Below, piece after piece: positions 1-64,000 of a stretch of DNA of 64,000 nucleotides. The position numbers and the translations under genes are program-made. The stretch is from contig OZ253462.1 of assembly GCA_965261395.1 (NCBI GenBank), forward strand, positions 2,528,001 to 2,592,000, given 5' to 3'. Below the pieces are notes generated by a model. It saw nothing but the letters and a program-made list of their open reading frames with translations, was not told where the DNA came from and searched no databases. Source of the DNA: Candidatus Latescibacterota bacterium. GTDB lineage: Bacteria > Latescibacterota > UBA2968 > UBA8231. Every line of letters begins with the position of its first letter. Positions within the stretch are counted from its first letter, which is position 1.

Positions 1-911
1 CTGACCACTCGCAGAGAGCGAACGCCGTCGGCGTCAGAAAACCATTCGCGATAGACCAGCGGTGTGGGGTCGGTGCCTGTCCGCACCCGTACCTCTAGGT
101 CTGAAAAATCCGCATGGCCAACAATGTCTTCAATCCACTCGACAAAGCCTACCGTGGCCCGGTCGCCCAAGTCGATGATATTGGACAAATAGAGGCTCTG
201 CTGCAGAAAGCCCGTGCCATAGACCTCGACCTCGTCAATTTCAAAAGGCACGTCGGCCAGCGATTTGATCTTGACGAAGCGCGCGTATTGCGGTGGGACC
301 TCCACATTGACGACCGACTCCTCGTTTTGCGCCTCGCGCTGGATCAGCACATCGGGCTGGCCGGACGGGAACTGATTGAGCCATACCTCGTAGCCACGCA
401 GAAAGTCGTTGTGGAACGGCGTTGCTGGCGTCGCCACCACGGTGTTGCGGGGGTAGAACTGTACCCGCCGTACTCCCACCGGCACCCCAAAGTCGAGGAT
501 TACCCAAATGCCCCTCGTTGCCACCCTCGGTTCGAAAATTGTCGGTTTGCGCTCAAAGGCCACCTCGTGATCGCCGTTGACCGTGCCCAGGAGCTGGCGT
601 TCGTGGCCGCGGCCGGCGTTGGGTGCTTGAATCGAGCCGAACGCTAGGACTCGCGCGGCGATGTTGATCCCCTCTGCAAAATGCAGCGGTCCGATCCAGC
701 CCGGCCGATAGTCAAAGTCGATGGTCGCCCCCGGTGTGTTAGTCAACTCGATCTGGCCGAGCTGGACATTGAGTACATGCTCGGGTTTGAGACCATCGCC
801 GCCCACTTGCCAAGCGGAGGTGCCTTGGTCGCCGAGCACGTAAGTCTGCGCTGGCTGGCCGAGGAGGCCGCTTGGCAGCACGAGCACCGCGACCCCCAGC
901 CAGTTTCTCAT
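1..911 (-). CDS. Secreted discoidin-like envelope protein, probable paralogue of 3637..6150; 3' end runs off the window
   Basis: Not in the ORF track. ATG at 911 overlaps the TGA of the upstream gene (ATGA) and the frame is open to base 1: MRNWLGVAVLVLPSGLLG... WVILDFGVPVGVRRVQFYP... EIDEVEVYGTGF... LEVRVRTG. These resemble LEIDLG, EIQAYGEGF and IEVRTRSG in the 3637..6150 protein. Confidence 0.8.
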   Translation of the reverse strand, partial: MRNWLGVAVLVLPSGLLGQPAQTYVLGDQGTSAWQVGGDGLKPEHVLNVQLGQIELTNTPGATIDFDYRPGWIGPLHFAEGINIAARVLAFGSIQAPNAGRGHERQLLGTVNGDHEVAFERKPTIFEPRVATRGIWVILDFGVPVGVRRVQFYPRNTVVATPATPFHNDFLRGYEVWLNQFPSGQPDVLIQREAQNEESVVNVEVPPQYARFVKIKSLADVPFEIDEVEVYGTGFLQQSLYLSNIIDLGDRATVGFVEWIEDIVGHADFSDLEVRVRTGTDPTPLVYREWFSDADGVRSLRVV

Positions 912-3637
912 CGGCTCAACCCCGCGTACAACGTCATAAAGACCAAACTCGCGTCCTGCGGTGCCTGCCCGGCAAAACGCCGCTGTTGAAACTGCACACC
1001 GGTAGTAGTCACTAGCTGATACCCCTGATAGGCCGTGCGGTTTTTGAGTTGGGCGACTGCGGTCCAGCCGAAGAAGTCGGCATCCACTTCCTCCCGCTTA
1101 CCCTCCAAAAGCCACAGCCGGCCCACCTCCAGCCCCATCTGCAATTCGGTGTTGAATATCTGGCGGCCGTAGCGAGGGAAGTAGCTGACACCCACCGACT
1201 CGGCAAAAAGCGGCTGCGTCCATATCAGGAAGAAGGTTTCCTCTAAGCTCGTGGATTCTAAGAGGCGCGTGCTAAAGGGCCGCTCGCGGCGGAACTCGCT
1301 TTTGAAACGAGGCTCCAATACGCCCAAGCCCACTGGGATGCTCCACTCCGCCTTGTTGATCGCACCCAAGAATCCACTGGTCTTGCGGCCCTCCCGCAAC
1401 CGCACCTCGTCGGCCGAATCCCGCTGCTCGACCCAATCCCATTTGAAGCGGTGCAAGAGTCTCATCTGCGCCCCTAGGCGTTGGTCCAAGTCGAGGTATA
1501 GCGAGTTTTTCCAGGCGTTCCGTCCCGGCAAAAAGTCAATCCGGTCAATCATCCGTCCTGGTTCCCCCAACGGCTGGACCCACTGCCGCAAATCGTCGGG
1601 GATTTCGTCGCGCACTCGGGCACCGAACTCAAAGACCCGGAGCTGGCTGCCCCCGGTGAAGCGGTAGCGCCAAGCACCTAGCACATACCAAGCGCGAGTC
1701 CGCCCGTCGCCGGCGACTAGCCGCAGGTCCTGCCGACCGATGCTCACCTCGAGCGCGGGCACTACCTCGGCCTTGAGGTAGGCGTTGAATCCCCGGTGGT
1801 CGCGCTTATAGGGGTAATCGGGCACGAGGTCGTTTTCAAAGCGGTCGATGACGCCGTTGTGGTTCATGTCGAGGCCGAAGAGGAACTCGGGGCGGTCGGC
1901 GCGGTAGCGCAGGAAAGGCTCTTCGTAGTCGGGATAGAGGTTTCTGTTTTGGTTGTGGTCGTTGATGAAGTCGCCGTTCTCGTCTAGACCCGGCCAAGCC
2001 ACTTCGCGCTGGTTTGAGCGGATGCTGGCCGGAGAGACCGTTACTGATTCAGTAATCCCGCCCCAGCGCGCGAAAAAGGGCCGCTCCCACTCGGTCAGGC
2101 CATTGAGGTCGTCGTCGTCATCGACAAACTCATAGACCTGCGGCACTGGGTTTTTAAACTTGATCCGGCCGTTGCGATCAGTGAGCCAGTAGCGGGTACT
2201 GTAGTCGTCTGCGATTGAAAAGCCCTCGCCGAAAAGCATCCAGGCACCCCTGCGATAGGCGGCGTTGAGATAGCCGGCGTGGGCACTGACGACGGTCTCG
2301 TGGTGCGCCGAGATATGGGGGTTGGGGTAGCGCGAAAAGCGGCGATTGAGCACCAACTCGCCCAAAAGCGAGAAGCCCTGCCAATCGCTTAGATCCCAAT
2401 TGATGCCGATCAACTCGCTGGCTGTCGGCAGACCATAATCGAGCCGCACCACCTTGGTGTTACTGTTGTCTTGGACATTGCCTTCGGCCCTAGCGATGGG
2501 CAAAAAGACGATCTCAGCATTGCGTCGCTGACCATCCGTTTGCAAGTCCGAGGCGACTTCTACCCTGTAGTCATTGGCCAGCGAGAGTTCGACCTGCACC
2601 TCGCGCAGATCGCCCGACTGCACGTCGTCAAAGTTGAGGCTGCCCATATCGTATTCGAGCAGGATGCTCTCTTCGTCGCGGGCAAATAGCCGACCCCCCT
2701 CTTGGAAGCCGCCCTCGCGCCGCGGCAGGAAGCCAATATCGCGTCCTCTTAACTGGCGACCACTGGTATCGACCATGACGATGTCGAAACCCGCCAGTGC
2801 TGCCCCAACGCCACCGCGACCGGGTGAGTCGTCCCTGATCCTAATCCACAGCTTGTCCAATGGCTGGTTTTCCAGCGAAGTCAATATGCCGTGTAGCGGA
2901 TTGCCCTCATTGAATTCCACCTGTGTTAGCACGTTGTGGGCATTGACATAGGTTAGCCCGAAATTCCCTACTGTCCCAGCCTGATATTCGAGGTGGCTAC
3001 CCATCACGGTGGTCGAGTTGGTCTGCGACTCCTCGTCGGGATTGCTCGGCCGCGACAAAAGCAGACTGGCCTCGTAGTGCTCGGCGGCGTAGTCGAGGCG
3101 CACGCCATTAAAGCGCGGCTTGTTGAACGTCAGCGGCGTGAAGCGGGTCGCGATCTCATCGCCGATCATCAGCCGGTACGACGATGCGCCGCGCTGGTCC
3201 GAAACGATGACCAAGCGGTTGAAAAAGTCGCGGTAGGCCGGCCGCTGACTGGCCATCAGGCCCAGCGAGGACAGGCCGCCGCCGCGCTTGTCGATAAAGC
3301 TGCCGCGCGCGCCGGGCTGATCCTGTTGCCAGTTGTACACCAGCCAGCCGCGACCGAGGGGTGAGCCGAAGGTATCGTAGGTCTCGTCGCCTTCGAGGAT
3401 CAGGCTGATATAGCGCAGGTATGTATCGCGGGCGAAGTCGCTTCTTTGGTCGTACCAGGGTGCCATATAGGTCTCAGGCAAGTAGCGCGGCCCGTACCAC
3501 TTGTGGATCGCCGGCGAAATATAGTCCATCTCAAAGGTCTCGCCGTGCGCATAGACTCTACCAATGCCCCAGTGCAGGAGATCGTCGCCCTCAGCGACGG
3601 ATGCCCATAGCAGGAGGATGACCGTCGCCCGCCGCAT
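908..3637 (-). CDS. Large exported hypothetical protein, possible outer-membrane beta-barrel with Ca-binding-like acidic loops
   Basis: Long ORF. Likely start MRRATVILLLWASVAEG at 3637 (TAATG overlap with upstream stop) is signal-peptide-like. Contains DENGDFIND and DMNHNGVID motifs and an amphipathic beta-rich C-terminus. Confidence 0.75.
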   Translation of the reverse strand: MRRATVILLLWASVAEGDDLLHWGIGRVYAHGETFEMDYISPAIHKWYGPRYLPETYMAPWYDQRSDFARDTYLRYISLILEGDETYDTFGSPLGRGWLVYNWQQDQPGARGSFIDKRGGGLSSLGLMASQRPAYRDFFNRLVIVSDQRGASSYRLMIGDEIATRFTPLTFNKPRFNGVRLDYAAEHYEASLLLSRPSNPDEESQTNSTTVMGSHLEYQAGTVGNFGLTYVNAHNVLTQVEFNEGNPLHGILTSLENQPLDKLWIRIRDDSPGRGGVGAALAGFDIVMVDTSGRQLRGRDIGFLPRREGGFQEGGRLFARDEESILLEYDMGSLNFDDVQSGDLREVQVELSLANDYRVEVASDLQTDGQRRNAEIVFLPIARAEGNVQDNSNTKVVRLDYGLPTASELIGINWDLSDWQGFSLLGELVLNRRFSRYPNPHISAHHETVVSAHAGYLNAAYRRGAWMLFGEGFSIADDYSTRYWLTDRNGRIKFKNPVPQVYEFVDDDDDLNGLTEWERPFFARWGGITESVTVSPASIRSNQREVAWPGLDENGDFINDHNQNRNLYPDYEEPFLRYRADRPEFLFGLDMNHNGVIDRFENDLVPDYPYKRDHRGFNAYLKAEVVPALEVSIGRQDLRLVAGDGRTRAWYVLGAWRYRFTGGSQLRVFEFGARVRDEIPDDLRQWVQPLGEPGRMIDRIDFLPGRNAWKNSLYLDLDQRLGAQMRLLHRFKWDWVEQRDSADEVRLREGRKTSGFLGAINKAEWSIPVGLGVLEPRFKSEFRRERPFSTRLLESTSLEETFFLIWTQPLFAESVGVSYFPRYGRQIFNTELQMGLEVGRLWLLEGKREEVDADFFGWTAVAQLKNRTAYQGYQLVTTTGVQFQQRRFAGQAPQDASLVFMTLYAGLSR

Positions 3638-6150
3638 TAGTAGGCCACGTGTACCAATCTCGCCGCGTGCGTCCCTGTCGCGCCGCTGTCGGCAGCAAAG
3701 CCGACCCTCACTAGGTAGATCCCCGGTGCCACGACTGCGCCGACCTCGTCGCGGCCGTCCCACTCGACGCGCCGTTCGCCGCTGGGATGCTCGGTGCCTC
3801 TCGACAGATCGCGCACTCTGCGCCCCGACAGGTCGTAGATCGCCACCCGCAGTTGCTTGGTTCCCTCTAAGTGAAAAATCGACAGCTCAATATCCGTATG
3901 GTCGTTGATCCCGTCGCCATTGGGGGTAAAAACCTTGGGCACCACAGCCACGTCTTTTAGCAGCCGAGTCTGCTCCAGGTCCGAAACCACCACCAGCGAC
4001 TGACTAGAAACCAGACTTGAGGCATCTCCGTCGCTGACCAATTGCACCCGGCCCGGTTGGCTTACCTGCTCTAGTTCGGCGGTGAAGGTCGTACTTTGCA
4101 AAAAGACTTTGGTGCGGAATTTGATCTCGTAGGTGGGGCTACCACGGGATACCGGCTCGGGAAAAACTAGCTCGACCTTGCCTTCCGTCCCCTGTTCCAA
4201 GACCAACTCGCCCGGCCACAACTGCCGCCCGGCCCCAACGCGCAACGTAGTATCCCCGCCCGAGCGCACCGAGAGCAACTCGATTGGTGCGGCCGAGGAC
4301 GAGTACAGTCGCAGCCGGTCGAAGCCTAAGTTGCCAGCGGCAAATTCGGGCCGCAGGTAGAGCACAAAGTCCTGCTCTACCCCCGGCTCGACCTGCCACA
4401 CGGGCCAGATCTCGCCCACCATTTTATCTACCAAGGGCGGCTCAAAGCGCAGACGCAAATCGCGGACCCTCGCCGCTCGAAGCGGCTCGCGGGAGCGTAG
4501 CCTGACCTGCACTTGCACGAAGGCCCGCGGACTCGGCGACTTAAAGGGCATACCCGAAGCCTCGTACACCTCGCTCCAATTGCTCCAACTCGGTCCGGCG
4601 ACCTGCTCGATGACCACCGGCGGCCGACGGTTCTCGGACAGCACTTCCCACATTTCCTTGGATATCTCGCGGCCAATAGTGGAGTAGTAGTGAGGGACTT
4701 CAACGATCTCCTCGCCGGAGCGGGTGCGGACCTCGATCCGGGTGCCCGGCGGTTGTTCTCCTTCCCACTCTACCATCGAAAACAGCCGCGGCCGATCGAG
4801 CGGGATAAAAGGCGAAGTCATCTCCACCTCAGAGACAAACCCCTCGCCATAGGCCTGGATTTCGCTCAGGTAACCCTCGACCTGTTCATTGGGGTTGTAT
4901 TCGAGATGGCGCACTTCGATAAAGCGCACTTCCTGTAAGGGGAAGGTCTCCTCCAAGTGCTGGTAGCTGCTGAGATTGCGCTGCTCGCCAAAGGTGGTCC
5001 AGATCCGCTCGCCGTTGGGGCTGAGCGCTCCGTCCGACAGCCGCAGTTGATAGGCCAGCGGCGGCATCTCATCGGCCGGCGCGAGCAGCTTGATGCGATC
5101 GAGCCAGTACTTGGCACCGAGGTCAATTTTGAGCTGCCCTTCGTCGAGCACCGGATCGTAGAGCGGCACTCTGAAGCTCGAGCTGTACAACCCGTCGGAG
5201 AAGATTCTGCGAAACAGGAAATCAAAGCCGCGCTCGTCCGCGCCGCGCTCGATCTCACTCAGGGCCAGCTGTACCGCGTTCTGGCCTAGCGAATAGACCT
5301 CGACCTCGGCGAGGCGAGGCCGCTCGTGGCGGTAATAGCGCACTGGACCGCGCTCCTCCCCAGGCAGGTCGAAGTAATCGCGCTCGGCGACGAGAATCTC
5401 GCGGCCGGCAGCGGTGACGCGAAAATAGTCGATAGCCCCCCGATCTTCTTCCGCCAAGAATGCGTAGGTCCCCGCGCTGACTTCTTCGGCCCGCGGCCCA
5501 TCGGTGTCGAGCACATCAATGCGCAAAAATTGGACGATCTCGCCCTCGACGCCTTCGGGCACCTGCCGGTCGGGCGCGATGTCGAAGATGTATTCGCGCT
5601 GGTTTTTGTTGGGCGTAGTCTCCAAGCCGACGCGGAAGAACCGCCGCCGCTGGTCGCGGCCTTGCCCCCAGCGCAACCCATCCGAAGCCATCACCCTGAA
5701 TTTCAAGAAAGGGTCGCCCAGCCCTGCGGCGACAAAGCGCAGTACTACGCGGTGGGCGATCACTGCACGACCGAGGTCAATTTCCAAAAACCAATGATCC
5801 AGCGAGCTGGTACGCTGCGGCTCCCAGTAGGTATTGGGGTTGCCGTCGAGAACAAAAGAGGCTTGGCGCTGGCTAGTGCCCACTGCGCGGATGCCGCCTT
5901 GCAAGGTGTCCTCAGAGGCGAAAGTGCTGATGTAGGTAAAGTCGGGCGCGTCTCGCGCCACTTCTATCACCCGGCGCAAAAAGCGCGGCTCAACCGTGCC
6001 GTCGGCGTGCACCACCTGCACCCCGGTAGGTGCGTCCCAAGCCCGCCAATGTACGGGCCTATCGACGCGCACTTGGTTGAACAGCAGGCGGTAGCCCTCA
6101 CCTTCTTGGGCGGAGAGTGCTTGGACCGAGAACAGGCTGAACAGCAGCAT
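3637..6150 (-). CDS. Secreted protein with discoidin/F5-8-like domains and C-terminal FlgD-Ig/CHU_C-like domain
   Basis: ORF extends to 6273; start at 6150 chosen for the signal peptide MLLFSLFSVQALSAQ (uncertain). Internal DGNPNTYW...LEIDLG; C-terminal FTPNGDGIND...IYDLSGRRVR...WDGRD...PGIYLVRV. Confidence 0.8.
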   Translation of the reverse strand: MLLFSLFSVQALSAQEGEGYRLLFNQVRVDRPVHWRAWDAPTGVQVVHADGTVEPRFLRRVIEVARDAPDFTYISTFASEDTLQGGIRAVGTSQRQASFVLDGNPNTYWEPQRTSSLDHWFLEIDLGRAVIAHRVVLRFVAAGLGDPFLKFRVMASDGLRWGQGRDQRRRFFRVGLETTPNKNQREYIFDIAPDRQVPEGVEGEIVQFLRIDVLDTDGPRAEEVSAGTYAFLAEEDRGAIDYFRVTAAGREILVAERDYFDLPGEERGPVRYYRHERPRLAEVEVYSLGQNAVQLALSEIERGADERGFDFLFRRIFSDGLYSSSFRVPLYDPVLDEGQLKIDLGAKYWLDRIKLLAPADEMPPLAYQLRLSDGALSPNGERIWTTFGEQRNLSSYQHLEETFPLQEVRFIEVRHLEYNPNEQVEGYLSEIQAYGEGFVSEVEMTSPFIPLDRPRLFSMVEWEGEQPPGTRIEVRTRSGEEIVEVPHYYSTIGREISKEMWEVLSENRRPPVVIEQVAGPSWSNWSEVYEASGMPFKSPSPRAFVQVQVRLRSREPLRAARVRDLRLRFEPPLVDKMVGEIWPVWQVEPGVEQDFVLYLRPEFAAGNLGFDRLRLYSSSAAPIELLSVRSGGDTTLRVGAGRQLWPGELVLEQGTEGKVELVFPEPVSRGSPTYEIKFRTKVFLQSTTFTAELEQVSQPGRVQLVSDGDASSLVSSQSLVVVSDLEQTRLLKDVAVVPKVFTPNGDGINDHTDIELSIFHLEGTKQLRVAIYDLSGRRVRDLSRGTEHPSGERRVEWDGRDEVGAVVAPGIYLVRVGFAADSGATGTHAARLVHVAY

Positions 6151-6320
6151 GAGTCTAGGGCTGGCGAGAGTCAGGCGCGATAATTGCGTCCGTTTATTAA
6201 TGAACGATTTTCCGTTCTCGTTTTGGCCCCAGTTATGGCGACAAGGACACGGCAGGAGAGGAGTGTTGGCCATCAGGGCTGAAGTCCTCAGTCAAATTGA
6301 TAACGTCGGAACCATCAATA

Positions 6321-6494
6321 CTAATAGAAAAGATATTCTCGGAGGTTCCAATCCGCGATCAGAGCGCCGTGTACGCCAAGGCGGAGAATGGCGCTAACTG
6401 CGATGGCGACGGACAAGCCCACGATATTGATGCTGGTCACCACTTTGTCGCGCAGCAGGTTCCGGAGTGCGATTACGACGTAATTGCGCAGCAT
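6321..6494 (-). pseudogene. N-terminal remnant of a MacB-type ABC permease
   Basis: MLRNYVVIALRNLLRDKVVTSINIVGLSVAIAVS... matches the N-termini of the neighbouring permeases, then stops at TAG after 57 codons. AAGGAG RBS upstream. Confidence 0.8.
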
Positions 6495-6510
6495 CCTGAA
6501 TCTCCTTCAT

Positions 6511-6615
6511 TTAGTTGCGTTTGAGCCACTCATAGCGCAGCGCTTCTACTGGATCGATCCGACTCGTCCTGACGGCGTGGTAGGCGACACTCACCCAAGA
6601 GGCGACCAAGGCGAC
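6511..6615 (-). pseudogene. C-terminal remnant of a MacB-type ABC permease
   Basis: VALVASWVSVAYHAVRTSRIDPVEALRYEWLKRN*, nearly identical to the end of 9108..9863 (ALVAAWVSVAYHAIRTSRIDPVEALRCE). Confidence 0.8.
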
Positions 6616-6641
6616 GCGATGTGCATGCGGTGCTGCTGCAT

Positions 6642-9050
6642 TTACTCGTATCTCAACGCATCCACTGGATTGGCCCGCGCCGCCAGCCACGTCTGGCTAC
6701 TGACGGTAGCCAGCGCGACGGCGAGAACGCCCACGCCCGCCAACACAAACCAAACCAAGCCAATGTCGATGCGATAGGCGTAGAACGCGAGCCAGCGGTT
6801 CAAGACGAAATAGGCCACAGGCCATGCAATGACATTGGCCACCACTACCAGCCAGCCGAATTCGCGCGACATCAACAGCAGCACGCTGCCAGTCGTAGCG
6901 CCCAATACCTTGCGGATGCCAATTTCCTTGGTGCGCCGCACGGCCGCTAGGGCGACCAAGCCAAAAAGCCCCATGCAAGAGATCGCAATGGCGACGGCAC
7001 TCATCCACCCCATGACAAGGCCGACGCGCTGCTCTTCCCAGTATCTCGCGGCAAAACTCTCGTCGAGGAAGTGCACGCCCCATAATTCATATTCCGGCAG
7101 ACCCCGCTTCCACAGCGCCTTTACTTCTTCGACTGCCGCGGGCAGGTCGGTGCGGTCGAGCCGGAATAGGGTGTACTTGAACTGGTCTGCCCGCACTTTG
7201 AATTTGGGCTTGGATATAAGCGCACTCGTCGTCAGAAAAGCTGGTCCTATGGTATGGCGCATATCCACGAAGTGAAAATCCTTGACTACGCCGATCACCG
7301 TTATCGGCTCGTCACCAGGGCCTGTCAAGGTGCGACCAATTAGGTCTTCAGGGCCGAAGAAGTGTGCAGCGGTCTCGTTGAGCAGGACGCCATGCGGCAG
7401 ATTGGGATCGAAGCTCTGCCCGGAGAGGACCTCAATTCCCATGACGCTTAGGAAGTTTGGACTTACGTAGAAGGGTTTGGCGCGGAGCACTTTCTCATCG
7501 GACCGGATTGGCATGGGGGAGAAGCCACCAAAGCCGGGTGCTGGCCAGGCACCAGTGACTCCTTGTAAAAGTCCCGGTCGAGAATTGATCTCGCCGGCGA
7601 GACGCTCAATCTGCAAAGGATTGAGATCGCCTCTGTGGGCAACCAGCACGACCTGGTCGCCGTCGAAGCCCAAATCCTTGGTGCGCATAAAATCGAGCTG
7701 TCGCACCATAGTGATCGTCACGACGACGAGAACGGCCGACAAGACAAACTGCACGACAATCAGACCGCGACCAAGCCAACCGCGACCCGGCTGAGGTGTC
7801 TTGCGGGACAGTGCTTGGACGGGATGGAGCCGCGCAACCACTTGGGCCGGATACAAGCCCGAGAGTACGCCGACCATCAAGGCAAGGGCTAAGGCACCTA
7901 TCCCCGTCTCGACCGACAGCCACTCGATCTGTAGCTGCTGATGCACGACCGCGTTAAACGTCGGCAGCAGGACTTCGGCGAGACCCATGCCAACGACGAT
8001 GGCGATTAGACTCACCACGATTGCTTCGGCGAGGAACTGATTGGAAAGCTGGTGGCGCGTCGCGCCGATCGCCTTGCGCATCCCAACTTCCAAGGTCCGC
8101 GTCATGGCGCGGCTCATGGCGAGGTTGACGAAGTTGATAGCAGCGATCAACAGCACGAGCGCGGCCAGCCCCGCCAGCAGATAGATATGCTTGATCGTGC
8201 CATAACCAAAGTCGGCGGGTCCCGCTATCTCAGGTCCTATGTGAGCGCCCGCAAAAGGCTGCAACTTCGGTCGGTCCCGCACGATCAGGGGCTCCAGCCG
8301 CGTTTCCACTTCGGCAGGCTCTACGCCCTCTTCGAGTTCGACAAAAAGTCCGGCTACGCCCCTGAAGTGCAGAGCCTCGGCCGTTACCGCGGGCACGAGT
8401 ACCTTTAGACGCAAAATAGAAGGCCCCGGTAGGGGTGCCAGCACACCCGCAATGGTACGCTCCACCTCGATAGGCGTCTCCTTCGGTGGTGACGTCGAGT
8501 AGTCCCGCTCGACGATGTGCAGCCGGATGCGCTCGCCCAGCATGGCGTGGGCTGGCACATCGGGGCCGAAGTACTTCTGCGCCGTCTCATGGGCGAGAAC
8601 AACGCTCTGGGGATCGTCGAGGGCCGTCGCCGCATCGCCCGCAGCCAGCGGCAAGGTGAACATGGTGAGGAAGGCCGGATCGACAGCGAGGAAGGCCTCG
8701 TCAAAGGTCGCATTACCGTACGAGACTTTGCCGTATCCCAACTTCATAGAAACCAATTCGCGGATGCCGGTGACTTTAGCTTTAGCGCGCACGTCCTCGC
8801 GCAGACGGTACCCTATCCCCGTGGAACGGTTGGGGGGGGAACCGGGGTCGGGCTCTAGAAGGTCAAGATAGATGGCAAAGATCCGGTCCCCTTTTTCGTG
8901 CCAAGCGTCAAAGGAGGTCTCGTGGCGCACGAACAGCAGGCACAGGACTGCCACGGCAAAGGCCACGGACAGGCCGACGATGTTAATCAGCGAGATCGTC
9001 TTGTTGCGCCCCAATACGCGCAGGGCAATAATCAGATTGCTCTTCCACAT
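6642..9050 (-). CDS. MacB/FtsX-family ABC transporter permease (two-module, 802 aa)
   Basis: INIVGLSVA N-terminal TM, EVGMRKAIGA and KEIGIRKVLGA FtsX motifs, NPVDALRYE end. Confidence 0.93.
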   Translation of the reverse strand: MWKSNLIIALRVLGRNKTISLINIVGLSVAFAVAVLCLLFVRHETSFDAWHEKGDRIFAIYLDLLEPDPGSPPNRSTGIGYRLREDVRAKAKVTGIRELVSMKLGYGKVSYGNATFDEAFLAVDPAFLTMFTLPLAAGDAATALDDPQSVVLAHETAQKYFGPDVPAHAMLGERIRLHIVERDYSTSPPKETPIEVERTIAGVLAPLPGPSILRLKVLVPAVTAEALHFRGVAGLFVELEEGVEPAEVETRLEPLIVRDRPKLQPFAGAHIGPEIAGPADFGYGTIKHIYLLAGLAALVLLIAAINFVNLAMSRAMTRTLEVGMRKAIGATRHQLSNQFLAEAIVVSLIAIVVGMGLAEVLLPTFNAVVHQQLQIEWLSVETGIGALALALMVGVLSGLYPAQVVARLHPVQALSRKTPQPGRGWLGRGLIVVQFVLSAVLVVVTITMVRQLDFMRTKDLGFDGDQVVLVAHRGDLNPLQIERLAGEINSRPGLLQGVTGAWPAPGFGGFSPMPIRSDEKVLRAKPFYVSPNFLSVMGIEVLSGQSFDPNLPHGVLLNETAAHFFGPEDLIGRTLTGPGDEPITVIGVVKDFHFVDMRHTIGPAFLTTSALISKPKFKVRADQFKYTLFRLDRTDLPAAVEEVKALWKRGLPEYELWGVHFLDESFAARYWEEQRVGLVMGWMSAVAIAISCMGLFGLVALAAVRRTKEIGIRKVLGATTGSVLLLMSREFGWLVVVANVIAWPVAYFVLNRWLAFYAYRIDIGLVWFVLAGVGVLAVALATVSSQTWLAARANPVDALRYE

Positions 9051-9107
9051 AGTGTGATCTCTCGCATTCTCGTTGAGTGTTTGAGGACAGTTAGATCTTC
9101 CACATGG

Positions 9108-9863
9108 TCATTCACAGCGCAGCGCTTCCACTGGATCAATCCGACTCGTCCTGATGGCATGGTAGGCGACGCTCACCCAAGCGGCGACCAACGCGGCGGC
9201 GACCGCCACGACGAACGGAGCGGCACCAACCTCGGCGCGCGCGCTGAACTGCTCCATCCACCCAGCCATGCCCAAGTAGGCGAGGAACTCGATCTGCAGG
9301 TGCGACTGCTCGGGCAGGTCGCGCAGAATCCCGGTCACCTTCAGATCGAGATAATCCTTGAAGCGGATGACTTGCCCCATGGGATCGTCGTCGCCGAACA
9401 GCTTGCGCGCCGCAGACTCGGAGAGGAGGACGGTAAAAGGCTCGTCGAGCGCAGTGGCGGCGTCGCCAGCAACCAAGGGTAGGGTGAAGACTTTCAGAAT
9501 CTCCGGGTCGGCGAAGTAAAAGGCGTCCTCGTAGAAACGCTTCTCTCCGTGGCTGACGAGCGGCACTGGGTTATCCACGTTCAGCATGCGCACTACGGCT
9601 TCTACTTCGGTCGCCTCACGCTGAAGGCTGGTGCCGAGGACAGCGGGCGTCGTCAGACGAGCAGCTTTCTCGCCCTGGGTGACGACTCGATAGATGCGCT
9701 CGCCGTGTTCGTGAAACCGGTCGGTCTCCAGTTGGCCCAGAACCCAAATGGCCATGAGCATACAGCCCGCGAGCCCAACCGCTAAGCCGCCGACATTGGT
9801 CAGCGCGTAGAACCGGTGGCGGGTCAGATGGCGGGCGGCGATGTGCAGGTAGCTCTTGAACAT
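9108..9863 (-). pseudogene. MacB-type permease with a large in-frame internal deletion (251 aa)
   Basis: Normal N-terminus and periplasmic domain to QIEFLA, joined directly to the final TM region (YLGMAGWMEQF...DPVEALRCE). About 550 aa shorter than its paralogues. Confidence 0.85.
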
Positions 9864-9966
9864 GATCTACTCCTAGCGGAGACATCCACGCCGCGTGGAC
9901 TCACTCTCTGAAGGTATGAGATGCTTCGACTCCGTTTATCGCGTCTAACGTCGCGGTAGAGTACTT

Positions 9967-12363
9967 CTATTCGCTCCTGAGGGTCTGAGTCGGGTTTGTC
10001 TGCACAGCTTTGCTAGTTTGCAAAACGACAGTAATTATAACGGTCAAGGCCAGAATCAGACTACCCAGCAAAAACGCCCACACATCGGAATCGATTCGAT
10101 ACGCAAAATACTGCAGCCAAGCTTGATTAGTCATATAAGCGACAGGCCAAGCAATCAGATTGGCTGCGACCAACCAGACCAGAACGGGTTTCATCAGCAA
10201 ATACACAAGACCAGGGGAAGAGGCCCCCAGCACTTTGCGAATGCCGATTTCCTTCATGCGCTGCTCAACCGAAAAAGAGGCTAGCCCCAACACACCGAGG
10301 CAAATGATCACAATAGACAGGGTGCTGAAAAAACCGATCAGACGGGAGATCCGCTCTTCTTCCCGGTAGAATTGATCGAAAACTTCGTCGAGAAAATAGT
10401 ATTGAAAGGGCTCGTTGGGCACGAACTCACGCGTCTTGGCTTCGAGAAACGCCAAGGCACCCGATATGTCTCTTGGGTCGATTCTGACCGTAAGATGTTT
10501 GATAACAAGCACGTTCTGCATATTCCACCATAAACCAATTACCAGCGGTTCAATAGAATGGTGCAAAGACTGGTAGTGAAAATCCTTGACTACACCGATA
10601 ACCTTGCTCGAAGCGGACTGACGCTGTGACCAAGTGCGTTCCAAGCGTTTACCGACCGGGTTTTTCCACCCCAAGAATTTTGCGGCCGATTCGTTAATGA
10701 TGAAGGCGTCATGTTCATCCGAGGGGAAGTCTGCTGAAAAATTGCGCCCGGCGATGAGCTCCAAACCCATAGTTTCCAGATAGGTATAACCGACATCAAT
10801 AGTATTCATACTTATCTCATCCTGTCCCTCCGGAGTAAACCAGCCCTTCATAGCCAAGACACCGGGTGATCCAAAAGTACCGGATATGTTCAAAATTCTC
10901 GGATCCTGCAAATACTCGGCAATGCTCGCTGGCTGTAAGGTCTTCGCGGGAATTACGACCACCTGTTCCCGATCAAACCCCAAATCCTGACTTCTCATAA
11001 ATGCCAATTGATTATGCAATGCAAGCGTGGTGATAAGGAGAACGATGGAGAGCACGAATTGGAAAATAACCAGCGTTTTTCTCAGCAAACCTACCGTGGT
11101 TCCACTTTGGGTGTGCCCCCCCAAGGTGTCCGAGGGGTTGAACTTGGCCAAGAAAAAGGCGGGATACAAACCAGATATCAGACTAATGCACGCGATAGCA
11201 GCCAAGAGCCAGAGGCCATAGTCTATCGCAATACGAAAAGCATCTATCTCTACATCCTGCCCAAGAAATCCGCTCAAATAAGGCCATGAACCCGTTACTA
11301 GCACCAGACTGATCAGAAACGCAAAGAGCGTCAAAAGAAGCGTTTCACCCAAGAACTGCTGAACCAGTTGTGATTGCACACCGCCCAGCGCTTTCCGCAG
11401 CCCCACTTCTTTCGCTCGTTGGGTAAACCGAAAGGTTGAAAAATTGACATAATTGATGCACACAATGAGCAAAATGACTAGTGCAATGCCCAGCAAAAGA
11501 TACAGGTACCGGACATCTCGGTTGGGACTTAGTTCATCCTTGAAATGGGAATGGAGGTGGATGTCTTGTAAAGGTTGTAGAAAAAGTTGCCTCCTCAGTT
11601 TTTCTAAGTGGTATTTGTGTCGTTCCAAAAACTCGGAAAATTTGTTCTCCAAAGCTTCCGGCGAGGCGTTTTCGGCCAGCCGAATGTAGGTGTAGTGCCA
11701 AGCATCATTTATGTTCCTGCGGAGTTTGAATTCCTTTATCGACGCGACAAAATCAAATTTGAAGTGTGTGTTAGACGGAAGATCCTGGACCACGCCCGTA
11801 ACTAGGTATTCGCGTGTACTATTCTGACCTATTCCGATGTGCAGGGTTTTACCCATAGGACTATCGCTCCCGAAGTACTTCGAGGCGGTCTGTTCCGTCA
11901 ACACAATGGAATAGGGGGCCTCCAGCACAGTTTGTGCATCGCCTTCCTTCAGGGGGAAGGAGAAAAAATCAAAAAATATCGGGTCTGCAAAATAAACCTG
12001 ATCCTCCAAGAAGTGTTTATCCTGATAGTGAACGGACATGACAGACTGACCGTGGTAGCCGCGACAGACGCGTACAATAGCTTCGATTTCTGGAAAATCA
12101 CTTTTCAATAAAGGGGCCATGGAGTGCCCAATCGAAGCACGACCATGTCGGGTGCCCGTCTGTTTTTCGATTATATCCTCTCTAACCCGATACAGACGCT
12201 CCGCGTTTTCGTGGAAGGCATCGTAGCTCATCTCATGTGCAATAAAGACAAACACGATAATAAAACAGGCAAAACCTATCGAGAGTCCCAACACACTGAT
12301 AGACGAGTGCATTTTGTATCGAAATAGGCTTCGCAGCACCAACGTCAAATAACTTCGCAGCAT
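9967..12363 (-). CDS. MacB/FtsX-family ABC transporter permease (visibly lower GC)
   Basis: Start MLRSYL with AAGGAG RBS; LQPLQDIHLHS, KEVGLRKALG, KEIGIRKVLGA, NPTQTLRSE. Confidence 0.93.
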   Translation of the reverse strand: MLRSYLTLVLRSLFRYKMHSSISVLGLSIGFACFIIVFVFIAHEMSYDAFHENAERLYRVREDIIEKQTGTRHGRASIGHSMAPLLKSDFPEIEAIVRVCRGYHGQSVMSVHYQDKHFLEDQVYFADPIFFDFFSFPLKEGDAQTVLEAPYSIVLTEQTASKYFGSDSPMGKTLHIGIGQNSTREYLVTGVVQDLPSNTHFKFDFVASIKEFKLRRNINDAWHYTYIRLAENASPEALENKFSEFLERHKYHLEKLRRQLFLQPLQDIHLHSHFKDELSPNRDVRYLYLLLGIALVILLIVCINYVNFSTFRFTQRAKEVGLRKALGGVQSQLVQQFLGETLLLTLFAFLISLVLVTGSWPYLSGFLGQDVEIDAFRIAIDYGLWLLAAIACISLISGLYPAFFLAKFNPSDTLGGHTQSGTTVGLLRKTLVIFQFVLSIVLLITTLALHNQLAFMRSQDLGFDREQVVVIPAKTLQPASIAEYLQDPRILNISGTFGSPGVLAMKGWFTPEGQDEISMNTIDVGYTYLETMGLELIAGRNFSADFPSDEHDAFIINESAAKFLGWKNPVGKRLERTWSQRQSASSKVIGVVKDFHYQSLHHSIEPLVIGLWWNMQNVLVIKHLTVRIDPRDISGALAFLEAKTREFVPNEPFQYYFLDEVFDQFYREEERISRLIGFFSTLSIVIICLGVLGLASFSVEQRMKEIGIRKVLGASSPGLVYLLMKPVLVWLVAANLIAWPVAYMTNQAWLQYFAYRIDSDVWAFLLGSLILALTVIITVVLQTSKAVQTNPTQTLRSE

Positions 12364-12543
12364 TTTCAGCTCCTTATAATATTCTCTTAGGTATGTTAGG
12401 GTTGGGTCGTTGAACAAAACTTTGCATGGTTGAACAATTTTCGTCGTCATGCCCGCGATTGTGAAGCGACGAGAATTTCAAGAACGCTTCTGAGCATGGT
12501 TAGTACCTTTCTTCCCGCTTTAAACGACTTGTAGGGAATCCCT

Positions 12544-15018
12544 CTACTCATATCGCAGCGCTTCTACGGGATTTGTCTTAGCGGCCTTGTATGCCTGATG
12601 ACCAGAACTGATCAAAACCGCGACGAGCGCAATCGCAGCGCCAGCGACAAAATGCCACGCCGACAGGTCGATGCGGAAGGCGAAGCCGTTCAGCCAGTCG
12701 CGCATCCACCACCAAGACAGAGGCCACGCTACGAGCGCACCAATCAGGGCGAGACAGGCAAACTCGCGGGTTATCAGCGTGGTGAGGCCGAAGACGCTGG
12801 CACCGAAAGCCTTGCGGATGCCGATCTCCTTGGTGCGGCGACCGGCGGCGAGAGCGGTGAGCGCAAAGGCACCAAGGGCGGAGATAAACACCGCGCCGAC
12901 CGCAGCCCACGTGATGAGCCGACGCCAGCGCAACTCGTCGCGGTAGGCCGCCTCCAGATCCTGCTGCAGGAAGGAGAAATCGAAGTCCGCGTAATCGACG
13001 ATGCTGCTCCACGTCTCTTCCATGTACTGAATGACCTCTTGCAAGTCTCCCGGCTTCACGCGCACAAACATGAGCTCCCCTTCGCCAGGTAAGCTGGGCT
13101 CGAGCGTCAGCAAGCCCGGCGGTCTCTCTTCGTAACCCGATTCAAAGGTGAAGTCCTTGACCACGCCGACGATGCGGAACGGGCCTCGGGACTTGAGTTG
13201 TCCCGAACCCGACATTCGCACGATCTCGATCATCTCACCAATGGGGTCGGTAAATCCCAAGCGCGAGGCTACGCTCTCGGCGATCACCACGACATCCCTC
13301 TTGTCCCCCTCGGCTTGCGAGAAGTCCCGGCCACTAATCACCTCCAAGCCCATAGTCTGAACGAAGTTGTGGTCTATTTCGTAAAGGCGGATCGCCGTCT
13401 CCCGACCACTCTGGGTCACGGCTCGGTAGTCCATTTTGAACACATAAGGATTTTGTAAGAAATCTTCATCTGATAGGGTGATCGAAGCGATGCGATGATG
13501 CTCCAGAAAGGGCCTCACAAGTCTGGCTTGATCGCGATTGTTGGCAGCGTCTGAGTGCACGGCGATGACGCGCTCCTCGTCGAGCCCCAAGTCGCGGGCC
13601 ATGACATACTCTAGCTGGTGATACATGATCAGCGTGCAAGTGATCAATCCCGCGGAAATGGCCAACTGCACACCCACGAGCACGCGGCTAAACCGAGTGA
13701 CCCCAGTCATAGACACACTGCGCCGAATCGCACTCAAAGGCTCCAAACGGGAGAGCACGAGCGCCGGATACCAACCAGCTCCCAAGCTGACCAGCAGCAG
13801 CAATACCCCCAATGCACCCAGCATACTCGGCTCGCTTAGACCAAGCGACAGCTCCTGCGAGAAGGTCGCGTTGAACACCGGCAGTAGCAGCGCCGCCAAG
13901 GCACACCCAGCACCCAACCCGACAACAGACAGCACCACCGCCTCGCCGATGAACTGACGCATCAACTGTCCTCGTCCAGCGCCCGCCGCCTTGCGCACAC
14001 CAACCTCCGCTGCCCGCAGCGAGGCCCGACCAATGGCCAGATTGACGAAGTTGATGCACCCCATAAACAGGACCGCCAAGGCGATACTGACGAGTACGTA
14101 CGAGACGTACGGATCTCTCGGCTCCATCACCCCATGCCCGACCCACTGCGTCAGGCCGGTATCCGAACGCAGGTCGGTTAGCGGTTGTAACCGATACGGA
14201 GAAAAATCCTCTGGGAGGTTTTTTGGAACTTTATCTCCCCAGAGTTGGAGCAGGATCTGCGTGAGTTGCGCGAAGGCCGGTGCCAAGTCAGTCGGATCTG
14301 CCCCAGGCTTGAGGAGGACGTAGGCATTGCACGTGCCTTCCCACGCATCCGGGGAATCGCGGAAGAGGAACTTCGTGTTGTCGAACGGCAGCAGCATGTT
14401 GAACTGAACTGACGACGTGCGCGGAATCGGCGCGGCCACGCCGGTGATAGTGAAGTCTTCGGTCCTACTCCTGCTCCACATCGAGGCGATCGTCAGGCTC
14501 TGCCCCAGCGGATCGGCGTCGCCGAACAGGCGTTGAGCCATCTCGTAGCTCAGCACGACGGAGTTGCGCTCGGCCAGCGCCGTGGCCGCGTCCCCTAGCA
14601 GAAGCGGGAAGTCAAAGACCTCGAAAAACACAGGATCGACGAGGAGGAATTCCTCGTCGGACGAACTGCCTTCAAAGGTCGTCCGCACAACGCGGTCTAC
14701 TTCTTCACCCCCTCTTGCCGCGCTGAGGCGTACCGTGCGCTCCACGTGGGGAGAGAGAGTCCCCAACTCGAGCGCAAAAGCAAAGTCAATCACGTCGGCC
14801 TCGCGCACCGACTTCTCCAGATCCATGACCTCGTAGTAAACGCGATGGATCCGGTCCGCTTTGCTGTGGAAGCGATCAAACGACCACTCCTGAGAGGCAA
14901 AGCGCCAAGCCAGCAGGCAAAACGCCATGCCCAAGCCCAACCCGGCGAGATTGATGATTGTGTGCAGACGGTGGCGCATCAGATTGCGCCAAGCGATGAT
15001 CAGGTTATTGCGTAGCAT
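12544..15018 (-). CDS. MacB/FtsX-family ABC transporter permease
   Basis: 824 aa; EVGVRKAAGA, KEIGIRKAFGA, NPVEALRYE. Confidence 0.93.
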   Translation of the reverse strand: MLRNNLIIAWRNLMRHRLHTIINLAGLGLGMAFCLLAWRFASQEWSFDRFHSKADRIHRVYYEVMDLEKSVREADVIDFAFALELGTLSPHVERTVRLSAARGGEEVDRVVRTTFEGSSSDEEFLLVDPVFFEVFDFPLLLGDAATALAERNSVVLSYEMAQRLFGDADPLGQSLTIASMWSRSRTEDFTITGVAAPIPRTSSVQFNMLLPFDNTKFLFRDSPDAWEGTCNAYVLLKPGADPTDLAPAFAQLTQILLQLWGDKVPKNLPEDFSPYRLQPLTDLRSDTGLTQWVGHGVMEPRDPYVSYVLVSIALAVLFMGCINFVNLAIGRASLRAAEVGVRKAAGAGRGQLMRQFIGEAVVLSVVGLGAGCALAALLLPVFNATFSQELSLGLSEPSMLGALGVLLLLVSLGAGWYPALVLSRLEPLSAIRRSVSMTGVTRFSRVLVGVQLAISAGLITCTLIMYHQLEYVMARDLGLDEERVIAVHSDAANNRDQARLVRPFLEHHRIASITLSDEDFLQNPYVFKMDYRAVTQSGRETAIRLYEIDHNFVQTMGLEVISGRDFSQAEGDKRDVVVIAESVASRLGFTDPIGEMIEIVRMSGSGQLKSRGPFRIVGVVKDFTFESGYEERPPGLLTLEPSLPGEGELMFVRVKPGDLQEVIQYMEETWSSIVDYADFDFSFLQQDLEAAYRDELRWRRLITWAAVGAVFISALGAFALTALAAGRRTKEIGIRKAFGASVFGLTTLITREFACLALIGALVAWPLSWWWMRDWLNGFAFRIDLSAWHFVAGAAIALVAVLISSGHQAYKAAKTNPVEALRYE

Positions 15019-15056
15019 GGTTAGTACCTTCCCTCTTGGTTAGTACTTTCCCTCTT
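15019..15056. repeat. 19-bp tandem direct repeat spanning ATPase stop and permease RBS
   Basis: GGTTAGTACCTTCCCTCTT followed by GGTTAGTACTTTCCCTCTT (one mismatch). AGCATGGTTAGTACCTT (15014-15030) also recurs at 12493-12509. Confidence 0.85.
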
Positions 15057-15714
15057 GCTCTATCTTGCCGTCCAACAGATGCACCACCCGGCTACCGTAG
15101 CCAGCGTTTTTCTCCGAGTGCGTCACCTGCACAATCGTCGTGCCCTCGCCGTTCAGCTCCCGCAGCATGTCCATCACCTCTTCTCCCTGCTTGGAGTTGA
15201 GGTTGCCCGTAGGCTCGTCGGCGAGAATCAGCGTCGGCTGGCCGATCAGGGCGCGCGCCACGCCGACGCGCTGCTGCTCGCCGCCGGAAAGCTGGTGCGG
15301 GAACAGGTCCTTTTTGGCCACCATCTGGAAGCGGTCGAGCAACTCGCTCACCCACGCCTTGCGCTCGGAGCCTTTCACTTTTTGGTAGAGCAGCGGCATC
15401 TCCAGATTCTCGTACACTGTCTGCTCGTCGATCAGGTGATAGGCTTGAAACACAAAACCAATGTGCCCCCGATGGATCTCGGTGCGTTCCTTCTCCCCCA
15501 TTCCGCCCACCTCTTCGCCGAGAAAGTGATACGACCCAGCCGTCGGCTCATCGAGCATCCCCATGATGTGCAAAAGCGTCGATTTGCCAGCGCCGCTCGG
15601 CCCCATAATCGACACGAACTCGCCCTCGGCGACGTTCAGGTTTACGTAGCGCAGCACGTAGGTCTTGCGAGGACCGGATTGGTGGTACTTTTCGATGTCA
15701 TGCATTTCGATCAT
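15040..15714 (-). CDS. ABC transporter ATP-binding protein (LolD/MacB type)
   Basis: [29 protein letters not shown]. Confidence 0.95.
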
Positions 15715-15734
15715 GATGTGCCTCCACGTCTTGG

Positions 15735-18113
15735 TTATTCAGTGCGCAGCGTTTCTATCGGATTGGTCAGGGCCGCTCGCATCGCTTGGTGACCCACCGT
15801 CAGCCCGGCGATGACAAAGGACAAGGCACCCGACAGCAGGAACAGGCCCACGCCGATTTCCACGCGATAGACAAACCCTTGTAGCCAGTGGGTGGCCAAG
15901 CCGTAGGCGATCGGCACGCTGAGGAGGAAGGCGATGGCAACGGGTTTGGCGAAGTCCCGCATCAGCATAGCGGTGAGGCCGCTTGGAGAGGCACCGAACA
16001 CCTTGCGGATGCCGATCTCTTTCGTGCGCTCATTGGCGGCGTACGCCGCCATGCCGAAGAGTCCCACCGAGGCGACGGCGATGGCTAAAAAGAGAAAGAC
16101 CGTGAGCGCGCGGCCCATCAGCAGTTCCTTGGAGTAGAGTCGGGCAAAGACCTCTTTGAGGGAGTCGCGCTGGATGGGGCGGTAGGGCGCGGCGGCGGCC
16201 CACTTGTCGTCAATCACTTTGAGGGCCGCGTCGAGATGCCCGGGTTGCACCCGCACGATAATGACGCTTGCCCAGTCATCGACCTGCGCCATGAGGAATG
16301 GCTCTATCTTGCTGTGTGGTCCGTCGAAGTGGAAGTCCTCAACCACGCCCACGACACGCCACTCTTTATGGACTTTGATTGTCTTGCCCAGCGGCTCTGC
16401 CCACCCCATCCTCTTCGCGGCGGTCTCGTTGATGACAATCGCTCGGGCGTCGGCCGGTTCGTCGGTCAGGGCGCGTCCTTGGGCCATGCGCAATCCCATG
16501 GTTTCGACGAAGCCGCCATCTACTCCATACATACGCATATATATGTGCTCTTCCACTCCCTCCGCCTCGATGCCGTAATTTGTCTGCGGGCCGCCAAATA
16601 TTGTCGAAGAGAGGCTCACTGCGGCGATCCGGCTGTCCTGAAGAAGCTCTGTCTTAAAGGCTCGAGCCTGATCCACGGTCAGACCGCGGTTCTCGACGAC
16701 GACAACCTGTTCCGGATCGAATTCCAGAGCGGAGCCCTCGCGGCGGAGGCTTTGGATGTAATCAATCTGGTGCCACATCAGGAGTGTCATCGTCAGCAAC
16801 GCCGCCGTGACCGTGAACTGCGCCACCACCAAGCCTTGGCGCAGATGCGCCCCGCCCACGCGACCTCCGCGCACGGCGGCCGTCGGCTGAAAGCGCGCCA
16901 CGACCCAAGCCGGGTACGCGCCCGCGATCAGTCCGACCCCCACCGCCAAGGCCGCGGCCCCAGCGTAGGTGGAGATCGTCCAGTGCAACTGAGGCAACGC
17001 GAAATCGGATCCCGTAATGACGGGCAGGAGCAGAATCAAAACCTCTGTTAAGGCAACGCCCAGCACCGTCGCCGCAGTGCTCAACAGCACCGACTCGCTG
17101 AGGAGTTGGCGAATGAGCTGACCGCGATGAGCGCCGAGGGCTTTGCGCACGCCGATCTCGTGCATCCGCCGCCCCGCCCGCGCCGTCGCCAAGTTCACGT
17201 AGTTGACGACGGCGATCGTCAGGACTACTGCCGCCAAGATGGCGGACAGTGCCAGGTACACGGGGTTGCCCTTCGGGCCGATGTTGTTGGACGCCTCCGT
17301 GTCGAAATAGATCGCTTTCAGGGATTGCAGTGCGTAGGAGTCGGCCGCTTTGGGCCTCCCGCTGATCGTCTCGGCGATTCTGGGGATGCGCGCAGCTACC
17401 GCAGCTACGTCGGCACCGGGCGTTAGCTGCACGAAGGTCGTGAAGCCCCTATTAGTCCCTCTCCCCATAAGTTCCCGGCTCTCTTCGTACATCGTGGCGA
17501 AGGAGACTAGTGCCGAGAACTGGAGCAATGAACTGGAGGGCGGTTGGCCAACGATACCGGTAATCTCGCAATCGAAGTCTTCGTTGTAGCGGACGACCTG
17601 TCCGATGGGATCGCTCTCGCCAAAGAGCCGACGGGCCAACGGCTCGGTCAGCACCATAGTGTAGGGGCGCGCCAAGGCCGCCTTCGGGTCGCCGCGCAAG
17701 AGCGACAAGCTGAACACATCTAAGACACCAGCTTCCACCCAAATAACCTCTTCATCTATTCCGTCTTTAGCCCCGACCCGAAGCAGATTCCGCCTACCCC
17801 CCGTAAAGCGGACTGCCTCCTCGACCTCGGGCAATTGCTCTTTAAGGGTCGGCCCCAGCGCCACCATTACTCCGGCCGTGTAGTACTCTGGGTTCGGGGC
17901 ATCCCAGCCGGGGGGGAACTGGTCGCGGACCAGCACGCGGTAAACCCGGTCCTTTTTTTCGTGAAAGTCGCCAACAGAGAGCTGATAGGCGGCGAACTGG
18001 ACGATCAGTAAGCACAAGGCAAAGCCAATGGCCAAACCGAAGATGTTGATCGCCGCGTAGCCGCGCTCCCTCCACAAGAGGCGCAGCGCCGTCGTCAGAT
18101 AATTGCCCAGCAT
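15735..18113 (-). CDS. MacB/FtsX-family ABC transporter permease (close paralogue of 18190..20583)
   Basis: 792 aa; same N-terminus MLGNYLTTALRLLWRERGYAAINIFG and same end AALTNPIETLRTE as its neighbour. Confidence 0.93.
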   Translation of the reverse strand: MLGNYLTTALRLLWRERGYAAINIFGLAIGFALCLLIVQFAAYQLSVGDFHEKKDRVYRVLVRDQFPPGWDAPNPEYYTAGVMVALGPTLKEQLPEVEEAVRFTGGRRNLLRVGAKDGIDEEVIWVEAGVLDVFSLSLLRGDPKAALARPYTMVLTEPLARRLFGESDPIGQVVRYNEDFDCEITGIVGQPPSSSLLQFSALVSFATMYEESRELMGRGTNRGFTTFVQLTPGADVAAVAARIPRIAETISGRPKAADSYALQSLKAIYFDTEASNNIGPKGNPVYLALSAILAAVVLTIAVVNYVNLATARAGRRMHEIGVRKALGAHRGQLIRQLLSESVLLSTAATVLGVALTEVLILLLPVITGSDFALPQLHWTISTYAGAAALAVGVGLIAGAYPAWVVARFQPTAAVRGGRVGGAHLRQGLVVAQFTVTAALLTMTLLMWHQIDYIQSLRREGSALEFDPEQVVVVENRGLTVDQARAFKTELLQDSRIAAVSLSSTIFGGPQTNYGIEAEGVEEHIYMRMYGVDGGFVETMGLRMAQGRALTDEPADARAIVINETAAKRMGWAEPLGKTIKVHKEWRVVGVVEDFHFDGPHSKIEPFLMAQVDDWASVIIVRVQPGHLDAALKVIDDKWAAAAPYRPIQRDSLKEVFARLYSKELLMGRALTVFLFLAIAVASVGLFGMAAYAANERTKEIGIRKVFGASPSGLTAMLMRDFAKPVAIAFLLSVPIAYGLATHWLQGFVYRVEIGVGLFLLSGALSFVIAGLTVGHQAMRAALTNPIETLRTE

Positions 18114-18189
18114 AATAGTTCCTTTCGCGTCGTAGGAAGGATCTTCTCAATCTCGTGCATCTCGATTGTGATGCGCTTCCGCGTCTTGG

Positions 18190-20583
18190 TTATTCAGTGC
18201 GCAGCGTTTCTATCGGATTAGTCAGGGCCGCTCGCATCGCTTGGTGGCCCACCGTCAACCCAGCGATGGCAAAGGACAAAGCGCCCGACACCAAGAACAG
18301 ACCCACGCCGACTTCCACGTGATAGGCAAAGTCTTGCAGCCATTGGTTAGCCAACCAGTAGGCAATCGGTACGCTGAGGAGGAAGGCGATGGCAACGGGT
18401 TTTGCAAAGTCGCGCAGCAGCATGGCAGTGAGGCCACTGGGGGAAGCACCGAACACCTTGCGGATGCCGATCTCCTTCGTGCGCTCTTGGGCGGCGTGTG
18501 CCGCCATGCCGAAAAGTCCTATCGAGGCGACGACGAGCGATAAAACGAGGAAGACCGTGAGTGCGCGTCCCATCAACAGCTCCTGGAAATAAAGCCCGGC
18601 GAAGACCTCTTCGAGGGGTTGGCGCTGGATGGAGCGGTAGGGCTCAACGGCAGTCCACTTGGCGTCGATCATTTTGAGGGCTGCGTCGAGATGCCCGGTT
18701 TGCACCCGCACGATAATGACGCTCGCCCAGTTATCGACCGGTGCTATGAGCAGTGGCTCTACCTTCCGGTGCGGACCGTCGAAGTGGAAGTCCTCAATCA
18801 CGCCCACGACGCGCTGGTCCTTGCCCTGGAAATTGATCCTCTTGTCCAGCGGCTCGGTCCACCCTAACATCCGCGCGGCGGCCTCGTTGATGACAATTTC
18901 GCCGGTCGCTTCGTCGGTCAGGTCTCGTCCTTGGCTCATGCGCAATCCCATGATTTCGACAAAGTCGCCATCCACGCCATAAGTTCTCATCATTACTTTA
19001 TCTTCCACTCCCTCCGGCTTGGCACTGTACATCGCCTGCGAACCTTCACCAGGTACTGTCGCAGAGAGACTCACCGCGGCGATGCGGCTGTCTTGAAGAA
19101 GCTCCGTCTTGAAGGTTCGGGCACGATCCATGGTCAGACCGCGGTTGTGGACGACGACAACTTGTTCCGGCTCGAACCCCAAGGCAGAGTTCTCGCGGAG
19201 GAGGTTCTGGATGTAATCGACCTGGTGCCATATCAGCAGCGTCATGGTCATCAACGCCGCCGTGACCGTGAACTGCGCCACTACTAAGCCCTGGCGCAAG
19301 CGCGTACCGCCCACGCGGCCCCCGCTCACCGCGGTCGCCGGCTGAAAGCGCGCCACCACCCATGCCGGGTACGCACCCGCGGCCAATCCGACCCCCACCG
19401 CCAGTGCCGCAGCCCCGGCGCAGGCCGGGAGGGTCCAGCGCAGGAAGGACAATTCGAAATCGAATCCCGTAATCGCGGGTATTAGCAGAATCACAACCTC
19501 CGCCACGGCAACGCCCAATACTGTCGCCGCAGTGCTCAGCAGCACCGACTCGCTCAAGAGCTGGCCAATGAGCTGGCTGCGATGAGCGCCGAGGGTCTTG
19601 CGCACGCCGATCTCGTGGGTTCGACGCCCGGCCCGCGCCGTCGCCAAGTTCACGTAGTTGACGCCGGCGATCGTCAGAATTACCGCTGCTAAGATGGCGC
19701 ACAGCGTCAAGTAGAGGGGATTGCCACTCGGGCCGATGTTGCTGGACACCTCGGTGTCGAAGTAGATCGATTGCAGGGGTTGCAACGCGTAGGAACCGAC
19801 AGCCTCCGACGACCCTGTGATCGCCTCGGCCCTAGCCGCATCCGACCTCCCCGTGATCGTCTCGACCATGCCGGGAATGCGCGCAGCTACCATAGCCGGG
19901 TCGGCACCGGGCGTTAGCTGCACGAAGGTCGTGAAGGCCCTAGCACCCTTCGACTCCATCATTCCCCGGTTCTCCTTGTACTCCGTGGCAAAGGAGAGCA
20001 GCGCTGAGAACTGGATCAACGAGCTGGCGGGCGGCTGGCCGACGATGCCGGTGACCTCGCAATCGAACTTCTCAGCGTAGCGGACGACCTGTCCGATGGG
20101 ATCGCTCTCGCCAAAGAGCCGACGGGCCAGCGGCTCGGTCAGCACCATGGTGTAGGGGCGCGTCAGGGCCGTCTTCGGGTCGCCGCGCAGGAGCGGCAAG
20201 CTGAACACGTCGAAAACGCCGGCTTCCGCGGTCAGCACTTTCTCGGAGATCCCGTCCTTGGCCCCGACCCGGAGCAGCCTCGTCCCACCTCCGCTGAAGC
20301 GGACCGCCTCCTCGACTTCGGGAAGTTGCTCCGCAAGGGTCGGCCCCAGCGGTATTGGCAAACCTCCCGAGTACTGGGCCCCACCCCAGAAGGCGGGCCC
20401 CAGCACGCGATAGACCCGGTCTTTTTTCTTGTGGAAATCGCCCATCGCGAGCTGATAGGCGGAGAATTGGACGATCAGCAGACACAGAGCAAAGCCAATG
20501 GCCAAGCCGAAGATGTTGATCGCCGCGTAGCCGCGCTCCCGCCACAGCAGGCGCAGCGCCGTCGTCAGATAGTTGCCCAGCAT
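18190..20583 (-). CDS. MacB/FtsX-family ABC transporter permease
   Basis: 797 aa; HEIGVRKTLGA and KEIGIRKVFGA motifs. Confidence 0.93.
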   Translation of the reverse strand: MLGNYLTTALRLLWRERGYAAINIFGLAIGFALCLLIVQFSAYQLAMGDFHKKKDRVYRVLGPAFWGGAQYSGGLPIPLGPTLAEQLPEVEEAVRFSGGGTRLLRVGAKDGISEKVLTAEAGVFDVFSLPLLRGDPKTALTRPYTMVLTEPLARRLFGESDPIGQVVRYAEKFDCEVTGIVGQPPASSLIQFSALLSFATEYKENRGMMESKGARAFTTFVQLTPGADPAMVAARIPGMVETITGRSDAARAEAITGSSEAVGSYALQPLQSIYFDTEVSSNIGPSGNPLYLTLCAILAAVILTIAGVNYVNLATARAGRRTHEIGVRKTLGAHRSQLIGQLLSESVLLSTAATVLGVAVAEVVILLIPAITGFDFELSFLRWTLPACAGAAALAVGVGLAAGAYPAWVVARFQPATAVSGGRVGGTRLRQGLVVAQFTVTAALMTMTLLIWHQVDYIQNLLRENSALGFEPEQVVVVHNRGLTMDRARTFKTELLQDSRIAAVSLSATVPGEGSQAMYSAKPEGVEDKVMMRTYGVDGDFVEIMGLRMSQGRDLTDEATGEIVINEAAARMLGWTEPLDKRINFQGKDQRVVGVIEDFHFDGPHRKVEPLLIAPVDNWASVIIVRVQTGHLDAALKMIDAKWTAVEPYRSIQRQPLEEVFAGLYFQELLMGRALTVFLVLSLVVASIGLFGMAAHAAQERTKEIGIRKVFGASPSGLTAMLLRDFAKPVAIAFLLSVPIAYWLANQWLQDFAYHVEVGVGLFLVSGALSFAIAGLTVGHQAMRAALTNPIETLRTE

Positions 20584-20608
20584 GATGGTTCCTTTCGTCT
20601 CGTAGTGC

Positions 20609-21343
20609 TTACGACGCTTCCTGATCCCGCTCGATGTTCTCGCTCACGATCTTGCCGTCAAACAGGTGGATGATCCGGTGCGCATAGTCGGCGTAGGCCG
20701 GCGAGTGCGTCACCATCACCACGGTCGTGCCGTTTTTATTCATCTCGGTGAGCATCTCCATGACCTCGTCGCCGTGACGCGAGTCGAGGTTGCCGGTCGG
20801 CTCATCCGCCAGCACCAGCTTCGGCTCCGCGACCAAAGCTCGCGCCACGGCCACGCGCTGCTGCTGGCCGCCGGAAAGCTGAAGCGGAAAGTGCTTCTCG
20901 CGGTGGGTGATCTGCATGTGGTCGAGGATCGACCGCACCCGCTGCTTGCGCTCCGTAGCCGGCATGCCCATGTAGAGCAGAGGCAACTCGACGTTCTCGT
21001 GCACCGTCAACTCGTTGATCAGGTTGAACGACTGAAAGACAAAGCCGATCGTCCCCTTGCGCAGATTCGCCCGCAGGCGCTCCGAGTAGGTCGCTACCTC
21101 CTCGTCCAGCAGCCAGTATTCCCCCTCGCTCGGGTTGTCGAGCAAGCCGAGCAGATTGAGCAGCGTTGACTTGCCGCAGCCCGACGGCCCCATAATGGCG
21201 GCAAATTCGCCTTCGGCGATTTCGAGGGTGACGTTGTCCAAGGCGGTCGTCTCGACCTCCTCAGTCGTGTACAGCTTGCTCAGCCCGACGGTGCGGATCA
21301 CGGGCGCGCGGCCGTTTTCAGTGTTCGGTGCGTGTTCGGTCAT
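20609..21343 (-). CDS. ABC transporter ATP-binding protein (LolD/MacB type)
   Basis: [29 protein letters not shown]. Confidence 0.95.
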
Positions 21344-21369
21344 GATTTCGCTCCTTGTTTAGGGCATTG

Positions 21370-22722
21370 CTAGCGCAATACCAACATGTCCATGTCTTCG
21401 CCAAAGGTCTCGTAACTCGAAGTAATCACCTGCTCCCCCGGCTCAAGTCCCTCCAGCACTTCGTACACCTGGGGATTTTGGCGTCCCAGTGCGATAGAGC
21501 GCCGCGTGGCCCGGTCGCCAGCAGCGTCGAGCACATAGGCCCAATGGCCCCCGGTCGCCTGATAGAATCCGCCCCGTGCCACTTGCACTGCTTCATCCAG
21601 ATCGCCCAGTTCCAAGCGGATGTGCAGGGTCTGGCCGCGCCGGATGCCCTCGGGTGCTTGTCCCTCAAACACCAGATCAACCTCAAAACGGCCCTCCTTT
21701 ACCTCTGGATAGACCTTGCGGATTACTAAGCTGTATGACTCGTCGCCATTATCGAACTGGCCGCGCTGCCCCCGGCCCACGCGGTCGATGTAGTGCTCGT
21801 CAATGGCGGCGCGCACCTTGAAGCCGTCGATCATGTCAATCTGGCCTAAGCGCACACCCGTTCCCTTGCTCTCGCCGACCTCCGCTTCCAGCGTGGTTAG
21901 CTGCCCGGGCACGGGGGCCCGCACCGTCAGGTTGTCGAGCCGGCGGCCGACGATTTCCAGATTGCGTTCCATGCGCTCCACCGCCGAGACGAGCTGCACC
22001 ACCTTGCTCGCCGCCAGCAGCGAGTCCTGGGTCTGGGTTTCCTCGGTCAGGGCCATGCGGCGGACGCTGTACTGGTACTCGTCGCGCAGCCGCTCCTGCT
22101 CCTGCCGCGACAGAATGGCCGTCAAATCTTCCGCCGACAGGCTCTCGTAGCGCTCGAAGTTGCGCTTGTCGATGGCTAACCGGTACTCGATCTCCATCAG
22201 TGCTTTCCGCGAGCGCAGCAGGTCCTGCTCCATGGTCAGCCGGCCATTGCGCAACGCCTCCCGGCTGCGCTCGAGTTCGGCTTCCTGTTGCAGGACGGTC
22301 AGTTCCAGATCGGGGTTGGCAAGGCGCAGCAGCGGATCGCCCTCGGCCACGGAGGCCCCCTCTTCGACGAACACCTGCTCCACTTGGCCGCGCTCTAGGG
22401 CGTCGAGGTACACGGTGTGCAGCGGCAGTACCGTGCCGCGCACGGGGATGTACTCCTGAAACGGGCCGAACTCGACCGTCGAGATCGTCAGCCGGTCGCG
22501 CTCCACATTCAGCTTGCGCACCCCGAAATCCGCGAGCAGGGCGTATCCACCCAGCCCGCCCAACAGCAAAACAGCCGCGCCTATAGCGATGCGCTTGGGC
22601 GTGAACCGCGGCTTTTCGATTTTGCGGTCCATGCCAACTCCGCCGCCGGGACGGGTGCTGCCGGGGCTGGATTCGGTGCGCTCGGTGCGCTCTTTGGAGA
22701 AAACTTGGATATTTGCGGGCAT
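21370..22722 (-). CDS. Efflux periplasmic adaptor / membrane-fusion protein (MacA/HlyD-like)
   Basis: N-terminal TM, lipoyl half-motifs (GQVEQVFVEEGASVAEGDPL; VRAPVPG), coiled coil, EVLEGLEPGEQVI. Start placed downstream of the sigma-54 promoter (22722; 22632 is an alternative). Confidence 0.9.
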   Translation of the reverse strand: MPANIQVFSKERTERTESSPGSTRPGGGVGMDRKIEKPRFTPKRIAIGAAVLLLGGLGGYALLADFGVRKLNVERDRLTISTVEFGPFQEYIPVRGTVLPLHTVYLDALERGQVEQVFVEEGASVAEGDPLLRLANPDLELTVLQQEAELERSREALRNGRLTMEQDLLRSRKALMEIEYRLAIDKRNFERYESLSAEDLTAILSRQEQERLRDEYQYSVRRMALTEETQTQDSLLAASKVVQLVSAVERMERNLEIVGRRLDNLTVRAPVPGQLTTLEAEVGESKGTGVRLGQIDMIDGFKVRAAIDEHYIDRVGRGQRGQFDNGDESYSLVIRKVYPEVKEGRFEVDLVFEGQAPEGIRRGQTLHIRLELGDLDEAVQVARGGFYQATGGHWAYVLDAAGDRATRRSIALGRQNPQVYEVLEGLEPGEQVITSSYETFGEDMDMLVLR

Positions 22723-22765
22723 AGTACTTTCAACCTTATCTTGTCGCAGCCTTTTCTCCAGAAAT

Positions 22766-22781
22766 AGCAAGATACATGCCA
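22766..22781 (-). promoter_or_regulatory. Sigma-54 (-24/-12) promoter of the MFP-ABC operon
   Basis: Minus strand TGGCATGTATCTTGCT, i.e. GG-N10-GC consensus, next to a divergent sigma-54 activator gene. Confidence 0.85.
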
Positions 22782-22787
22782 CATTCC

Positions 22788-22800
22788 TAACCCCTTGATA
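22788..22800 (-). promoter_or_regulatory. IHF-type binding site
   Basis: TATCAAGGGGTTA matches WATCAANNNNTTR and lies between the promoter and the putative enhancer. Confidence 0.65.
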
Positions 22801-22844
22801 AAAAAGAAGATGAGTCGAATCGCCTTCTTGCCCGTCCCAGCGCC

Positions 22845-22885
22845 ACTGTCCGCTGGTGATACACCTACTGTCCGCTGGCGTACAC
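22845..22885. promoter_or_regulatory. Putative enhancer (UAS) pair for the NtrC-type regulator
   Basis: ACTGTCCGCTGGTGATACAC and ACTGTCCGCTGGCGTACAC, 22 bp apart; TGT-N11-ACA and TGT-N10-ACA. Confidence 0.65.
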
Positions 22886-22900
22886 TTGAGGACGAATCCC

Positions 22901-24277
22901 ATGTCTGCTGAAGCCGCCCGCATCCTCGTCGTCGACGACAACCAAGACGTGCTCGTCGCCGCCCGTTTGCTCCTCAAGCAGCGGGGCTACCAAGTCCGCA
23001 CCGAGACCGATCCCCAAGCCATTCCGAGTGCCCTCAAGCAGGAGTCGCCGGCCGTCGTCCTCCTCGACATGAACTTCACTCAGGAGGCAACTAGCGGTAG
23101 GGAGGGCTTCTACTGGCTCCAGCAAATCCGCGACCTGGACCCGACCGCCGTCGTCTTGCTAATCACCGCGTACGGCGATGTCGAGATGGCCGTGCGCGCC
23201 GTCAAGGAGGGGGCCGTCGATTTTGTGCTCAAACCCTGGCAGAACGAAAAGCTGCTCGCCACCGTGTCCGCGGCCGTGGAATTGCACCGCTCGCGCCAGG
23301 AAGCCCACCACCTCCGCTCGCGCCAGCAGCGGCTGTCCGCAGACCTCGACCAGCCCTTTGGCGACCTCATCGGCGAGGCCTCGATCCTACAGGAAGTCTT
23401 TCAGACCATGGCCAAGGTGGCCGCCACCGACGCCAGCGTCCTCATCCTCGGCGAGAACGGCACGGGCAAGGAGCTGGTGGCGCGCGAGATCCACCGCCGC
23501 TCGGCGCGCGCCGACGAAGTCTTCATCGCCGTCGATATGGGTTCCCTGAGCGAGACCCTGTTCGAGAGCGAACTCTTCGGCCACGTCAAGGGGGCCTTCA
23601 CCGACGCCCGCAGCGACCGCGCCGGCCGCTTTGAAATCGCCTCTGGAGGCACTCTGTTCCTCGACGAGATCGGCAACCTGTCGCTGTCCTTGCAGGTCAA
23701 GCTGCTCGCGGTCCTGCAAAACCAGCAGGTCGTCCGCGTCGGTGCCAACCAGCCCGTGCCGGTGGATGTGCGCCTCATCTGCGCCACCAACCAGCCCCTC
23801 CACGAAATGGCCACCGCCGGCACCTTCCGCCAGGACCTGCTCTACCGTATCAACACCGTGGAAATCCACCTGCCCCCCCTGCGCGAACGCCCCGAGGACA
23901 TCGCGCTGTTGGCCCGTCACTTCCTCGACCTGTACCGAACCAAGTACCGCAAGGCCCTAACCGGCCTGACCGCCGAGGCGCTCGCCCACTTGCGCACGTA
24001 CGCTTGGCCGGGCAATGTGCGGGAATTGCAGCACGCGGTGGAGCGCGCCGTCATTATGAGCGAAGGGAACCGACTGACCGCAGACGATTTTCCCCTGACT
24101 GCGACCCCGTTGCCCGGGGAGGCTGTCGCCTTTGACAGCTACAACCTCGAAGACGTCGAGCAAGAGGTCATCGCCCGAGTGCTGCGCAAGCACCAAGGCA
24201 ACGTCAGCCAAACCGCGCGGGAACTCGGATTGACCCGCACGGCCCTCTACCGCCGCATGGAGAAGTATGGCCTCTGA
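22901..24277 (+). CDS. Sigma-54-dependent response regulator (NtrC/AtoC family)
   Basis: Receiver (ILVVDD...LLDM), GENGTGKE, ESELFGHVKGAFTDA (GAFTGA variant), LFLDEI, WPGNVREL, Fis-type HTH. Confidence 0.95.
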   Translation: MSAEAARILVVDDNQDVLVAARLLLKQRGYQVRTETDPQAIPSALKQESPAVVLLDMNFTQEATSGREGFYWLQQIRDLDPTAVVLLITAYGDVEMAVRAVKEGAVDFVLKPWQNEKLLATVSAAVELHRSRQEAHHLRSRQQRLSADLDQPFGDLIGEASILQEVFQTMAKVAATDASVLILGENGTGKELVAREIHRRSARADEVFIAVDMGSLSETLFESELFGHVKGAFTDARSDRAGRFEIASGGTLFLDEIGNLSLSLQVKLLAVLQNQQVVRVGANQPVPVDVRLICATNQPLHEMATAGTFRQDLLYRINTVEIHLPPLRERPEDIALLARHFLDLYRTKYRKALTGLTAEALAHLRTYAWPGNVRELQHAVERAVIMSEGNRLTADDFPLTATPLPGEAVAFDSYNLEDVEQEVIARVLRKHQGNVSQTARELGLTRTALYRRMEKYGL

Positions 24278-25619
24278 TGGAGTCCTACATCGCCTAATAC
24301 AAGGGTACCGCGCCTTCCGCACGCGGATCGTGCTGCGCGTCGCCTTCCTCGGCACCACTTTGTGGCTGCTGTTCTATACAATAACAGAGGAATGGAACCA
24401 TCCGGCCGCCCCCATTGTCATCGGTCTCGTCCTGCTCTACCAGCTCTACGCCCTCGTTCACTACGTCGAGCGCACCAACCGCGACTTAGCGCGTTTTTTG
24501 GCCGCCATCCGCTACGCCGACTTTTCGCAGACCTTTGTCACCGGCGGCCTTGGCTCCTCTTTCGACGAACTCAAGACCGCGTTCAACGAGGTCCTCGACG
24601 CCTTTCGCCAGGCGCGGGCCGAAAAGGAGGAACAAGCGCGCTACCTGCAAACCGTGGTGCAGCACATTGGCGTCGGGTTGATTGTGTTCGACAATGCTGG
24701 CGAGGTGTCGCTGATCAACAACGCAGCCAAGCGTCTGTTGGGGGTGCCCCGCTTGGGCCACATCGCCGACCTCGACCGCGTCAATCCCATCCTCACCACC
24801 GCCCTGCAAAGCCTCGGTCCTCGGGGCCGCGATCTCGTGAGTTTGGAAGAGGTCCGACTCGCCCTGCACGCATCGGTGTTCCATCTAGGCGATCGCCAGC
24901 ACACCCTAGTGGCCCTCCACGACATTGGCCCCGATCTCGACGAAAAGGAAATGGAGGCTTGGCAAAACCTGATCCGCGTGCTCACCCACGAGATCATGAA
25001 TTCCATCACCCCCATTGCTTCGCTGGCCGCCACTGCGGATGGAATGCTAAAAGACGACGCCCTCGACGCCGAGACCACCGCAGACATCCGCATCGCGGTG
25101 AGCACCATCCAGCGCCGCAGCGAGGGCCTGCTGCACTTTGTCGAAGCCTACCGCGACCTCACCCGCGTACCAGCGCCGTCCTTTGAGATCGTCCCAGTGG
25201 CTGGTCTATTCGCCCGAGTGGAGCAGCTAATGCGGCCCCAGTTCGCCGAATCTGCGGTCGAGTTGCACACCGAGGTCAATCCCCCCAGCCTCGAATTGAC
25301 CGCCGACCCCGAGCAAGTCGAGCAGATCCTCATCAACCTACTGAGCAATGCCCGCGAAGCCTCTGCCGGCCGCGCCGGGGCCCGCGTTGACTTGACCGCG
25401 CATCTGGCGCACGACAAGGTCGTCGTCGAGGTCGCTGACAATGGGGCGGGCATCGTCGAAGAAGCACTTGGCAAGGTCTTCATCCCCTTTTTTACGACCA
25501 AGCGGGACGGCTCCGGCATTGGGCTGAGCCTGTGCCGCCAGATCATGCGGCTCCACCGAGGGTCCATTTCCGCTCGCTCGGAACCGGGGGTGCGGACGGT
25601 GTTTGCGTTGCGGTTTTGA
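24267..25619 (+). CDS. Membrane sensor histidine kinase with PAS domain (NtrY-like)
   Basis: Two TMs; H-box LTHEIMNS, N-box NLLSNA, G-boxes DNGAGI and GSGIGL. Confidence 0.93.
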   Translation: MASDGVLHRLIQGYRAFRTRIVLRVAFLGTTLWLLFYTITEEWNHPAAPIVIGLVLLYQLYALVHYVERTNRDLARFLAAIRYADFSQTFVTGGLGSSFDELKTAFNEVLDAFRQARAEKEEQARYLQTVVQHIGVGLIVFDNAGEVSLINNAAKRLLGVPRLGHIADLDRVNPILTTALQSLGPRGRDLVSLEEVRLALHASVFHLGDRQHTLVALHDIGPDLDEKEMEAWQNLIRVLTHEIMNSITPIASLAATADGMLKDDALDAETTADIRIAVSTIQRRSEGLLHFVEAYRDLTRVPAPSFEIVPVAGLFARVEQLMRPQFAESAVELHTEVNPPSLELTADPEQVEQILINLLSNAREASAGRAGARVDLTAHLAHDKVVVEVADNGAGIVEEALGKVFIPFFTTKRDGSGIGLSLCRQIMRLHRGSISARSEPGVRTVFALRF

Positions 25620-25755
25620 GGGGATTAGCGAGTGCGGTCGTAGAGTATTCGCAGTTCTACTTCGCTGCGAATGGACCGTTTGGATTGTGGGCGGAGATGT
25701 TGGAGAGTATCAGTGAGTCTGTTTCTCAACCGTCGCCATCAGCTTCTCAATTTTA

Positions 25756-26043
25756 TCAGGCTACCTGCGGCTGATAGCGCTCGACCTTGATCCGGCTTTC
25801 GCCCCTGCGCGCTTGCGCCAGATCGTACGAGGTCTGCCGACGCAGCCAGAACTCGGCATTGGACCAGCCCGCCTTCTCCAGCCGAATGGCCATCTCCGGT
25901 GAAACGGCCGCATGGCCATTCAGTACGCGCGAAAGCGTTTGCCGGGCCACGCCCAACACCTTCGCTGCCTCGATGACGTTCAGACCAAGCGGATCCAGGC
26001 AATTTTCCTTGATACTACGGCCAGGATGTGGTGGATTCTTCAT
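25756..26043 (-). CDS. higA: HigA-family addiction module antitoxin
   Basis: MKNPPHPG...HTH...SPEMAIRL...FWLRRQ. Confidence 0.88.
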
Positions 26044-26100
26044 AGCCTTGATTTCTGATTCCAAGTCGATGCCGTACACGTCACCTTTTTTAAGCAGATA

Positions 26101-26328
26101 CTATCCAGACAACGATACTACCCTTTCTTTAGCCAACTCCGCAGCATAGCCTACCGCCGCTTGGACGGACTCATGGGTAATCGACGGGTAGCTTGTCGTA
26201 ATTTCCTCTGAATCCAATCCTGCCGCGAGGTTGTCGAGGACCGTGGTCACCAATACTCGGGTACCCTTGAAGCAGGCTCTCCCATGGCATATTTCGGGAT
26301 CAACGGTAATGTAGTCTCGCCAGTTCAT
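26101..26328 (-). CDS. DUF433 domain protein (antitoxin-like)
   Basis: ITVDPEICHGRACFKGTRV...EEITTSYPSIT...VQAA signature. Confidence 0.88.
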   Translation of the reverse strand: MNWRDYITVDPEICHGRACFKGTRVLVTTVLDNLAAGLDSEEITTSYPSITHESVQAAVGYAAELAKERVVSLSG

Positions 26329-26637
26329 CGGCTTTCTCTCCATCATGGTTTCGCATAGCGCAAATAAAGGGCCTGATCGAGAGTCAATCAAGGAACGAGC
26401 ATGCGACGCTACGAGATGTGAGCGCTCGCCACATGCTGTCGCTGGCAGCATCGCTACCCCCAACGGCGATGGAGCTTGACGGAGCACCAGCGATTCATTA
26501 GATTGAATATATATTAATTAAATTTTATATAAAAAATGTATAAAAACCAAGAGCGAGAATCATTGGAGCGTACCCCCACCTTATTGTAACAATATTCTAA
26601 CGCACTGCTGCGTCCCTATCCCCCACGGAGGCGTCTT

Positions 26638-29289
26638 ATGAAGCCAATGCTCACGCTTTTTTCTCTCTTATTCCTCGCCCATACAGCGCTGTCTGCCGCC
26701 GAGTTAAAAGGCACGGTGCGCGATGCAGAAACGGGCGAATCACTGCCGGGTGCCAACGTATATATAGAAGGCGCTAGGCGAGGAGCTTCTACAGATCTCG
26801 ATGGACAATTTGTAATCGCCAATGTCGGCGCAGGCAGCCATACGCTCGTCGTGAGTTTTATGGGTTACAAAGAACATCGCAGCCCCGTTGTCGTCGGAGC
26901 GGATGCTGTCGAGTTGTTTGTCGAGCTCATGCCCGAGGTATTTCGCGGCAAAGAAATCATCATCGTCGCCGATCGGGCCAAAATGCGCGAAACACCCGTT
27001 GCTTTCTCCGATGTGCTTAAAGCCGATATGCAGCGCAAACTCGGCTCGCGCGATCTGCCGCTGATTTTAAATGATACGCCGGGAGTGTATGCAACCGCGC
27101 AGGGCGGGGGAGCCGGCGACTCCCGCATCAATGTGCGAGGGTTTGACCAGCGCAACGTCGCCGTCATGATCAACGGCGTACCGGTCAACGATATGGAAAA
27201 CGGCTGGGTCTATTGGTCCAATTGGGATGGGCTGAGCGATGTCGCGTCGTCAATGCAGGTGCAGCGCGGATTGGGGGCTTCCAATCTGGCGATTGCCTCG
27301 GTGGGTGGCACACTGAACATTATCACCGATATCGCCCGTCAACAGCGCGGCTGGAAAATAAAACAGGAAGCCGGGAACAACGCCTTTTACAAAACCACGC
27401 TCAATTTTTCATCGGGTTTGATAAATAAAAAAACGGCTTTCACGCTGGGCATGGCGCGCAAAAGCGGCGAGGGCTTGCCCGCTCAGGCGTGGTCCTCGGC
27501 CTGGGCCTATTTTGGTGCGTTGAGCTTTTTGGCCTCCGACACCCACAAAATTGATCTGTTTGTCACCGGCGCTCCGCAACGCCACGGGCACCGTCTCTAC
27601 AAGCAATCCATTGCAACCTTTGATGCCGATTACGCCCAATCCCTAGGCATTGACATTGCGGACGCAAGAAACTACGGCGTCAATTACAATCCCAACTGGG
27701 GGCGCTCGCCATTTTCATCCTATCAGGAGTATTACAACGGCAACACCCACGATGCACGCGACAGCGAGATCATCATGGAGCGCGAAAATTATTACCACAA
27801 ACCCCAGGCCAATTTGAACTGGTACTGGACCCCCAACACGCAATTCATTTTGTCCAATGTATTCTATTTTTCGCGCGGGAAAGGCGGCGGCACCGGGCGC
27901 TTGGGTTCCAGCCCGGGCACGCTAGACGATGGCAGCATCAACTGGCAACGCGTTGCCGATGAGTTGAATACCCAAGCCGATTCCGCATTAGTGGCTGCCG
28001 GCGAAGTGGGTGCCAATGAAATTGTGGCCCAGACCATTATCCGCAACTCGGTCAATCAGCACTTCTGGTATGGGTATTTGGGCACGGCTGAATATCGCTT
28101 GAGCGACATCTACAAGCTGACCTTTGGCACGGATTTGCGCTATTACAAAGGGCAGCATTGGCGCGAAGTGCGCAATCTGCTCGGTGCCGATTACTACGTC
28201 TTTGACTGGGATAACAATGCCACGACCTCCATCAAGCGACTCGGCGACAGAGTTGCCTACCACAACGATGGCCTTACGCGCTGGGGGGGCGGCTTTGCAC
28301 AGCTCGAAGGACGGTTTGACAACTTTACGGCCTTTTTGAGCACATCGGTATCGACGACGGGTTATAAGCGCATCGACTATTTCCGCGCCAAGGTCGATGG
28401 CGACTGGGACCAAACGGATTGGGAAAACTTCCCAGGCTACACCCTGAAAGTGGGTGGCAACTACAACGTCACTCCCACAATCAATCTGTATGCCAACTTG
28501 GGCCGGCTTTCAACCGCGCCCATATTCGACTCGGTTTACCACTACGACAACAGCCTCTACGATCCCACGTTCAATGAAGAAGTCGCTTCTTTTGAGTTGG
28601 GTGCCGGTTATTTCAAACGCGGTGTGTTTACCGGAAATGCAAACTTCTATTACACCAAATGGATGGATCGCTCGTGGCCCCAGAGCATTTACAGCGAAAC
28701 GCTCGACCAGAGCTTCCGATTTTTGCTGAACGGCATTGACGCGCAGCATATGGGCGTAGAGTTCGATCTGAAGGCGCGGCCTCATGCCAAATTCGAGGTG
28801 CGCGGCATGGTGTCGTTGGGCAATTGGGAATGGCTCAACGATGTGAATGCCACCTTTTCACCCGAAGAGGATCCAGCGACTATCGGCGAATTTCAAGCCT
28901 ATACCAAAGGGCTAAAGGTGGCCGACGCAGCGCAAAAGACTCTTGCTCTGAGCGGTGCGGTGTTTCCCGCGCGCGGCCTCTACGCCTCGCTGGATGTGAG
29001 GCGCTTCATGGATCACTACGCCAAATTTAATCCCGCCAACCGAACCGACCCCAACGACCGAGAACAGCCTTGGAAACTCCCAGATTACAATCTGGTAGAT
29101 CTACACGCGGGATACACATTGCCCGGCGCTACATTTAGCAATATGAAGCTGCGACTGCACGTCTTCAATTTGCTTGACGAACGCTATGTGTCCGACGCCG
29201 ATGACGGCAATAGCCACGACGCCGCAAGCGCTTACGTATTCCTCGGGTTGGGACGCCGCTGGAATATTTCCCTGTCGTACGACTATTAG
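26638..29289 (+). CDS. TonB-dependent receptor with N-terminal carboxypeptidase-regulatory-like domain
   Basis: Signal peptide; GTVRDAETGESLPGANV; plug INVRGFDQRNVAVMINGVP; VFNLLDERY...GRRWNISLSYDY barrel end. Confidence 0.93.
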   Translation: MKPMLTLFSLLFLAHTALSAAELKGTVRDAETGESLPGANVYIEGARRGASTDLDGQFVIANVGAGSHTLVVSFMGYKEHRSPVVVGADAVELFVELMPEVFRGKEIIIVADRAKMRETPVAFSDVLKADMQRKLGSRDLPLILNDTPGVYATAQGGGAGDSRINVRGFDQRNVAVMINGVPVNDMENGWVYWSNWDGLSDVASSMQVQRGLGASNLAIASVGGTLNIITDIARQQRGWKIKQEAGNNAFYKTTLNFSSGLINKKTAFTLGMARKSGEGLPAQAWSSAWAYFGALSFLASDTHKIDLFVTGAPQRHGHRLYKQSIATFDADYAQSLGIDIADARNYGVNYNPNWGRSPFSSYQEYYNGNTHDARDSEIIMERENYYHKPQANLNWYWTPNTQFILSNVFYFSRGKGGGTGRLGSSPGTLDDGSINWQRVADELNTQADSALVAAGEVGANEIVAQTIIRNSVNQHFWYGYLGTAEYRLSDIYKLTFGTDLRYYKGQHWREVRNLLGADYYVFDWDNNATTSIKRLGDRVAYHNDGLTRWGGGFAQLEGRFDNFTAFLSTSVSTTGYKRIDYFRAKVDGDWDQTDWENFPGYTLKVGGNYNVTPTINLYANLGRLSTAPIFDSVYHYDNSLYDPTFNEEVASFELGAGYFKRGVFTGNANFYYTKWMDRSWPQSIYSETLDQSFRFLLNGIDAQHMGVEFDLKARPHAKFEVRGMVSLGNWEWLNDVNATFSPEEDPATIGEFQAYTKGLKVADAAQKTLALSGAVFPARGLYASLDVRRFMDHYAKFNPANRTDPNDREQPWKLPDYNLVDLHAGYTLPGATFSNMKLRLHVFNLLDERYVSDADDGNSHDAASAYVFLGLGRRWNISLSYDY

Positions 29290-29313
29290 CGGTCAGCAGT
29301 CCACTTGCCCCGT

Positions 29314-29351
29314 CTCGGTAGGGCCAACGCAACCAGTGAGGCCCTACCGAG
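29314..29351. repeat. 12-bp perfect inverted repeat between convergent TonB genes (REP-like or terminator)
   Basis: CTCGGTAGGGCC-N14-GGCCCTACCGAG; no U tract. Confidence 0.6.
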
Positions 29352-31870
29352 CGTGGGACAGGCGCACGTATAAGTATCGTCCCAGAAAGTCGTAGGTACT
29401 GGCATCAGAAGTGGCGAGGAACCCGTTGTAGATCACCGCTGGTGGCTGATCGAGTAGGTTGTTGATGCCGACTCGGGACCGTTGGCTGACGGCAGCGTTT
29501 GCTCGTACTTAACGAGCAGATTGCTCTCGAACTGCGCCGAGACAATGCCAACGGGCGCATTCGCAACGTAGTTGAGTCCGATATCAAAGCCACTAGTTGC
29601 GGTTTGGCCAATGTTGTCGTTGGGGGACGCGATATAGGTAATCAGCTTGGTGGTCGGGTCGCGCACTACTTGGTCGCAGTTGGACGGCGAATCCTGCGAG
29701 TAGCAGTTGCTCAAAATGAGGCTGGCGGGCAACACGCCGATCTCATCCTCGATGGTGCTGGCATAGTAATCTACGGCAATATCAAATCCCTTTAGAAAGC
29801 GCGGCTGATACACCAATCCGGCGGTCAGCATGGTGGCCTTTTCCGGATCGAGATCGGTGCTGCCGCCCAACTTCGTTCGCAGTTGGGACTGGGAGTCCTC
29901 AAAATCGGCGGGGATGCCTTGCGCCGCGCAATGGCGCTTTTGTTGATCGGTCAACACGCGGGGATTGCCCCCTTCATCGACCACGCTGCAAGGATCGCTG
30001 ACGAGGGGGAAGGAATCGCTAGTGCCGAGGAAGAGTTCCGCGATGCTGGGGGCGCGAAAAGCATTGGAAGAGGTGGCGCGCACGGCCAGCCCTTGGGGGA
30101 GTTCGAGGCGAGTACCGAGTTCGTGGGTAAAGCCCGAGCCAAACGTATCGTAGTGGAAGGTGCGTCCGGCGGCGATTGCGCCGAGGCCCACGTCTCCTGC
30201 TTTGTACAGAGGTAGCTGGGCCTCCGCGTACAACGCCTTGACCGAGTACGCGCCGTCGGTGGGCGTCGCCTTACTGCCGGTGGTATTGCCCGACGCAGTC
30301 ATGGGGTCGGGAGATAGGCCCCAGCTTCCCAGCGCGAAGACAAACCGGCCGCCACGGCGAGCGGGCCGGCTGGCAAGGACGCGGCCTCCCCGGTCAGGTT
30401 CCACTGTAGAATCTGCTGCTGGGAATAGCCTCTGGCGACTCCAGTATATTGGATATAGCCCAGCATCTCCTCGGTGATGGTGCCGGGGCCGTGGAGAATA
30501 TCCAGCGCTACGCAGTCGCCCGTGCAATCCTCGTCTGGCCCCAGTGCCCGCTCGACATTGCTGCGGATAAAGCGGCCCTCGTTGATGTTGGTGCCCTCGC
30601 TGCGGCCGTAGGAAAAAGACAAGTCAGCGTCAAAGCTTCCGAGTCGGTGGTCCAACCCCAACACCATGCGGTAGGTATCGATATCCTGGAGGTAGTTGCG
30701 GTTGCCTGCTTCGACAAAGCGCCGGCGCACATCGATGAAATCGCGACCGAATTCGTTGTACCGGTTAGTAGCTGACAGCGCAATGCCTTCGCTAATGATA
30801 AACAGCGGCGTCGGGGCCAGCTTCTGATCGGATTGGCGATTGGTGTACGACACCTCGAAATACGTCTTTGCTGCCGCTGCTAGGGTATAGGAGCCGGCGA
30901 GGAAGGAGCTGTAGCGCGTCTGCGGAGTGTAGAGGTAGTTTTCTGGCTCGTAGTTGTATATATCGCCGCTTCCGTCCGAGGAGATCCCCGACCAGTTAAA
31001 GGGACGCCAGCCGATCTCCGGGTCGCGGTGGTAATCTCCGACGTTCTCGCCAGCCGCCTCCACGACCGCCTGCCAAGCTTCGTTCCCCTCGTCACCCGAG
31101 CGGTCGATAATGTGGCCTTCCGGGGTGGCCGAGCTGCCATTGTTGTTATAGGATCCGTCGTTCAGTTCCCAGTCGTAGGCCTTGTCCGACTCGCTAAAAC
31201 TCCGGTCGCCGGTCCAAGCCGGCCGCTGGTTGTGGTAGCCGGCTGAAAAGGCGATGTGGCCTTTTTCGCTTTGTAGGCCGGTGGTTACGCTGAGGTCCAA
31301 AACTTCCCCGTCGCCCGCGCCTGAAGTCCCCGCGTAATAGTCGATCTCTATTCCCTCTATCGCGGTCTTGGTGATGATGTTGACCACGCCGCCGATGGCG
31401 TCCGAGCCATATACCGCCGAGGCCCCATCTTTGAGCACCTCAACTCGCTCGATGACGGAGGCCGGAATGGCGTTCAGGTCAACGGATGAATTCGCGCCCG
31501 TCCCGCCGGGCACGAAGCGACGGCCATTGACCAACACGAGGGTGCGATGGGAACCGAGTCCGCGCAGGCTGACACGGGTAGAGCCGTCGCCGCCGTTGTT
31601 GGCTTGGGTGTTGATCGCATTGGACTGCACGGTGAGCGTTTGCAGCACGTCCCCAAGAGAAGCCAAACCCTGCGCCCTGATTTCCTCTGCTGAGAGGACG
31701 ACGATTGGCGCTGGCGCGAGCGTCTCCGCGCTTTTGATGCGGGAGCCGGTCACTGTGATCTCTTGGAGTTCGTATATCTTCGGTTCGTCCGGCTCTTCTT
31801 CTGCGAACGCGCCCATAGAACAGGCGCAGGCCGCGATTAAGGCTAGCAAAAATGCGTATCTCGCGCTCAT
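29344..31870 (-). pseudogene. TonB-dependent receptor, frameshifted and internally deleted
   Basis: ITVTGSRI TonB box and plug (ERVEVLKDGASAVYGSDAIGGVVNIIT) in ORF 30299..31870. Continues in another frame after ~30310 (PDPMTASG...). Terminal RVGINNLLDQPP...YDFLGRYLYVRLSHAR* lies in a further frame after ~29475. Confidence 0.85.
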
Positions 31871-31971
31871 GGTCTGTATCCTTCGCTGTCATAACCTATT
31901 GTTCCTTGTTTCGCCGCGCTAAAGCCAATGACTGGGGGATGCGACATAAAGGCATCCCAAAATGGATTGTC

Positions 31972-33111
31972 TCAATACTGACGGTAGATTCGGCCACCCT
32001 TGACCACAACCAGCGGTTCCAATTGCTGGTCGCCGGTGCGTGTTTCCCCGCCTGAATCGGCCAATTGGAACTGACCTTGGCGCACATCCAGCACTACGGC
32101 GTCGCCCCAAGCACCTACCGCCAAGGTGCCGATCTCGTCCGGCATCCCAATGACTTGGGCCGGCACGGCGGTTACTTTGGCCAAGGCCGTGTCGAGGTCC
32201 ATGCCCAAGTGGAGGAATTTGGATACGACGTTGACCAAGTCATATACCGGTCCGTTGAGGTTGTACACATGCAGGTCTGAGGAAATGGTATGCGGCGCAA
32301 GGCCGGCGCTCAGAGCGGTCTCGGCCACCTCCCAAGAGAAAGAGCCAGAGCCGTGCCCCACATCAAAGAGCACGCCTCGCTCCACGGCCTCGAGTACCGC
32401 AGGGCGCACTTGGCCGGTCTCGTCGAGGATGCCGCACTTCATGCCGTGGAAACAATGCGTGAGGATGTCGCCCTGTTTCATCACGGCCAGCACGTCATCG
32501 AGGCTGTCGCACCAGGCGTCTTGGGGGTGGACCATAATGGGCAGACCAGCGGCATCCGCAGCCTCGCGGGCCCGGTGCAAGGGCAGCATCCCCGAGCGCT
32601 CACTGACTATGCTGTTGCGGGTGAGCCGCACCTTGACCCCCAAGATGAGATCGCGGTGTTGTTCGATCATGCGGCAGGCTTTGCCCACATCTGCGTACTC
32701 GGGGATCTCGAACTCGCCGATTTCGTGCGTCAACATGCCCTGCGAGGAGATGTTGAGCTGGGCCAAGATGCGGGTGTCACTGACGTCGATAATGAACTTG
32801 CGGAAGCCGGGAAAGGTATCAGCACCGGCCGAGCCAGCATCGACCGCGGTGGTGACGCCTCGGGCCAAGCAAGTGGGATCAGGCTCGACGCCAAAATGGC
32901 TGACCCCCCAGAACACGTGGACGTGCAGGTCGATGAGGCCGGGGGTCACCACGTAGCCCGCGACATCGATCGTTTGGCGTGCTTGGGCTGTGGGCAGGTC
33001 GGCCCCGACTGCGGCTACTTTGCCGTCGGCGAAGGCCACGTCCAGCACCGCGTGCAGTTGTTGGGCTGGATCAACTAGGGTGCCGCCTTTGAGAAGCAGG
33101 TCGTAGAGCAT
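31972..33111 (-). CDS. Amidohydrolase/deacetylase-family metallohydrolase (dihydroorotase-like)
   Basis: PGLIDLHVH, GVKVR, MVH, THCF, ISSDLH. Confidence 0.9.
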   Translation of the reverse strand: MLYDLLLKGGTLVDPAQQLHAVLDVAFADGKVAAVGADLPTAQARQTIDVAGYVVTPGLIDLHVHVFWGVSHFGVEPDPTCLARGVTTAVDAGSAGADTFPGFRKFIIDVSDTRILAQLNISSQGMLTHEIGEFEIPEYADVGKACRMIEQHRDLILGVKVRLTRNSIVSERSGMLPLHRAREAADAAGLPIMVHPQDAWCDSLDDVLAVMKQGDILTHCFHGMKCGILDETGQVRPAVLEAVERGVLFDVGHGSGSFSWEVAETALSAGLAPHTISSDLHVYNLNGPVYDLVNVVSKFLHLGMDLDTALAKVTAVPAQVIGMPDEIGTLAVGAWGDAVVLDVRQGQFQLADSGGETRTGDQQLEPLVVVKGGRIYRQY

Positions 33112-33192
33112 GGGATTCTCCGAAAAGGAGTGAGGTTTCTTTAAGACGCTGTGAGTTGCTTCAGTGCCAGGTGGAGCCTATTGGCACTCCGG

Positions 33193-34047
33193 TTATGGAG
33201 TAGCGGTCTCGAACAAGGCCAGCCAATCGTCCACGCTTTGGGCCACCGACTCGGGGTGAGCTTGGCTGCGGGCGATAAAGCCGGGGACGCCGTCGCGGCC
33301 GCTGGGTTGAGCCGGGTCGCTGTAGCGCAGGTCGAGGCTCCAGCGGATGTGGTCGGAGTGGTTGGGGATGGAGCGGTGGATGGTCTTGTGCTGGATGAGC
33401 AGCACGCCGCCGACTTTGACCGGGCAGCTAACTTGCTCGCCGGGGGGCAAGTACTGATCGGTGATGCCTTTGAAATTGGCCCCGGGTCCCAAGCCGTGCT
33501 CGTGGCCGATGAGCGGGGCGCGGTTGCTGCCGGCAATAACTTCCATGCAGCCGTTTTTAGGGGTGGCATCGACCAAGGGAATCCAAAAATTGACCATGAA
33601 GGTCTCTTCGGCGTCGGGCTGCAAATAGCCGAGGTCTTGATGCCAGGGCACCACAGTGGCGTCTTGGTTGGGCAATTTGGCGCGCAGGTTGAATTGCGGG
33701 TGCGCCAGTATTTCGGGACCGATCACGGATTCGACCATGTCGAGCAGCGCCGGTTGGGTCAGAATGGCGAACATGCCCTCGGTTTTGAGCTTGCCGTTGA
33801 CTTGACCCAACAGCGGGGAAGGGTCGGCCCACTGGGCGTGGATGTGGACCAAGCGCTTGGCAAAGGGTAGGTCCGCGTGCAGGTCGGACAGTTCGCCGGC
33901 AGCGTGGGCCTGCTCGGCGGCGGTATCGACAATGGCGTCGATTTCGGCGATGAGGAGGTCGAAGGCAGAGGGGTCGAGGACATCCTCTACTAGGAGGTAG
34001 CCTTGGGTGCGGTAGAAGTCGAGTTGGTCGGAGGTGAGGCCGCTCAT
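33193..34047 (-). CDS. Phytanoyl-CoA dioxygenase (PhyH) family 2OG-Fe(II) oxygenase
   Basis: FYRTQGYL, PWHQD, NGCMEVIAGS, IHRS..N.S...R. Confidence 0.9.
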   Translation of the reverse strand: MSGLTSDQLDFYRTQGYLLVEDVLDPSAFDLLIAEIDAIVDTAAEQAHAAGELSDLHADLPFAKRLVHIHAQWADPSPLLGQVNGKLKTEGMFAILTQPALLDMVESVIGPEILAHPQFNLRAKLPNQDATVVPWHQDLGYLQPDAEETFMVNFWIPLVDATPKNGCMEVIAGSNRAPLIGHEHGLGPGANFKGITDQYLPPGEQVSCPVKVGGVLLIQHKTIHRSIPNHSDHIRWSLDLRYSDPAQPSGRDGVPGFIARSQAHPESVAQSVDDWLALFETATP

Positions 34048-34052
34048 GGGAA

Positions 34053-34535
34053 TTATCCTTTTGTTGAGGGGTTAGTTGGGGTTTGGCTATTGCCTTCGCT
34101 CTGGTCATCAACCGGTGCGATAAGCATTCCAAGCCGGGCGGCAGCATCGACCTGTCGGCGGTCGAAGGACCCGAAGGTTATCAGCACTCCTAACGAAGAT
34201 TGCAGATACTCAGCCCCCGCAAGGTGAACACTGTCATAGGCGCGTACGCCGAGTTGTTCGCTCAGAGCACCGGCTCGTCGCAGCAGGGTCTGGGTGACCG
34301 CGACCCGGTGATATCGCTCCCAATCCTCCTCCAGCTCCTTCTTGCATCCCACCAACTCTGCGTCGGACAGGTCACCCAAACGTCGTTTGGCAGCCAAAGC
34401 AGATCGCGCCTCCACGTATGCGAGCCACTGGCAGGCAACTTCCTCGGCCACCTCCACCCAGCCACGTACCGTCTCGGAGTCGGCCTCCTCGACGTACAGT
34501 TTGACGAGAGCCGATGTGTCGAGAAAGAGGATCAC
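34053..34535 (-). CDS. vapC: VapC/PIN-domain toxin
   Basis: LFLDTSALVK...E...RAYDSVHLA...SFD. Confidence 0.9.
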   Translation of the reverse strand: MILFLDTSALVKLYVEEADSETVRGWVEVAEEVACQWLAYVEARSALAAKRRLGDLSDAELVGCKKELEEDWERYHRVAVTQTLLRRAGALSEQLGVRAYDSVHLAGAEYLQSSLGVLITFGSFDRRQVDAAARLGMLIAPVDDQSEGNSQTPTNPSTKG

Positions 34536-34798
34536 CGTCGCTCTTCCATCACGATGTCCGCAACGCTTTTCTGTCCGGGTTTGACGCGCACGGGGTGCGT
34601 CGCACCTCTCGGTTTTTCCCCCGTCCCGGCATTGATCCCCGGCAGGGTGGCCAGCCGCTCTTCCAACGGGAGAGACGGTAGCGGCACGAGGCGGGCGATG
34701 GGCTTCCCCCTCAACGTTACGACGACCGTCTCTCCCTGCTGGACTTGCCGAAGATAGCGCGATAACCTGCTCTTCAGGTCGCGTACGGATGCGTTCAT
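34532..34798 (-). CDS. Phd/YefM-family antitoxin
   Basis: SVRDLKSRLSRYLRQVQQGETVVVTLRGKPIARLVP; GTGA overlap with the toxin. Confidence 0.9.
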   Translation of the reverse strand: MNASVRDLKSRLSRYLRQVQQGETVVVTLRGKPIARLVPLPSLPLEERLATLPGINAGTGEKPRGATHPVRVKPGQKSVADIVMEERR

Positions 34799-34809
34799 TT
34801 CGATCTCCT

Positions 34810-34856
34810 TGTAACTACATTGAGATAATTGTAGTCACATTGGATTCTCAAGGCAA
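34810..34856 (-). promoter_or_regulatory. TA operon promoter with two operator palindromes
   Basis: -35 TTGCCT (34856-34851), 17 bp, -10 TACAAT (34833-34828). Imperfect palindromes TGTAACTACA (34810) and TGTAGTCACA (34830), 20 bp apart. Confidence 0.6.
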
Positions 34857-34873
34857 GCACGGCCTAGCCCGGC

Positions 34874-34901
34874 TTGACGGAATCCGGCGTTCCTCTATCT
34901 T
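34874..34901 (+). promoter_or_regulatory. Sigma-70-type promoter of the aspS leader
   Basis: TTGACG-N16-TATCTT; the predicted start site (~34908) is right at the leader ATGs. Confidence 0.6.
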
Positions 34902-34903
34902 GG

Positions 34904-34978
34904 ATGGCTATGATGACTCGTCAAAACGACCGCATGCAAAATAATAATAACCCGCTGGTCCCATTGCGCGTGTTCTGA
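34904..34978 (+). CDS. Asn-rich attenuator leader peptide of aspS
   Basis: MAMMTRQNDRMQNNNNPLVPLRVF*; AAT AAT AAT AAC at 34940-34951. The true start may be ATG 34910 or 34913 (near-leaderless). Confidence 0.75.
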   Translation: MAMMTRQNDRMQNNNNPLVPLRVF

Positions 34979-35009
34979 CGACTGACTCCAACCCAATCCA
35001 AGAATTCAC

Positions 35010-35050
35010 AACCCGTCGCGAACACGCATCGCGGCGGGTTTTCTGTTTTT
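35010..35050 (+). terminator. Intrinsic terminator (attenuator) upstream of aspS
   Basis: AACCCGTCGCGA-acacgca-TCGCGGCGGGTT (12 bp, one GU) followed by TTCTGTTTTT, just before the AGGAGG RBS. Mutually exclusive with a 34968-34980 : 35014-35027 pairing. Confidence 0.85.
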
Positions 35051-35062
35051 AGGAGGCTAACC

Positions 35063-36823
35063 ATGCACCGCTATCGCACCCACACCTGTGGCGAACTCCG
35101 CAAGCGCCACGCCGGCCAGACCATTGGCCTGAGCGGCTGGATACACCGCAGAAGGGACCACGGGGGCGTACTGTTCCTAGATCTGCGCGACCACTACGGC
35201 ATCACCCAACTGGTGATCTCGCCGGAAAATGACGCTGCGACCACCGCGGCAAAGATCCCCCGCGAATCCGTAATTCGCGTCCTAGGCGACGTGCGCGAAC
35301 GATCGCCTGCGGCCATTAACAGCGCCATGAAAACCGGAGAGATTGAAATCGCCGTCCGCGAGATAGAAGTACTCTCGCCGGCGGAGCCGCTCCCCTTTTC
35401 CGTGGCCGAAGACCCCGAAGTGGGCGAGAGCACCCGCTTGTCCTATCGCTTCCTCGACCTGCGCCGGGCCGGGCTGCACCGCCGCATTCAGCTCCGCTCG
35501 GACGTGATCGCCAGCATCAGACGGCGCATGACGGGCATGGGTTTTGCCGAGTTCCAGACGCCCATTCTCACCAGCAGCTCGCCCGAGGGCGCACGCGATT
35601 ACCTCGTGCCGAGCCGACTCTATCCCGGCCACTTCTACGCACTGCCGCAGGCACCGCAGCAGTTCAAGCAGTTGCTGATGGTGTCCGGCTTTGATCGCTA
35701 CTTCCAGATCGCACCCTGCTTCCGCGACGAAGATGCCCGCGCCGACCGCTCCCCTGGCGAGTTCTATCAGCTCGACCTCGAGATGGCCTTTGTCGAGCAG
35801 GAGGATGTCTTTGCTGTGGTCGAGGAACTCTTTTCCGGTCTCTTTCGCGAGTTCACCGATTGGGAAGTGCCCGCGCCGCCGTTCCCGCGTCTTTCCCACG
35901 CCGACGCCATGTTGCGGTTCGGCACGGACAAACCAGACCTGCGCTTCGCACTCGAAATCCAGGACCTCTCCGAGATTTTCGCGGATTCCTCGTTCAGGCT
36001 GTTCAGGGATATCGTCGCAGCAGGAGGGGTCGTCCGCGCCCTGTGCGTTCCCGGACTGGAGGCGCAGCCGCGCTCGTTTTTCGACAGCCTCGAAACATTC
36101 GTCAAAGAAGCGGGCGGCAAGGGGCTGGCATATCTCATCAACGGAGCGCAGGCCACAGGCTCAATCGCCGCGGCCCTAGAACAGAGCGTGCGCAGTCGCA
36201 TTATCGAGGAATGCGCCGCCGCTCCGGGATCAGCCATTTTCTTTATCGCCGGACCGCCAGCCGAGGTAGCGACTCTAGCGGGACGGTTGCGCCTGCATCT
36301 GGCGGATCGGCTCGATTTGCGTAGGGAAGGTTGCTATGAATTCTGCTGGGTCGTCGATTTTCCCATGTACGAATGGGACGCGGAACACGCTTGTGTGGCC
36401 TTTTCACACAACCCGTTTTCCATGCCGCAGGGTGGCATGGCTGCGCTGGAGACGCAACCGCCGCTGGAGATCAAGGCGTATCAGTACGACATCGTCTGCA
36501 ACGGCCTCGAACTGTCGAGCGGTGCCATCCGCAATCACAGACCAGACATCATGTACAAGGCGTTCGAGATTGCCGGACATTCGCAACGGGAAGTCGATCG
36601 CAGGTTCGGGGGCATGATCCGCGCCTTGCGCTACGGCGCTCCGCCCCACGGCGGCATCGCCCCCGGCATCGACCGCATCGTCATGCTGCTGGCGGACGAA
36701 CCGAACATACGGGAGGTCATCGCCTTCCCGATGAACCAGAATGCGCAGGATCCGCTCATGGGCGCTCCGGGAGAAGTGTCGCCTGAGCAGTTGCGGGAGT
36801 TGCACATAGCGGTTCGGGAGTGA
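35063..36823 (+). CDS. aspS: Aspartate--tRNA(Asp/Asn) ligase, probably non-discriminating
   Basis: [16 protein letters not shown] (His at the ND-signature position), [33 protein letters not shown]. Confidence 0.97.
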
Positions 36824-36871
36824 TATTATTCTTGAAATGGACCTCAGCGACCCAAGAAAGTGAGCCCTGCC

Positions 36872-37810
36872 ATGAAAACACAACGCTACCAACTCCGCAT
36901 CAGCGGTTTAAGAGAAGACAAAGGTCAAATCAAGATAGCGACTCTCCGGCGTGTTATGGACGCCCTTCTCGTGATAGCAGAGAGGACCACCCGCTTGCTC
37001 GCTACGGGCGCAGGTAGTGGGAGGGGAGCGAGGCCTCAGTGGCTGGACGCCACCATTGACTTCACGATAACTAGATTGAAATCCGGATCTACGATTTTTG
37101 ACATAGAGGCTCCCCAGCTTAGTGAGACTGCCTACGCACAATTTGTCCAAGAAGATTTATGGAGCAAGCAGCCCAGCCTAGACGAAACGGCGCTCGATCT
37201 GGTAGCTCAATCGATCAAAGAGACCCAGACCGACAATCCAATTGGAGACTATTTCGACAGTTCGGTTCTCGAAGCGATTCTCAAGTTCAGGCAAGCGGCT
37301 GGCGTTGCTGGTGTGCGCTATGAAATGATCCCTCAAGACACGGCGCATGGGCAATTCAAGCTGGACGACATTACTTGCACATACGCCAAAGAGCGATTGA
37401 ATGACATCCCGACTCCAAGGTCTTTTATCGTAAGTGGAAGGCTCGACGAGATCAAACATGGTAATGGTCGCTTTCGCCTTCTGGTGAGCGAGAAGTCAGC
37501 ACTCTTTGGACGGCTGGACGCGTCATTGGGCGTAGAGGCTTTGCGTCCTCTATGGGGTAAGCAGACCACCATTGAGGGAATGGTGCATTTCAAGGCCAAT
37601 GGGCAGCCGCGATTGATCGAGGCTCGCCGGATTAGTGCTCGACTGGAAAGTGATAGCATTTTCGAAGAAATGCCGTCAGTAGAAGTCCAAAGACCGCGTG
37701 TCCTTTTTTCGGTACAACGCAAACAAGTCAAAGGGTTCGACCCTATTGAGCTTGCGGGCGCATGGCCTGGCGATGAACCCATCGAGGATCTCCTAGCCCA
37801 ACTTGATTGA
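36872..37810 (+). CDS. Hypothetical protein, possibly antitoxin-like partner of the downstream PIN remnant
   Basis: Clean ~312-aa ORF; C-terminus ELAGAWPGDEPIEDLLAQLD resembles antitoxin tails; lower GC than flanks. Confidence 0.7.
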   Translation: MKTQRYQLRISGLREDKGQIKIATLRRVMDALLVIAERTTRLLATGAGSGRGARPQWLDATIDFTITRLKSGSTIFDIEAPQLSETAYAQFVQEDLWSKQPSLDETALDLVAQSIKETQTDNPIGDYFDSSVLEAILKFRQAAGVAGVRYEMIPQDTAHGQFKLDDITCTYAKERLNDIPTPRSFIVSGRLDEIKHGNGRFRLLVSEKSALFGRLDASLGVEALRPLWGKQTTIEGMVHFKANGQPRLIEARRISARLESDSIFEEMPSVEVQRPRVLFSVQRKQVKGFDPIELAGAWPGDEPIEDLLAQLD

Positions 37811-37821
37811 GCGATATTTTT

Positions 37822-37968
37822 ATGACGCGTTTCCTCCTAGACACGAATCTGTTGCTCGGTTTCGCCCGGAAAGCATCGTGGGCTATCCGGGCTCGCGCAG
37901 AATTCAATCTCGGAGATCCAATAAGCGACCTGACCATGCCCATTCGGGAGCCAATACAGAAAGGCTAA
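37822..37968 (+). pseudogene. Truncated PIN/VapC toxin
   Basis: MTRFLLDTNLLLGF... N-terminal PIN motif; ends after 48 aa. Confidence 0.65.
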
Positions 37969-37978
37969 ACGCATATGT

Positions 37979-38026
37979 ATGAAAGAGTTTACGGTGATTA
38001 TCGAGCAGGACGCGGGACGGCAATAA
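37979..38026 (+). pseudogene. HicB-like antitoxin N-terminal stub
   Basis: MKEFTVIIEQDAGRQ* resembles HicB N-termini (F/YTVIIEQDEDG). Confidence 0.5.
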
Positions 38027-38047
38027 TCGTCTTGAACGTACATACTC

Positions 38048-40033
38048 ATGCCTGACCACAGCTACTTCGCTAACCTGATCTGGCAGATCGCCGACCTGCT
38101 GCGCGGTCCCTACCGCCCGCCGCAGTACGAGCGCGTCATGCTGCCTATGACCGTGCTGCGGAGGTTCGACTGCGTGCTTGCTCCGAGCAAGCCCGAAGTC
38201 TTGGCCGAGTACAGCCGCTGGGGCGGGAGACTCGACGGCGAAGCGCTCGACGTTAGGCTGAACAGGGCTGCCGGTCAGCGCTTTCACAACCACTCGCCGC
38301 TCGATTTCGAGAAGCTCAAGGGCGATCCAGATAACATCGCCCGGCACCTCGTCAGTTACATCCAAGGCTTTTCGGCCAACGTGCGCCGCATCTTCGAGTA
38401 CTTCGAGTTTGAGACTGAGATCGAGAAGATGCAGGAGTCGAATATCCTCTACCTCGTCGTCTCAAAGTTCTGCGATGTAGATCTACACCCCGATAGAGTT
38501 CCGAACGAGCAAATGGGTCTTCTCTTCGAGAACCTCATCCGCCGCTTCAACGAGTTGGCGAACGAGACTGCAGGCGACCACTTCACGCCGCGCGAGGTCA
38601 TCCGGCTAATGGTGAGCATCCTCTTCATTCACGACGACGAACTGCTCGCCACGCCCGGCACCGTGCGTAAGCTCCTCGACCCCGCTTGTGGCACCGGCGG
38701 CATGTTGGCCGAGGCGCAAAATTACCTGCGAGATCTCCACGCCGCTGCCCGGCTCTACGTCTATGGGCAGGACTATAACAACCGCGCCTTTGCCACCGCA
38801 GCCTCCGACATGTTGATGAAGCAGGTTGATCACAACGGCGGCGGAGACAGCATCCGCTTCGGAGACAGCCTTACAGGGGATCAATTCGAGGGTGAGACCT
38901 TCGACTACTTCCTCACCAATCCGCCCTTCGGCGTGGACTGGAAGAGGCAGAAGAATGAGATCCAGAGGGAACACGACAAGCTCGGATTCGAGGGCCGCTT
39001 CGGCGCTGGACTCCCGCGAGTGAATGACGGCTCGCTGCTTTTCTTACAGCATATGACCCACAAGTTTGAGCCAGTACGCCCAGACGAGCACAAGCACGGC
39101 TCGCGCTTGGCCATCGTATTCAGTGGCTCGCCGCTCTTTACCGGCGGTGCTGGCTCCGGCGAGAGCGACATTCGCAAGTGGATCATCGAAAACGATTGGC
39201 TTGAAGCCATCATCGCCTTGCCGGAACAGATGTTCTACAACACCGGCATCGGCACCTACGTATGGATCGTCACCAACCGCAAAGAGAAGCGGCGGCAGGG
39301 GAAAATCCAGCTTCTTGATGCCCGCGACTTGTGGACCGCGGGCGGGAGTGAAGACAACAAGCGCAGCCTTGGCGATAAGCGCCGCCACATCGCCGCAGAG
39401 CAGATTGAGGAGATCGTGCAGCTATATGGCCGCTTTGAGGACGGCGAGCGCTCCAAGCTCTTCGACAACGCTGACTTCGGCTACACACGCGTGACCGTGG
39501 AGCAACCTCTGCGCTTGCGCTACCAGATGACCATAGAAGACAAGTCCCGCTTTCTCGATGCCTGCCCGTACCTGCTCGACGACGTGCAGGCCATCGACAA
39601 GGCGTTGGGACGCGAGCCGAAGTACGACTGGAATGCGACATGGGAGAGCATTGCCGATCTCCTGCATGAGCACCAATCGCGCTGGAAGAAGGTAGAACAG
39701 AGGCTCTTCCGAGATGTCTTCACCGAGAAGGATCCGCAAGCCGAGCGGGTCAGGAAAGATGGCCGGGAGAAAGGCTACGAGCCTGACACCGCGCTGCGCG
39801 ACTTCGAGAACGTGCCGCTTAAAGACAACATTGACGCCTACTTCGAGCGCGAGGTAGCACCCCACCTTCCCGACGCTTGGATGGACCGCGACAAGGACAA
39901 GGTCGGTTACGAGATCAACTTCAACCGCCATTTCTATAAGTACACGCCGCCGCGCCCGCTGGAAGAGATTGACGCAGATCTGAAGAAGGCGGAGAAAACG
40001 ATCTTGCGGCTGTTGAAGGAGGTGACGGAGTGA
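38048..40033 (+). CDS. hsdM: Type I R-M methyltransferase subunit (N6-adenine)
   Basis: IWQIADLLRG, GDHFTPREVI, LDPACGTGG, NPPF. Confidence 0.96.
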   Translation: MPDHSYFANLIWQIADLLRGPYRPPQYERVMLPMTVLRRFDCVLAPSKPEVLAEYSRWGGRLDGEALDVRLNRAAGQRFHNHSPLDFEKLKGDPDNIARHLVSYIQGFSANVRRIFEYFEFETEIEKMQESNILYLVVSKFCDVDLHPDRVPNEQMGLLFENLIRRFNELANETAGDHFTPREVIRLMVSILFIHDDELLATPGTVRKLLDPACGTGGMLAEAQNYLRDLHAAARLYVYGQDYNNRAFATAASDMLMKQVDHNGGGDSIRFGDSLTGDQFEGETFDYFLTNPPFGVDWKRQKNEIQREHDKLGFEGRFGAGLPRVNDGSLLFLQHMTHKFEPVRPDEHKHGSRLAIVFSGSPLFTGGAGSGESDIRKWIIENDWLEAIIALPEQMFYNTGIGTYVWIVTNRKEKRRQGKIQLLDARDLWTAGGSEDNKRSLGDKRRHIAAEQIEEIVQLYGRFEDGERSKLFDNADFGYTRVTVEQPLRLRYQMTIEDKSRFLDACPYLLDDVQAIDKALGREPKYDWNATWESIADLLHEHQSRWKKVEQRLFRDVFTEKDPQAERVRKDGREKGYEPDTALRDFENVPLKDNIDAYFEREVAPHLPDAWMDRDKDKVGYEINFNRHFYKYTPPRPLEEIDADLKKAEKTILRLLKEVTE

Positions 40034-41295
40034 CTAGACGGGTAGCATCCCTGTTCCCGGCCAAGCGTTTGAAACATGTCGTATCGCTGCGGCGGTCGCG
40101 CGTCGATGGAAATGAGGACGACAGGCCGTACGTCGGGCTAGAAAACATCGAGTCGTGGACCGGAAAACTTCTTGGTAACTCGGCGGCGACTGACGAGGCC
40201 CGTTCGGCCATTATGGTAGAAGGCACATCGCTTAGCAACACCTTTGAACCCGGTGATGTGCTCTTAGGAAAACTACGTCCGTATCTCGCAAAGGTCTGGG
40301 TCGCGGAGTTTCCGGGCCGGTCTACTACCGAACTCCTTGTCATGCATCCGGTGGAGATCGAGCCGCGCTTTCTTCGGTACGTTTGTCTTTGGCGTGACTT
40401 CGTCGATGCGGTAGACGCTTCGACGTTTGGCTCAAAGATGCCAAGGGCCGATTGGGACTTCATCGGGAACATGTCCGTTCCAATTCCAGAGTGGAGCAAG
40501 CAACGCGCCATCGCCGACTATCTCGACCGCGAGACGGCACGGCTGGATGCACTGGTAGGGGAAGAGGAACGGCTACTCGGACTGTTGGCCGAAAAGCGCA
40601 GTGCGCTCATCACCTGCGCCGTCACCCGTGGCCTCAACCCAAACGTCCCGCTCCGCGACTCCGGCATTCCTTGGCTTGGCGAAATTCCAGCGCATTGGGA
40701 AACTGAACGCGCAAGATGGTTGTTCAGGGAACGCGATGAACGTTCCGATACGGGAGAAGAAGATCTCCTCACTGTGTCGCACCTCACTGGCGTGACTCTT
40801 CGTTCAGAGAAGGAAGTCAACATGTTCGAGGCGGCGACAAAAGAGGGATACAAAATCTGCCTCTCAGGCGATCTCGTAATCAATACGATGTGGGCATGGA
40901 TGGGTGCGATGGGTGTGTCGTCCTTAGACGGTATCGTTAGTCCGGCCTATAACGTCTATGAGCCTAGAGCGCGTCTTGATCCGAGTTATGTCGATGCCTT
41001 GGTGCGTTTGCCAGCGTTCGCTCAAGAGGTAACGCGATACTCAAAGGGTGTATGGTCATCCCGGTTGCGCCTCTATCCAGAAGGCTTCTTCGCGGTCTCA
41101 CTCCCTGTACCCCCGCTCAGCGAGCAGCGCGAGATCGTTGCCCACATAGCGAATGAAACATGCAAGTTAGACGGGCTGCGCGACGCGACGAAAAGGACCA
41201 CGGTGTTGCTCAAAGAGCGTCGAGCAGCGCTCATCTCAGCGGCAGTTACAGGTCAGATCAACATGGAGCAAGTGGCATGGAAATCACCTCGCTGA
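40030..41295 (+). CDS. hsdS: Type I R-M specificity subunit
   Basis: Two TRDs with conserved repeats PIPEWSKQRAIADYLD and PVPPLSEQREIVAHI; DSGIPWLGEIPAHW; ALISAAVTGQI. Confidence 0.95.
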   Translation: MTRRVASLFPAKRLKHVVSLRRSRVDGNEDDRPYVGLENIESWTGKLLGNSAATDEARSAIMVEGTSLSNTFEPGDVLLGKLRPYLAKVWVAEFPGRSTTELLVMHPVEIEPRFLRYVCLWRDFVDAVDASTFGSKMPRADWDFIGNMSVPIPEWSKQRAIADYLDRETARLDALVGEEERLLGLLAEKRSALITCAVTRGLNPNVPLRDSGIPWLGEIPAHWETERARWLFRERDERSDTGEEDLLTVSHLTGVTLRSEKEVNMFEAATKEGYKICLSGDLVINTMWAWMGAMGVSSLDGIVSPAYNVYEPRARLDPSYVDALVRLPAFAQEVTRYSKGVWSSRLRLYPEGFFAVSLPVPPLSEQREIVAHIANETCKLDGLRDATKRTTVLLKERRAALISAAVTGQINMEQVAWKSPR

Positions 41296-42605
41296 AACTC
41301 GCCAACATCCGTTCAATTGAGACGGCTGAGTTTCGATTCCAGCCGGGATTCAACTTGATCGCCGGAGTGAACGGTGTCGGGAAGAGTACCGTTTTGGATG
41401 CCTTGCGCTTCTGTCTATCTCAGATTCTCACCTTGACGACCCAGTCTCGCGCCAAGGCGCTATCCTTTGACAAAAGAGACATACGTAGTGGCTTCCCTCT
41501 CCTAGATGCAGAACTATCGTTGACCATTGGTGGTGAAAATCTCCGTTTCACGCGACGCCAGTGGAGGGAGGAGTTCGCTGTGGATGACGACGAAAATCTC
41601 AAGAAGCTTCGACGGAAGATTCTGGAGTCAGAACGGCTGCGTGACCGGGCGCGCAATCTTCTTCGTGAACTTGAGGCGTCTCACGGGGTTCATGACTCTA
41701 ATTCCTTCGTGCCATCAGAGGCTCGCTTCCTGATCGCCGCCCGCATCGCTGAGGTAGCTCCCAACTGCGTCTTCTTCTCCCCCAATCGGTCCGTGATCTC
41801 TTCTGCTAGTACAGCCAAGTCGAGAGCAGCGGGAGGTAAGGCCGCGGCCTACGCTGAGGCCCTTGTTCCGCGACCGATGTACGTCGCTCAATTTGCCCAC
41901 TGGATGCGAGTGCAGGAGGCTCTTGCCAAGGAACAGAACACAGCAGAACGACACCTACAGGCGCTGCGATCGGCGGTCTACGAATTCCTGCCAACTTATG
42001 AGAACCTTCGTCCGGCTGATGAGGCTGATAAAAAATCATCGTACCTGATGATAAACCAGGGCAGGATTGAGCTTGACGTAGAACAGTTGTCGGACGGCGA
42101 GCGAGGCGTGTTAGCCTTGGTCCTCGACCTCGCTCGACGGCTATCCCAAGCAAATCCATCACTCGATAATCCACTGAGCGAAGGTCATGCGGTCGTCCTG
42201 ATCGACGAAATTGACCTGCATCTGCACCCGAAGTGGCAGCGGCAGATCGTCCACAACCTGACCACCACTTTCCCGAAATGCCAGTTCATCGCGACGACTC
42301 ACTCACCGCAGGTCGTGGCGTCCGTCGAGCCCGATCAGGTTCACCTTTTGGCTCCTGTTGGAATCATCCATCCGGACCGCAGCCTTGGGATGGATTCAAA
42401 CTGGATCCTACGCCACCTCATGGAGGCCGATGACCGACCCGAGGCTGCTATGGCAGCCATTCAATCTGTTGAAAGCTTGATTGAGGAAGGAACCTTCGAG
42501 GAAGCGCACGCCGCGATCTCAGAGGCTAGGAAGAACGGGCTTGATCTACCAGAGTGGTCCGTTCTTGAAACGCGCATAGCTCGACTGGAGATTTTGGCCG
42601 AATGA
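41277..42605 (+). CDS. PtuA-like ABC/AAA ATPase (Septu/retron-effector type)
   Basis: GVNGVGKS, LSDGE, VLIDEIDLHLHPKWQ, TTHSPQ. Confidence 0.88.
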   Translation: MEITSLKLANIRSIETAEFRFQPGFNLIAGVNGVGKSTVLDALRFCLSQILTLTTQSRAKALSFDKRDIRSGFPLLDAELSLTIGGENLRFTRRQWREEFAVDDDENLKKLRRKILESERLRDRARNLLRELEASHGVHDSNSFVPSEARFLIAARIAEVAPNCVFFSPNRSVISSASTAKSRAAGGKAAAYAEALVPRPMYVAQFAHWMRVQEALAKEQNTAERHLQALRSAVYEFLPTYENLRPADEADKKSSYLMINQGRIELDVEQLSDGERGVLALVLDLARRLSQANPSLDNPLSEGHAVVLIDEIDLHLHPKWQRQIVHNLTTTFPKCQFIATTHSPQVVASVEPDQVHLLAPVGIIHPDRSLGMDSNWILRHLMEADDRPEAAMAAIQSVESLIEEGTFEEAHAAISEARKNGLDLPEWSVLETRIARLEILAE

Positions 42606-43312
42606 AGTACATCCAGAAGACCGGATGCCCGCACTCTTATTCCGAGTGGTGCGCTGCAGTTGCGGGAACGAATAAGTCTGATTGGCGTGAGGTGCCTTCG
42701 GCCCAGAAGGAGCTAATATTGGCGGCTATGATTGCAGATCAAGGCGGGTTGTGTGCCTATACGATGCGTCGAATCTACAATAATTCATCGCATGTGGAGC
42801 ATATCAAGCCACAGAGTCGCTGCCGGCAGGACCTGCGTGGGTCTGACTTGGACTACACCAATTTGGTCGCGTGTTTCCCACAACACGGTATGAAGGCACC
42901 GTATCGCTATGGCGCACAATTTAAGGGTAATTGGTGGGAGAACGATGGCACCGAATTCGTGTCTCCGCTTCAGCCTGCTTGCGAACAGGTCTTTCGATTC
43001 AAGCTTGATGGTGAGATTGAGGCAATCGACAATCGAACCGAAGCCAGAACCACGATTGACGTCCTCGGTCTCGATCACAGGAGTCTTACCGAGGATCGAA
43101 AGCGCGTCATTGAGGAGTTCATCTACGGGCGGACGAGGGATAACCCAATATCTTATACCGCCGCGCAGCGTGCACGAGACAAGATTTGCGATCGTAACGG
43201 GAATAGTCGCTTCCACGAGTTCTGCGTTGCAATACGAGCAGCTCTAGAAGAGCATATGGCAGCCCTCACGAAACTCCGTCAGCGCAGGAGATACGCGCGG
43301 AGGAACAGATAA
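42602..43312 (+). CDS. PtuB-like HNH endonuclease (TIGR02646-like)
   Basis: [13 protein letters not shown]...HVEHIKPQS...LDYTNLVAC; ATGA coupling to the ATPase. Confidence 0.85.
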
Positions 43313-43313
43313 C

Positions 43314-46300
43314 TTGCCGAGTGACGACAGGCATTCCGAAGCCGCCTTCGAGACCGTCATCGAAGCGCACCTACTCCAGAACGGGTACGTCTCTGTTGCT
43401 GGAGACGGCTTCGACCGCGACCGCGCGATCTTCCCCGATACCATCCTCGCGTTCATCCGCGAAACCCAGCCCGTAGAATGGGCCAAGCTAGAAGCGCTCC
43501 ACGGCGACCAAACCGGCGAGCAGATTCTCACGGACCTGTGCAAGTGGATGGACGCCAACGGCTCGCTCGCAACCCTGCGCCACGGTTTCAAGTGCTATGG
43601 GCGGATGCTCCACGCGGCGTTCTTCAAGGCAGCCCACGAACTGAACCCAGAGCTCGAAGCCCGCTACGCAGCTAACCGACTCGGACTCACCCGCCAGCTC
43701 CGTTTCTCCCCTCAGTCGGAGAAATCGCTCGACGTAACCCTAAGCCTGAACGGCATCCCCATCGCCACGGTGGAGCTCAAAAACCCACTCACCGGGCAAA
43801 CGGTAGAGGATGCGATCCACCAGTACCGGCACGACCGCGACGCACGCGAGCCGATCTTTGAGTTCAAACGCCGCACGCTCGTCCATTTCGCCGTCGATAC
43901 TGAATGCGTGCGTATGACCACGCGCCTAGCCGGCGACGCGACCTACTTCCTGCCCTTCGACAAGGGATGTGAAGGCGGTGCCGGGAATCCGCACGCTCCG
44001 GCAGGCCGTAGCTACCGGACGGCCTACCTTTGGGAGGAAGTACTCGCCCGGGACAGCCTGCTCGATGTGCTCGCCCGGTTCATCCACTTACAGACCGAAG
44101 AGAAGCGCGACGATCGTGGCCGCAAGGTGAAGGCCGAAACGATGATCTTCCCGCGCTACCACCAGCTCGATGCCGTCCGGCTGCTGGTGCAGAAGGCTCG
44201 CTGCGAGGGCGTCGGCAACAACTACCTCATTGAGCATTCGGCGGGCAGCGGCAAAAGCAACACGATAGGCTGGCTCGCGCACCGCATTGCTTCCTTGCAC
44301 AACGAGGCAAACGAGCGCGTCTTCGATAGCGTGATCGTGGTGACCGATCGCGTCGTGCTGGACCAGCAACTGCAAGACACGATCTACCAGTTCGAGCACA
44401 AGCTCGGCGTCGTGCAGAAGATCGACGAGCGTTCCCGACAGCTTGCCGAGGCTCTGGAGAACGCCGTCCCAATTATCATCACCACGCTACAGAAGTTCCC
44501 CTTTGTGTCGCGGCAGTTACTCAAGATGGCCGAAGAGCAAGGCGTTGAGGGGACAGGCGTACTTCCTACCCGACGCTGCGCCGTCATCATAGACGAAGCG
44601 CACAGCTCGCAGGGAGGAGAGACGGCGACGGATCTCAAGGAGGTCCTCGGAGGTAAAGAACTGCTGGAAGAGGCTCGGAAACGTGCGGAGGAGGAAGGCC
44701 GTGAGGACCAGGAGGAACTGTTTCGCAGCATGGCCAAGCGCGGCCGGCAGGCGAACCTGAGTTTCTTCGCCTTCACAGCCACGCCCAAACACAAGACGCT
44801 TGCCGTGTTCGGCCGAGACGGAGAGCCGGGCCATCGCTACACAATGCGGCAGGCAATCGAGGAAGGATTCATTCTCGACGTGCTCAAGCACTACACCACG
44901 TACTCGACCTACTTCAAACTGCTTAAGGCGTGCCAGGATGATCCAAACGTCGAGCGGAAGAAAGCAGCGCTGGCGCTGGCGCGCTTTCTGCGCCTGCACC
45001 CCCACAACATCGCGCAGAAGACCGAAGTGATGGTCGAGCACTTCCACGCCGTCACGCGCCACAAGATCGGTGGTCGCGCCAAAGCGATGGTCGTCACCAG
45101 CTCCCGGCTGGAAGCGGTGCGATACAAGCAGAGCTTTGATCGTTACATCCAAAAGAAGCAATACGCAATCAAAACACTAGTAGCCTTCTCGGGAGAAGTT
45201 CGAGACGACCAGCTTCCGAACGAGTCTTACACCGAGGAGAAGATGAACCTAGGCATCCGGGAGAAGGAGCTTCCGGAGAAGTTCGCGACCCCAGAGTATC
45301 AGGTGCTGCTCGTCGCGGAGAAATACCAGACCGGGTTCGATCAGCCGCTCCTACACACGATGTACGTGGACAAGCGGCTCGCCGGCATCCAAGCAGTCCA
45401 GACGCTCTCCCGCCTGAACCGCACCCACCGGCTCAAGGAGGACACTTTCGTTCTCGACTTTGTAAACGACCCTGAAGAAATCCGCGAGGCATTTAAGGTC
45501 TATTACGAAGGGGCAGAGATGGGAGCGGAGGTCGATCCCGCCCGAATGTACGCGGTCAAAGGGGAACTCGACGCGGCCGGGATCTATCTCGATGAAGAAG
45601 TTGAGCGGTTCTGTGAAGTTTACTTCAAGCCAAAACAGCGTCAGAGCGTCCAAGATCACCAAGCGATGCACGCCGCGCTCGGTCCTGCGGTGTCGCGCTT
45701 TAGAGCCCTGCAGAAAGATGACGAGGACGAAGCAGAACTCTGGCGCGGAAAGGTCCAAGCCTTTCGCAATCTCTACGGCTTCCTGAGCCAAGTCATCCCG
45801 TACCAGGATTCGGACCTTGAACGCCTGTACGTATTCCTGCGTCATCTGGCGGCAAAGCTACCACGGCGGCAGAGCGGTCCCGCCTATCAGTTCGATGACG
45901 AGGTGCGGCTTGAGTACTACCGCCTACAGAAGATCAGTGAAGGCTCGATCTCCCTCGCGGGGGGTGACGCACACGTCCTGGATGGGCCGACCGAAGTTGG
46001 CAGCGGCGCTGTACATGAAGAGTCGGTGCCGCTTTCGCAGCTCATTGACGTTGTCAACGAACGCTTCGGTACCGACTTCAATCAGGCCGACCAGCTCTTT
46101 TTCGATCAGATCGTCGAGGCGGCCATGAGCGACGATGGACTGCGCCAAGCAGCCGCAGTGAACCCAGAGGACAAGTTCGAGTTGGTGTTCAGGAATCTTC
46201 TGGAACGACTCTTCGTTGAGCGCATGGACCAGAACGAGGAGATTTTCGTCCGCTACATGAACGACCAGCCGTTCCAACAGTTGGTGAGCGAGTGGCTGGC

Positions 46301-46871
46301 GTCTCAGGCGTACCAGCGACTCCGAGATGGGGATGAGGTCTCAGCCACCACTCAACTTGACGCGGCCCAGTCTCCTACTTTGCGCATCGTCGCCCCCAAG
46401 CCCGACGAGCGTTACGTCACCTGCGTGCCGCTCGTGCCGCTTGCTATCGCGGCCGGCGAGTTCGGCAATCCTCAGAACGTGGCAGCCGAGGAGGACTGGG
46501 AGTGGGTCGAGGTGGATTCTGCACACCGCTTGCGACCGGGGATGTTCGTCGCACAGATCGTGGGCCGCTCAATGGAACCCGCGGTCCCCGACGGAGCACA
46601 TGGTTTATTCCGCGCCCCCGTAGAGGGCACACGCCAAGGTAAGACGGTATTGGTTCAACTTCAAGACGCTATCGACCCCGAGACCGGGGCGAGGTACACC
46701 CTCAAGCGATACGAGAGTAAGAAGATCCAAGACGGTGACTCATGGCAGCACGCCAAGATCACACTGAAGCCGACCAATCCCGAGTTCGAGCCCATCGTCC
46801 TCACGTGCGCCGACGAGGGCGAGGTGGCAGTTGTGGCGGAACTGGTGGAGGTAATCGCTGCCAATGCCTGA
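43314..46871 (+). CDS. hsdR: Type I R-M restriction subunit with C-terminal S24 (LexA-like) peptidase domain
   Basis: D...[12 protein letters not shown] nuclease, [25 protein letters not shown]. Extra tail [11 protein letters not shown]...GRSMEP...YTLKR...[11 protein letters not shown]. Confidence 0.95.
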
Positions 46872-46962
46872 CGCGATGCTCCTTGTTGTCCTTCGTCTCA
46901 CCTTCTGCATACTTCAGTGCATCGCGCAACCCGTCTATAATCTCGCCGCCGATCTCACTCAT
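46872..46962 (-). pseudogene. N-terminal stub of an HTH antitoxin/regulator (HigA2-like)
   Basis: GGAGGAG RBS, then [31 protein letters not shown] running into antisense hsdR. Confidence 0.5.
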
Positions 46963-47013
46963 GCTCTCCTCCATCGAATGCTTTCAATCTGACCGCGCCA
47001 CCCGCCCAAGCAA

Positions 47014-47925
47014 TCAGCGCGCATACCCATCCGGATTGTCCCGCCGCCAATTGGGCTGATAGCCTTCCTTGGCGTCAAAGCCATACGACGGCCCGATCTG
47101 GTTTGCAGACCGCCAAGGCCAAGCCTGGCCGCCGATGATGCGGAACTGATCGCCCTTACCACAGAGCCAGTAGAACATGTGGGCGTAGTATCGCGCCGTG
47201 CCGTGCCCGCCGTAATACGCGCTCTGGAAATCAAAATCTTCCTCGACGATCCAATCGCGCTGGGGAGGTGCCGTGCGCCAGTAATTGTATTTGAGCATCC
47301 GGCGCAGACCCTTGGCAGTGGACTTGCCGCGGCGGTGCATGATGCTCTGATGGTGAATCCCAATGGTGCCGGCCGGGCCGTCGCAAAACACGCCCCCTTC
47401 TTCGTTGTCGCGGCGACCAGGTTGGATGTGCGAGCCAGGCACCAACTCGGTCGGCCCCAGCTCCACGGGCGTGTCTTGGGGAAAGTAGAAGACCTCCAAA
47501 AAGCGTAGTTCCGGGCCATAGATGTGGTCGGCGTCTTGGTGCCAGCCTTGGGGTTCCATTGGGCATTCGACCCGGTGGTGGCTGGCTACGATCGGCAGGC
47601 CGATGTTGGGACCTAAAAGCGAGCGCATGGCACCGGCGAACTGGGGATTGAGCAGGACGTGCTCGATGAACCAATCCTCCAAGAAGATGGAACTCGGCTC
47701 GTGGGTAAAGCGGATGCGGTCGAGGTCGGCCTCGGTCAGGCCGGTGGGGATGTAGCTCGGGTTGGCTGGAATATCGCCATCGAGCCAAGCACAAGTGCGT
47801 TGGTTGATCTCGTCGGACACGACGCCTTTGAGCAAGAGATGGCCCTCGCGGCAGAATTCGAGGACTTGGGAATCAGTGAGCGTCGGCTCGCAGTCAAAGG
47901 TGCGTCGGCATGGGTTGTAGTGCAT
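47014..47925 (-). CDS. PhyH-family 2OG-Fe(II) oxygenase
   Basis: FCREGHL, GWHQD, GPTELVPGSH, MHRR. Confidence 0.85.
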   Translation of the reverse strand: MHYNPCRRTFDCEPTLTDSQVLEFCREGHLLLKGVVSDEINQRTCAWLDGDIPANPSYIPTGLTEADLDRIRFTHEPSSIFLEDWFIEHVLLNPQFAGAMRSLLGPNIGLPIVASHHRVECPMEPQGWHQDADHIYGPELRFLEVFYFPQDTPVELGPTELVPGSHIQPGRRDNEEGGVFCDGPAGTIGIHHQSIMHRRGKSTAKGLRRMLKYNYWRTAPPQRDWIVEEDFDFQSAYYGGHGTARYYAHMFYWLCGKGDQFRIIGGQAWPWRSANQIGPSYGFDAKEGYQPNWRRDNPDGYAR

Positions 47926-48093
47926 GCTCTCCTCCTCGATAATGGTTGTCTTTTTTGCCGCCTGTCCCTACGGGGTCGTTGGCATATATGCGCTAGCGCC
48001 TACAAGCTATCCAAATCCCGTCCATCCTGTCCATAGGTCGCTCGCGCTATAAATAGTTATACTTTTGCTCGGCAAAATTAAACGGAGTACATC

Positions 48094-50271
48094 ATGGCGG
48101 AATCAGCAAAAAAAATATCCAACGGCGGATTGCACATCGATCAGCGGCTCTACGCCCTCGTCGCCGAGCAGATCGCGCCTGGGACAGGCGTGGATGTCGA
48201 TCACTTGTGGGCGGCGCTGGGAAAGATTGTCCAAGACTTAGGGCCAAAGAATCAACAGCTACTTCAGCGGCGCGACGCCTTGCAGGCCCAGATCGACGCC
48301 TATCACCAACAGCGGCGCGGCGAGCCGTTGGACCCCACAGGTTACCGGACCTTTCTCGAAGGGATTGGATACTTGCTGCCCACGGGCGGCGCGCATCAGA
48401 TTCGCACGGAAAACACCGACCCAGAAATCGCCTCCCTAGCCGGCCCCCAGCTCGTCGTCCCGGTTGACAATGCGCGCTACGCGCTCAACGCGGCGAATGC
48501 GCGCTGGGGCAGCTTGTACGACGCCCTGTACGGCACGGATGTGATTCCCGGCGCGGCGAGCGCAGAATACGACGCCGAACGCGGTGCCCAAGTCATCGCG
48601 CGCAGCGAGGCGTTGCTCGACGCGGCCGCGGGCCTCCAACAGGGTGCGTACCGGGAGGTAGTGGAATTTTTCCTGCGCGAGGACGCCAGTGGGCAAACCT
48701 TGCGCGCCCATCTCGCAAGCGGCGACGAAGTTGGCCTCAAAGACGCCGGACAGTTCGTCGGCTATAGATGCGAAGGCGAGCGGCTGAGTAGCATTTTGCT
48801 CCGCCACAATGGGTTGCACCTCGAAATCCAAATCGACCGCACGCATCCCATTGGGCGCACCCACCGCGCCGGCGTCAAAGACGTGCTTTTAGAAGCGGCC
48901 ATTACCACCATCGAGGATTGCGAGGATTCCGTGGCCGCGGTCGATGCCGAGGACAAGGTCCTCGTCTATGGCAACTGGAACGGCCTGATGCAGGGCACGC
49001 TGGAGGCGACCTTTGTCAAGGACGGGCAAACCCTGACGCGCCGCCTGCGGGCCGACCGCACATTTACCGCACCCAATGGCCACACCTTGACCCTGCCCGG
49101 GCGCAGCTTGTTGCTAGTGCGCCACGTCGGCATCCACATGTACACCGATGCGGTGACCACAGCCGACGGCGCGGAAATCCCCGAGGGCTTTCTCGACGCC
49201 ATGGTCATCAGCTTAGCGGCGATCCACGACCTCAAGGGCCGCGGCCGCTACCGCAACAGCAAGACCGGCAGTGTCTATGTGGTGAAGCCCAAACAGCACG
49301 GGCCGGACGAGGTAGCAGCGACCGTCGAGCTATTTGCACGGGTGGAGGAGGCGCTGGGGCTGAGTAAAAACACCCTGAAAATCGGCATCATGGACGAAGA
49401 GCGCCGCACCACAATCAATCTCAGCGAGTGCATCCGCTGCGCCGCCGAGCGCGTCGTCTTCATCAACACCGGCTTTCTCGACCGGACTGGCGACGAGATC
49501 CACACCAGCATGGAGCTGGGTCCCATGTTGCCCAAGATGGAAATCAAAAACCAACCCTGGCTCAGTGCTTATGAGGACTGGAATGTGGATGTTGGGATCG
49601 CCACCGGTTTGGTGGGACGAGCGCAGATTGGCAAGGGGATGTGGACCATGCCCGAGCGGATGCGTGAGATGGTAGAGACCAAGATAGGCCACCCCCAAGC
49701 TGGGGCGACGACCGCTTGGGTGCCATCGCCGACAGCAGCCACCCTGCACGCGCTGCACTACCACCAAGTTGATGTCTTCGAGCGCCTCGCCCAGCTAGCC
49801 GGACGGGAGCGGGCCTCGCTCGGCGCGATTCTCAGCCCTCCGGTGCTCAATCGCCAGCTCAGCCCCGAGGAAATTCAGCAGGAGTTGGACAATAACGCCC
49901 AAGGCATCCTCGGCTACGTGGTGCGCTGGGTCGGCCAAGGCATTGGCTGCTCCAAGGTGCCGGACATCAACCACATCGGCCTGATGGAAGACCGCGCGAC
50001 TTTGCGGATTTCCAGCCAGCACATAGCCAACTGGCTGCACCACGGGATTGTCAGCGAGGAGCAGATGCGGGCGACGTTTGCGCGCATGGCAGCCGTAGTC
50101 GATGCACAAAACAGCGGCGATCCAGCGTACTACCCCATGGCACCCGACCTCGACGCCAGCGTCGAATTCCAGGCGGCGCTGGAGCTAGTATTCAACGGCC
50201 GCATCGAACCGAACGGATATACGGAAAACGTGTTGCACAGGCGGCGTCGAGAGGTGAAGGCCGCCCGCTGA
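48094..50271 (+). CDS. glcB: Malate synthase G
   Basis: [69 protein letters not shown]. Confidence 0.97.
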
Positions 50272-50310
50272 ATCGCCTAGCACCACCATTCAAATTCAAG
50301 GAGACGATAG

Positions 50311-51065
50311 ATGGAATCACGTACAAAAGTCGCCCTCGTCACGGGCGCTGGCAGCGGCATTGGCCGCCACAGTGCCTTGGCGTTGGCCGAGGCCGGCTAT
50401 GGGGTTGCCCTAGCCGGACGGCGTCAAGAGGCCCTAGAGGAAACGGCGGCGCTGGCGGGAACGGATGCCCGCATGTTGCCAGTACCTACCGACGTAGGCG
50501 ATCCCCAAGCTGTTGCCGCGCTGTTCGCCCAGACAGAAGAGCACTTTGGCCGGCTCGACGTGCTGTTCAACAACGCTGGAGCCGGAGCGCCGGCCGTGCT
50601 GTTGGAAGACCTCGAATACGAGCAGTGGCAGAAGGTCGTCGCCGTCAACCTGACGGGCACCTTCCTCTGCACCCAAGCGGCCTTCCGAATTATGAAGAAC
50701 CAAGACCCACGCGGGGGCCGGATCATCAACAACGGCTCGGTTTCAGCGGCGGCCCCCCGACCCAATTCCGCCCCTTATACCTCCACCAAACACGCCATTA
50801 CCGGACTCACCAAATCGACCTCGCTCGACGGGCGCAAATACGACATCGCCTGCGGCCAGATCGACATTGGCAACACGGCCACCGATATGACGCAGCGGAT
50901 GAACGACGGCGTGCCGCAGGCCGATGGCTCAAGCTCGTCGAGCCGCGCTTTGACGTCGAACACGTGGCCCGCGCCGTAGTGCAAATGGCCGAGCTGCCGC
51001 TGGACACCAACGTGCTGTTTATGACCATCATGGCGACGAAAATGCCGTTTGTCGGGCGGGGATAA
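50311..51065 (+). pseudogene. Short-chain dehydrogenase/reductase with a single frameshift near 50930
   Basis: [17 protein letters not shown]; the C-terminus [17 protein letters not shown]...KMPFVGRG is in another frame. May be a sequencing error. Confidence 0.85.
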
Positions 51066-51079
51066 GAGGAGGATCGCAG

Positions 51080-51814
51080 ATGACCAAAGAGGATGCCGTC
51101 GCCCATATCGACGAATACGGGTACGCCGTACTCAAAGGGGCGTTGACTGCGGATCAGGCCAACGCCCTGCGCGACCGCTCGGCTGAGCTAGTTGCCGCAG
51201 AAAGGGCGGCCAGCGGGGAGCACGTCTACCTCGACGGCCGCGCGCAGCGAGTGTGGAACCTAGTCAACAAGGGTCGCATTTACGAGGAGATGATCCAGCT
51301 CCCACAGGTACTCGCGCTCCAGGAGTACCTGCTGGGCGACAACTGCATCTTGAGCAGTTTCACCGTCAATCTCATCGGCCCGGGTGCGCCAGCCGGCCGC
51401 CTGCACATCGACTTTCCACTCGGCAGCTTTCCCCAGCCGCCGCCACCGATCCCCCTCTGCGCCAATACCATCTACGTGCTCGACGACTTCGCGCCTGAAA
51501 ACGGGGCCACGCAGATTGTGCCGGGCAGCTACAAGCGCGGGTACGCCCCCGACCCGGAAAAAGAGTACGACGACGTCATCCAGCTAGACGTCCACAAAGG
51601 CGATATCGTCGTCTTCCACGGTGCGACGTGGCACGGTAGCGGGGCCAATGGCACCCAGCAGGAGCGGATGATCCTGTTGGGGTTTTTCTGTCGCTCGTTT
51701 ATGAAGCCGCAACAGGACCAGTTCAAGCTAGCGCGCCCCGAGGTCGTCGCGCGGGCGACGCCGAGCCTAAAGCGATTGATGGGCTTCGAATCGCAGTCGG
51801 GGATGCGGACCTAG
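51080..51814 (+). CDS. PhyH-family 2OG-Fe(II) oxygenase
   Basis: LHID, NGATQIVPGS, WHGSGAN..QQER. Confidence 0.9.
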   Translation: MTKEDAVAHIDEYGYAVLKGALTADQANALRDRSAELVAAERAASGEHVYLDGRAQRVWNLVNKGRIYEEMIQLPQVLALQEYLLGDNCILSSFTVNLIGPGAPAGRLHIDFPLGSFPQPPPPIPLCANTIYVLDDFAPENGATQIVPGSYKRGYAPDPEKEYDDVIQLDVHKGDIVVFHGATWHGSGANGTQQERMILLGFFCRSFMKPQQDQFKLARPEVVARATPSLKRLMGFESQSGMRT

Positions 51815-51819
51815 GGTCA

Positions 51820-53211
51820 ATGAACTGCCCGGCACTCGACCACCGCAAACGCCTCTTCGTCGATATGGACGACGTCGAGCGCCAAGAAAACGTGGCGCGG
51901 GTCTTCCACCAAGCGGAGAAGTACGGCACGCATCCCGTGCTCAAACAGGAAGCGCCGTGGGAACGACACGGCGGCATGACCGCAGCGGTGATTTTCGACG
52001 CCGAGGAACAAATCTTCAAGGCGTGGTACATGGCCGGCCACTATGCGCCGGGGTGCGAGCACGTGCAATGCCTCGCGCTGTCGCCGGACGGGATTCACTG
52101 GGAGCGCCCCTGCCTCGGAATCCACGAAGCCCTTGGCTCCAAGGACAACAACATCGTCATCCCCGCTACCCACCACGAAGGGCAGGATCATTGGGAAACC
52201 ATGCTCAAGGACCTCCTCGACCCGGATCCCACTCGCCGCTACAAGGCCATCGGCTGGTCGAGTTACGACTGGGACGGGCCGCGCTCGGGCATTTACAGCG
52301 CCACTTCGCCGGACGGGATCCACTGGTCGCATTCGCCGGACCCGATTTTTCGCTACCATCCACGGCCCGGTACCCGCGACTTGGGGCCGGTCGGGGATGC
52401 GCAGTCGATGATGGTGGATATTGAGCGCCGGCGCTACGTGGCTTTTTTGCGCGGCGTGCCCGAGCGGCTGATGAGCACGAGCGAGGACTTCGTCCACTGG
52501 TCGCCGCCGCGGCCCTTCTTAGCACCGCTCAACGAAGAAGAGGCCCTGTACAACAACACCGGCTTCAACTACGGCGCTCACTACTTAGGCATCCTGACCC
52601 ACTTCGACAAACGCCCGCGACAACAGACCCAAGTCCTGCGGCTTTTGTGCAGCCGCGACGGGGAGCGCTGGCAGCGGGTGCCGGGCGAGCCACTGGTGGG
52701 TTTGGGCGCGGTGGGCGAGTGGGATCGGTTCCAGCTAATGCTCAGTGGTGCGCCGCCGATTGCCGTGGACGACAAGCTCTATATCTACTACCGAGGTACA
52801 GCCCGGCGGCACGCCAAGATCCCGCGCGAATTCGATCCGCCGATTGCGGCCGATCAGGATGCGGGGACGATGGGCATTGGCTTGGCCATGCTGCGCCTCG
52901 ACGGCTTTGCGTCGCTCAACGCCAGTTTTGACGGGGGGCAGATAACGACCCGGCCCTTCGCGCTGGGTGGGGATGAATTGCAGGTCAACGCCAAGGCGGA
53001 TTACGGGCAGCTAACCGTCGAAATGCTCGACGAGGAAGGGAACCCCATTCCCGGTCATACCGCCCAAGACTGCGTCGCCATCGCCGAGGACGGAGTCGCC
53101 GTGCCCGTGCGCTGGCGCGACGGCCGAGATTTGAGCGCGTTGCGAGGTCAGCCGGTGCGCCTGCGTTTCGCGCTGCACAACGCCCGGCTGTACGCCTACT
53201 GGTGTTCGTAG
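51820..53211 (+). CDS. Glycoside-hydrolase-like beta-propeller protein
   Basis: Asp-box repeats SPDGIHW (twice), SEDFVHW, SRDGERW; LRLDGFASL and C-terminal beta domain. Confidence 0.75.
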   Translation: MNCPALDHRKRLFVDMDDVERQENVARVFHQAEKYGTHPVLKQEAPWERHGGMTAAVIFDAEEQIFKAWYMAGHYAPGCEHVQCLALSPDGIHWERPCLGIHEALGSKDNNIVIPATHHEGQDHWETMLKDLLDPDPTRRYKAIGWSSYDWDGPRSGIYSATSPDGIHWSHSPDPIFRYHPRPGTRDLGPVGDAQSMMVDIERRRYVAFLRGVPERLMSTSEDFVHWSPPRPFLAPLNEEEALYNNTGFNYGAHYLGILTHFDKRPRQQTQVLRLLCSRDGERWQRVPGEPLVGLGAVGEWDRFQLMLSGAPPIAVDDKLYIYYRGTARRHAKIPREFDPPIAADQDAGTMGIGLAMLRLDGFASLNASFDGGQITTRPFALGGDELQVNAKADYGQLTVEMLDEEGNPIPGHTAQDCVAIAEDGVAVPVRWRDGRDLSALRGQPVRLRFALHNARLYAYWCS

Positions 53212-53254
53212 CTTTTGGATCCAAAACGCTGACATTTCAACAGTAGGAAAAACT

Positions 53255-53650
53255 ATGTCCACTGACCAGCTAAACCACTACCAGCGCAAGCTCGCGTATG
53301 AAATGGATTCGTGGGATCTCTACGCAGCATTGGGCGAGAACGAATCCATCACCGTCGTCGATGGCCGTTCTGCGGAGGCTTATGCCCAAGAGCACATTCC
53401 GGGCGCACTCAATCTGCCCCACCGGGAAATCTGCTTCAATTCGACTGAGTCGCTCGACAAAACGAAGCTCTATGTCTGCTACTGCGACGGCATCGGCTGC
53501 AACGCCTCAACCAAGACGGCGCTGAAACTGTTGACGCTGGGCTTTCAGGTGCGCGAACTGATCGGCGGGCTCGACTGGTGGAAGCACGACGGCTACGCCA
53601 CCGCCGGCGACGGGGCACAGCCTGGGACCGAGATCCAATGCGGGTGCTGA
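53255..53650 (+). CDS. Rhodanese-like domain protein
   Basis: VVDGR..EAYAQEHIPGA, YCDGIGCN, LIGGLDWW. Confidence 0.9.
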   Translation: MSTDQLNHYQRKLAYEMDSWDLYAALGENESITVVDGRSAEAYAQEHIPGALNLPHREICFNSTESLDKTKLYVCYCDGIGCNASTKTALKLLTLGFQVRELIGGLDWWKHDGYATAGDGAQPGTEIQCGC

Positions 53651-53692
53651 GCCAGAATAGAATCAGACAAACGCAAGGCTTGACAGCAGGCA

Positions 53693-54095
53693 CTAGCCAC
53701 AAAACGCTTCCATAGAAATCGCTGTCGCGGGGAACGCTTTAAGTATGCGCTTATCTTCGGTGACGCAGTGTGTGTTCAAGCTGTGCGCCAGTGCAATGTA
53801 TTGGGCGTCGTACCGCCGAAACCCCGCCTTCAATAGCTAAATTTAGCGACATGGCTCCATCTACATCCCTTTCAGCCCGAAGCAATAAACCCAATCCCGT
53901 GTGCCACAGCCTTTCGGCCTGCCGCGCATCGATGATCTCGGCCCGTGCGGCAGTGACCAGCACATTGAGGAATTCATATCGCCAGAGAGGGGGGACTCTC
54001 CAGTCTGAATCCTTCTGGGCGACTTGTTGCGCCAGAGCTGTCTTGTCGCCTTCTATGAGCGCATAGGCGATGATGTTCGTATCGACGACGATCGA
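53693..54095 (-). pseudogene. PIN/VapC (FitB-like) toxin with lost start and a frameshift
   Basis: IVVDTNIIAY...YEFLNVL; +1 shift near 53810 to YDAQYIALA...VTEDKRI...FCG*. The expected start position reads TCG. Confidence 0.8.
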
Positions 54096-54310
54096 GGACG
54101 GCCTTCCCTAATACCTTTAGAAAGAATCGTTTGTGTAAGAGGTTTGGCTGTCTTAATCGGGGCGGGCAGGTCGAGCTTCGCGGACTCTCCGAGGCTGTTT
54201 TCAATAAGCGCCAACGCATGGCGTGCCATAGATCGGTGGTGCTTGGCGGCGTCCTCTTTGAGGCGGCGATGCAGGTCGGCGGGGACTTTTTTGATAAGTA
54301 TATCGGGCAT
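54053..54310 (-). CDS. Arc/RHH (FitA-like) antitoxin, C-terminally extended by loss of its stop
   Basis: MPDILIKKVPADLHRRLKEDAAKHHRSM...IREGRP; TAGCATTTTGCTA operator-like palindrome at 54331-54343. Confidence 0.8.
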   Translation of the reverse strand: MPDILIKKVPADLHRRLKEDAAKHHRSMARHALALIENSLGESAKLDLPAPIKTAKPLTQTILSKGIREGRPRSSSIRTSSPMRS

Positions 54311-54402
54311 TTGTGAAACTCCGCTTTTGGTAGCATTTTGCTATAAAAATACTATCTTGTCAGAACGGATCAAGCGCAAGACTTGACGGCCTAGCGGATC
54401 GG

Positions 54403-54442
54403 CAAAAGAAAACCCCAAGTCGTTATAGCCGACTTGGGGTTT
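54403..54442 (-). terminator. Intrinsic terminator downstream of tRNA-Glu
   Basis: 13-bp stem AAACCCCAAGTCG/CGACTTGGGGTTT (54410-54442) running into a T-rich tract on the minus strand. Confidence 0.85.
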
Positions 54443-54448
54443 AATGAT

Positions 54449-54524
54449 TGGTAGCCCGTACGGGATTCGAACCCGTGCTACCGGCGTGAGAGGCCGGCGT
54501 CCTAGGCCTCTAGACGAACGGGCC
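54449..54524 (-). tRNA. tRNA-Glu (CTC)
   Basis: GGCCCGTTCGTCTAGAGGCCTAGGACGCCGGCCTCTCACGCCGGTAGCACGGGTTCGAATCCCGTACGGGCTACCA: 76 nt, anticodon arm CCGGC-CTCTCAC-GCCGG, GTTCGAATC, CCA. TTGACA-N17-TATTTT promoter at 54582-54554. Confidence 0.97.
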
Positions 54525-54652
54525 AAAGTTCGTTTCTAGCCTGACAGCTTCAAAAAATAGAATTCTAAAATTGTATTGTCAAGGTTGCGGCAGGGCCGTT
54601 TGACAGCCGGGGACGGGCGTGGTACTGTTGCCTTGCAAGAGGAGACGGCCCG

Positions 54653-55453
54653 ATGATCGTCGAATGGAACACCCATATTTTCAGCCCCGATACCCAGCGC
54701 TATCCCTTGCATCACAGGGCGGCCTACCGACCGGATGTTTCCGTGCATCCCCCAGATCCATTGGGAGCCTATTTGCAGCGCATGGCGGATGCAGAAATCG
54801 ACCGGGCCGTCGTCGTCCATCCCGAGCCGTATGGCGACGATCACCGGCTGATACTCGAATGTCTGGAGCGCGAGCCAGAGCGGCTGCGGGGCACGTCGCT
54901 ATTTTATCCCAAAGATCCAGACGCGCCCCAAAAGTTGGCCGAGCTAGTCGCTCGCGAGCCCAAGATCATCGCCACGCGCTTTCACGCCCACCGCGGCAAG
55001 GAGCTGTATCTCGACAGCTTCAACGACAAAGGGGTGCGAACCTTGTGGGAAAAGGCGGTGGAGCTAGGCTTGATCGTCGAATTGCACATCGGGCCTAACT
55101 ACGGTGCCCAAGTCGCCCAAGTTCTGCGCGACATTCCCCAGACAGTGGCACTGATTGACCACTTGGCCGAGCCGCATCTGGGCAGCGCGGTCGAATATGC
55201 CGATATACTGGAACTGGGCTGTGCTGACGCCGAGGTCTATATGAAGCTCTCCGGCCTCGGCCACTTCGCCCAAGACGCGCCGCTATACGAAAGTGCCAAG
55301 CCCTTTACTCGGCGCGTGATCGAAGCCTTTGGGCCGGAGCGCATGGTCTGGGGCAGCGGTGCGCCGGCAATTGTCGATGCGCATTTAGCGAGCTACTCAG
55401 CAGCCGAGCGCGCGCTGGTAAAGGGGGGCAACTTGGCCGGGTGGTTCAAATAA
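54653..55453 (+). CDS. Amidohydrolase_2-family protein (lactonase-like)
   Basis: NTHIF, VVVHPEPYGDDH, IDHLA, YMKLSG, FGPERMVWGS. Confidence 0.85.
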   Translation: MIVEWNTHIFSPDTQRYPLHHRAAYRPDVSVHPPDPLGAYLQRMADAEIDRAVVVHPEPYGDDHRLILECLEREPERLRGTSLFYPKDPDAPQKLAELVAREPKIIATRFHAHRGKELYLDSFNDKGVRTLWEKAVELGLIVELHIGPNYGAQVAQVLRDIPQTVALIDHLAEPHLGSAVEYADILELGCADAEVYMKLSGLGHFAQDAPLYESAKPFTRRVIEAFGPERMVWGSGAPAIVDAHLASYSAAERALVKGGNLAGWFK

Positions 55454-55468
55454 CAAAAGGAGCAACAC

Positions 55469-56290
55469 GTGAACGAAATCGAAACCTTTGAATTCGATCG
55501 CCAGGGCTACATCGTCATTGAGAAGCTGCTGAACGAGACCCAAGTGGCCGCGCTGGCCGAGGCCGTGGATGAGCTAGAAGAACACTCGCTCGCGCATGTC
55601 ACCCAACCACCGCGCAAGCAAAGCGGCTGGGGAGCCAACTACCACGCCAATCCCGAGCGCGGCTATCACGCCAACGGCGAGCGGGCCGAGGGCAAGACCC
55701 TGATGGTCGAAGACTTCTGGAACGCCAACCCGGCCTTTGACGTTCTGCTCGACCACCCGCCGACGATGGACTATATCCACGGCATCGTCAAACAGCGGCC
55801 GACGATCAACAACTCCGAGATCCGCATCCGCTATCAAGGCAACTCCACCGGCTGCCACGGCGGCACCGTCTCGGCCAATCAGAAGTACCGCTACAGCTAC
55901 ACCGAGCACGGCATCGACTGCATGATGGTGCGGATGGTCTATTTCATCCACGATTGCACCAACGAACAGGGGGCCTTTTGCGTGGTGCCGGGGACGCACA
56001 AGACCAACCTGCCCTCGCCCCACAGCAACGACCCGGACGAAGACCCCGACATGATCGGCCTAGAGGTCAAGGCCGGAGACGCGATCCTCTTCACCGAAAA
56101 CTTGCGCCACGGCGGCCTCACCAACCGCTCTGAGCAGACGCGCAAGACTCTACACGTGGGCTACGGGCCGCATTGGATGATGTCGCAAAACATCGCCACC
56201 ATGGACGAAAAGCAGCACATCACCCCGGAGACCCTCAGTCGCTTGACCAAGGCGCAACGGGATTTATTCCGGGCCTATCCACCCGCCTAA
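55469..56290 (+). CDS. PhyH-family oxygenase with HxG instead of HxD
   Basis: FDRQGYIV, GCHGG, GAFCVVPGTHK, LRHGG..N.S...R. Confidence 0.85.
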   Translation: MNEIETFEFDRQGYIVIEKLLNETQVAALAEAVDELEEHSLAHVTQPPRKQSGWGANYHANPERGYHANGERAEGKTLMVEDFWNANPAFDVLLDHPPTMDYIHGIVKQRPTINNSEIRIRYQGNSTGCHGGTVSANQKYRYSYTEHGIDCMMVRMVYFIHDCTNEQGAFCVVPGTHKTNLPSPHSNDPDEDPDMIGLEVKAGDAILFTENLRHGGLTNRSEQTRKTLHVGYGPHWMMSQNIATMDEKQHITPETLSRLTKAQRDLFRAYPPA

Positions 56291-58842
56291 GTCGGAAATT
56301 CCTCGTAGTAGCGGTCAAAGGCCGCGGGCGTGCCGCAGATATAGAGCGCGTCCTGGGGTTCAAGCACCAACGAGGACGGGATCTCCATGATCACGTCGCC
56401 GGCCCGCTCGACTGCCACCACCGAGCAGCCCGTGCGCTCGCGGATGCGCGCTGCGAGCGGATGGCGTCCGGCGAGGGGGCCAGGATTGAGCTTGACCATC
56501 TTGATCCGAGGCTTGTGCGAAACCGTTTCCCCGAGGACGTGGTGGACTAGCAACTGGCCGGCGACTTGGCTGACCGAGAGCGCGAAATCAGCGCCAGCGC
56601 GCTGCACCCGGTCTGCGTTTTCAACGTGGGACACGCAGGCCAACAGAGGGATCTCCGGGACGTGATCGCGGACCACCGCCGCGGCAAACAGGGCGGCCCC
56701 GTCGCTGTCGAGGGCGAGGATGACGACCCGTGCCTCCGCAATGGCGGCGCGGTCGAGGACGCGCACATCGAGCACGTCGCCTACTACATCGACTCCGACA
56801 CTCTCAGCCTCATCGACGACCCGCACGTCCTCGCCCGCAGCGTGGAGGATCTCGACCAGCTTCTGCCCTACATCGGCAAAGCCAACCACCAGAATCGGCC
56901 CCTGCTGGGTAATCGGCCGGGACATCTCGTTTAACCGGTGAATGCTCTCGGGCGTGCCGACCGCCACTAGAATGGCTCCGGGCTGTAGCTTTTCTGAGGC
57001 CGGCGGCGGTGAGCCGAGCACATCGTCGGCCCACTGCCCGACGATGTGGGCACCGGTCCGGGTGTAGAGTTCGGTCTCGGCCAAGGTGCTGTTGGCGAGC
57101 GGGCTTTGGTTGTGAACGCGCAGCTCGGCCACCTCGAGGAACGAGTCGAGCGGCTCTACGCCCGCCACCCGCGGCCCGATCTTCGCACTGGCGCGGACGG
57201 CAATCGTCGCGGCGAGGACGTGATTGGGGGTAAAAGCTGCGGTCGCGCCCGCCAGCAACATGGGGCCGCGGCGCTGAGGGTGCTCGATCATCGCCACGAT
57301 TGGACCGGCAAAACCGGCCTCGCGGGCACTGAGCGCGAACAGGGCGTTGTCGTCGTCTGAGCCGTTGGCTACCAGTGCCTTCGCCTTGGTCAACGGCCGC
57401 AGGTCCAGAGTCTCCGCCGCTAAGTGCGCATGTACGACCTGCACATCAGCCCTTGTCTGGAGTTGCCGCGCCGTCGCCTCGTCCTCCTCGATCACCACCA
57501 GCGGCAGGTGCCGGCTGGAAAGCTCGTCTATTAGGGTCTCGACCTCTGGCCCGTACCCATAGATGACCACCGCGCCCTCCACTGCGGGCAAGGCGCGGCC
57601 GTCTGGGTACTCGGGGACGAGTGGGGTACTGAACTTATCGATCTGAAATACCCCAATATGGGTGTCCCCTCCATGAGCCACTCGGCCTTCTAGGAGGATT
57701 GAGCAGCCCTTGAGCGCCAGTGGCGTGAAAAGATTCAGCAGGAATGCGGTGAAGATCAAAATGCTAAAGGTCGCCTGATCGATCGCCCCTTGAGCCAGAG
57801 CCAGCGCGGCCAAGATAAACGCCACCTCGGCGCGGCCACACATGCCCACGCCCACCGTCAGCGCTTCTCGCCAAGACATGCCAATGCGCCGCGCCATACC
57901 ACCGGCACTAAGCACCTGCCCGGAGATGACCGTCACAGCTAGGAGCGCGATAAACGCCACGCCCGACGCGCTAATGTCAAACGAAATGGAAAAGCCCAGC
58001 GAGATGAAGAAGATCGGCCCGAGGAACGAATAGGCAATGCCGTACGCGCGGTCGTTTACCACCTTTACCAAGTTGGGATGGGCGACGCGCTCCTCAAAGA
58101 ACAGACCCACCAAGTAGGCACCCAAGATCATGTGCAGCCCAATGGCCTCGGCAAAAAGGCCGGCGGCAATGGCGGTCAGCAGCACGAAGGTGAAGCCCTT
58201 GCCGCCTTCGGCGCGGAAGGGCAGGGTGAGTCGGGGATAGACAAAGGTGCCCAAAAGCAGCGCAACCGCGAAAAAGCCCACCACCTTGCCCAAGTTGACT
58301 ACTAGGTCCAAGGGGGCAAAGGTGCCGCTGGAGAGTACGCCGGTCACTAGGCTAAAAAAGATCAAGGTCAAAAGGTCGTTGATGACGCAGCTAGCGACGA
58401 TGATCCGCGCAACGCGGGTATCGGTCAACCCCAAGTCTTTGAGGCTTTTGAGGGTGATTACGACTGCGGTAGCGGTTCCGATGATAAGCCCCACGAAGAT
58501 GGAGGCGGCCAGGTCCAGCCCGAAGAATTGGGCAACAGCAAAGCTGACGGCAAAGGGCACGGCGGCCCCTGCAATCGCCACCCCCAGCGAGCGCTTGAGC
58601 GCGTCGAAAAACTCGTTGGGCTGGGTCTCCACCCCGGCGTGGAACATCAGAAAGAAGATGCCGATCTCGGCCAACAACTGGATGGCCTCGTTCGGCTCGA
58701 TCCAGCCGAAGACCGCCGGCCCCACCAAGACCCCGACGATCAGTTCGCCCATCACCGTCGGCAGGCCCAGCGGCCGCAAGGTCACGGCCACTAGCCAAAT
58801 CCCGGCGAGTAAGATGAGTAAGTCGAGTGCTATATCGTGCAT
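56287..58842 (-). CDS. CPA2/Kef-type cation:proton antiporter with two TrkA-N/TrkA-C modules
   Basis: Many TMs (GELIVGVLVGP, PIFFISLG, GRAEVA); Rossmann-like IYGYGPEV and VVGFADVG; TrkA-C RERTGCSVVAVER. Confidence 0.9.
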   Translation of the reverse strand: MHDIALDLLILLAGIWLVAVTLRPLGLPTVMGELIVGVLVGPAVFGWIEPNEAIQLLAEIGIFFLMFHAGVETQPNEFFDALKRSLGVAIAGAAVPFAVSFAVAQFFGLDLAASIFVGLIIGTATAVVITLKSLKDLGLTDTRVARIIVASCVINDLLTLIFFSLVTGVLSSGTFAPLDLVVNLGKVVGFFAVALLLGTFVYPRLTLPFRAEGGKGFTFVLLTAIAAGLFAEAIGLHMILGAYLVGLFFEERVAHPNLVKVVNDRAYGIAYSFLGPIFFISLGFSISFDISASGVAFIALLAVTVISGQVLSAGGMARRIGMSWREALTVGVGMCGRAEVAFILAALALAQGAIDQATFSILIFTAFLLNLFTPLALKGCSILLEGRVAHGGDTHIGVFQIDKFSTPLVPEYPDGRALPAVEGAVVIYGYGPEVETLIDELSSRHLPLVVIEEDEATARQLQTRADVQVVHAHLAAETLDLRPLTKAKALVANGSDDDNALFALSAREAGFAGPIVAMIEHPQRRGPMLLAGATAAFTPNHVLAATIAVRASAKIGPRVAGVEPLDSFLEVAELRVHNQSPLANSTLAETELYTRTGAHIVGQWADDVLGSPPPASEKLQPGAILVAVGTPESIHRLNEMSRPITQQGPILVVGFADVGQKLVEILHAAGEDVRVVDEAESVGVDVVGDVLDVRVLDRAAIAEARVVILALDSDGAALFAAAVVRDHVPEIPLLACVSHVENADRVQRAGADFALSVSQVAGQLLVHHVLGETVSHKPRIKMVKLNPGPLAGRHPLAARIRERTGCSVVAVERAGDVIMEIPSSLVLEPQDALYICGTPAAFDRYYEEFPT

Positions 58843-58869
58843 GGGCAAAGCCTAGCGTTGTTTGCTTTA

Positions 58870-58975
58870 GTAGGGGCAACCCTTAGGGTTGCCCTTTTCG
58901 GATAGGGTTGCCCTTTTCGGATCCCACCGGCTGAATGCGCCAGATAGCTTGGGCGCCCCCAAGGGACGCCCCTAC
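58870..58975. repeat. GTAG-type REP inverted pair (REPIN/BIME-like) with internal 19-bp tandem duplication
   Basis: GTAGGGGCAACCCTTAGGGTTGCCC and inverted GGGCGCCCCCAAGGGACGCCCCTAC; TAGGGTTGCCCTTTTCGGA occurs twice. Confidence 0.75.
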
Positions 58976-59111
58976 GCCTACCCGTTCGGTGTCGATGATA
59001 ATACAAAAAGATAAAAAGGGATTCTGCGTGCAGTGGCAAAATTGCACTTAGGAACCTCGGGGTGGTGATTGTACATGTTCGTGCGTTAATTGAAGTGGCG
59101 GTGACTTAAAC

Positions 59112-60700
59112 GTGAATCAAAACGCTCCCAACATCCATCCCCGCGAAGTGCGCCAGGCCCTTATGTGGTTTGCCGGCGTCCTGTGGCGCGGCGCGCCTTG
59201 GGCCATGGCCGTTGGCGTCTGCGGCCAATTTCTGCCGGCCTTATTGCCAGCGGCGAGAATCCTAGTCATCAAGGAACTCGTCGATGGCGTCCACGCAGTG
59301 TACGGCCAAGGGGAGGCGGGCGACAGTAGTGCCGCTGCTGGCTTGGTTGGCCGGGCTGCGGTTGTTGGAGGCGATGCTCTCGGCGGTGCGGGGCCACGCG
59401 GCGGCCGTGGTGCGGGAAAAGACGAGCTGGAAGTTGCAGGAGCGGGTACTCGAGCAGGCAGCGCAGGTGGGGCTGGACAAGTTCGAGTACCCAGAATTCT
59501 TCGATCGCATGCAGCGGGCGCTGCGGGCGGCGTACTTCCGGGCTTATGGCATCTTCCGGGATGCAATGTCCACGCTCGAAAGTGCTATTGTGATCTGCAC
59601 CTTGATCGCGCTCTTTGCGACCGGGCACTGGTCAATCCCGGTGGTGCTGTTTTTGGGCACAGCCCCGATTTTCTATACCCAAATGCGGCGCGGGCGCGAA
59701 ATCTACGCGCTCTTCTACGAGCAGACGCCCGAGCAGCGACGCGCCGAGTACTTGGTGGGTTTGATGACCGACCGCGACGCCGCCAAGGAGATCCGGCTCT
59801 ACGGGTTAGGAGACTTCCTCTGCTGCACTTGGGAATCCTTGGCGCAGACGCTCAGGCAGCAGCGCTTCCGGCTGACGCTGCAACAGCAGCGCTATCTGTT
59901 CGGCGGGCGGCTAAGCGGGATTGGTTCGGCGCTGTTGGCGCTGGTCATTCTACTCTATCAGGCTGCTTATGGTGCCCTGACCTTGGGTGGATTTTTCGCC
60001 TTAGCCGAGGCCATCGTGCGCTTCCAAGGGACCCTCTTCCAGATGCTCCGCTAGATGGGCGATGTCTTTGAGCAGGCGCTCTATATCCGCGACTTGCGCT
60101 CGTTTGTGGAGTCGCCGACCGAGCAGGGAGCGGGATGGGAAGAGTTATCCGAGCAGCCGTTGGACATCGCCGTCGAGGGGTTGGGGTTTGCCTACGGCGA
60201 CGGGCCGCCGGTACTCAACGGGGTCGAGCTGCGGCTCAGGCCCGGGGAGAAGCTGGCGCTGGTAGGTGCCAACGGAGCTGGCAAGACGACCTTGGTCAAG
60301 CTGCTGCTAGGGCTGTATCCGCCGGGCGAGGGGCGGGTGCTCTACAATGGAGTGGACGGACGCCGGATTGACCCGGAGGTATTGCGGCGGCGCTGTGCGG
60401 CCGTCTTCCAAGACTTTGTGCAGTATCAGCGCACAGCGCGGGAGAATATTGGCTATGGGCAGACCGAGGAACTAGGCGACCAAACCCGGGTGGAGCGAGC
60501 GGCGCAGGAGGGCGGAAGTGCGCCGCTAGTAGAGGCGCTGGCCGCGCGCTACGACGCGACCTTGGGGCGTTACTTCGAGGGGGGACAAGACCTATCGCGC
60601 GGACAGTGGCAGAAGCTGGCGCTGTCTCGTGCCTATTTCCGCGACGCACAGCTTCTGGTCTTCGACGAGCCGACCGCGGCGCTGGATCCGCGGGCCGAGT
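59112..60700 (+). pseudogene. ABC exporter ATP-binding/permease (frameshift ~59320, in-frame TAG 60052, C-terminus deleted)
   Basis: Three ORF pieces; GANGAGKT, LSRGQWQK, FDEPTAALDPRAE, then an abrupt end. Confidence 0.85.
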
Positions 60701-62381
60701 TAGCTCCCTGCTGCCAGCGGTAGACCTGTGGCTGACCGGGCGGATCGTCGATGAGCTGGCCGCGGTGTTGGGCGAGGGGCGGGCGGCTTTTTTGCAGGTC
60801 CTGCCCTGGGTCGGCGGATTTTTCGGCACGCTCTTTGCCTACATGCTGCTCGATATGGCGCGGGCGATCTTGCAGGTCGATGTGCAGGAAAAAATCGGTG
60901 TGCGGATACAGCGCCGAGTCATCGACAAGGTGCAAAAAGTCGAGCTGGCTAGCTTTGAGCATCCCGCGTTCTACGATGCGCTCAAGCGGGCCAACGAGGA
61001 CCTGAGCGGCCGACTTTTGAGTCTGCTCAATGTGGTGCTGGACGTCATCGGCTCACTCGGGGGATTGGCCGCGATTGTGGGGGTGATGCTAACTGGGCAC
61101 TGGGCGCTGGGACCGCTGGTGGTGATCGGTTCGGTGCCGGGGGTGTGGGTGATGATGTGGATGAACAAGAAGACGCACTACGTCTATCGCGAGCGCACGC
61201 CGCAGTACCGCGAAACAACCTATTTCCGCGAACTGATGACCAAGCGCGAGGAGGCGATGGAGGTGCGGCTGTTCACCCTGCGCGACCATCTGCTCGACAC
61301 GTGGCGCGAGAAAGTGGTCGCACTGGCAAAAGAGCGGCGCGGGCTAGAGACCAAACAAGCATGGCTCGGCGGGCTGACCTCCAGCATTGACGGCTGGGCC
61401 TACGTGGGCTGTCTGACGATCCTCGCCTGGATGGTGGCCGGGGCGCAATTGACGATTGGCCAGTACGGAATGCTGACGCGGGCGGTGCAGCAGTTTACTT
61501 GGCGGCTCGAAGGGATCATGCGCTCGCTGGGCACCCTGCACGAGGAGTCCCTTTACTTGGGAGACCTCTACGAGTTTTTCAGCCTAGTGGCCCCGGAGGA
61601 ATCCGCAGGGCCAGCAGACTCAAGCGGGACGCTGGCAAGGGAAAATTTGCCGCTGCGCTTCGAGCAGGTGTCCTTCCGCTATCCTGGAGGTGAAGAGGTG
61701 CTCGAGGAGATCAATTTGGAAATTCGTCCAGGCGAGCGGATCGCGCTGGTGGGTGAAAACGGGGCCGGCAAGACGACCTTGGTCAAGCTGATGATGGGGC
61801 TGTACCAGCCGACGAGCGGACAAATTCTACTCGGCGACAAGCCGCTACAGGATTGGCCGCGGGAGCGGGTCCGGCGGCTTTTTGCGGCCGTCTTCCAAGA
61901 CTTCGTGCGCTTCCAGTTTTCGGTGCGCGACAATATCGCCTTTGGTTCGTTGGGCGAGCAGGCAGCCGTCGAGCAGGCGGCCGAGTGGGCGGGGGCGGCC
62001 GAGTTTATAGCCGAGCTACCCGGCCAGTACGGGGCCCTGCTGGGCAAGGAGCTGGGGGGCGCGGATCTATCGACCGGACAGTGGCAAAAGCTAGCGACAG
62101 CCAGAGCACTGGTGCGGGCGGCCGAGTTCGTGGTGCTGGACGAGCCGACGGCGGCGCTGGACCCCAAAGCCGAAGCCGAAGTCTATCGACACTTTGGGGA
62201 GATGACCAGAGGCAAAGCCTCGGTGTTGATTTCTCACCGGCTGGGTGCAGCGAGGATCGCCGGCCGGATTTTAGTGCTCAAGGGGGGGCGACTCATCGAG
62301 CAAGGGACGCACGAGGCATTGATGCAGAAAGGCGGAGAGTACAGCCGTTTGTTCAGCCTACAAGCTCGGTGGTACGAGTAA
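60701..62381 (+). pseudogene. Second ABC exporter ATP-binding/permease, 5'-truncated
   Basis: Begins mid-TM (SLLPAVDLWLTGRIVD); GENGAGKT, LSTGQWQK, LDEPTA, ISHR are intact. Confidence 0.8.
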
Positions 62382-62384
62382 GGG

Positions 62385-62654
62385 CTAGCGCCGTCGGCCC
62401 CTGCGGGGCTTACCGCGCGGACGCGCGGAGGGGCGGTCGGCCATTTCCTGGACGACCAGGTCAAGGCCCTTGAGATTTTGCCCGTTGAGCATGTCGATGG
62501 CCTCGCGGGCCGCGGCCTTGCTGGGCATGTCGATTTGGCCCCAGCGGCGGCGTGGATCAATGGTAACGGCGGCGACGGCCCCGAACAACTCGAACAGCAT
62601 GCGGAGGTCCTCTTCGGTGGCACCAGTCGCTATATTATCGATGCGAATCTTCAT
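62385..62654 (-). CDS. RRM RNA-binding protein
   Basis: MKIRIDNI...TEEDLRMLFELFG...AIDMLNGQNLKG.DLVV; Arg-rich tail. Confidence 0.85.
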   Translation of the reverse strand: MKIRIDNIATGATEEDLRMLFELFGAVAAVTIDPRRRWGQIDMPSKAAAREAIDMLNGQNLKGLDLVVQEMADRPSARPRGKPRRGRRR

Positions 62655-62664
62655 CTAATTTCCT

Positions 62665-62706
62665 AAAAATAAAAAGGGGGTGATGCAGTGTACATCACCC
62701 CCTTTT
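62665..62706 (-). terminator. Intrinsic terminator after the csp gene
   Basis: AAAAGGGGGTGATG/CATCACCCCCTTTT stem with a TTTTTATTTTT tract on the minus strand. Confidence 0.85.
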
Positions 62707-62726
62707 GCACTATCTAAGGGCCAGAC

Positions 62727-62936
62727 CTAAACTGGTCTGACGCCCTCAGCCGCCGGGCCTTTCTTGCCCTGAACGACTTCAAACTCCACTTGCTGCCCGT
62801 CGGACAAGGTGCGGAACCCCTCGGCCTGGATCGCGCTGTGGTGGACGAAAACATCTTCGCCGTTCTCGCGCTCGATAAATCCGAAGCCCTTCGCGTCGTT
62901 GAACCATTTTACGGTTCCCTTCTCGCGATCTGCCAT
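62727..62936 (-). CDS. csp: Cold-shock domain protein
   Basis: [15 protein letters not shown]...DVFVHHSAI...GFRTL. Confidence 0.96.
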
Positions 62937-63326
62937 GGGTAAAATCCTTTGCATTGTGCGGTTAGAGCAGAACGTGCGAATAACTTTGAGTAGGAATCTA
63001 CTGCTTCAGGCTTTTCGGTAGGAAAACTACATCAGGCCTAGGGTAGGGTCTACGCGGATCCGAACGACTGCCAACGTGGTTCAAAATGCCCCTACAACTA
63101 TTGCAGAGACAAGCGATTGGGGTAAATATAGTCAATCTCAGCCGCAGCACAAGTAACTAATTTGCCTGCCGCCGGGCCGTCCAACCTGCTCAAACCCATC
63201 CCTGCCCCTCCACTCCTTGGTTTGGAATTGGCACTGCGGCCTCTATATTAAAGGAATTCACAACCGGATAGACGGCCCAATCCGTTTGTCCGTCCATCCA
63301 CTCGCACAAATGGAAACAGACGACTA

Positions 63327-64000
63327 ATGAGCGCAACCGGACCGGGGTTTGCCGCCGAAGACCTGAGCCTCTTCGCGCGGATACAGCGCGTGTTTTACGC
63401 GCCGCGCACGGCTTTTGCCGCGGTGCGAGGCCAAGAGACCGCGCACGACTGGTTGCTACCGGCCCTCCTCGTCTGCGCCGTGGGCCTCGGGGCATACCAC
63501 CTGACCTTAGACGCAGTAACCGATCTAGAGGGCCCAGCCGTACAGCAGCATCTAGAGAACATGGACGAAGCGGAGCAACAGCGCTACAAAGAGAGTGCGG
63601 CCATGATGCGGGCGCACGGCTGGATGATGATCCCGGTTGGGCTTTTTGCCTCCTTAGTCGTAGTCGGGGGCGTGCTTTTGGGGCTGGCGCGCTCCGTTTT
63701 CCAAGCCGAGGTCAGCTACCGGCAAATGCTGATCGTCAAAGCGTATGCGGCATTGGTGGTGGCTATCGAGTGGGCGGTGCGGGCGGTGCTGGTGCTGGCA
63801 ACCGGCGATATCGGGGCGCATCTGGGGCTGGGCCTCTTTCTATCCGAGGAGGCCGCAGCCACGTTTGGCGGCCGGGTGCTCACGGCCCTCAACCCCTTTG
63901 ACCTGTGGCAGGTTGGGATCATGGGCATCGGGTTGAGCGTTTTGGCCGACGCGCCCATGCGGAAGGCGACCCTCGCGCTTGGGCTGCTGTGGCTGTTCTG
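63327..64000 (+). CDS. Yip1-family membrane protein (partial, runs off the window)
   Basis: Not in the ORF track. Open frame MSATGPG...RVFYAPRTAFAAV...WLLPALL...LNPFDLW...GIGLS. Confidence 0.75.
   Translation, partial: MSATGPGFAAEDLSLFARIQRVFYAPRTAFAAVRGQETAHDWLLPALLVCAVGLGAYHLTLDAVTDLEGPAVQQHLENMDEAEQQRYKESAAMMRAHGWMMIPVGLFASLVVVGGVLLGLARSVFQAEVSYRQMLIVKAYAALVVAIEWAVRAVLVLATGDIGAHLGLGLFLSEEAAATFGGRVLTALNPFDLWQVGIMGIGLSVLADAPMRKATLALGLLWLF

Follow-up and report, generated by a model that had tools for sequence, protein, structure and literature searches.

Why should an accessory aspartyl-tRNA synthetase gene be preceded by a promoter-like site, a very short reading frame crowded with asparagine codons and an intrinsic terminator? 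This question is raised by aspS2, located on the forward strand (35063-36823) of the window, the whole 64,000-nt stretch of Candidatus Latescibacterota DNA analyzed here. The arrangement probably represents a ribosome-mediated attenuator which would read the charging state of tRNA-Asn, and less so of tRNA-Asp, in order to gate an inducible second AspRS gene; we hold this reading with good, though by no means complete, confidence.

Architecture of the aspS2 leader

All elements described in this section lie on the forward strand. A promoter-like site with 9 of 12 sigma-70 matches (-35 hexamer at 34874-34879, -10 hexamer at 34896-34901, 16-nt spacer) is followed by a leader ORF (34910-34978) of 22 codons plus TGA that contains five Asn codons and one Asp codon: four Asn codons form an uninterrupted run at 34940-34951, the proposed stalling site, and the further Asn and Asp codons are located at 34925-34927 and 34928-34930, respectively. 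An extra in-frame ATG at 34904 is confined to the window; the start of the relatives corresponds to the ATG-ATG of 34910. A Shine-Dalgarno site is absent in front of this leader (leader 1), and the gap between the -10 hexamer and the ATG amounts to only 8 nt. From this spacing, which is kept in other genera (as compared in the 60 nt upstream of each covariance-model match), we infer that the transcript begins only a few bases upstream of the leader ATG and that the mRNA may be leaderless; since leader 1 has no Shine-Dalgarno site, its translation would depend on such a leaderless start.

The intrinsic terminator (stem 35010-35040, T-rich tract to 35050) comprises 12 pairs, eight of them G-C, and a 7-nt loop, with a hairpin energy of -21.1 kcal/mol; it directly precedes the Shine-Dalgarno site of aspS2, as read from the sequence at 35051-35056, and the ATG at 35063. 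Folding of alternative structures recovered two further helices that overlap with one another and, in part, with the terminator. In the antiterminator helix 2:3, positions 34968-34980 pair with 35014-35018 and 35020-35027 (13 pairs, one bulge); its energy was -17.5 kcal/mol as a hairpin and -21.2 kcal/mol as a duplex versus a mean of -12.8 kcal/mol (sd 2.5) when the upstream 95 nt were dinucleotide-shuffled 1000 times, and two of these shuffles were as strong. Segment 3 (35014-35027) spans the inner portion of the 5' arm of the terminator and the greater part of its loop. Its partner, segment 2 (34965-34981), holds the leader stop codon (34976-34978) and can alternatively pair with segment 1 (34918-34934, from minimum-free-energy folds), the 5' strand of an anti-antiterminator helix 1:2 of -14.4 kcal/mol. 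This helix had been missed by the initial annotation; it would complete the classic 1:2/2:3/3:4 layout. The other elements of that annotation, i.e. the promoter with its 16-nt spacer, the leader ORF with four tandem Asn codons, the 12-bp terminator with U-tract ahead of the ribosome binding site and the antiterminator pairing, were all recovered, and its claim of a classic attenuation geometry is likewise borne out by the predicted arrangement: segment 2 encloses the stop codon in every one of the 26 aligned sequences, and the distances from the last Asn codon to segment 2 (13 nt) and to the antiterminator strand (16 nt) would fit a stalled ribosome of usual footprint size.

The 6.55-Mb genome contains 13 runs of at least four consecutive AAY codons (both strands, all frames), nine of them in long open frames; among the 13, only the window copy is part of a short ORF that begins with ATG and precedes a terminator. 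Asn accounts for 2.7% of the codons in long ORFs as background, and the presence of five Asn in the 24-codon frame counted from ATG 34904 has a probability of P ~ 4e-4. By BLAST, the leader matched its own genome at the window locus only, i.e. no second copy was detected, and no analogous leaders were seen before the glnS, asnS, housekeeping aspS, gatA and gatB genes of this genome. The comparison with Rfam at E up to 10 revealed neither a T-box nor any other leader family; as no T-box model matched, the leader is not assigned to that class. The four weak Rfam matches obtained are regarded as chance: all scored far below the gathering scores, and those to an sRNA model and to a CRISPR repeat model were confined to the terminator hairpin.

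Conservation of the leader among relatives

The aspS2 gene is present in 33 of the 76 genomes of the order, and in 32 of these 33 the contig also includes the DNA upstream of the gene; all of these 32 orthologues, which belong to nine genera, are preceded by an Asn-rich frame and a terminator. A covariance model of the leader unit matched one copy per genome in 21 of the 31 genomes of the genus and in 30 of the 76 genomes of the order. Nearly all of these matches (29 of 30) adjoin aspS2, including one remnant beside a 5'-truncated aspS2; the remaining one is weak and located upstream of asd. A filter for short ORFs with at least three Asn, or at least four Asn/Asp, in a row flagged none of 76 loci outside the family (L041-L116), a result to be read with the fact that the same filter missed the family's own L039.

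The Asn run claimed in the initial annotation is conserved in part: enrichment in Asn recurs throughout, but the contiguous run comprises two to four codons within the genus and gives way to scattered Asn codons, four to eight per leader, in other genera. The leader of the genus member L015 has only two adjacent Asn codons, which counts against the attenuator reading. The g22, g15, g13, g9 and g6 leaders differ in their in-frame insertions and have kept four to eight Asn; the g19 and g21 leaders, which gave no covariance-model match and by eye are unlike the window leader, contain three to eight Asn in 24-54 codons. This pattern suggests that selection may act on the Asn codons rather than on the leader sequence. 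Of the 26 aligned homologues, 25 have an intact frame (63, 66, 69, 87 or 90 nt long); that of the 26th begins at a different alignment column and stays open for 81 nt. Indels within the ORF are multiples of three, whereas the spacer after the stop codon varies by -8, -5, -2, -1 and +1 nt. Segment 2 is nearly invariant across genera, and the leader peptide is conserved far less than segments 2-4.

At the level of the helices, 99.7% of the cells of the terminator and 96.4% of those of helix 2:3 (12 of 338 cells unpaired) are paired in the 26 sequences; the terminator loop is conserved because it pairs within the antiterminator. The covariation signal is weak: helix 2:3 exhibits two compensatory pairs, both located in the terminator loop, a level met by 2 of 500 shuffles, but within the genus there is none of note, and the test is uninformative there because the helices hardly vary. 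Helix 1:2 is paired in 90% of the cells of 18 genus-level sequences; inspection of the alignment by eye indicates that its inner part is missing in two g22 sequences and that helix 2:3 contains single mismatches in the genus sequences L006 and L010. In the folds, helix 2:3 of L152 has two pairs fewer, and L159, the most distant model match, does not retain the 2:3 pairing as such.

Tandem leader units

Many or most relatives possess two leader units in tandem, the second of which contains mixed Asn and Asp codons. Leader 2 is unrelated to leader 1 and has an Asn/Asp block and its own Shine-Dalgarno site; its antiterminator (-31.0 kcal/mol) was reached by 0 of 200 shuffles, and its terminator has an energy of -24.8 kcal/mol. 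The initial annotation had supposed that additional Asp and Gln codons broaden the sensing: Asp codons do recur, including in this second leader, but the Gln codons are not conserved.

A metatranscriptome contig (X18, record 10) from a relative of about 92% identity consists of the 3' half of terminator 1, 178 further letters and 866 nt of aspS2; the 178 letters equal the length of the second unit in relatives. Library DNA is a possible source of this contig, which does not show a single transcript. In four public RNA runs, represented by small shares and assembled contigs only, positions 34929-34975 were uncovered throughout, a gap that proves nothing.

The aspS2 product and its genomic context

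The aspS2 gene encodes a protein of 586 aa (NCBIfam NF001750, 804 bits) with the full architecture of a bacterial-type AspRS (Pfam domains tRNA-synt_2, GAD and OB anticodon) that is 44% identical to the housekeeping AspRS of the same genome (G000:C1:4086419-4088164). AspRS specificity is taken to be decided by a histidine residue and by the length of a loop. The aspS2 product shares the His after Arg-Arg-Arg-Asp and the longer anticodon-domain loop with the PDB entries 4wj3 and 4rmf, the chains of which are named Asp/Asn ligase, whereas the Asp-only enzyme of Thermus (6hhv, 1efw) has Leu at the position of the His and a loop shorter by two residues; a literature search for His/Gly specificity determinants found no paper. 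By these marks, the aspS2 product looks non-discriminating. The initial annotation had regarded the His as the signature of a non-discriminating AspRS: this agrees with the ligase chains but does not set aspS2 apart, as both AspRS copies carry it; since both show such marks, the marks do not point to a special role of aspS2 in the charging of tRNA-Asn. The nearest AspRS outside the family are alphaproteobacterial, and asnS was over the cut-off in none of the five genomes concerned. The first base pair of the acceptor stem is U1-A72 in tRNA-Asn and G1-C72 in tRNA-Asp.

Besides the two AspRS genes, the genome contains asnS, glnS, gatA, gatB and gatC; asnA is absent, and no asnB was found over the cut-off. 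The earlier assertion that the supply of Asn-tRNA depends on aspS2 does not hold: because a housekeeping AspRS and a true AsnRS are present, this supply is not dependent on aspS2 alone. Among the relatives, AsnB-like genes occur in 8 of the 33 aspS2-bearing genomes versus 31 of the 43 without aspS2; they are also missing from 6 of the 10 genomes of the genus that lack aspS2, and gatB belongs to the core of the family (73 of 76 genomes). In consequence, the complementarity of aspS2 and AsnB is a tendency among related genomes and not a rule.

Most aspS2 copies are at least 90% identical as protein, and the g9, g6, g19 and g21 orthologues show 64-76% identity. In the AspRS tree (FastTree, 44 rows), a g13 copy nests inside the genus clade, and no donor of aspS2 could be named; the placements of L039, L018, L043 and L046 in this tree are meaningless because a wrong long ORF was taken. 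The neighborhoods of aspS2 are variable: within the window, a type I restriction-modification gene and a toxin-antitoxin pair are present, inspection of the genes next to aspS2 revealed none related to biosynthesis or inhibitors, and the downstream 316-aa ORF belongs to no Pfam, NCBIfam or PADLOC family.

Proposed mechanism and alternative explanations

If the leader is translated from its 5' end, the following regulatory cycle can be envisaged. With plentiful Asn-tRNA, the ribosome would reach the TGA and cover segment 2, segments 3 and 4 would pair, and transcription would terminate before aspS2; in the absence of translation, or after departure of the ribosome, segment 1 would pair with segment 2 and termination would again result. 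With scarce Asn-tRNA(Asn), the ribosome would stall at the four-Asn run and occlude segment 1, which leaves segment 2 free from 34965 onwards to pair with segment 3 before segment 4 is made: the terminator would not form and aspS2 would be transcribed. As judged from the specificity marks and the nearest relatives, the enzyme most likely also places Asp on tRNA-Asn, which GatCAB would convert to Asn-tRNA(Asn). The loop would thus restore Asn-tRNA and, in a genome without detectable AsnA/AsnB, make asparagine.

The same architecture could, however, respond to failing aspartyl-tRNA synthesis in general, as caused by a natural AspRS inhibitor or by Asp shortage; in that case, aspS2 would serve as a resistant or back-up AspRS and not as a means of asparagine supply. 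Several observations are in accordance with this explanation, which we nevertheless consider unlikely. Asp accompanies the Asn codons in leader 1 and makes up half of the leader 2 block in relatives; if the housekeeping AspRS charges tRNA-Asn as well, its inhibition would empty both tRNAs; and an auxiliary antibiotic-resistant TrpRS gene under ribosome-mediated attenuation provides a precedent. The accessory and patchy distribution of aspS2 (33 of 76 genomes), its variable neighborhoods and its apparent lateral spread within the family, as indicated by the g13 copy, would suit a resistance gene, too. On the other hand, Asn codons outnumber Asp codons in most leaders (5 to 1 in leader 1 of the window), the surroundings of aspS2 are devoid of the biosynthetic or inhibitor-related genes looked for there, and aspS2 tends to be found in genomes without AsnB-like genes, a pattern not predicted by a role in resistance.

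Two further explanations dispense with a sensing ribosome, and both appear very improbable to us. According to one of them, the short ORF is untranslated, the Asn codons are incidental and the structured RNA binds a protein (e.g. AspRS in an autoregulatory manner), a tRNA or a small molecule. The missing Shine-Dalgarno site of leader 1 and the conservation of segments 2-4 far beyond that of the peptide are compatible with such an RNA; it is contradicted by indels that come in multiples of three within the ORF but not outside it, by the invariable position of the stop codon within segment 2, by the recurrence of Asn enrichment in leaders of unrelated sequence and by the proper Shine-Dalgarno site of leader 2, and no Rfam family, T-box included, was recognized at E up to 10. 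The other one, to which we attach equally little weight, assumes a constitutive partial terminator behind a chance ORF and ascribes the conservation to recent common descent of a mobile aspS2 cassette. Indeed, most copies reach at least 90% protein identity and the helices hardly vary within the genus; but the g9, g6, g19 and g21 orthologues have kept Asn-rich frames with terminators and antiterminators of their own despite differing sequence, and the antiterminator of the window beats its shuffles. Attenuation at Asn codons is the reading retained in the following.

In a wider perspective, which is offered tentatively and with rather more doubt than conviction, the aspS2 cassette could be a self-regulated, laterally mobile "asparagine prototrophy module", with a non-discriminating AspRS induced when ribosomes stall at Asn or Asp codons, that together with the core GatCAB replaces asparagine synthetase in this uncultured lineage, and might be one case of a family-wide control of synthetase genes by leader peptides; their role would be likened to that of the T-boxes that govern synthetase genes in Firmicutes. 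Leads concerning such a habit come from leaders rich in Lys before asd-lysS and rich in Gln before glnS, and from a lysS frame extending into the Asn-rich sensor of aspS2.

Comparison with known systems and significance

The classical attenuator families comprise trp, his, leu, thr, ilv and pheA (in Rfam: Trp_leader, His_leader, Leu_leader and Thr_leader); to our knowledge, the leader-peptide attenuators described so far sense Trp, His, Leu, Thr, Ile/Val or Phe codons and, more recently, Cys or Pro codons. As the initial annotation had supposed, no paper on an Asn-codon attenuator was found in a literature search, nor anything relevant on an aspS leader peptide; the only mention of an aspS leader was a prediction in Shewanella labelled tRNA synthetase leader, in which Asn codons are not discussed. 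The aspS2 leader resembles the attenuators of amino acid operons in its codon-enriched short ORF, its overlapping helices (2:3, 3:4 and a putative 1:2), its terminator just before the gene and a stop codon placed such that a finishing ribosome would block the antiterminator. It differs from them in the codons, which are Asn with Asp, in its target, a tRNA synthetase and not a biosynthetic operon, in the apparent lack of a Shine-Dalgarno site before leader 1, in the frequent tandem arrangement of the units and in the lack of a sequence match to the Rfam leader families. Asn/Asp most likely represents a new predicted specificity for a ribosome-mediated attenuator.

Synthetase genes as targets have precedents: The pheST genes of E. 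coli are under ribosome-mediated attenuation at Phe codons of the pheM leader, and the auxiliary trpRS1 gene of Streptomyces is reportedly controlled in the same way (work attributed to Vecchione and Sello, 2010). Both have in common with aspS2 that a synthetase gene is attenuated at codons of the amino acid concerned, and trpRS1 is also an auxiliary second copy; in contrast to pheST (Phe) and trpRS1 (Trp), the aspS2 leader would sense Asn, the proposed second substrate of the enzyme and not the one that gives it its name. The work on this auxiliary, antibiotic-resistant TrpRS gene is listed as reference 57 of PMC4787780.

The regulatory logic proposed here is the same as that of a T-box system treated in passages of PMC4206432, in which the enzymes of the indirect route to Asn-tRNA are switched on by uncharged tRNA-Asn, the organism being equipped with AsnRS and additional copies of AspRS as well; in the aspS2 leader, however, the sensor would be the translating ribosome and not a tRNA-binding riboswitch, and no T-box match was found. 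The same passages call an additional AspRS rare and describe a second AspRS in Thermus and Deinococcus and a single non-discriminating AspRS in Bdellovibrio, in genomes that possess AsnRS, GlnRS and GatCAB but no Asn synthetase, so that asparagine is made on the tRNA (PMC4206432). The genome studied here has an equivalent equipment (AsnRS, GlnRS, GatCAB, no detectable Asn synthetase); unlike the archaeal-type extra AspRS of Thermus and Deinococcus, aspS2 belongs to the bacterial type and contains a GAD domain, and it has a predicted attenuator, whereas none is mentioned in the passages concerned for the AspRS genes of Thermus, Deinococcus and Bdellovibrio. Leaderless polycysteine short ORFs in mycobacteria are described as cysteine-responsive attenuators (bioRxiv 10.1101/834739): these share with the aspS2 leader the 5'-end location of a short ORF, the missing Shine-Dalgarno site and the enrichment in one amino acid, and differ in amino acid, phylum and target genes; the leaderless start proposed for the aspS2 leader is deduced from the promoter-ATG spacing.

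A better understanding of the regulation of indirect pathways was called for in the outlook of a 2008 review (PMC2330236). If true, an Asn/Asp-reading attenuator would extend the mechanism to an amide amino acid for which synthesis on its tRNA is the only route in many bacteria, and would establish a direct regulatory link between the charging of tRNA-Asn and the indirect pathway of AspRS and GatCAB. Natural variants for the study of attenuator thresholds would be provided by the probable leaderless start and by the tandem arrangement of Asn and Asn/Asp units. The regulatory system as a whole was deduced solely from the genomes of a lineage that has not been cultured. For the family itself, the proposed control suggests why a rare second AspRS has been kept: it may serve as an inducible route to asparagine in genomes without AsnA and AsnB.

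Architecture of the aspS2 leader

All elements that the initial annotation had claimed for 34874-35062 (promoter, Asn-codon ORF, terminator and ribosome-binding site of aspS) are borne out by the sequence. A match to a sigma-70-like promoter motif (34874-34901) precedes a leader ORF of 22 codons plus TGA (34910-34978), in which an Asn and an Asp codon (34925-34930) lie ahead of four adjacent Asn codons (34940-34951); downstream follow a G+C-rich hairpin of 12 bp (35010-35040) with a T-rich tract to 35050, the Shine-Dalgarno site (35051-35056) and the ATG (35063) of aspS2, the gene of an accessory aspartyl-tRNA synthetase (AspRS) of 586 amino acids. Asn accounts for 2.7% of the codons in the long ORFs of the genome. 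Counted on both strands and in any frame, the 6.55-Mb genome contains 13 runs of at least four AAY codons: nine are located inside long open frames and three lack a meaningful ORF, which leaves the window leader as the sole run within a short ORF that starts with ATG and is followed by a terminator.

The proposed antiterminator pairing proved to be exact, 34968-34980 and 35014-35027 forming 13 pairs with one bulged base. Its duplex energy of −21.2 kcal/mol (shuffle mean −12.8, sd 2.5) was reached by 2 of 1000 dinucleotide shuffles of the upstream 95 nt; as folded hairpins, the antiterminator attained −17.5 kcal/mol versus −21.1 kcal/mol for the terminator. Folding also revealed a helix that was absent from the initial annotation, the anti-antiterminator between segment 1 (34918-34934) and segment 2 (34965-34981; −14.4 kcal/mol). 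The leader therefore holds the full set of a classical attenuator: helix 1:2, the antiterminator 2:3 (segment 3, 35014-35027) and the terminator 3:4 (segment 4, the terminator 3' strand). The Asn run sits in the loop of helix 1:2, whose 3' strand (segment 2) includes the stop codon.

This geometry fits ribosome-mediated attenuation, and we regard such a reading of the leader as well favored. If a ribosome held one of the Asn codons of the run in its A site, it would span about 34925-34963 and block helix 1:2; segment 2 could then pair with segment 3 ahead of the synthesis of segment 4. Once at the TGA, a ribosome would cover segment 2 and permit the terminator to form, and with no ribosome helix 1:2 would form, followed by the terminator. 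For this scheme we infer the footprint sizes, the coupling to RNA polymerase and the transcription start. The leader ORF and terminator of the window's kind (unit 1) have no Shine-Dalgarno site, and in three genera 8 nt separate the −10 hexamer from the ATG. This suggests an mRNA that is leaderless or almost so, and the ORF of unit 1 is probably leaderless. A precedent for such a start is provided by the leaderless Cys-rich regulatory ORFs of mycobacteria (bioRxiv 10.1101/834739).

Conservation and covariation of the leader

Relatives of the same genus possess the same leader and terminator upstream of aspS2, in most cases with a second leader and terminator (unit 2) between unit 1 and the gene. 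Unit 2 consists of a Shine-Dalgarno site and an ORF of 29-30 codons, unrelated in sequence, with an Asn/Asp codon block; its antiterminator (−31.0 kcal/mol) was reached by none of 200 shuffles, and its terminator has −24.8 kcal/mol. Unit 1 alone, fused to the aspS2 ribosome-binding site, is present in the window and in four other genus members.

Wherever the covariance model of unit 1 gave a match, there was a single copy in the genome; this applied to 21 of 31 genomes in the genus and 30 of 76 in the order. The order-level matches adjoined aspS2 in 29 of 30 cases, including one remnant beside a 5'-truncated aspS2; the remaining match was weak and located upstream of asd. Four further aspS2 orthologues (64-69% identity), from genera g19 and g21 of the same order, lacked a model match at aspS2; at each of these loci an Asn-rich frame is followed by a terminator whose 5' arm pairs with the frame end, in one case as two tandem units. 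Two g19 genomes have no separate ORF here; their Asn-rich stretch is supplied by the 3' end of the lysS frame upstream. The comparison with relatives for which the initial annotation had called thus yielded an Asn-rich element with terminator ahead of all 32 aspS2 genes with upstream DNA on the same contig (the 33rd lies at a contig end). One locus (G091:C1:3148776-3148919 and downstream) is decayed, with a shortened Asn-rich leader, a terminator and an aspS2 without roughly its first 190 codons; at G021:C1:4024548-4025211 aspS2 survives only in fragments that are interrupted by two in-frame TGA codons.

Length and codon patterns give indications that the leader is translated and that its Asn codons are under selection. 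The unit-1 ORF is intact in 25 of 26 aligned sequences (lengths of 63, 66, 69, 87 or 90 nt), the 26th having a different start and being open over 81 nt; the non-coding spacer 3' of the stop shows length changes of −8, −5, −2, −1 and +1 nt. In other genera an insertion of 18 to 21 nt in the leader ORF brings extra Asn codons, and the leaders compared contain 3-8 Asn in 22-54 codons. Changes in the unit 2 block are mostly Asn-Asp swaps or synonymous, with Ser codons too in one distant copy.

Covariation, which the initial annotation had proposed as a check of both helices, was detected in one of them. Helix 2:3 had 96.4% of cells paired in the 26-sequence alignment and two independent compensatory changes (score reached by 2 of 500 shuffles), whereas the terminator, with 99.7% of cells paired, showed none, and within the genus the helices are almost invariant. 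Both compensated positions of helix 2:3 fall in the terminator loop, and the pairing also accounts for the conservation of this loop. Some observations run counter to the model: helix 2:3 has 12 unpaired cells out of 338, and among the folded loci it is two pairs shorter in L152 and absent in the same form from L159. By eye, the alignment revealed single mismatches each in L006 and L010, and loss of the inner part of helix 1:2 in two sequences of genus g22.

The second aspartyl-tRNA synthetase

aspS2 is an accessory gene: it was found in 33 of the 76 genomes of the order, which comprises a single family with 18 genera; the 33 belong to eight genera, and 21 of them are among the 31 genomes of the window's genus. 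The housekeeping AspRS, likewise of bacterial type, is encoded at G000:C1:4086419-4088164 (minus strand) of the window's own genome (G000), shares 44% identity with aspS2 and was present in all 41 genomes of the first draw of relatives; no leader ORF or terminator was found upstream of it in G000. The family's housekeeping AspRS forms a long branch (stem length 1.13) relative to aspS2 and the AspRS of other phyla.

Besides this second aspS, gatCAB and asnS, for which the initial annotation had suggested a search, are both present: G000 encodes AsnRS (above the curated cut-off), GlnRS, GatA, GatB and GatC. AsnA was not found in G000. Nor did any AsnB exceed the cut-off; the matches were short and fell on glutamine-amidotransferase or PP-loop portions of other proteins. 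The single tRNA-Asn gene has U1-A72 and the single tRNA-Asp gene G1-C72. The same gene set is described for Thermus, Deinococcus and Bdellovibrio, which produce asparagine on tRNA-Asn although they have AsnRS (PMC4206432).

The His after the Arg-Arg-Arg-Asp motif, named initially as the mark of a non-discriminating enzyme, is present in aspS2 and occupies the same place in PDB chains named Asp/Asn ligase (4wj3, 4rmf), but it is equally present in the housekeeping copy. The Asp-only enzyme of Thermus (6hhv, 1efw) carries Leu at this position, and a loop close by is shorter by two residues; in this chain comparison aspS2 shows the Asp/Asn pattern. The closest AspRS outside the family (57-63% identity) are largely from Alphaproteobacteria, and none of five such genomes examined has asnS above cut-off; their AspRS must therefore serve tRNA-Asn. 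aspS2 is thus likely to be non-discriminating, and that it makes Asp-tRNA(Asn) is, on balance, the reading we lean towards. Since the housekeeping AspRS carries the same marks, non-discrimination is possibly common to both enzymes, and the housekeeping AspRS may be non-discriminating too.

In the FastTree phylogeny (44 rows, of which four with a wrong ORF, including the twelfth aspS2 row L039, were left out of the reading), 11 of 12 aspS2 rows formed one well-supported clade separate from the long-branched housekeeping clade. The aspS2 copy of another genus nests within the clade of the window's genus, a placement suggestive of lateral spread inside the family.

Neighboring genes and other leaders

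Divergent from the leader, a PIN-domain toxin and Phd/YefM-type antitoxin pair (34053-34798, minus strand) has a promoter-like site at 34856-34828 and flanks aspS2 in 4 of 19 loci compared. Upstream of this pair are a PhyH-family dioxygenase (33193-34047) and a 379-aa ORF (31972-33111), both on the minus strand, for which no link to aspS2 was seen. On the plus strand, a 316-aa ORF (36860-37810) without Pfam, NCBIfam or PADLOC family begins 37 nt 3' of aspS2, is kept downstream of it in 9 of 19 loci and is possibly co-transcribed; a type I restriction-modification methylase follows (38048-40033, HsdM N-terminal and N-6 DNA methylase domains). The methylase and the toxin-antitoxin pair suggest a variable, island-like neighborhood.

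In G077, a weak attenuator-model match upstream of asd (L160:1458-1553, contig C68) comprises a 31-codon ORF with five Lys codons, separated by a strong terminator from the Shine-Dalgarno site of asd; asd and lysS lie between the match and aspS2 on the same contig. This match is a possible Lys-sensing leader of an asd-lysS unit. In the two g19 genomes (L163:1611-3561, L164:1225-2872) the lysS frame (NCBIfam lysine-tRNA ligase, 558 bits) extends about 45 codons beyond the end of the LysRS match, its Asn-rich tail preceding the aspS2 terminator; here, ribosomes completing lysS would act as the sensor for aspS2. A further weak match upstream of glnS (L150:1461-1532, G016) holds a 23-codon ORF with four Gln codons and a terminator; no Gln-rich leader was found at the glnS of the window genome.

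Relation to known systems and physiological role

No Rfam family matched the leader, and a full-text literature search retrieved no paper on Asn codons in an attenuator or leader peptide on aspS. The nearest precedents are the classical amino-acid attenuators and the pheST leader; an auxiliary TrpRS gene is reportedly controlled by ribosome-mediated attenuation as well. The logic is the same as in Clostridium acetobutylicum, where an Asn-responsive T-box controls the aspS-gatCAB operon (PMC4206432), whereas the sensor differs. The element described here would be a leader-peptide attenuator whose amino-acid specificity is new, placed, often in tandem, before a synthetase gene that belongs to the indirect asparagine pathway.

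AsnB-like genes (TIGR01536 match, E up to 1e-30) occurred in 8 of 33 aspS2-bearing genomes versus 31 of 43 others, within the genus in 1 of 21 with versus 4 of 10 without aspS2, and in g22 in 0 of 3 versus 4 of 7. As the genomes counted are kin, these numbers only suggest a tendency of aspS2 to replace asparagine synthetase. gatB is a core gene, present in 73 of 76 genomes, and AsnB-like genes are also missing in six genus genomes devoid of aspS2. Some asparagine synthesis on tRNA is probably sustained by the housekeeping AspRS, with aspS2 best regarded as an inducible booster.

Follow-up and report, generated by a model that had tools for sequence, protein, structure and literature searches.

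A LexA-like S24 domain at the C terminus of a Type I restriction subunit: a candidate self-cleaving brake on restriction

The window analysed here, a stretch of 64,000 nucleotides, contains five genes packed tightly on the + strand as one operon: hsdM, hsdS, a ptuA-like gene, a ptuB-like gene and hsdR. Upstream of the operon are aspS and one ORF without assignment; downstream are a convergent PhyH gene and malate synthase G. The genes of the operon are:

38048..40033, + strand: hsdM, Type I methyltransferase, 661 aa (Pfam HsdM_N and N6_Mtase; PADLOC MTase_I PDLC03029, E=7e-258)
40030..41295, + strand: hsdS, Type I specificity subunit, 421 aa (PADLOC Specificity_I, E=1e-81; Pfam Methylase_S, weak)
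41160..42605, + strand: Septu PtuA-like ABC/SMC-type ATPase, ORF of 481 aa (PADLOC PtuA PDLC00271, E=1.9e-116; Pfam AAA_21)
42602..43312, + strand: Septu PtuB-like HNH nuclease, 236 aa (PADLOC PtuB, E=3.6e-55; TIGR02646, 78.7 bits, over the cut-off of 52.15)
43314..46871, + strand: hsdR-S24 fusion gene, 1185 aa and stop (Pfam HSDR_N, SWI2_SNF2/ResIII, T1R_D3 and Peptidase_S24; PADLOC REase_I, E=3e-37)

There are 4-nt overlaps between hsdS and the hsdM stop and between the ptuB-like and ptuA-like genes, and hsdR starts 1 nt past the ptuB stop. The real start of the PtuA-like ORF probably lies near nt 41277, as the PADLOC models align only from residue 40. The adjoining ATPase and HNH genes are assigned by PADLOC to Septu (PtuA/PtuB). 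The NCBIfam PtuA model gives the ATPase 239 bits, under its 500-bit cut-off, and the scores of the pair against the NCBIfam retron-Ec78 equivalogs are also below their cut-offs.

The hsdR ORF begins with TTG and continues in a single unbroken frame. Pfam recognizes HSDR_N at aa 119-207, SWI2_SNF2/ResIII at 280-524, T1R_D3 at 656-710 and Peptidase_S24 at 1045-1175. The nuclease, the SF2 motor and domain 3 are all present, with hsdM and hsdS upstream in the same operon, and by its domain content the region from aa 1 to 1004 is an ordinary Type I R subunit; its score of 199.6 against the NCBIfam hsdR subfamily model is under the cut-off of 284.55. The parts of the protein are:

43314..46325, + strand: HsdR core (nuclease, SF2 motor, helical/C-terminal region), aa 1-1004 (Pfam, NCBIfam, PADLOC)
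46326..46379, + strand: poorly conserved linker, aa 1005-1022 (variable gappy columns; AlphaFold2 pLDDT 56-66)
46380..46868, + strand: LexA-like S24 autopeptidase module, aa 1023-1185, 163 aa (Pfam, PDB profile search, AlphaFold2, Foldseek, ESM Atlas)
46440..46454, + strand: L1043-A-I-A-A1047, which would be the new HsdR C terminus upon cleavage, candidate Ala-Ala degron (family consensus; putative degron role)
46446-46463, + strand: sequence motif IAAGEF, aa 1045-1050
46452..46457, + strand: predicted scissile bond Ala1047-Gly1048 (conservation in homologues)
46563-46580, + strand: sequence motif GRSMEP, aa 1084-1089
46569..46571, + strand: predicted nucleophile Ser1086, in GRSMEP (conservation in homologues)
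46698-46709, + strand: sequence motif TLKR, aa 1129-1132
46704..46706, + strand: predicted general base Lys1131, in TLKR (conservation in homologues)

A preliminary description, made from the nucleotide sequence, had proposed that the normal end of HsdR is followed by a linker and an intact LexA-like S24 domain of ~160 aa, and this architecture is confirmed by the motifs, a profile search, the predicted fold and conservation. The boundaries that it gave, 46380 and 46871, are correct: the first marks the codon of L1023, the point from which homologues are conserved, and the second is the end of the stop codon. All three motifs that it named, the scissile-site IAAGEF, GRSMEP with the catalytic Ser and TLKR with the Lys, are found, in the order known from LexA. 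The AlphaFold2 model drops below a pLDDT of 50 at domain residues 9-12, which belong to the linker.

The assignment of the tail to the S24 family is based on several kinds of comparison. Pfam Peptidase_S24 (PF00717) matches the window copy with E=1.9e-4 and 21.5 bits, against a curated cut-off of 23.3; in the Pfam scan of relatives the cut-off is passed by 79 of 87 and E<=1e-3 is reached by 83 of 87, and PF00717 is precomputed on 109 of 120 close homologues. The NCBIfam lexA model matches the window copy at E=0.015. When the lone 181-aa tail was compared with the PDB by phmmer, the matches were at chance level (E 0.75-0.98), but a profile of 45 tail sequences returned 21 matches at E<=1, every one of them LexA, UmuD or lambda cI. 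AlphaFold2 models the tail from the same 45-sequence alignment with a pLDDT of 87.4 and a pTM of 0.81, and a Foldseek search of the PDB with this model gives 32 matches at E<=1e-3. The top matches are all LexA, lambda cI and UmuD, with type I signal peptidase next at E>0.03, so that by prediction the tail has the fold of the LexA C-terminal domain. LexA matches the model at E=1.2e-5 to 1e-4 (1JHC, the best of all, 3JSP and 8TRG); UmuD is represented by 1AY9 and 8GMT (TM 0.68-0.73, target-normalised) and lambda cI by 1F39 and 8GMU. The nearest ESM Atlas clusters are all Peptidase_S24, and among the PADLOC models there is none that matches the tail. By predicted fold and motifs, then, the tail belongs to the S24 LexA/UmuD/cI family, and self-cleavage is predicted.

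Two features of the model concern the N-terminal part of the domain. The stretch from aa 1023 to 1042, which is extra and conserved, is packed on the domain at high model confidence. The cleavage-site stretch is modelled less confidently, as a helix (mean pLDDT 66 at domain residues 41-50), without confident docking in the active site. A complex prediction with two tail copies scored 0.00, which is evidence neither for nor against a dimer.

S24 proteins cut themselves at an Ala-Gly or Cys-Gly bond with a Ser/Lys dyad. In the tail the dyad would consist of S1086 and K1131, and the A1047-G1048 bond precedes the catalytic core, at a distance of 39 residues from the Ser. Residue counts were taken from an hmmsearch alignment made without motif preselection, for a close-homologue set of 120 listed proteins and for a cluster-representative set in which only non-gap rows are counted:

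A1046: 120/120 close homologues; 124/127 cluster representatives
A1047 (A43 in domain numbering): 120/120 close homologues; 125/127 cluster representatives
G1048: 117/120 close homologues, with Ser in the other 3; 123/127 cluster representatives
S1086: 120/120 close homologues; 141/142 cluster representatives
K1131: 120/120 close homologues; 140/143 cluster representatives

The cleavage site, Ser and Lys are also retained in 80 of the 80 best genome loci (76 checked via the alignment and 4 from tblastn alignments). The residues whose conservation the preliminary description had wished to see checked are thus near-invariant in both homologue sets and at every one of these loci. Because a pure scaffold would not need Ala-Ala-Gly, Ser and Lys, their near-invariance suggests that cleavage itself is under selection.

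The fusion is recurrent. Among 3132 candidate proteins of 651-2074 aa, the tail search gave 1397 matches at E<=1e-3; in the 120 of these that were listed, the tails are 64-94% identical to that of the window, and precomputed Pfam assignments give 101 HsdR-type partners, 18 Type ISP-type partners (Type_ISP_C with N6_Mtase) and one DEAD and MZB helicase of 2014 aa. A phmmer search of 1.84 billion representatives of 50%-identity clusters gave 1801 matches at E<=1e-3; the count falls to 1023 at a threshold of 1e-10 and to 144 at 1e-30. In species-representative genomes, a pattern search built on an alignment of 11 tails found at least 599 matches, of which at least 532 were confirmed by tblastn. 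The best 80 of these confirmed loci cover 14 named phyla; 79 are in MAGs or uncultured-isolate assemblies, the exception being Corallococcus sp. RDP092CA, and same-length fusions are present in complete chromosomes of many phyla. The architecture of HsdR with Peptidase_S24 is therefore found in hundreds of genomes. With recurrence and residue conservation both established, the two sequence-based grounds on which the preliminary description was prepared to give up its proposal, a fusion unique to this assembly and catalytic residues that vary, fall away.

The closest of the best 80 loci, in a Candidatus Latescibacterota MAG, has a tail 94% identical to that of the window, and over the island and the flank downstream of it the two are syntenic, with a nucleotide identity of 86-94%; the window therefore very probably derives from the same lineage. 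Of the best 80 loci, most of 59 have an HsdR core 78-96% identical to that of the window, and HsdM shows 72-95% identity over many phyla. A tblastn search of 72,556 plasmids with the tail gave one match, of 42% identity, on a Halomonas replicon where no feature is annotated, and a like search of 50,697 phage records gave no match.

The tail is not confined to HsdR. Of 150 listed representatives, the 87 with a length of 240 aa or more were scanned with Pfam for partners, the 63 shorter ones being outside the scan. A recognisable nuclease, helicase or restriction-modification partner is present in 45 of the 87, in about 12 classes: Type ISP in 11; HsdR-type in 6, three of which carry the HindI-like T1RH C-terminal family; Schlafen group-3-type helicase in 6; DEAD/MZB helicase in 5, one with an MTES_1575 nuclease; HNH_4 in 5; other ResIII/Helicase_C proteins in 3; MmeI-like, AlbA_2 and PLD nuclease in 2 each; and McrBC, LlaJI and RE_endonuc in 1 each. 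Four of the 87 have an XRE-type HTH partner, as in classic repressors, and 38, many of them fragment-like, are without a recognised partner. The distance from the domain to the C terminus is at most 25 aa for 115 of 117, 73 of 76 and 119 of 129 complete domains in three sets. Where Type I systems consist of several subunits, only the R subunit is seen to carry the tail; N6_Mtase and tail occur on the same chain only in the single-chain Type ISP and MmeI enzymes.

A quick maximum-likelihood tree was made from 90 tails, comprising all partner-labelled rows with at most 30 gaps and, for the HsdR close homologues, a random 25. In this tree the HsdR and Type ISP tails, together with three from DEAD/MZB helicases and one from a PLD nuclease, form one tight clade (59 rows, SH-aLRT 97), and the remaining partner classes are found on deeper, longer branches. 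The partner labels change 24 times on the tree against a minimum of 13, though repeated swaps between HsdR and Type ISP are not forced by the well-supported branches alone. At least one attachment event per partner class is nevertheless required. Two HsdR proteins (L026 and L036) have cores only 39% and 25% identical to that of the window but tails that are 64-65% identical, which also shows independent attachment. Found on so many enzyme classes, the tail is a portable and mobile module, carried at the C terminus of defence enzymes that target DNA. Ordinary repressors belong to its subfamily as well: the HTH-S24 proteins P0165, P0179, P0253 and P0257 share the same motifs and are 45-53% identical to the S24 domain of the window, but their N-terminal partner is an XRE-type HTH and they lie in the deep, long-branched part of the domain tree.

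RecA-ssDNA filaments (RecA*) promote the self-cleavage of S24 proteins by keeping the cleavage-site region in the active site. The contacts described for LexA in the available part of PMC9926225 are a hydrophobic pocket of F111, L113 and V153 that accepts the L2 loop of RecA, an acidic patch at D150-E152 and the cleavage-site region itself; the LexA reference residues for cleavage site, Ser and Lys are A84, S119 and K156. The corresponding positions of the tail were counted in 215 sequences preselected for the motif G.SM.P. Within this motif-selected set the residue 8 before the Ser is Phe in 215 of 215, and the residue 3 before the Lys is aromatic in 204 (187 Y and 17 F), with counterparts in F94 of UmuD and F189 of lambda cI (PMC9926225, in part); LexA and the tail both keep the Phe 8 before the Ser and a hydrophobic residue 3 before the Lys. 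An acidic loop is conserved in the same set (D1121 in 211 of 215; at E1123, 176 E and 27 D), but the position 4 before the Lys, where LexA has its acidic patch, is Arg in 158 of 215. Because of this Arg and the longer loop, docking to RecA* may differ or be absent. The responsiveness of the tail to RecA* is plausible from these sequences, not secure, and a LexA-like protein that is independent of RecA, IrvR, has been described (PMC7101444, in part).

Comparison with LexA as a whole gives a similar mixture of agreement and difference. In both proteins a Ser/Lys dyad is preceded by an Ala-Ala|Gly site, and the overall identity is ~20%. The tail has 39 residues from site to Ser and 45 from Ser to Lys, against 35 and 37 in LexA, and differs further in the longer acidic loop before the Lys strand, the Arg 4 before the Lys and the extra N-terminal stretch at aa 1023-1042. 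What would be released is also different: LexA frees a winged-helix DNA-binding domain, whereas the partner of the tail is a restriction motor-nuclease of 1000 aa. UmuD is a polymerase subunit and lambda cI a repressor, and neither is an immune nuclease.

Cleavage at Ala1047-Gly1048 would leave HsdR with a C terminus that may be functionally important. The family consensus before the cut is L-[K/A/R]-[A/V/I]-A-A, with the Leu (L39 in domain numbering) and both Ala residues present in 120 of 120 close homologues. A screen in E. coli gave [L/F/Y/W]-[L/A/R]-L-A-A as the consensus of ClpXP C-degrons, the C-terminal Ala-Ala being critical and Leu, Ala or Arg upstream favourable to degradation by ClpXP (PMC10862746, in part). 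Cleavage of LexA is reported to expose latent ClpX recognition motifs that lead to degradation by ClpXP (PMC10584840, in the part that cites Neher 2003); the N-fragment of LexA is reported to carry latent ClpX signals, and the predicted HsdR product would likewise end in Ala-Ala. The predicted new end of HsdR, ...P-L-A-I-A-A, resembles a ClpXP degron and could serve as one, with the caveat that the rules come from E. coli and that the third-from-last residue is here often beta-branched or Ala, not Leu.

A switch on HsdR coupled to RecA* or the SOS response is plausible, and of the two directions that the preliminary description had allowed, off is favoured. The reading we prefer, to which we give a probability of roughly 45%, is that self-cleavage of the tail is triggered by RecA* and lowers restriction. 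Breakage or damage of the cell's own DNA, for example through self-restriction at sites left unmethylated after repair or recombination, or after recent entry into a new host, would generate RecA*. The S24 module would dock in the groove of the filament in the manner of LexA, Ser1086 and Lys1131 would cleave the Ala1047-Gly1048 bond, and the module would be severed from HsdR. Restriction would then fall, the exposed end, similar to ssrA and to the LexA N-fragment, being usable as a ClpXP-type degron; any pairing of HsdR mediated by the S24 domain would be lost in addition. Modification by HsdM and HsdS would go on. The net effect would be a built-in form of restriction alleviation, a negative-feedback brake on autoimmunity.

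The feedback brake is proposed because the degron-like end, the precedent of LexA and ClpX and the alleviation of EcoKI by ClpXP point in the same direction. The preliminary description had stated that restriction alleviation in EcoKI works through degradation of HsdR by ClpXP, and this agrees with the available parts of PMC11109961 and PMC12707154, in which that proteolysis accompanies survival of damage and safe transfer to new hosts. The proposed outcome here is that of EcoKI (Type IA/IB): HsdR is removed by proteolysis while modification continues. The HsdR of EcoKI, however, is without an S24 domain, and in the available part of PMC11109961 what ClpX recognises on unmodified DNA is the translocating complex, with no requirement for LexA cleavage; in the fusion it would be the tail itself that reads the signal. 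According to the same source, plasmid-induced alleviation in E. coli is independent of LexA cleavage, so that known restriction alleviation is not simply an output of the SOS response.

The distribution of the family bears on the proposed brake in two ways. An HsdR family that remains 78-96% identical across many phyla must often enter naive hosts, and a brake needing only universal host factors would suit so widely spread a Type I family. A point against the brake is that the tail is also carried by modification-independent or Type IV-like nucleases (McrBC, PLD, HNH), for which a need to protect unmethylated self DNA is less obvious. As a self-contained C-terminal cassette, the tail could be attached to any DNA-cutting defence enzyme, and a degron or pairing mechanism is transplantable onto unrelated enzymes where a specific autoinhibitory contact is not. 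It may be asked whether the tail is, across at least 14 phyla and a dozen enzyme classes, a portable RecA*-gated self-destruct tag, an autoprotease joined to a latent Ala-Ala degron that acts as a general brake on autoimmunity. So broad a generalization is doubtful; if it were true, the nuclease would be destroyed while methylation catches up, and the safe establishment of promiscuously transferred systems in naive hosts would also be explained, with universal host factors as the sole requirement.

The same conserved self-cleavage machinery could serve the opposite end. If the tail held its enzyme latent, RecA* arising from phage replication or damage would remove the tail and activate the nuclease in a second-line or abortive response, and a licensing signal of this kind would be sensible for partners without obvious methylation-based self-protection, such as the PLD, HNH, McrBC and Schlafen-like helicase proteins. 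Such an on-switch is nevertheless quite improbable: a single tail of 160 aa would need to act as inhibitor of about 12 structurally unrelated enzyme classes, through autoinhibitory contacts that are hardly portable, and activating a methylation-guided enzyme while repair makes unmethylated sites would be self-destructive. The HsdR core of the window is moreover complete in the usual Type I domains, and Type I HsdR proteins lacking this kind of tail are active. It is also conceivable, if unlikely, that the module works independently of RecA, through constitutive self-processing, through another cue (pH, a phage protein or a partner), or mainly as a pairing device or scaffold in which cleavage is incidental. 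Type I and Type ISP cleavage requires that two motors meet, which fits a pairing role. C-terminal domains of the LexA type dimerise (PMC10584840, in part), IrvR provides a precedent, and in the tail the acidic patch is not kept in position, an Arg standing 4 before the Lys. Against this, the near-invariance of Ala-Ala-Gly, Ser and Lys argues for selected cleavage, and the L2-pocket residues, the Phe 8 before the Ser and the aromatic residue 3 before the Lys, are kept.

The preliminary description had further suggested that the tail signals to an adjacent ATPase-HNH effector. Such a pair is present on the + strand and is recognized by PADLOC as the PtuA/PtuB of Septu, its position being upstream of the fusion gene, between hsdS and hsdR; signalling to it is unsupported as a general feature. 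The five genes are closely coupled by their 4-nt overlaps and 1-nt gap, 23 of the 80 best loci have a PtuA-like gene upstream of the fusion, and the cultured Corallococcus (locus L079, with its orthologue at ORF 6968-10519) is among these, with the same order, hsdM-hsdS-ptuA-ptuB-(PDC-S05)-hsdR. Yet 57 of the 80 loci are without a PtuA match and 71 without a PtuB match (tblastn E<=1e-5, 10 kb upstream), leaving only 9 with a PtuB-like gene. Furthermore, the slot between hsdS and hsdR carries other cargo elsewhere, such as the extra PDC-S05 gene of Corallococcus, and the same tail is joined to Type ISP, MmeI, helicase and other enzyme classes. A signal from tail cleavage to this pair is therefore very unlikely, though the gene order shared with Corallococcus leaves room for a link specific to this operon. 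Hardly credible is the idea that the tail is a decaying relic or an assembly artefact without function: the window copy does score slightly below the Pfam cut-off (21.5 against 23.3 bits), but fusions of the same length stand in complete chromosomes of many phyla, and the retention of site and catalytic residues at 80 of 80 loci contradicts it.

The way in which restriction enzymes are kept from harming their own cell after damage or on entry into a host is understood for few E. coli systems only, and in these, protection rests on recognition of the stalled complex by ClpXP. If the RecA*-gated brake is real, a self-cleaving sensor borne by the enzyme itself would add a second solution, both general and portable, tying the RecA damage signal directly, and post-translationally, to immune nucleases and widening the paradigm of S24 self-cleavage from repressors and UmuD to enzymes. 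The module could also be engineered as a damage-responsive protein off-switch.

The S24 family and Type I HsdR are each known, and the apparently new part is their combination, an S24 tail on restriction and defence enzymes. In the searchable full-text literature, with subscription journals and closed supplements outside it, no description of S24-fused restriction or defence enzymes was found, and in a 2025 review of restriction-modification biology (270,000 characters) the terms LexA, S24 and peptidase are absent. The domain itself is already flagged by database pipelines, in Pfam tags and in JGI names such as 'predicted helicase/SOS-response transcriptional repressor LexA'.

Among the best 80 related genome loci that carry the S24 tail, the HsdR core shows 78–96% identity in the majority of 59 loci, and for HsdM the figure is 72–95% in most loci, in both cases across many phyla. 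Such high similarity over so wide a range of hosts points to recent horizontal spread of the Type I family to which the HsdR and HsdM of the window belong. Conservation of the S24 tail, at 59–94%, is lower than that of the HsdR core in the same proteins.

The hsdM–hsdS pair and hsdR are kept in related loci, while the cargo of the slot between hsdS and hsdR differs and occupies 2–4 kb. In the window, a Septu PtuA/PtuB pair is embedded there (41160–43312). The corresponding segment of the cultured Corallococcus sp. RDP092CA (locus L079, 4038–6971) holds PtuA, PtuB, and an additional PADLOC candidate gene, PDC-S05. The slot looks like a hot-spot for cargo within the Type I operon.

A further gene may travel with the restriction island:

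36860–37810, directly upstream of hsdM: 316-aa ORF

Pfam and PADLOC scans of this ORF gave no match. Its association with the island is suggested by homologues on the other side, directly downstream of hsdR, in two further Latescibacterota loci (L017, 10634–11049; L020, 10646–11061), at 69–71% nucleotide identity.

Several homologues depart from the architecture of the window's HsdR. In a sister Latescibacterota genome (L002, 5594–10649), hsdR matches the window as two blocks, 43330–44749 and 44743–46989, and between them the locus contains about 1.4 kb (7013–8418) that does not align; the longest tail-bearing ORF is 741 aa, and the gene appears, from this alignment, to be interrupted by an insertion. 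In five proteins of 648–702 aa (P0007–P0010 and P0122), an S24 tail, 85–88% identical, follows immediately on the N-terminal part of HsdR, which here covers HSDR_N and the beginning of the motor; these proteins may be internally deleted variants or products of assembly. A 287-aa representative, P0211, has two tandem S24 domains.

Other genes of the window include three tandem MacB/FtsX-type permease genes of 802–827 aa on the minus strand (6642–15018), followed on the same strand by more ORFs of comparable length. The GC content dips to 0.477 at 10001–12000, versus about 0.60 elsewhere. A TonB-dependent receptor (29433–31870, minus strand) is divided between two overlapping ORFs, and the split may reflect a frameshift or a sequencing error:

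30299–31870, minus strand: Plug domain
29433–30527, minus strand: beta-barrel

Four PhyH-type paralogues (phytanoyl-CoA dioxygenase family) lie within 23 kb, accompanied by amidohydrolases, a short-chain dehydrogenase, and malate synthase G:

33193–34047, minus strand: PhyH-type
47014–47925, minus strand: PhyH-type
51080–51814, plus strand: PhyH-type
55469–56290, plus strand: PhyH-type
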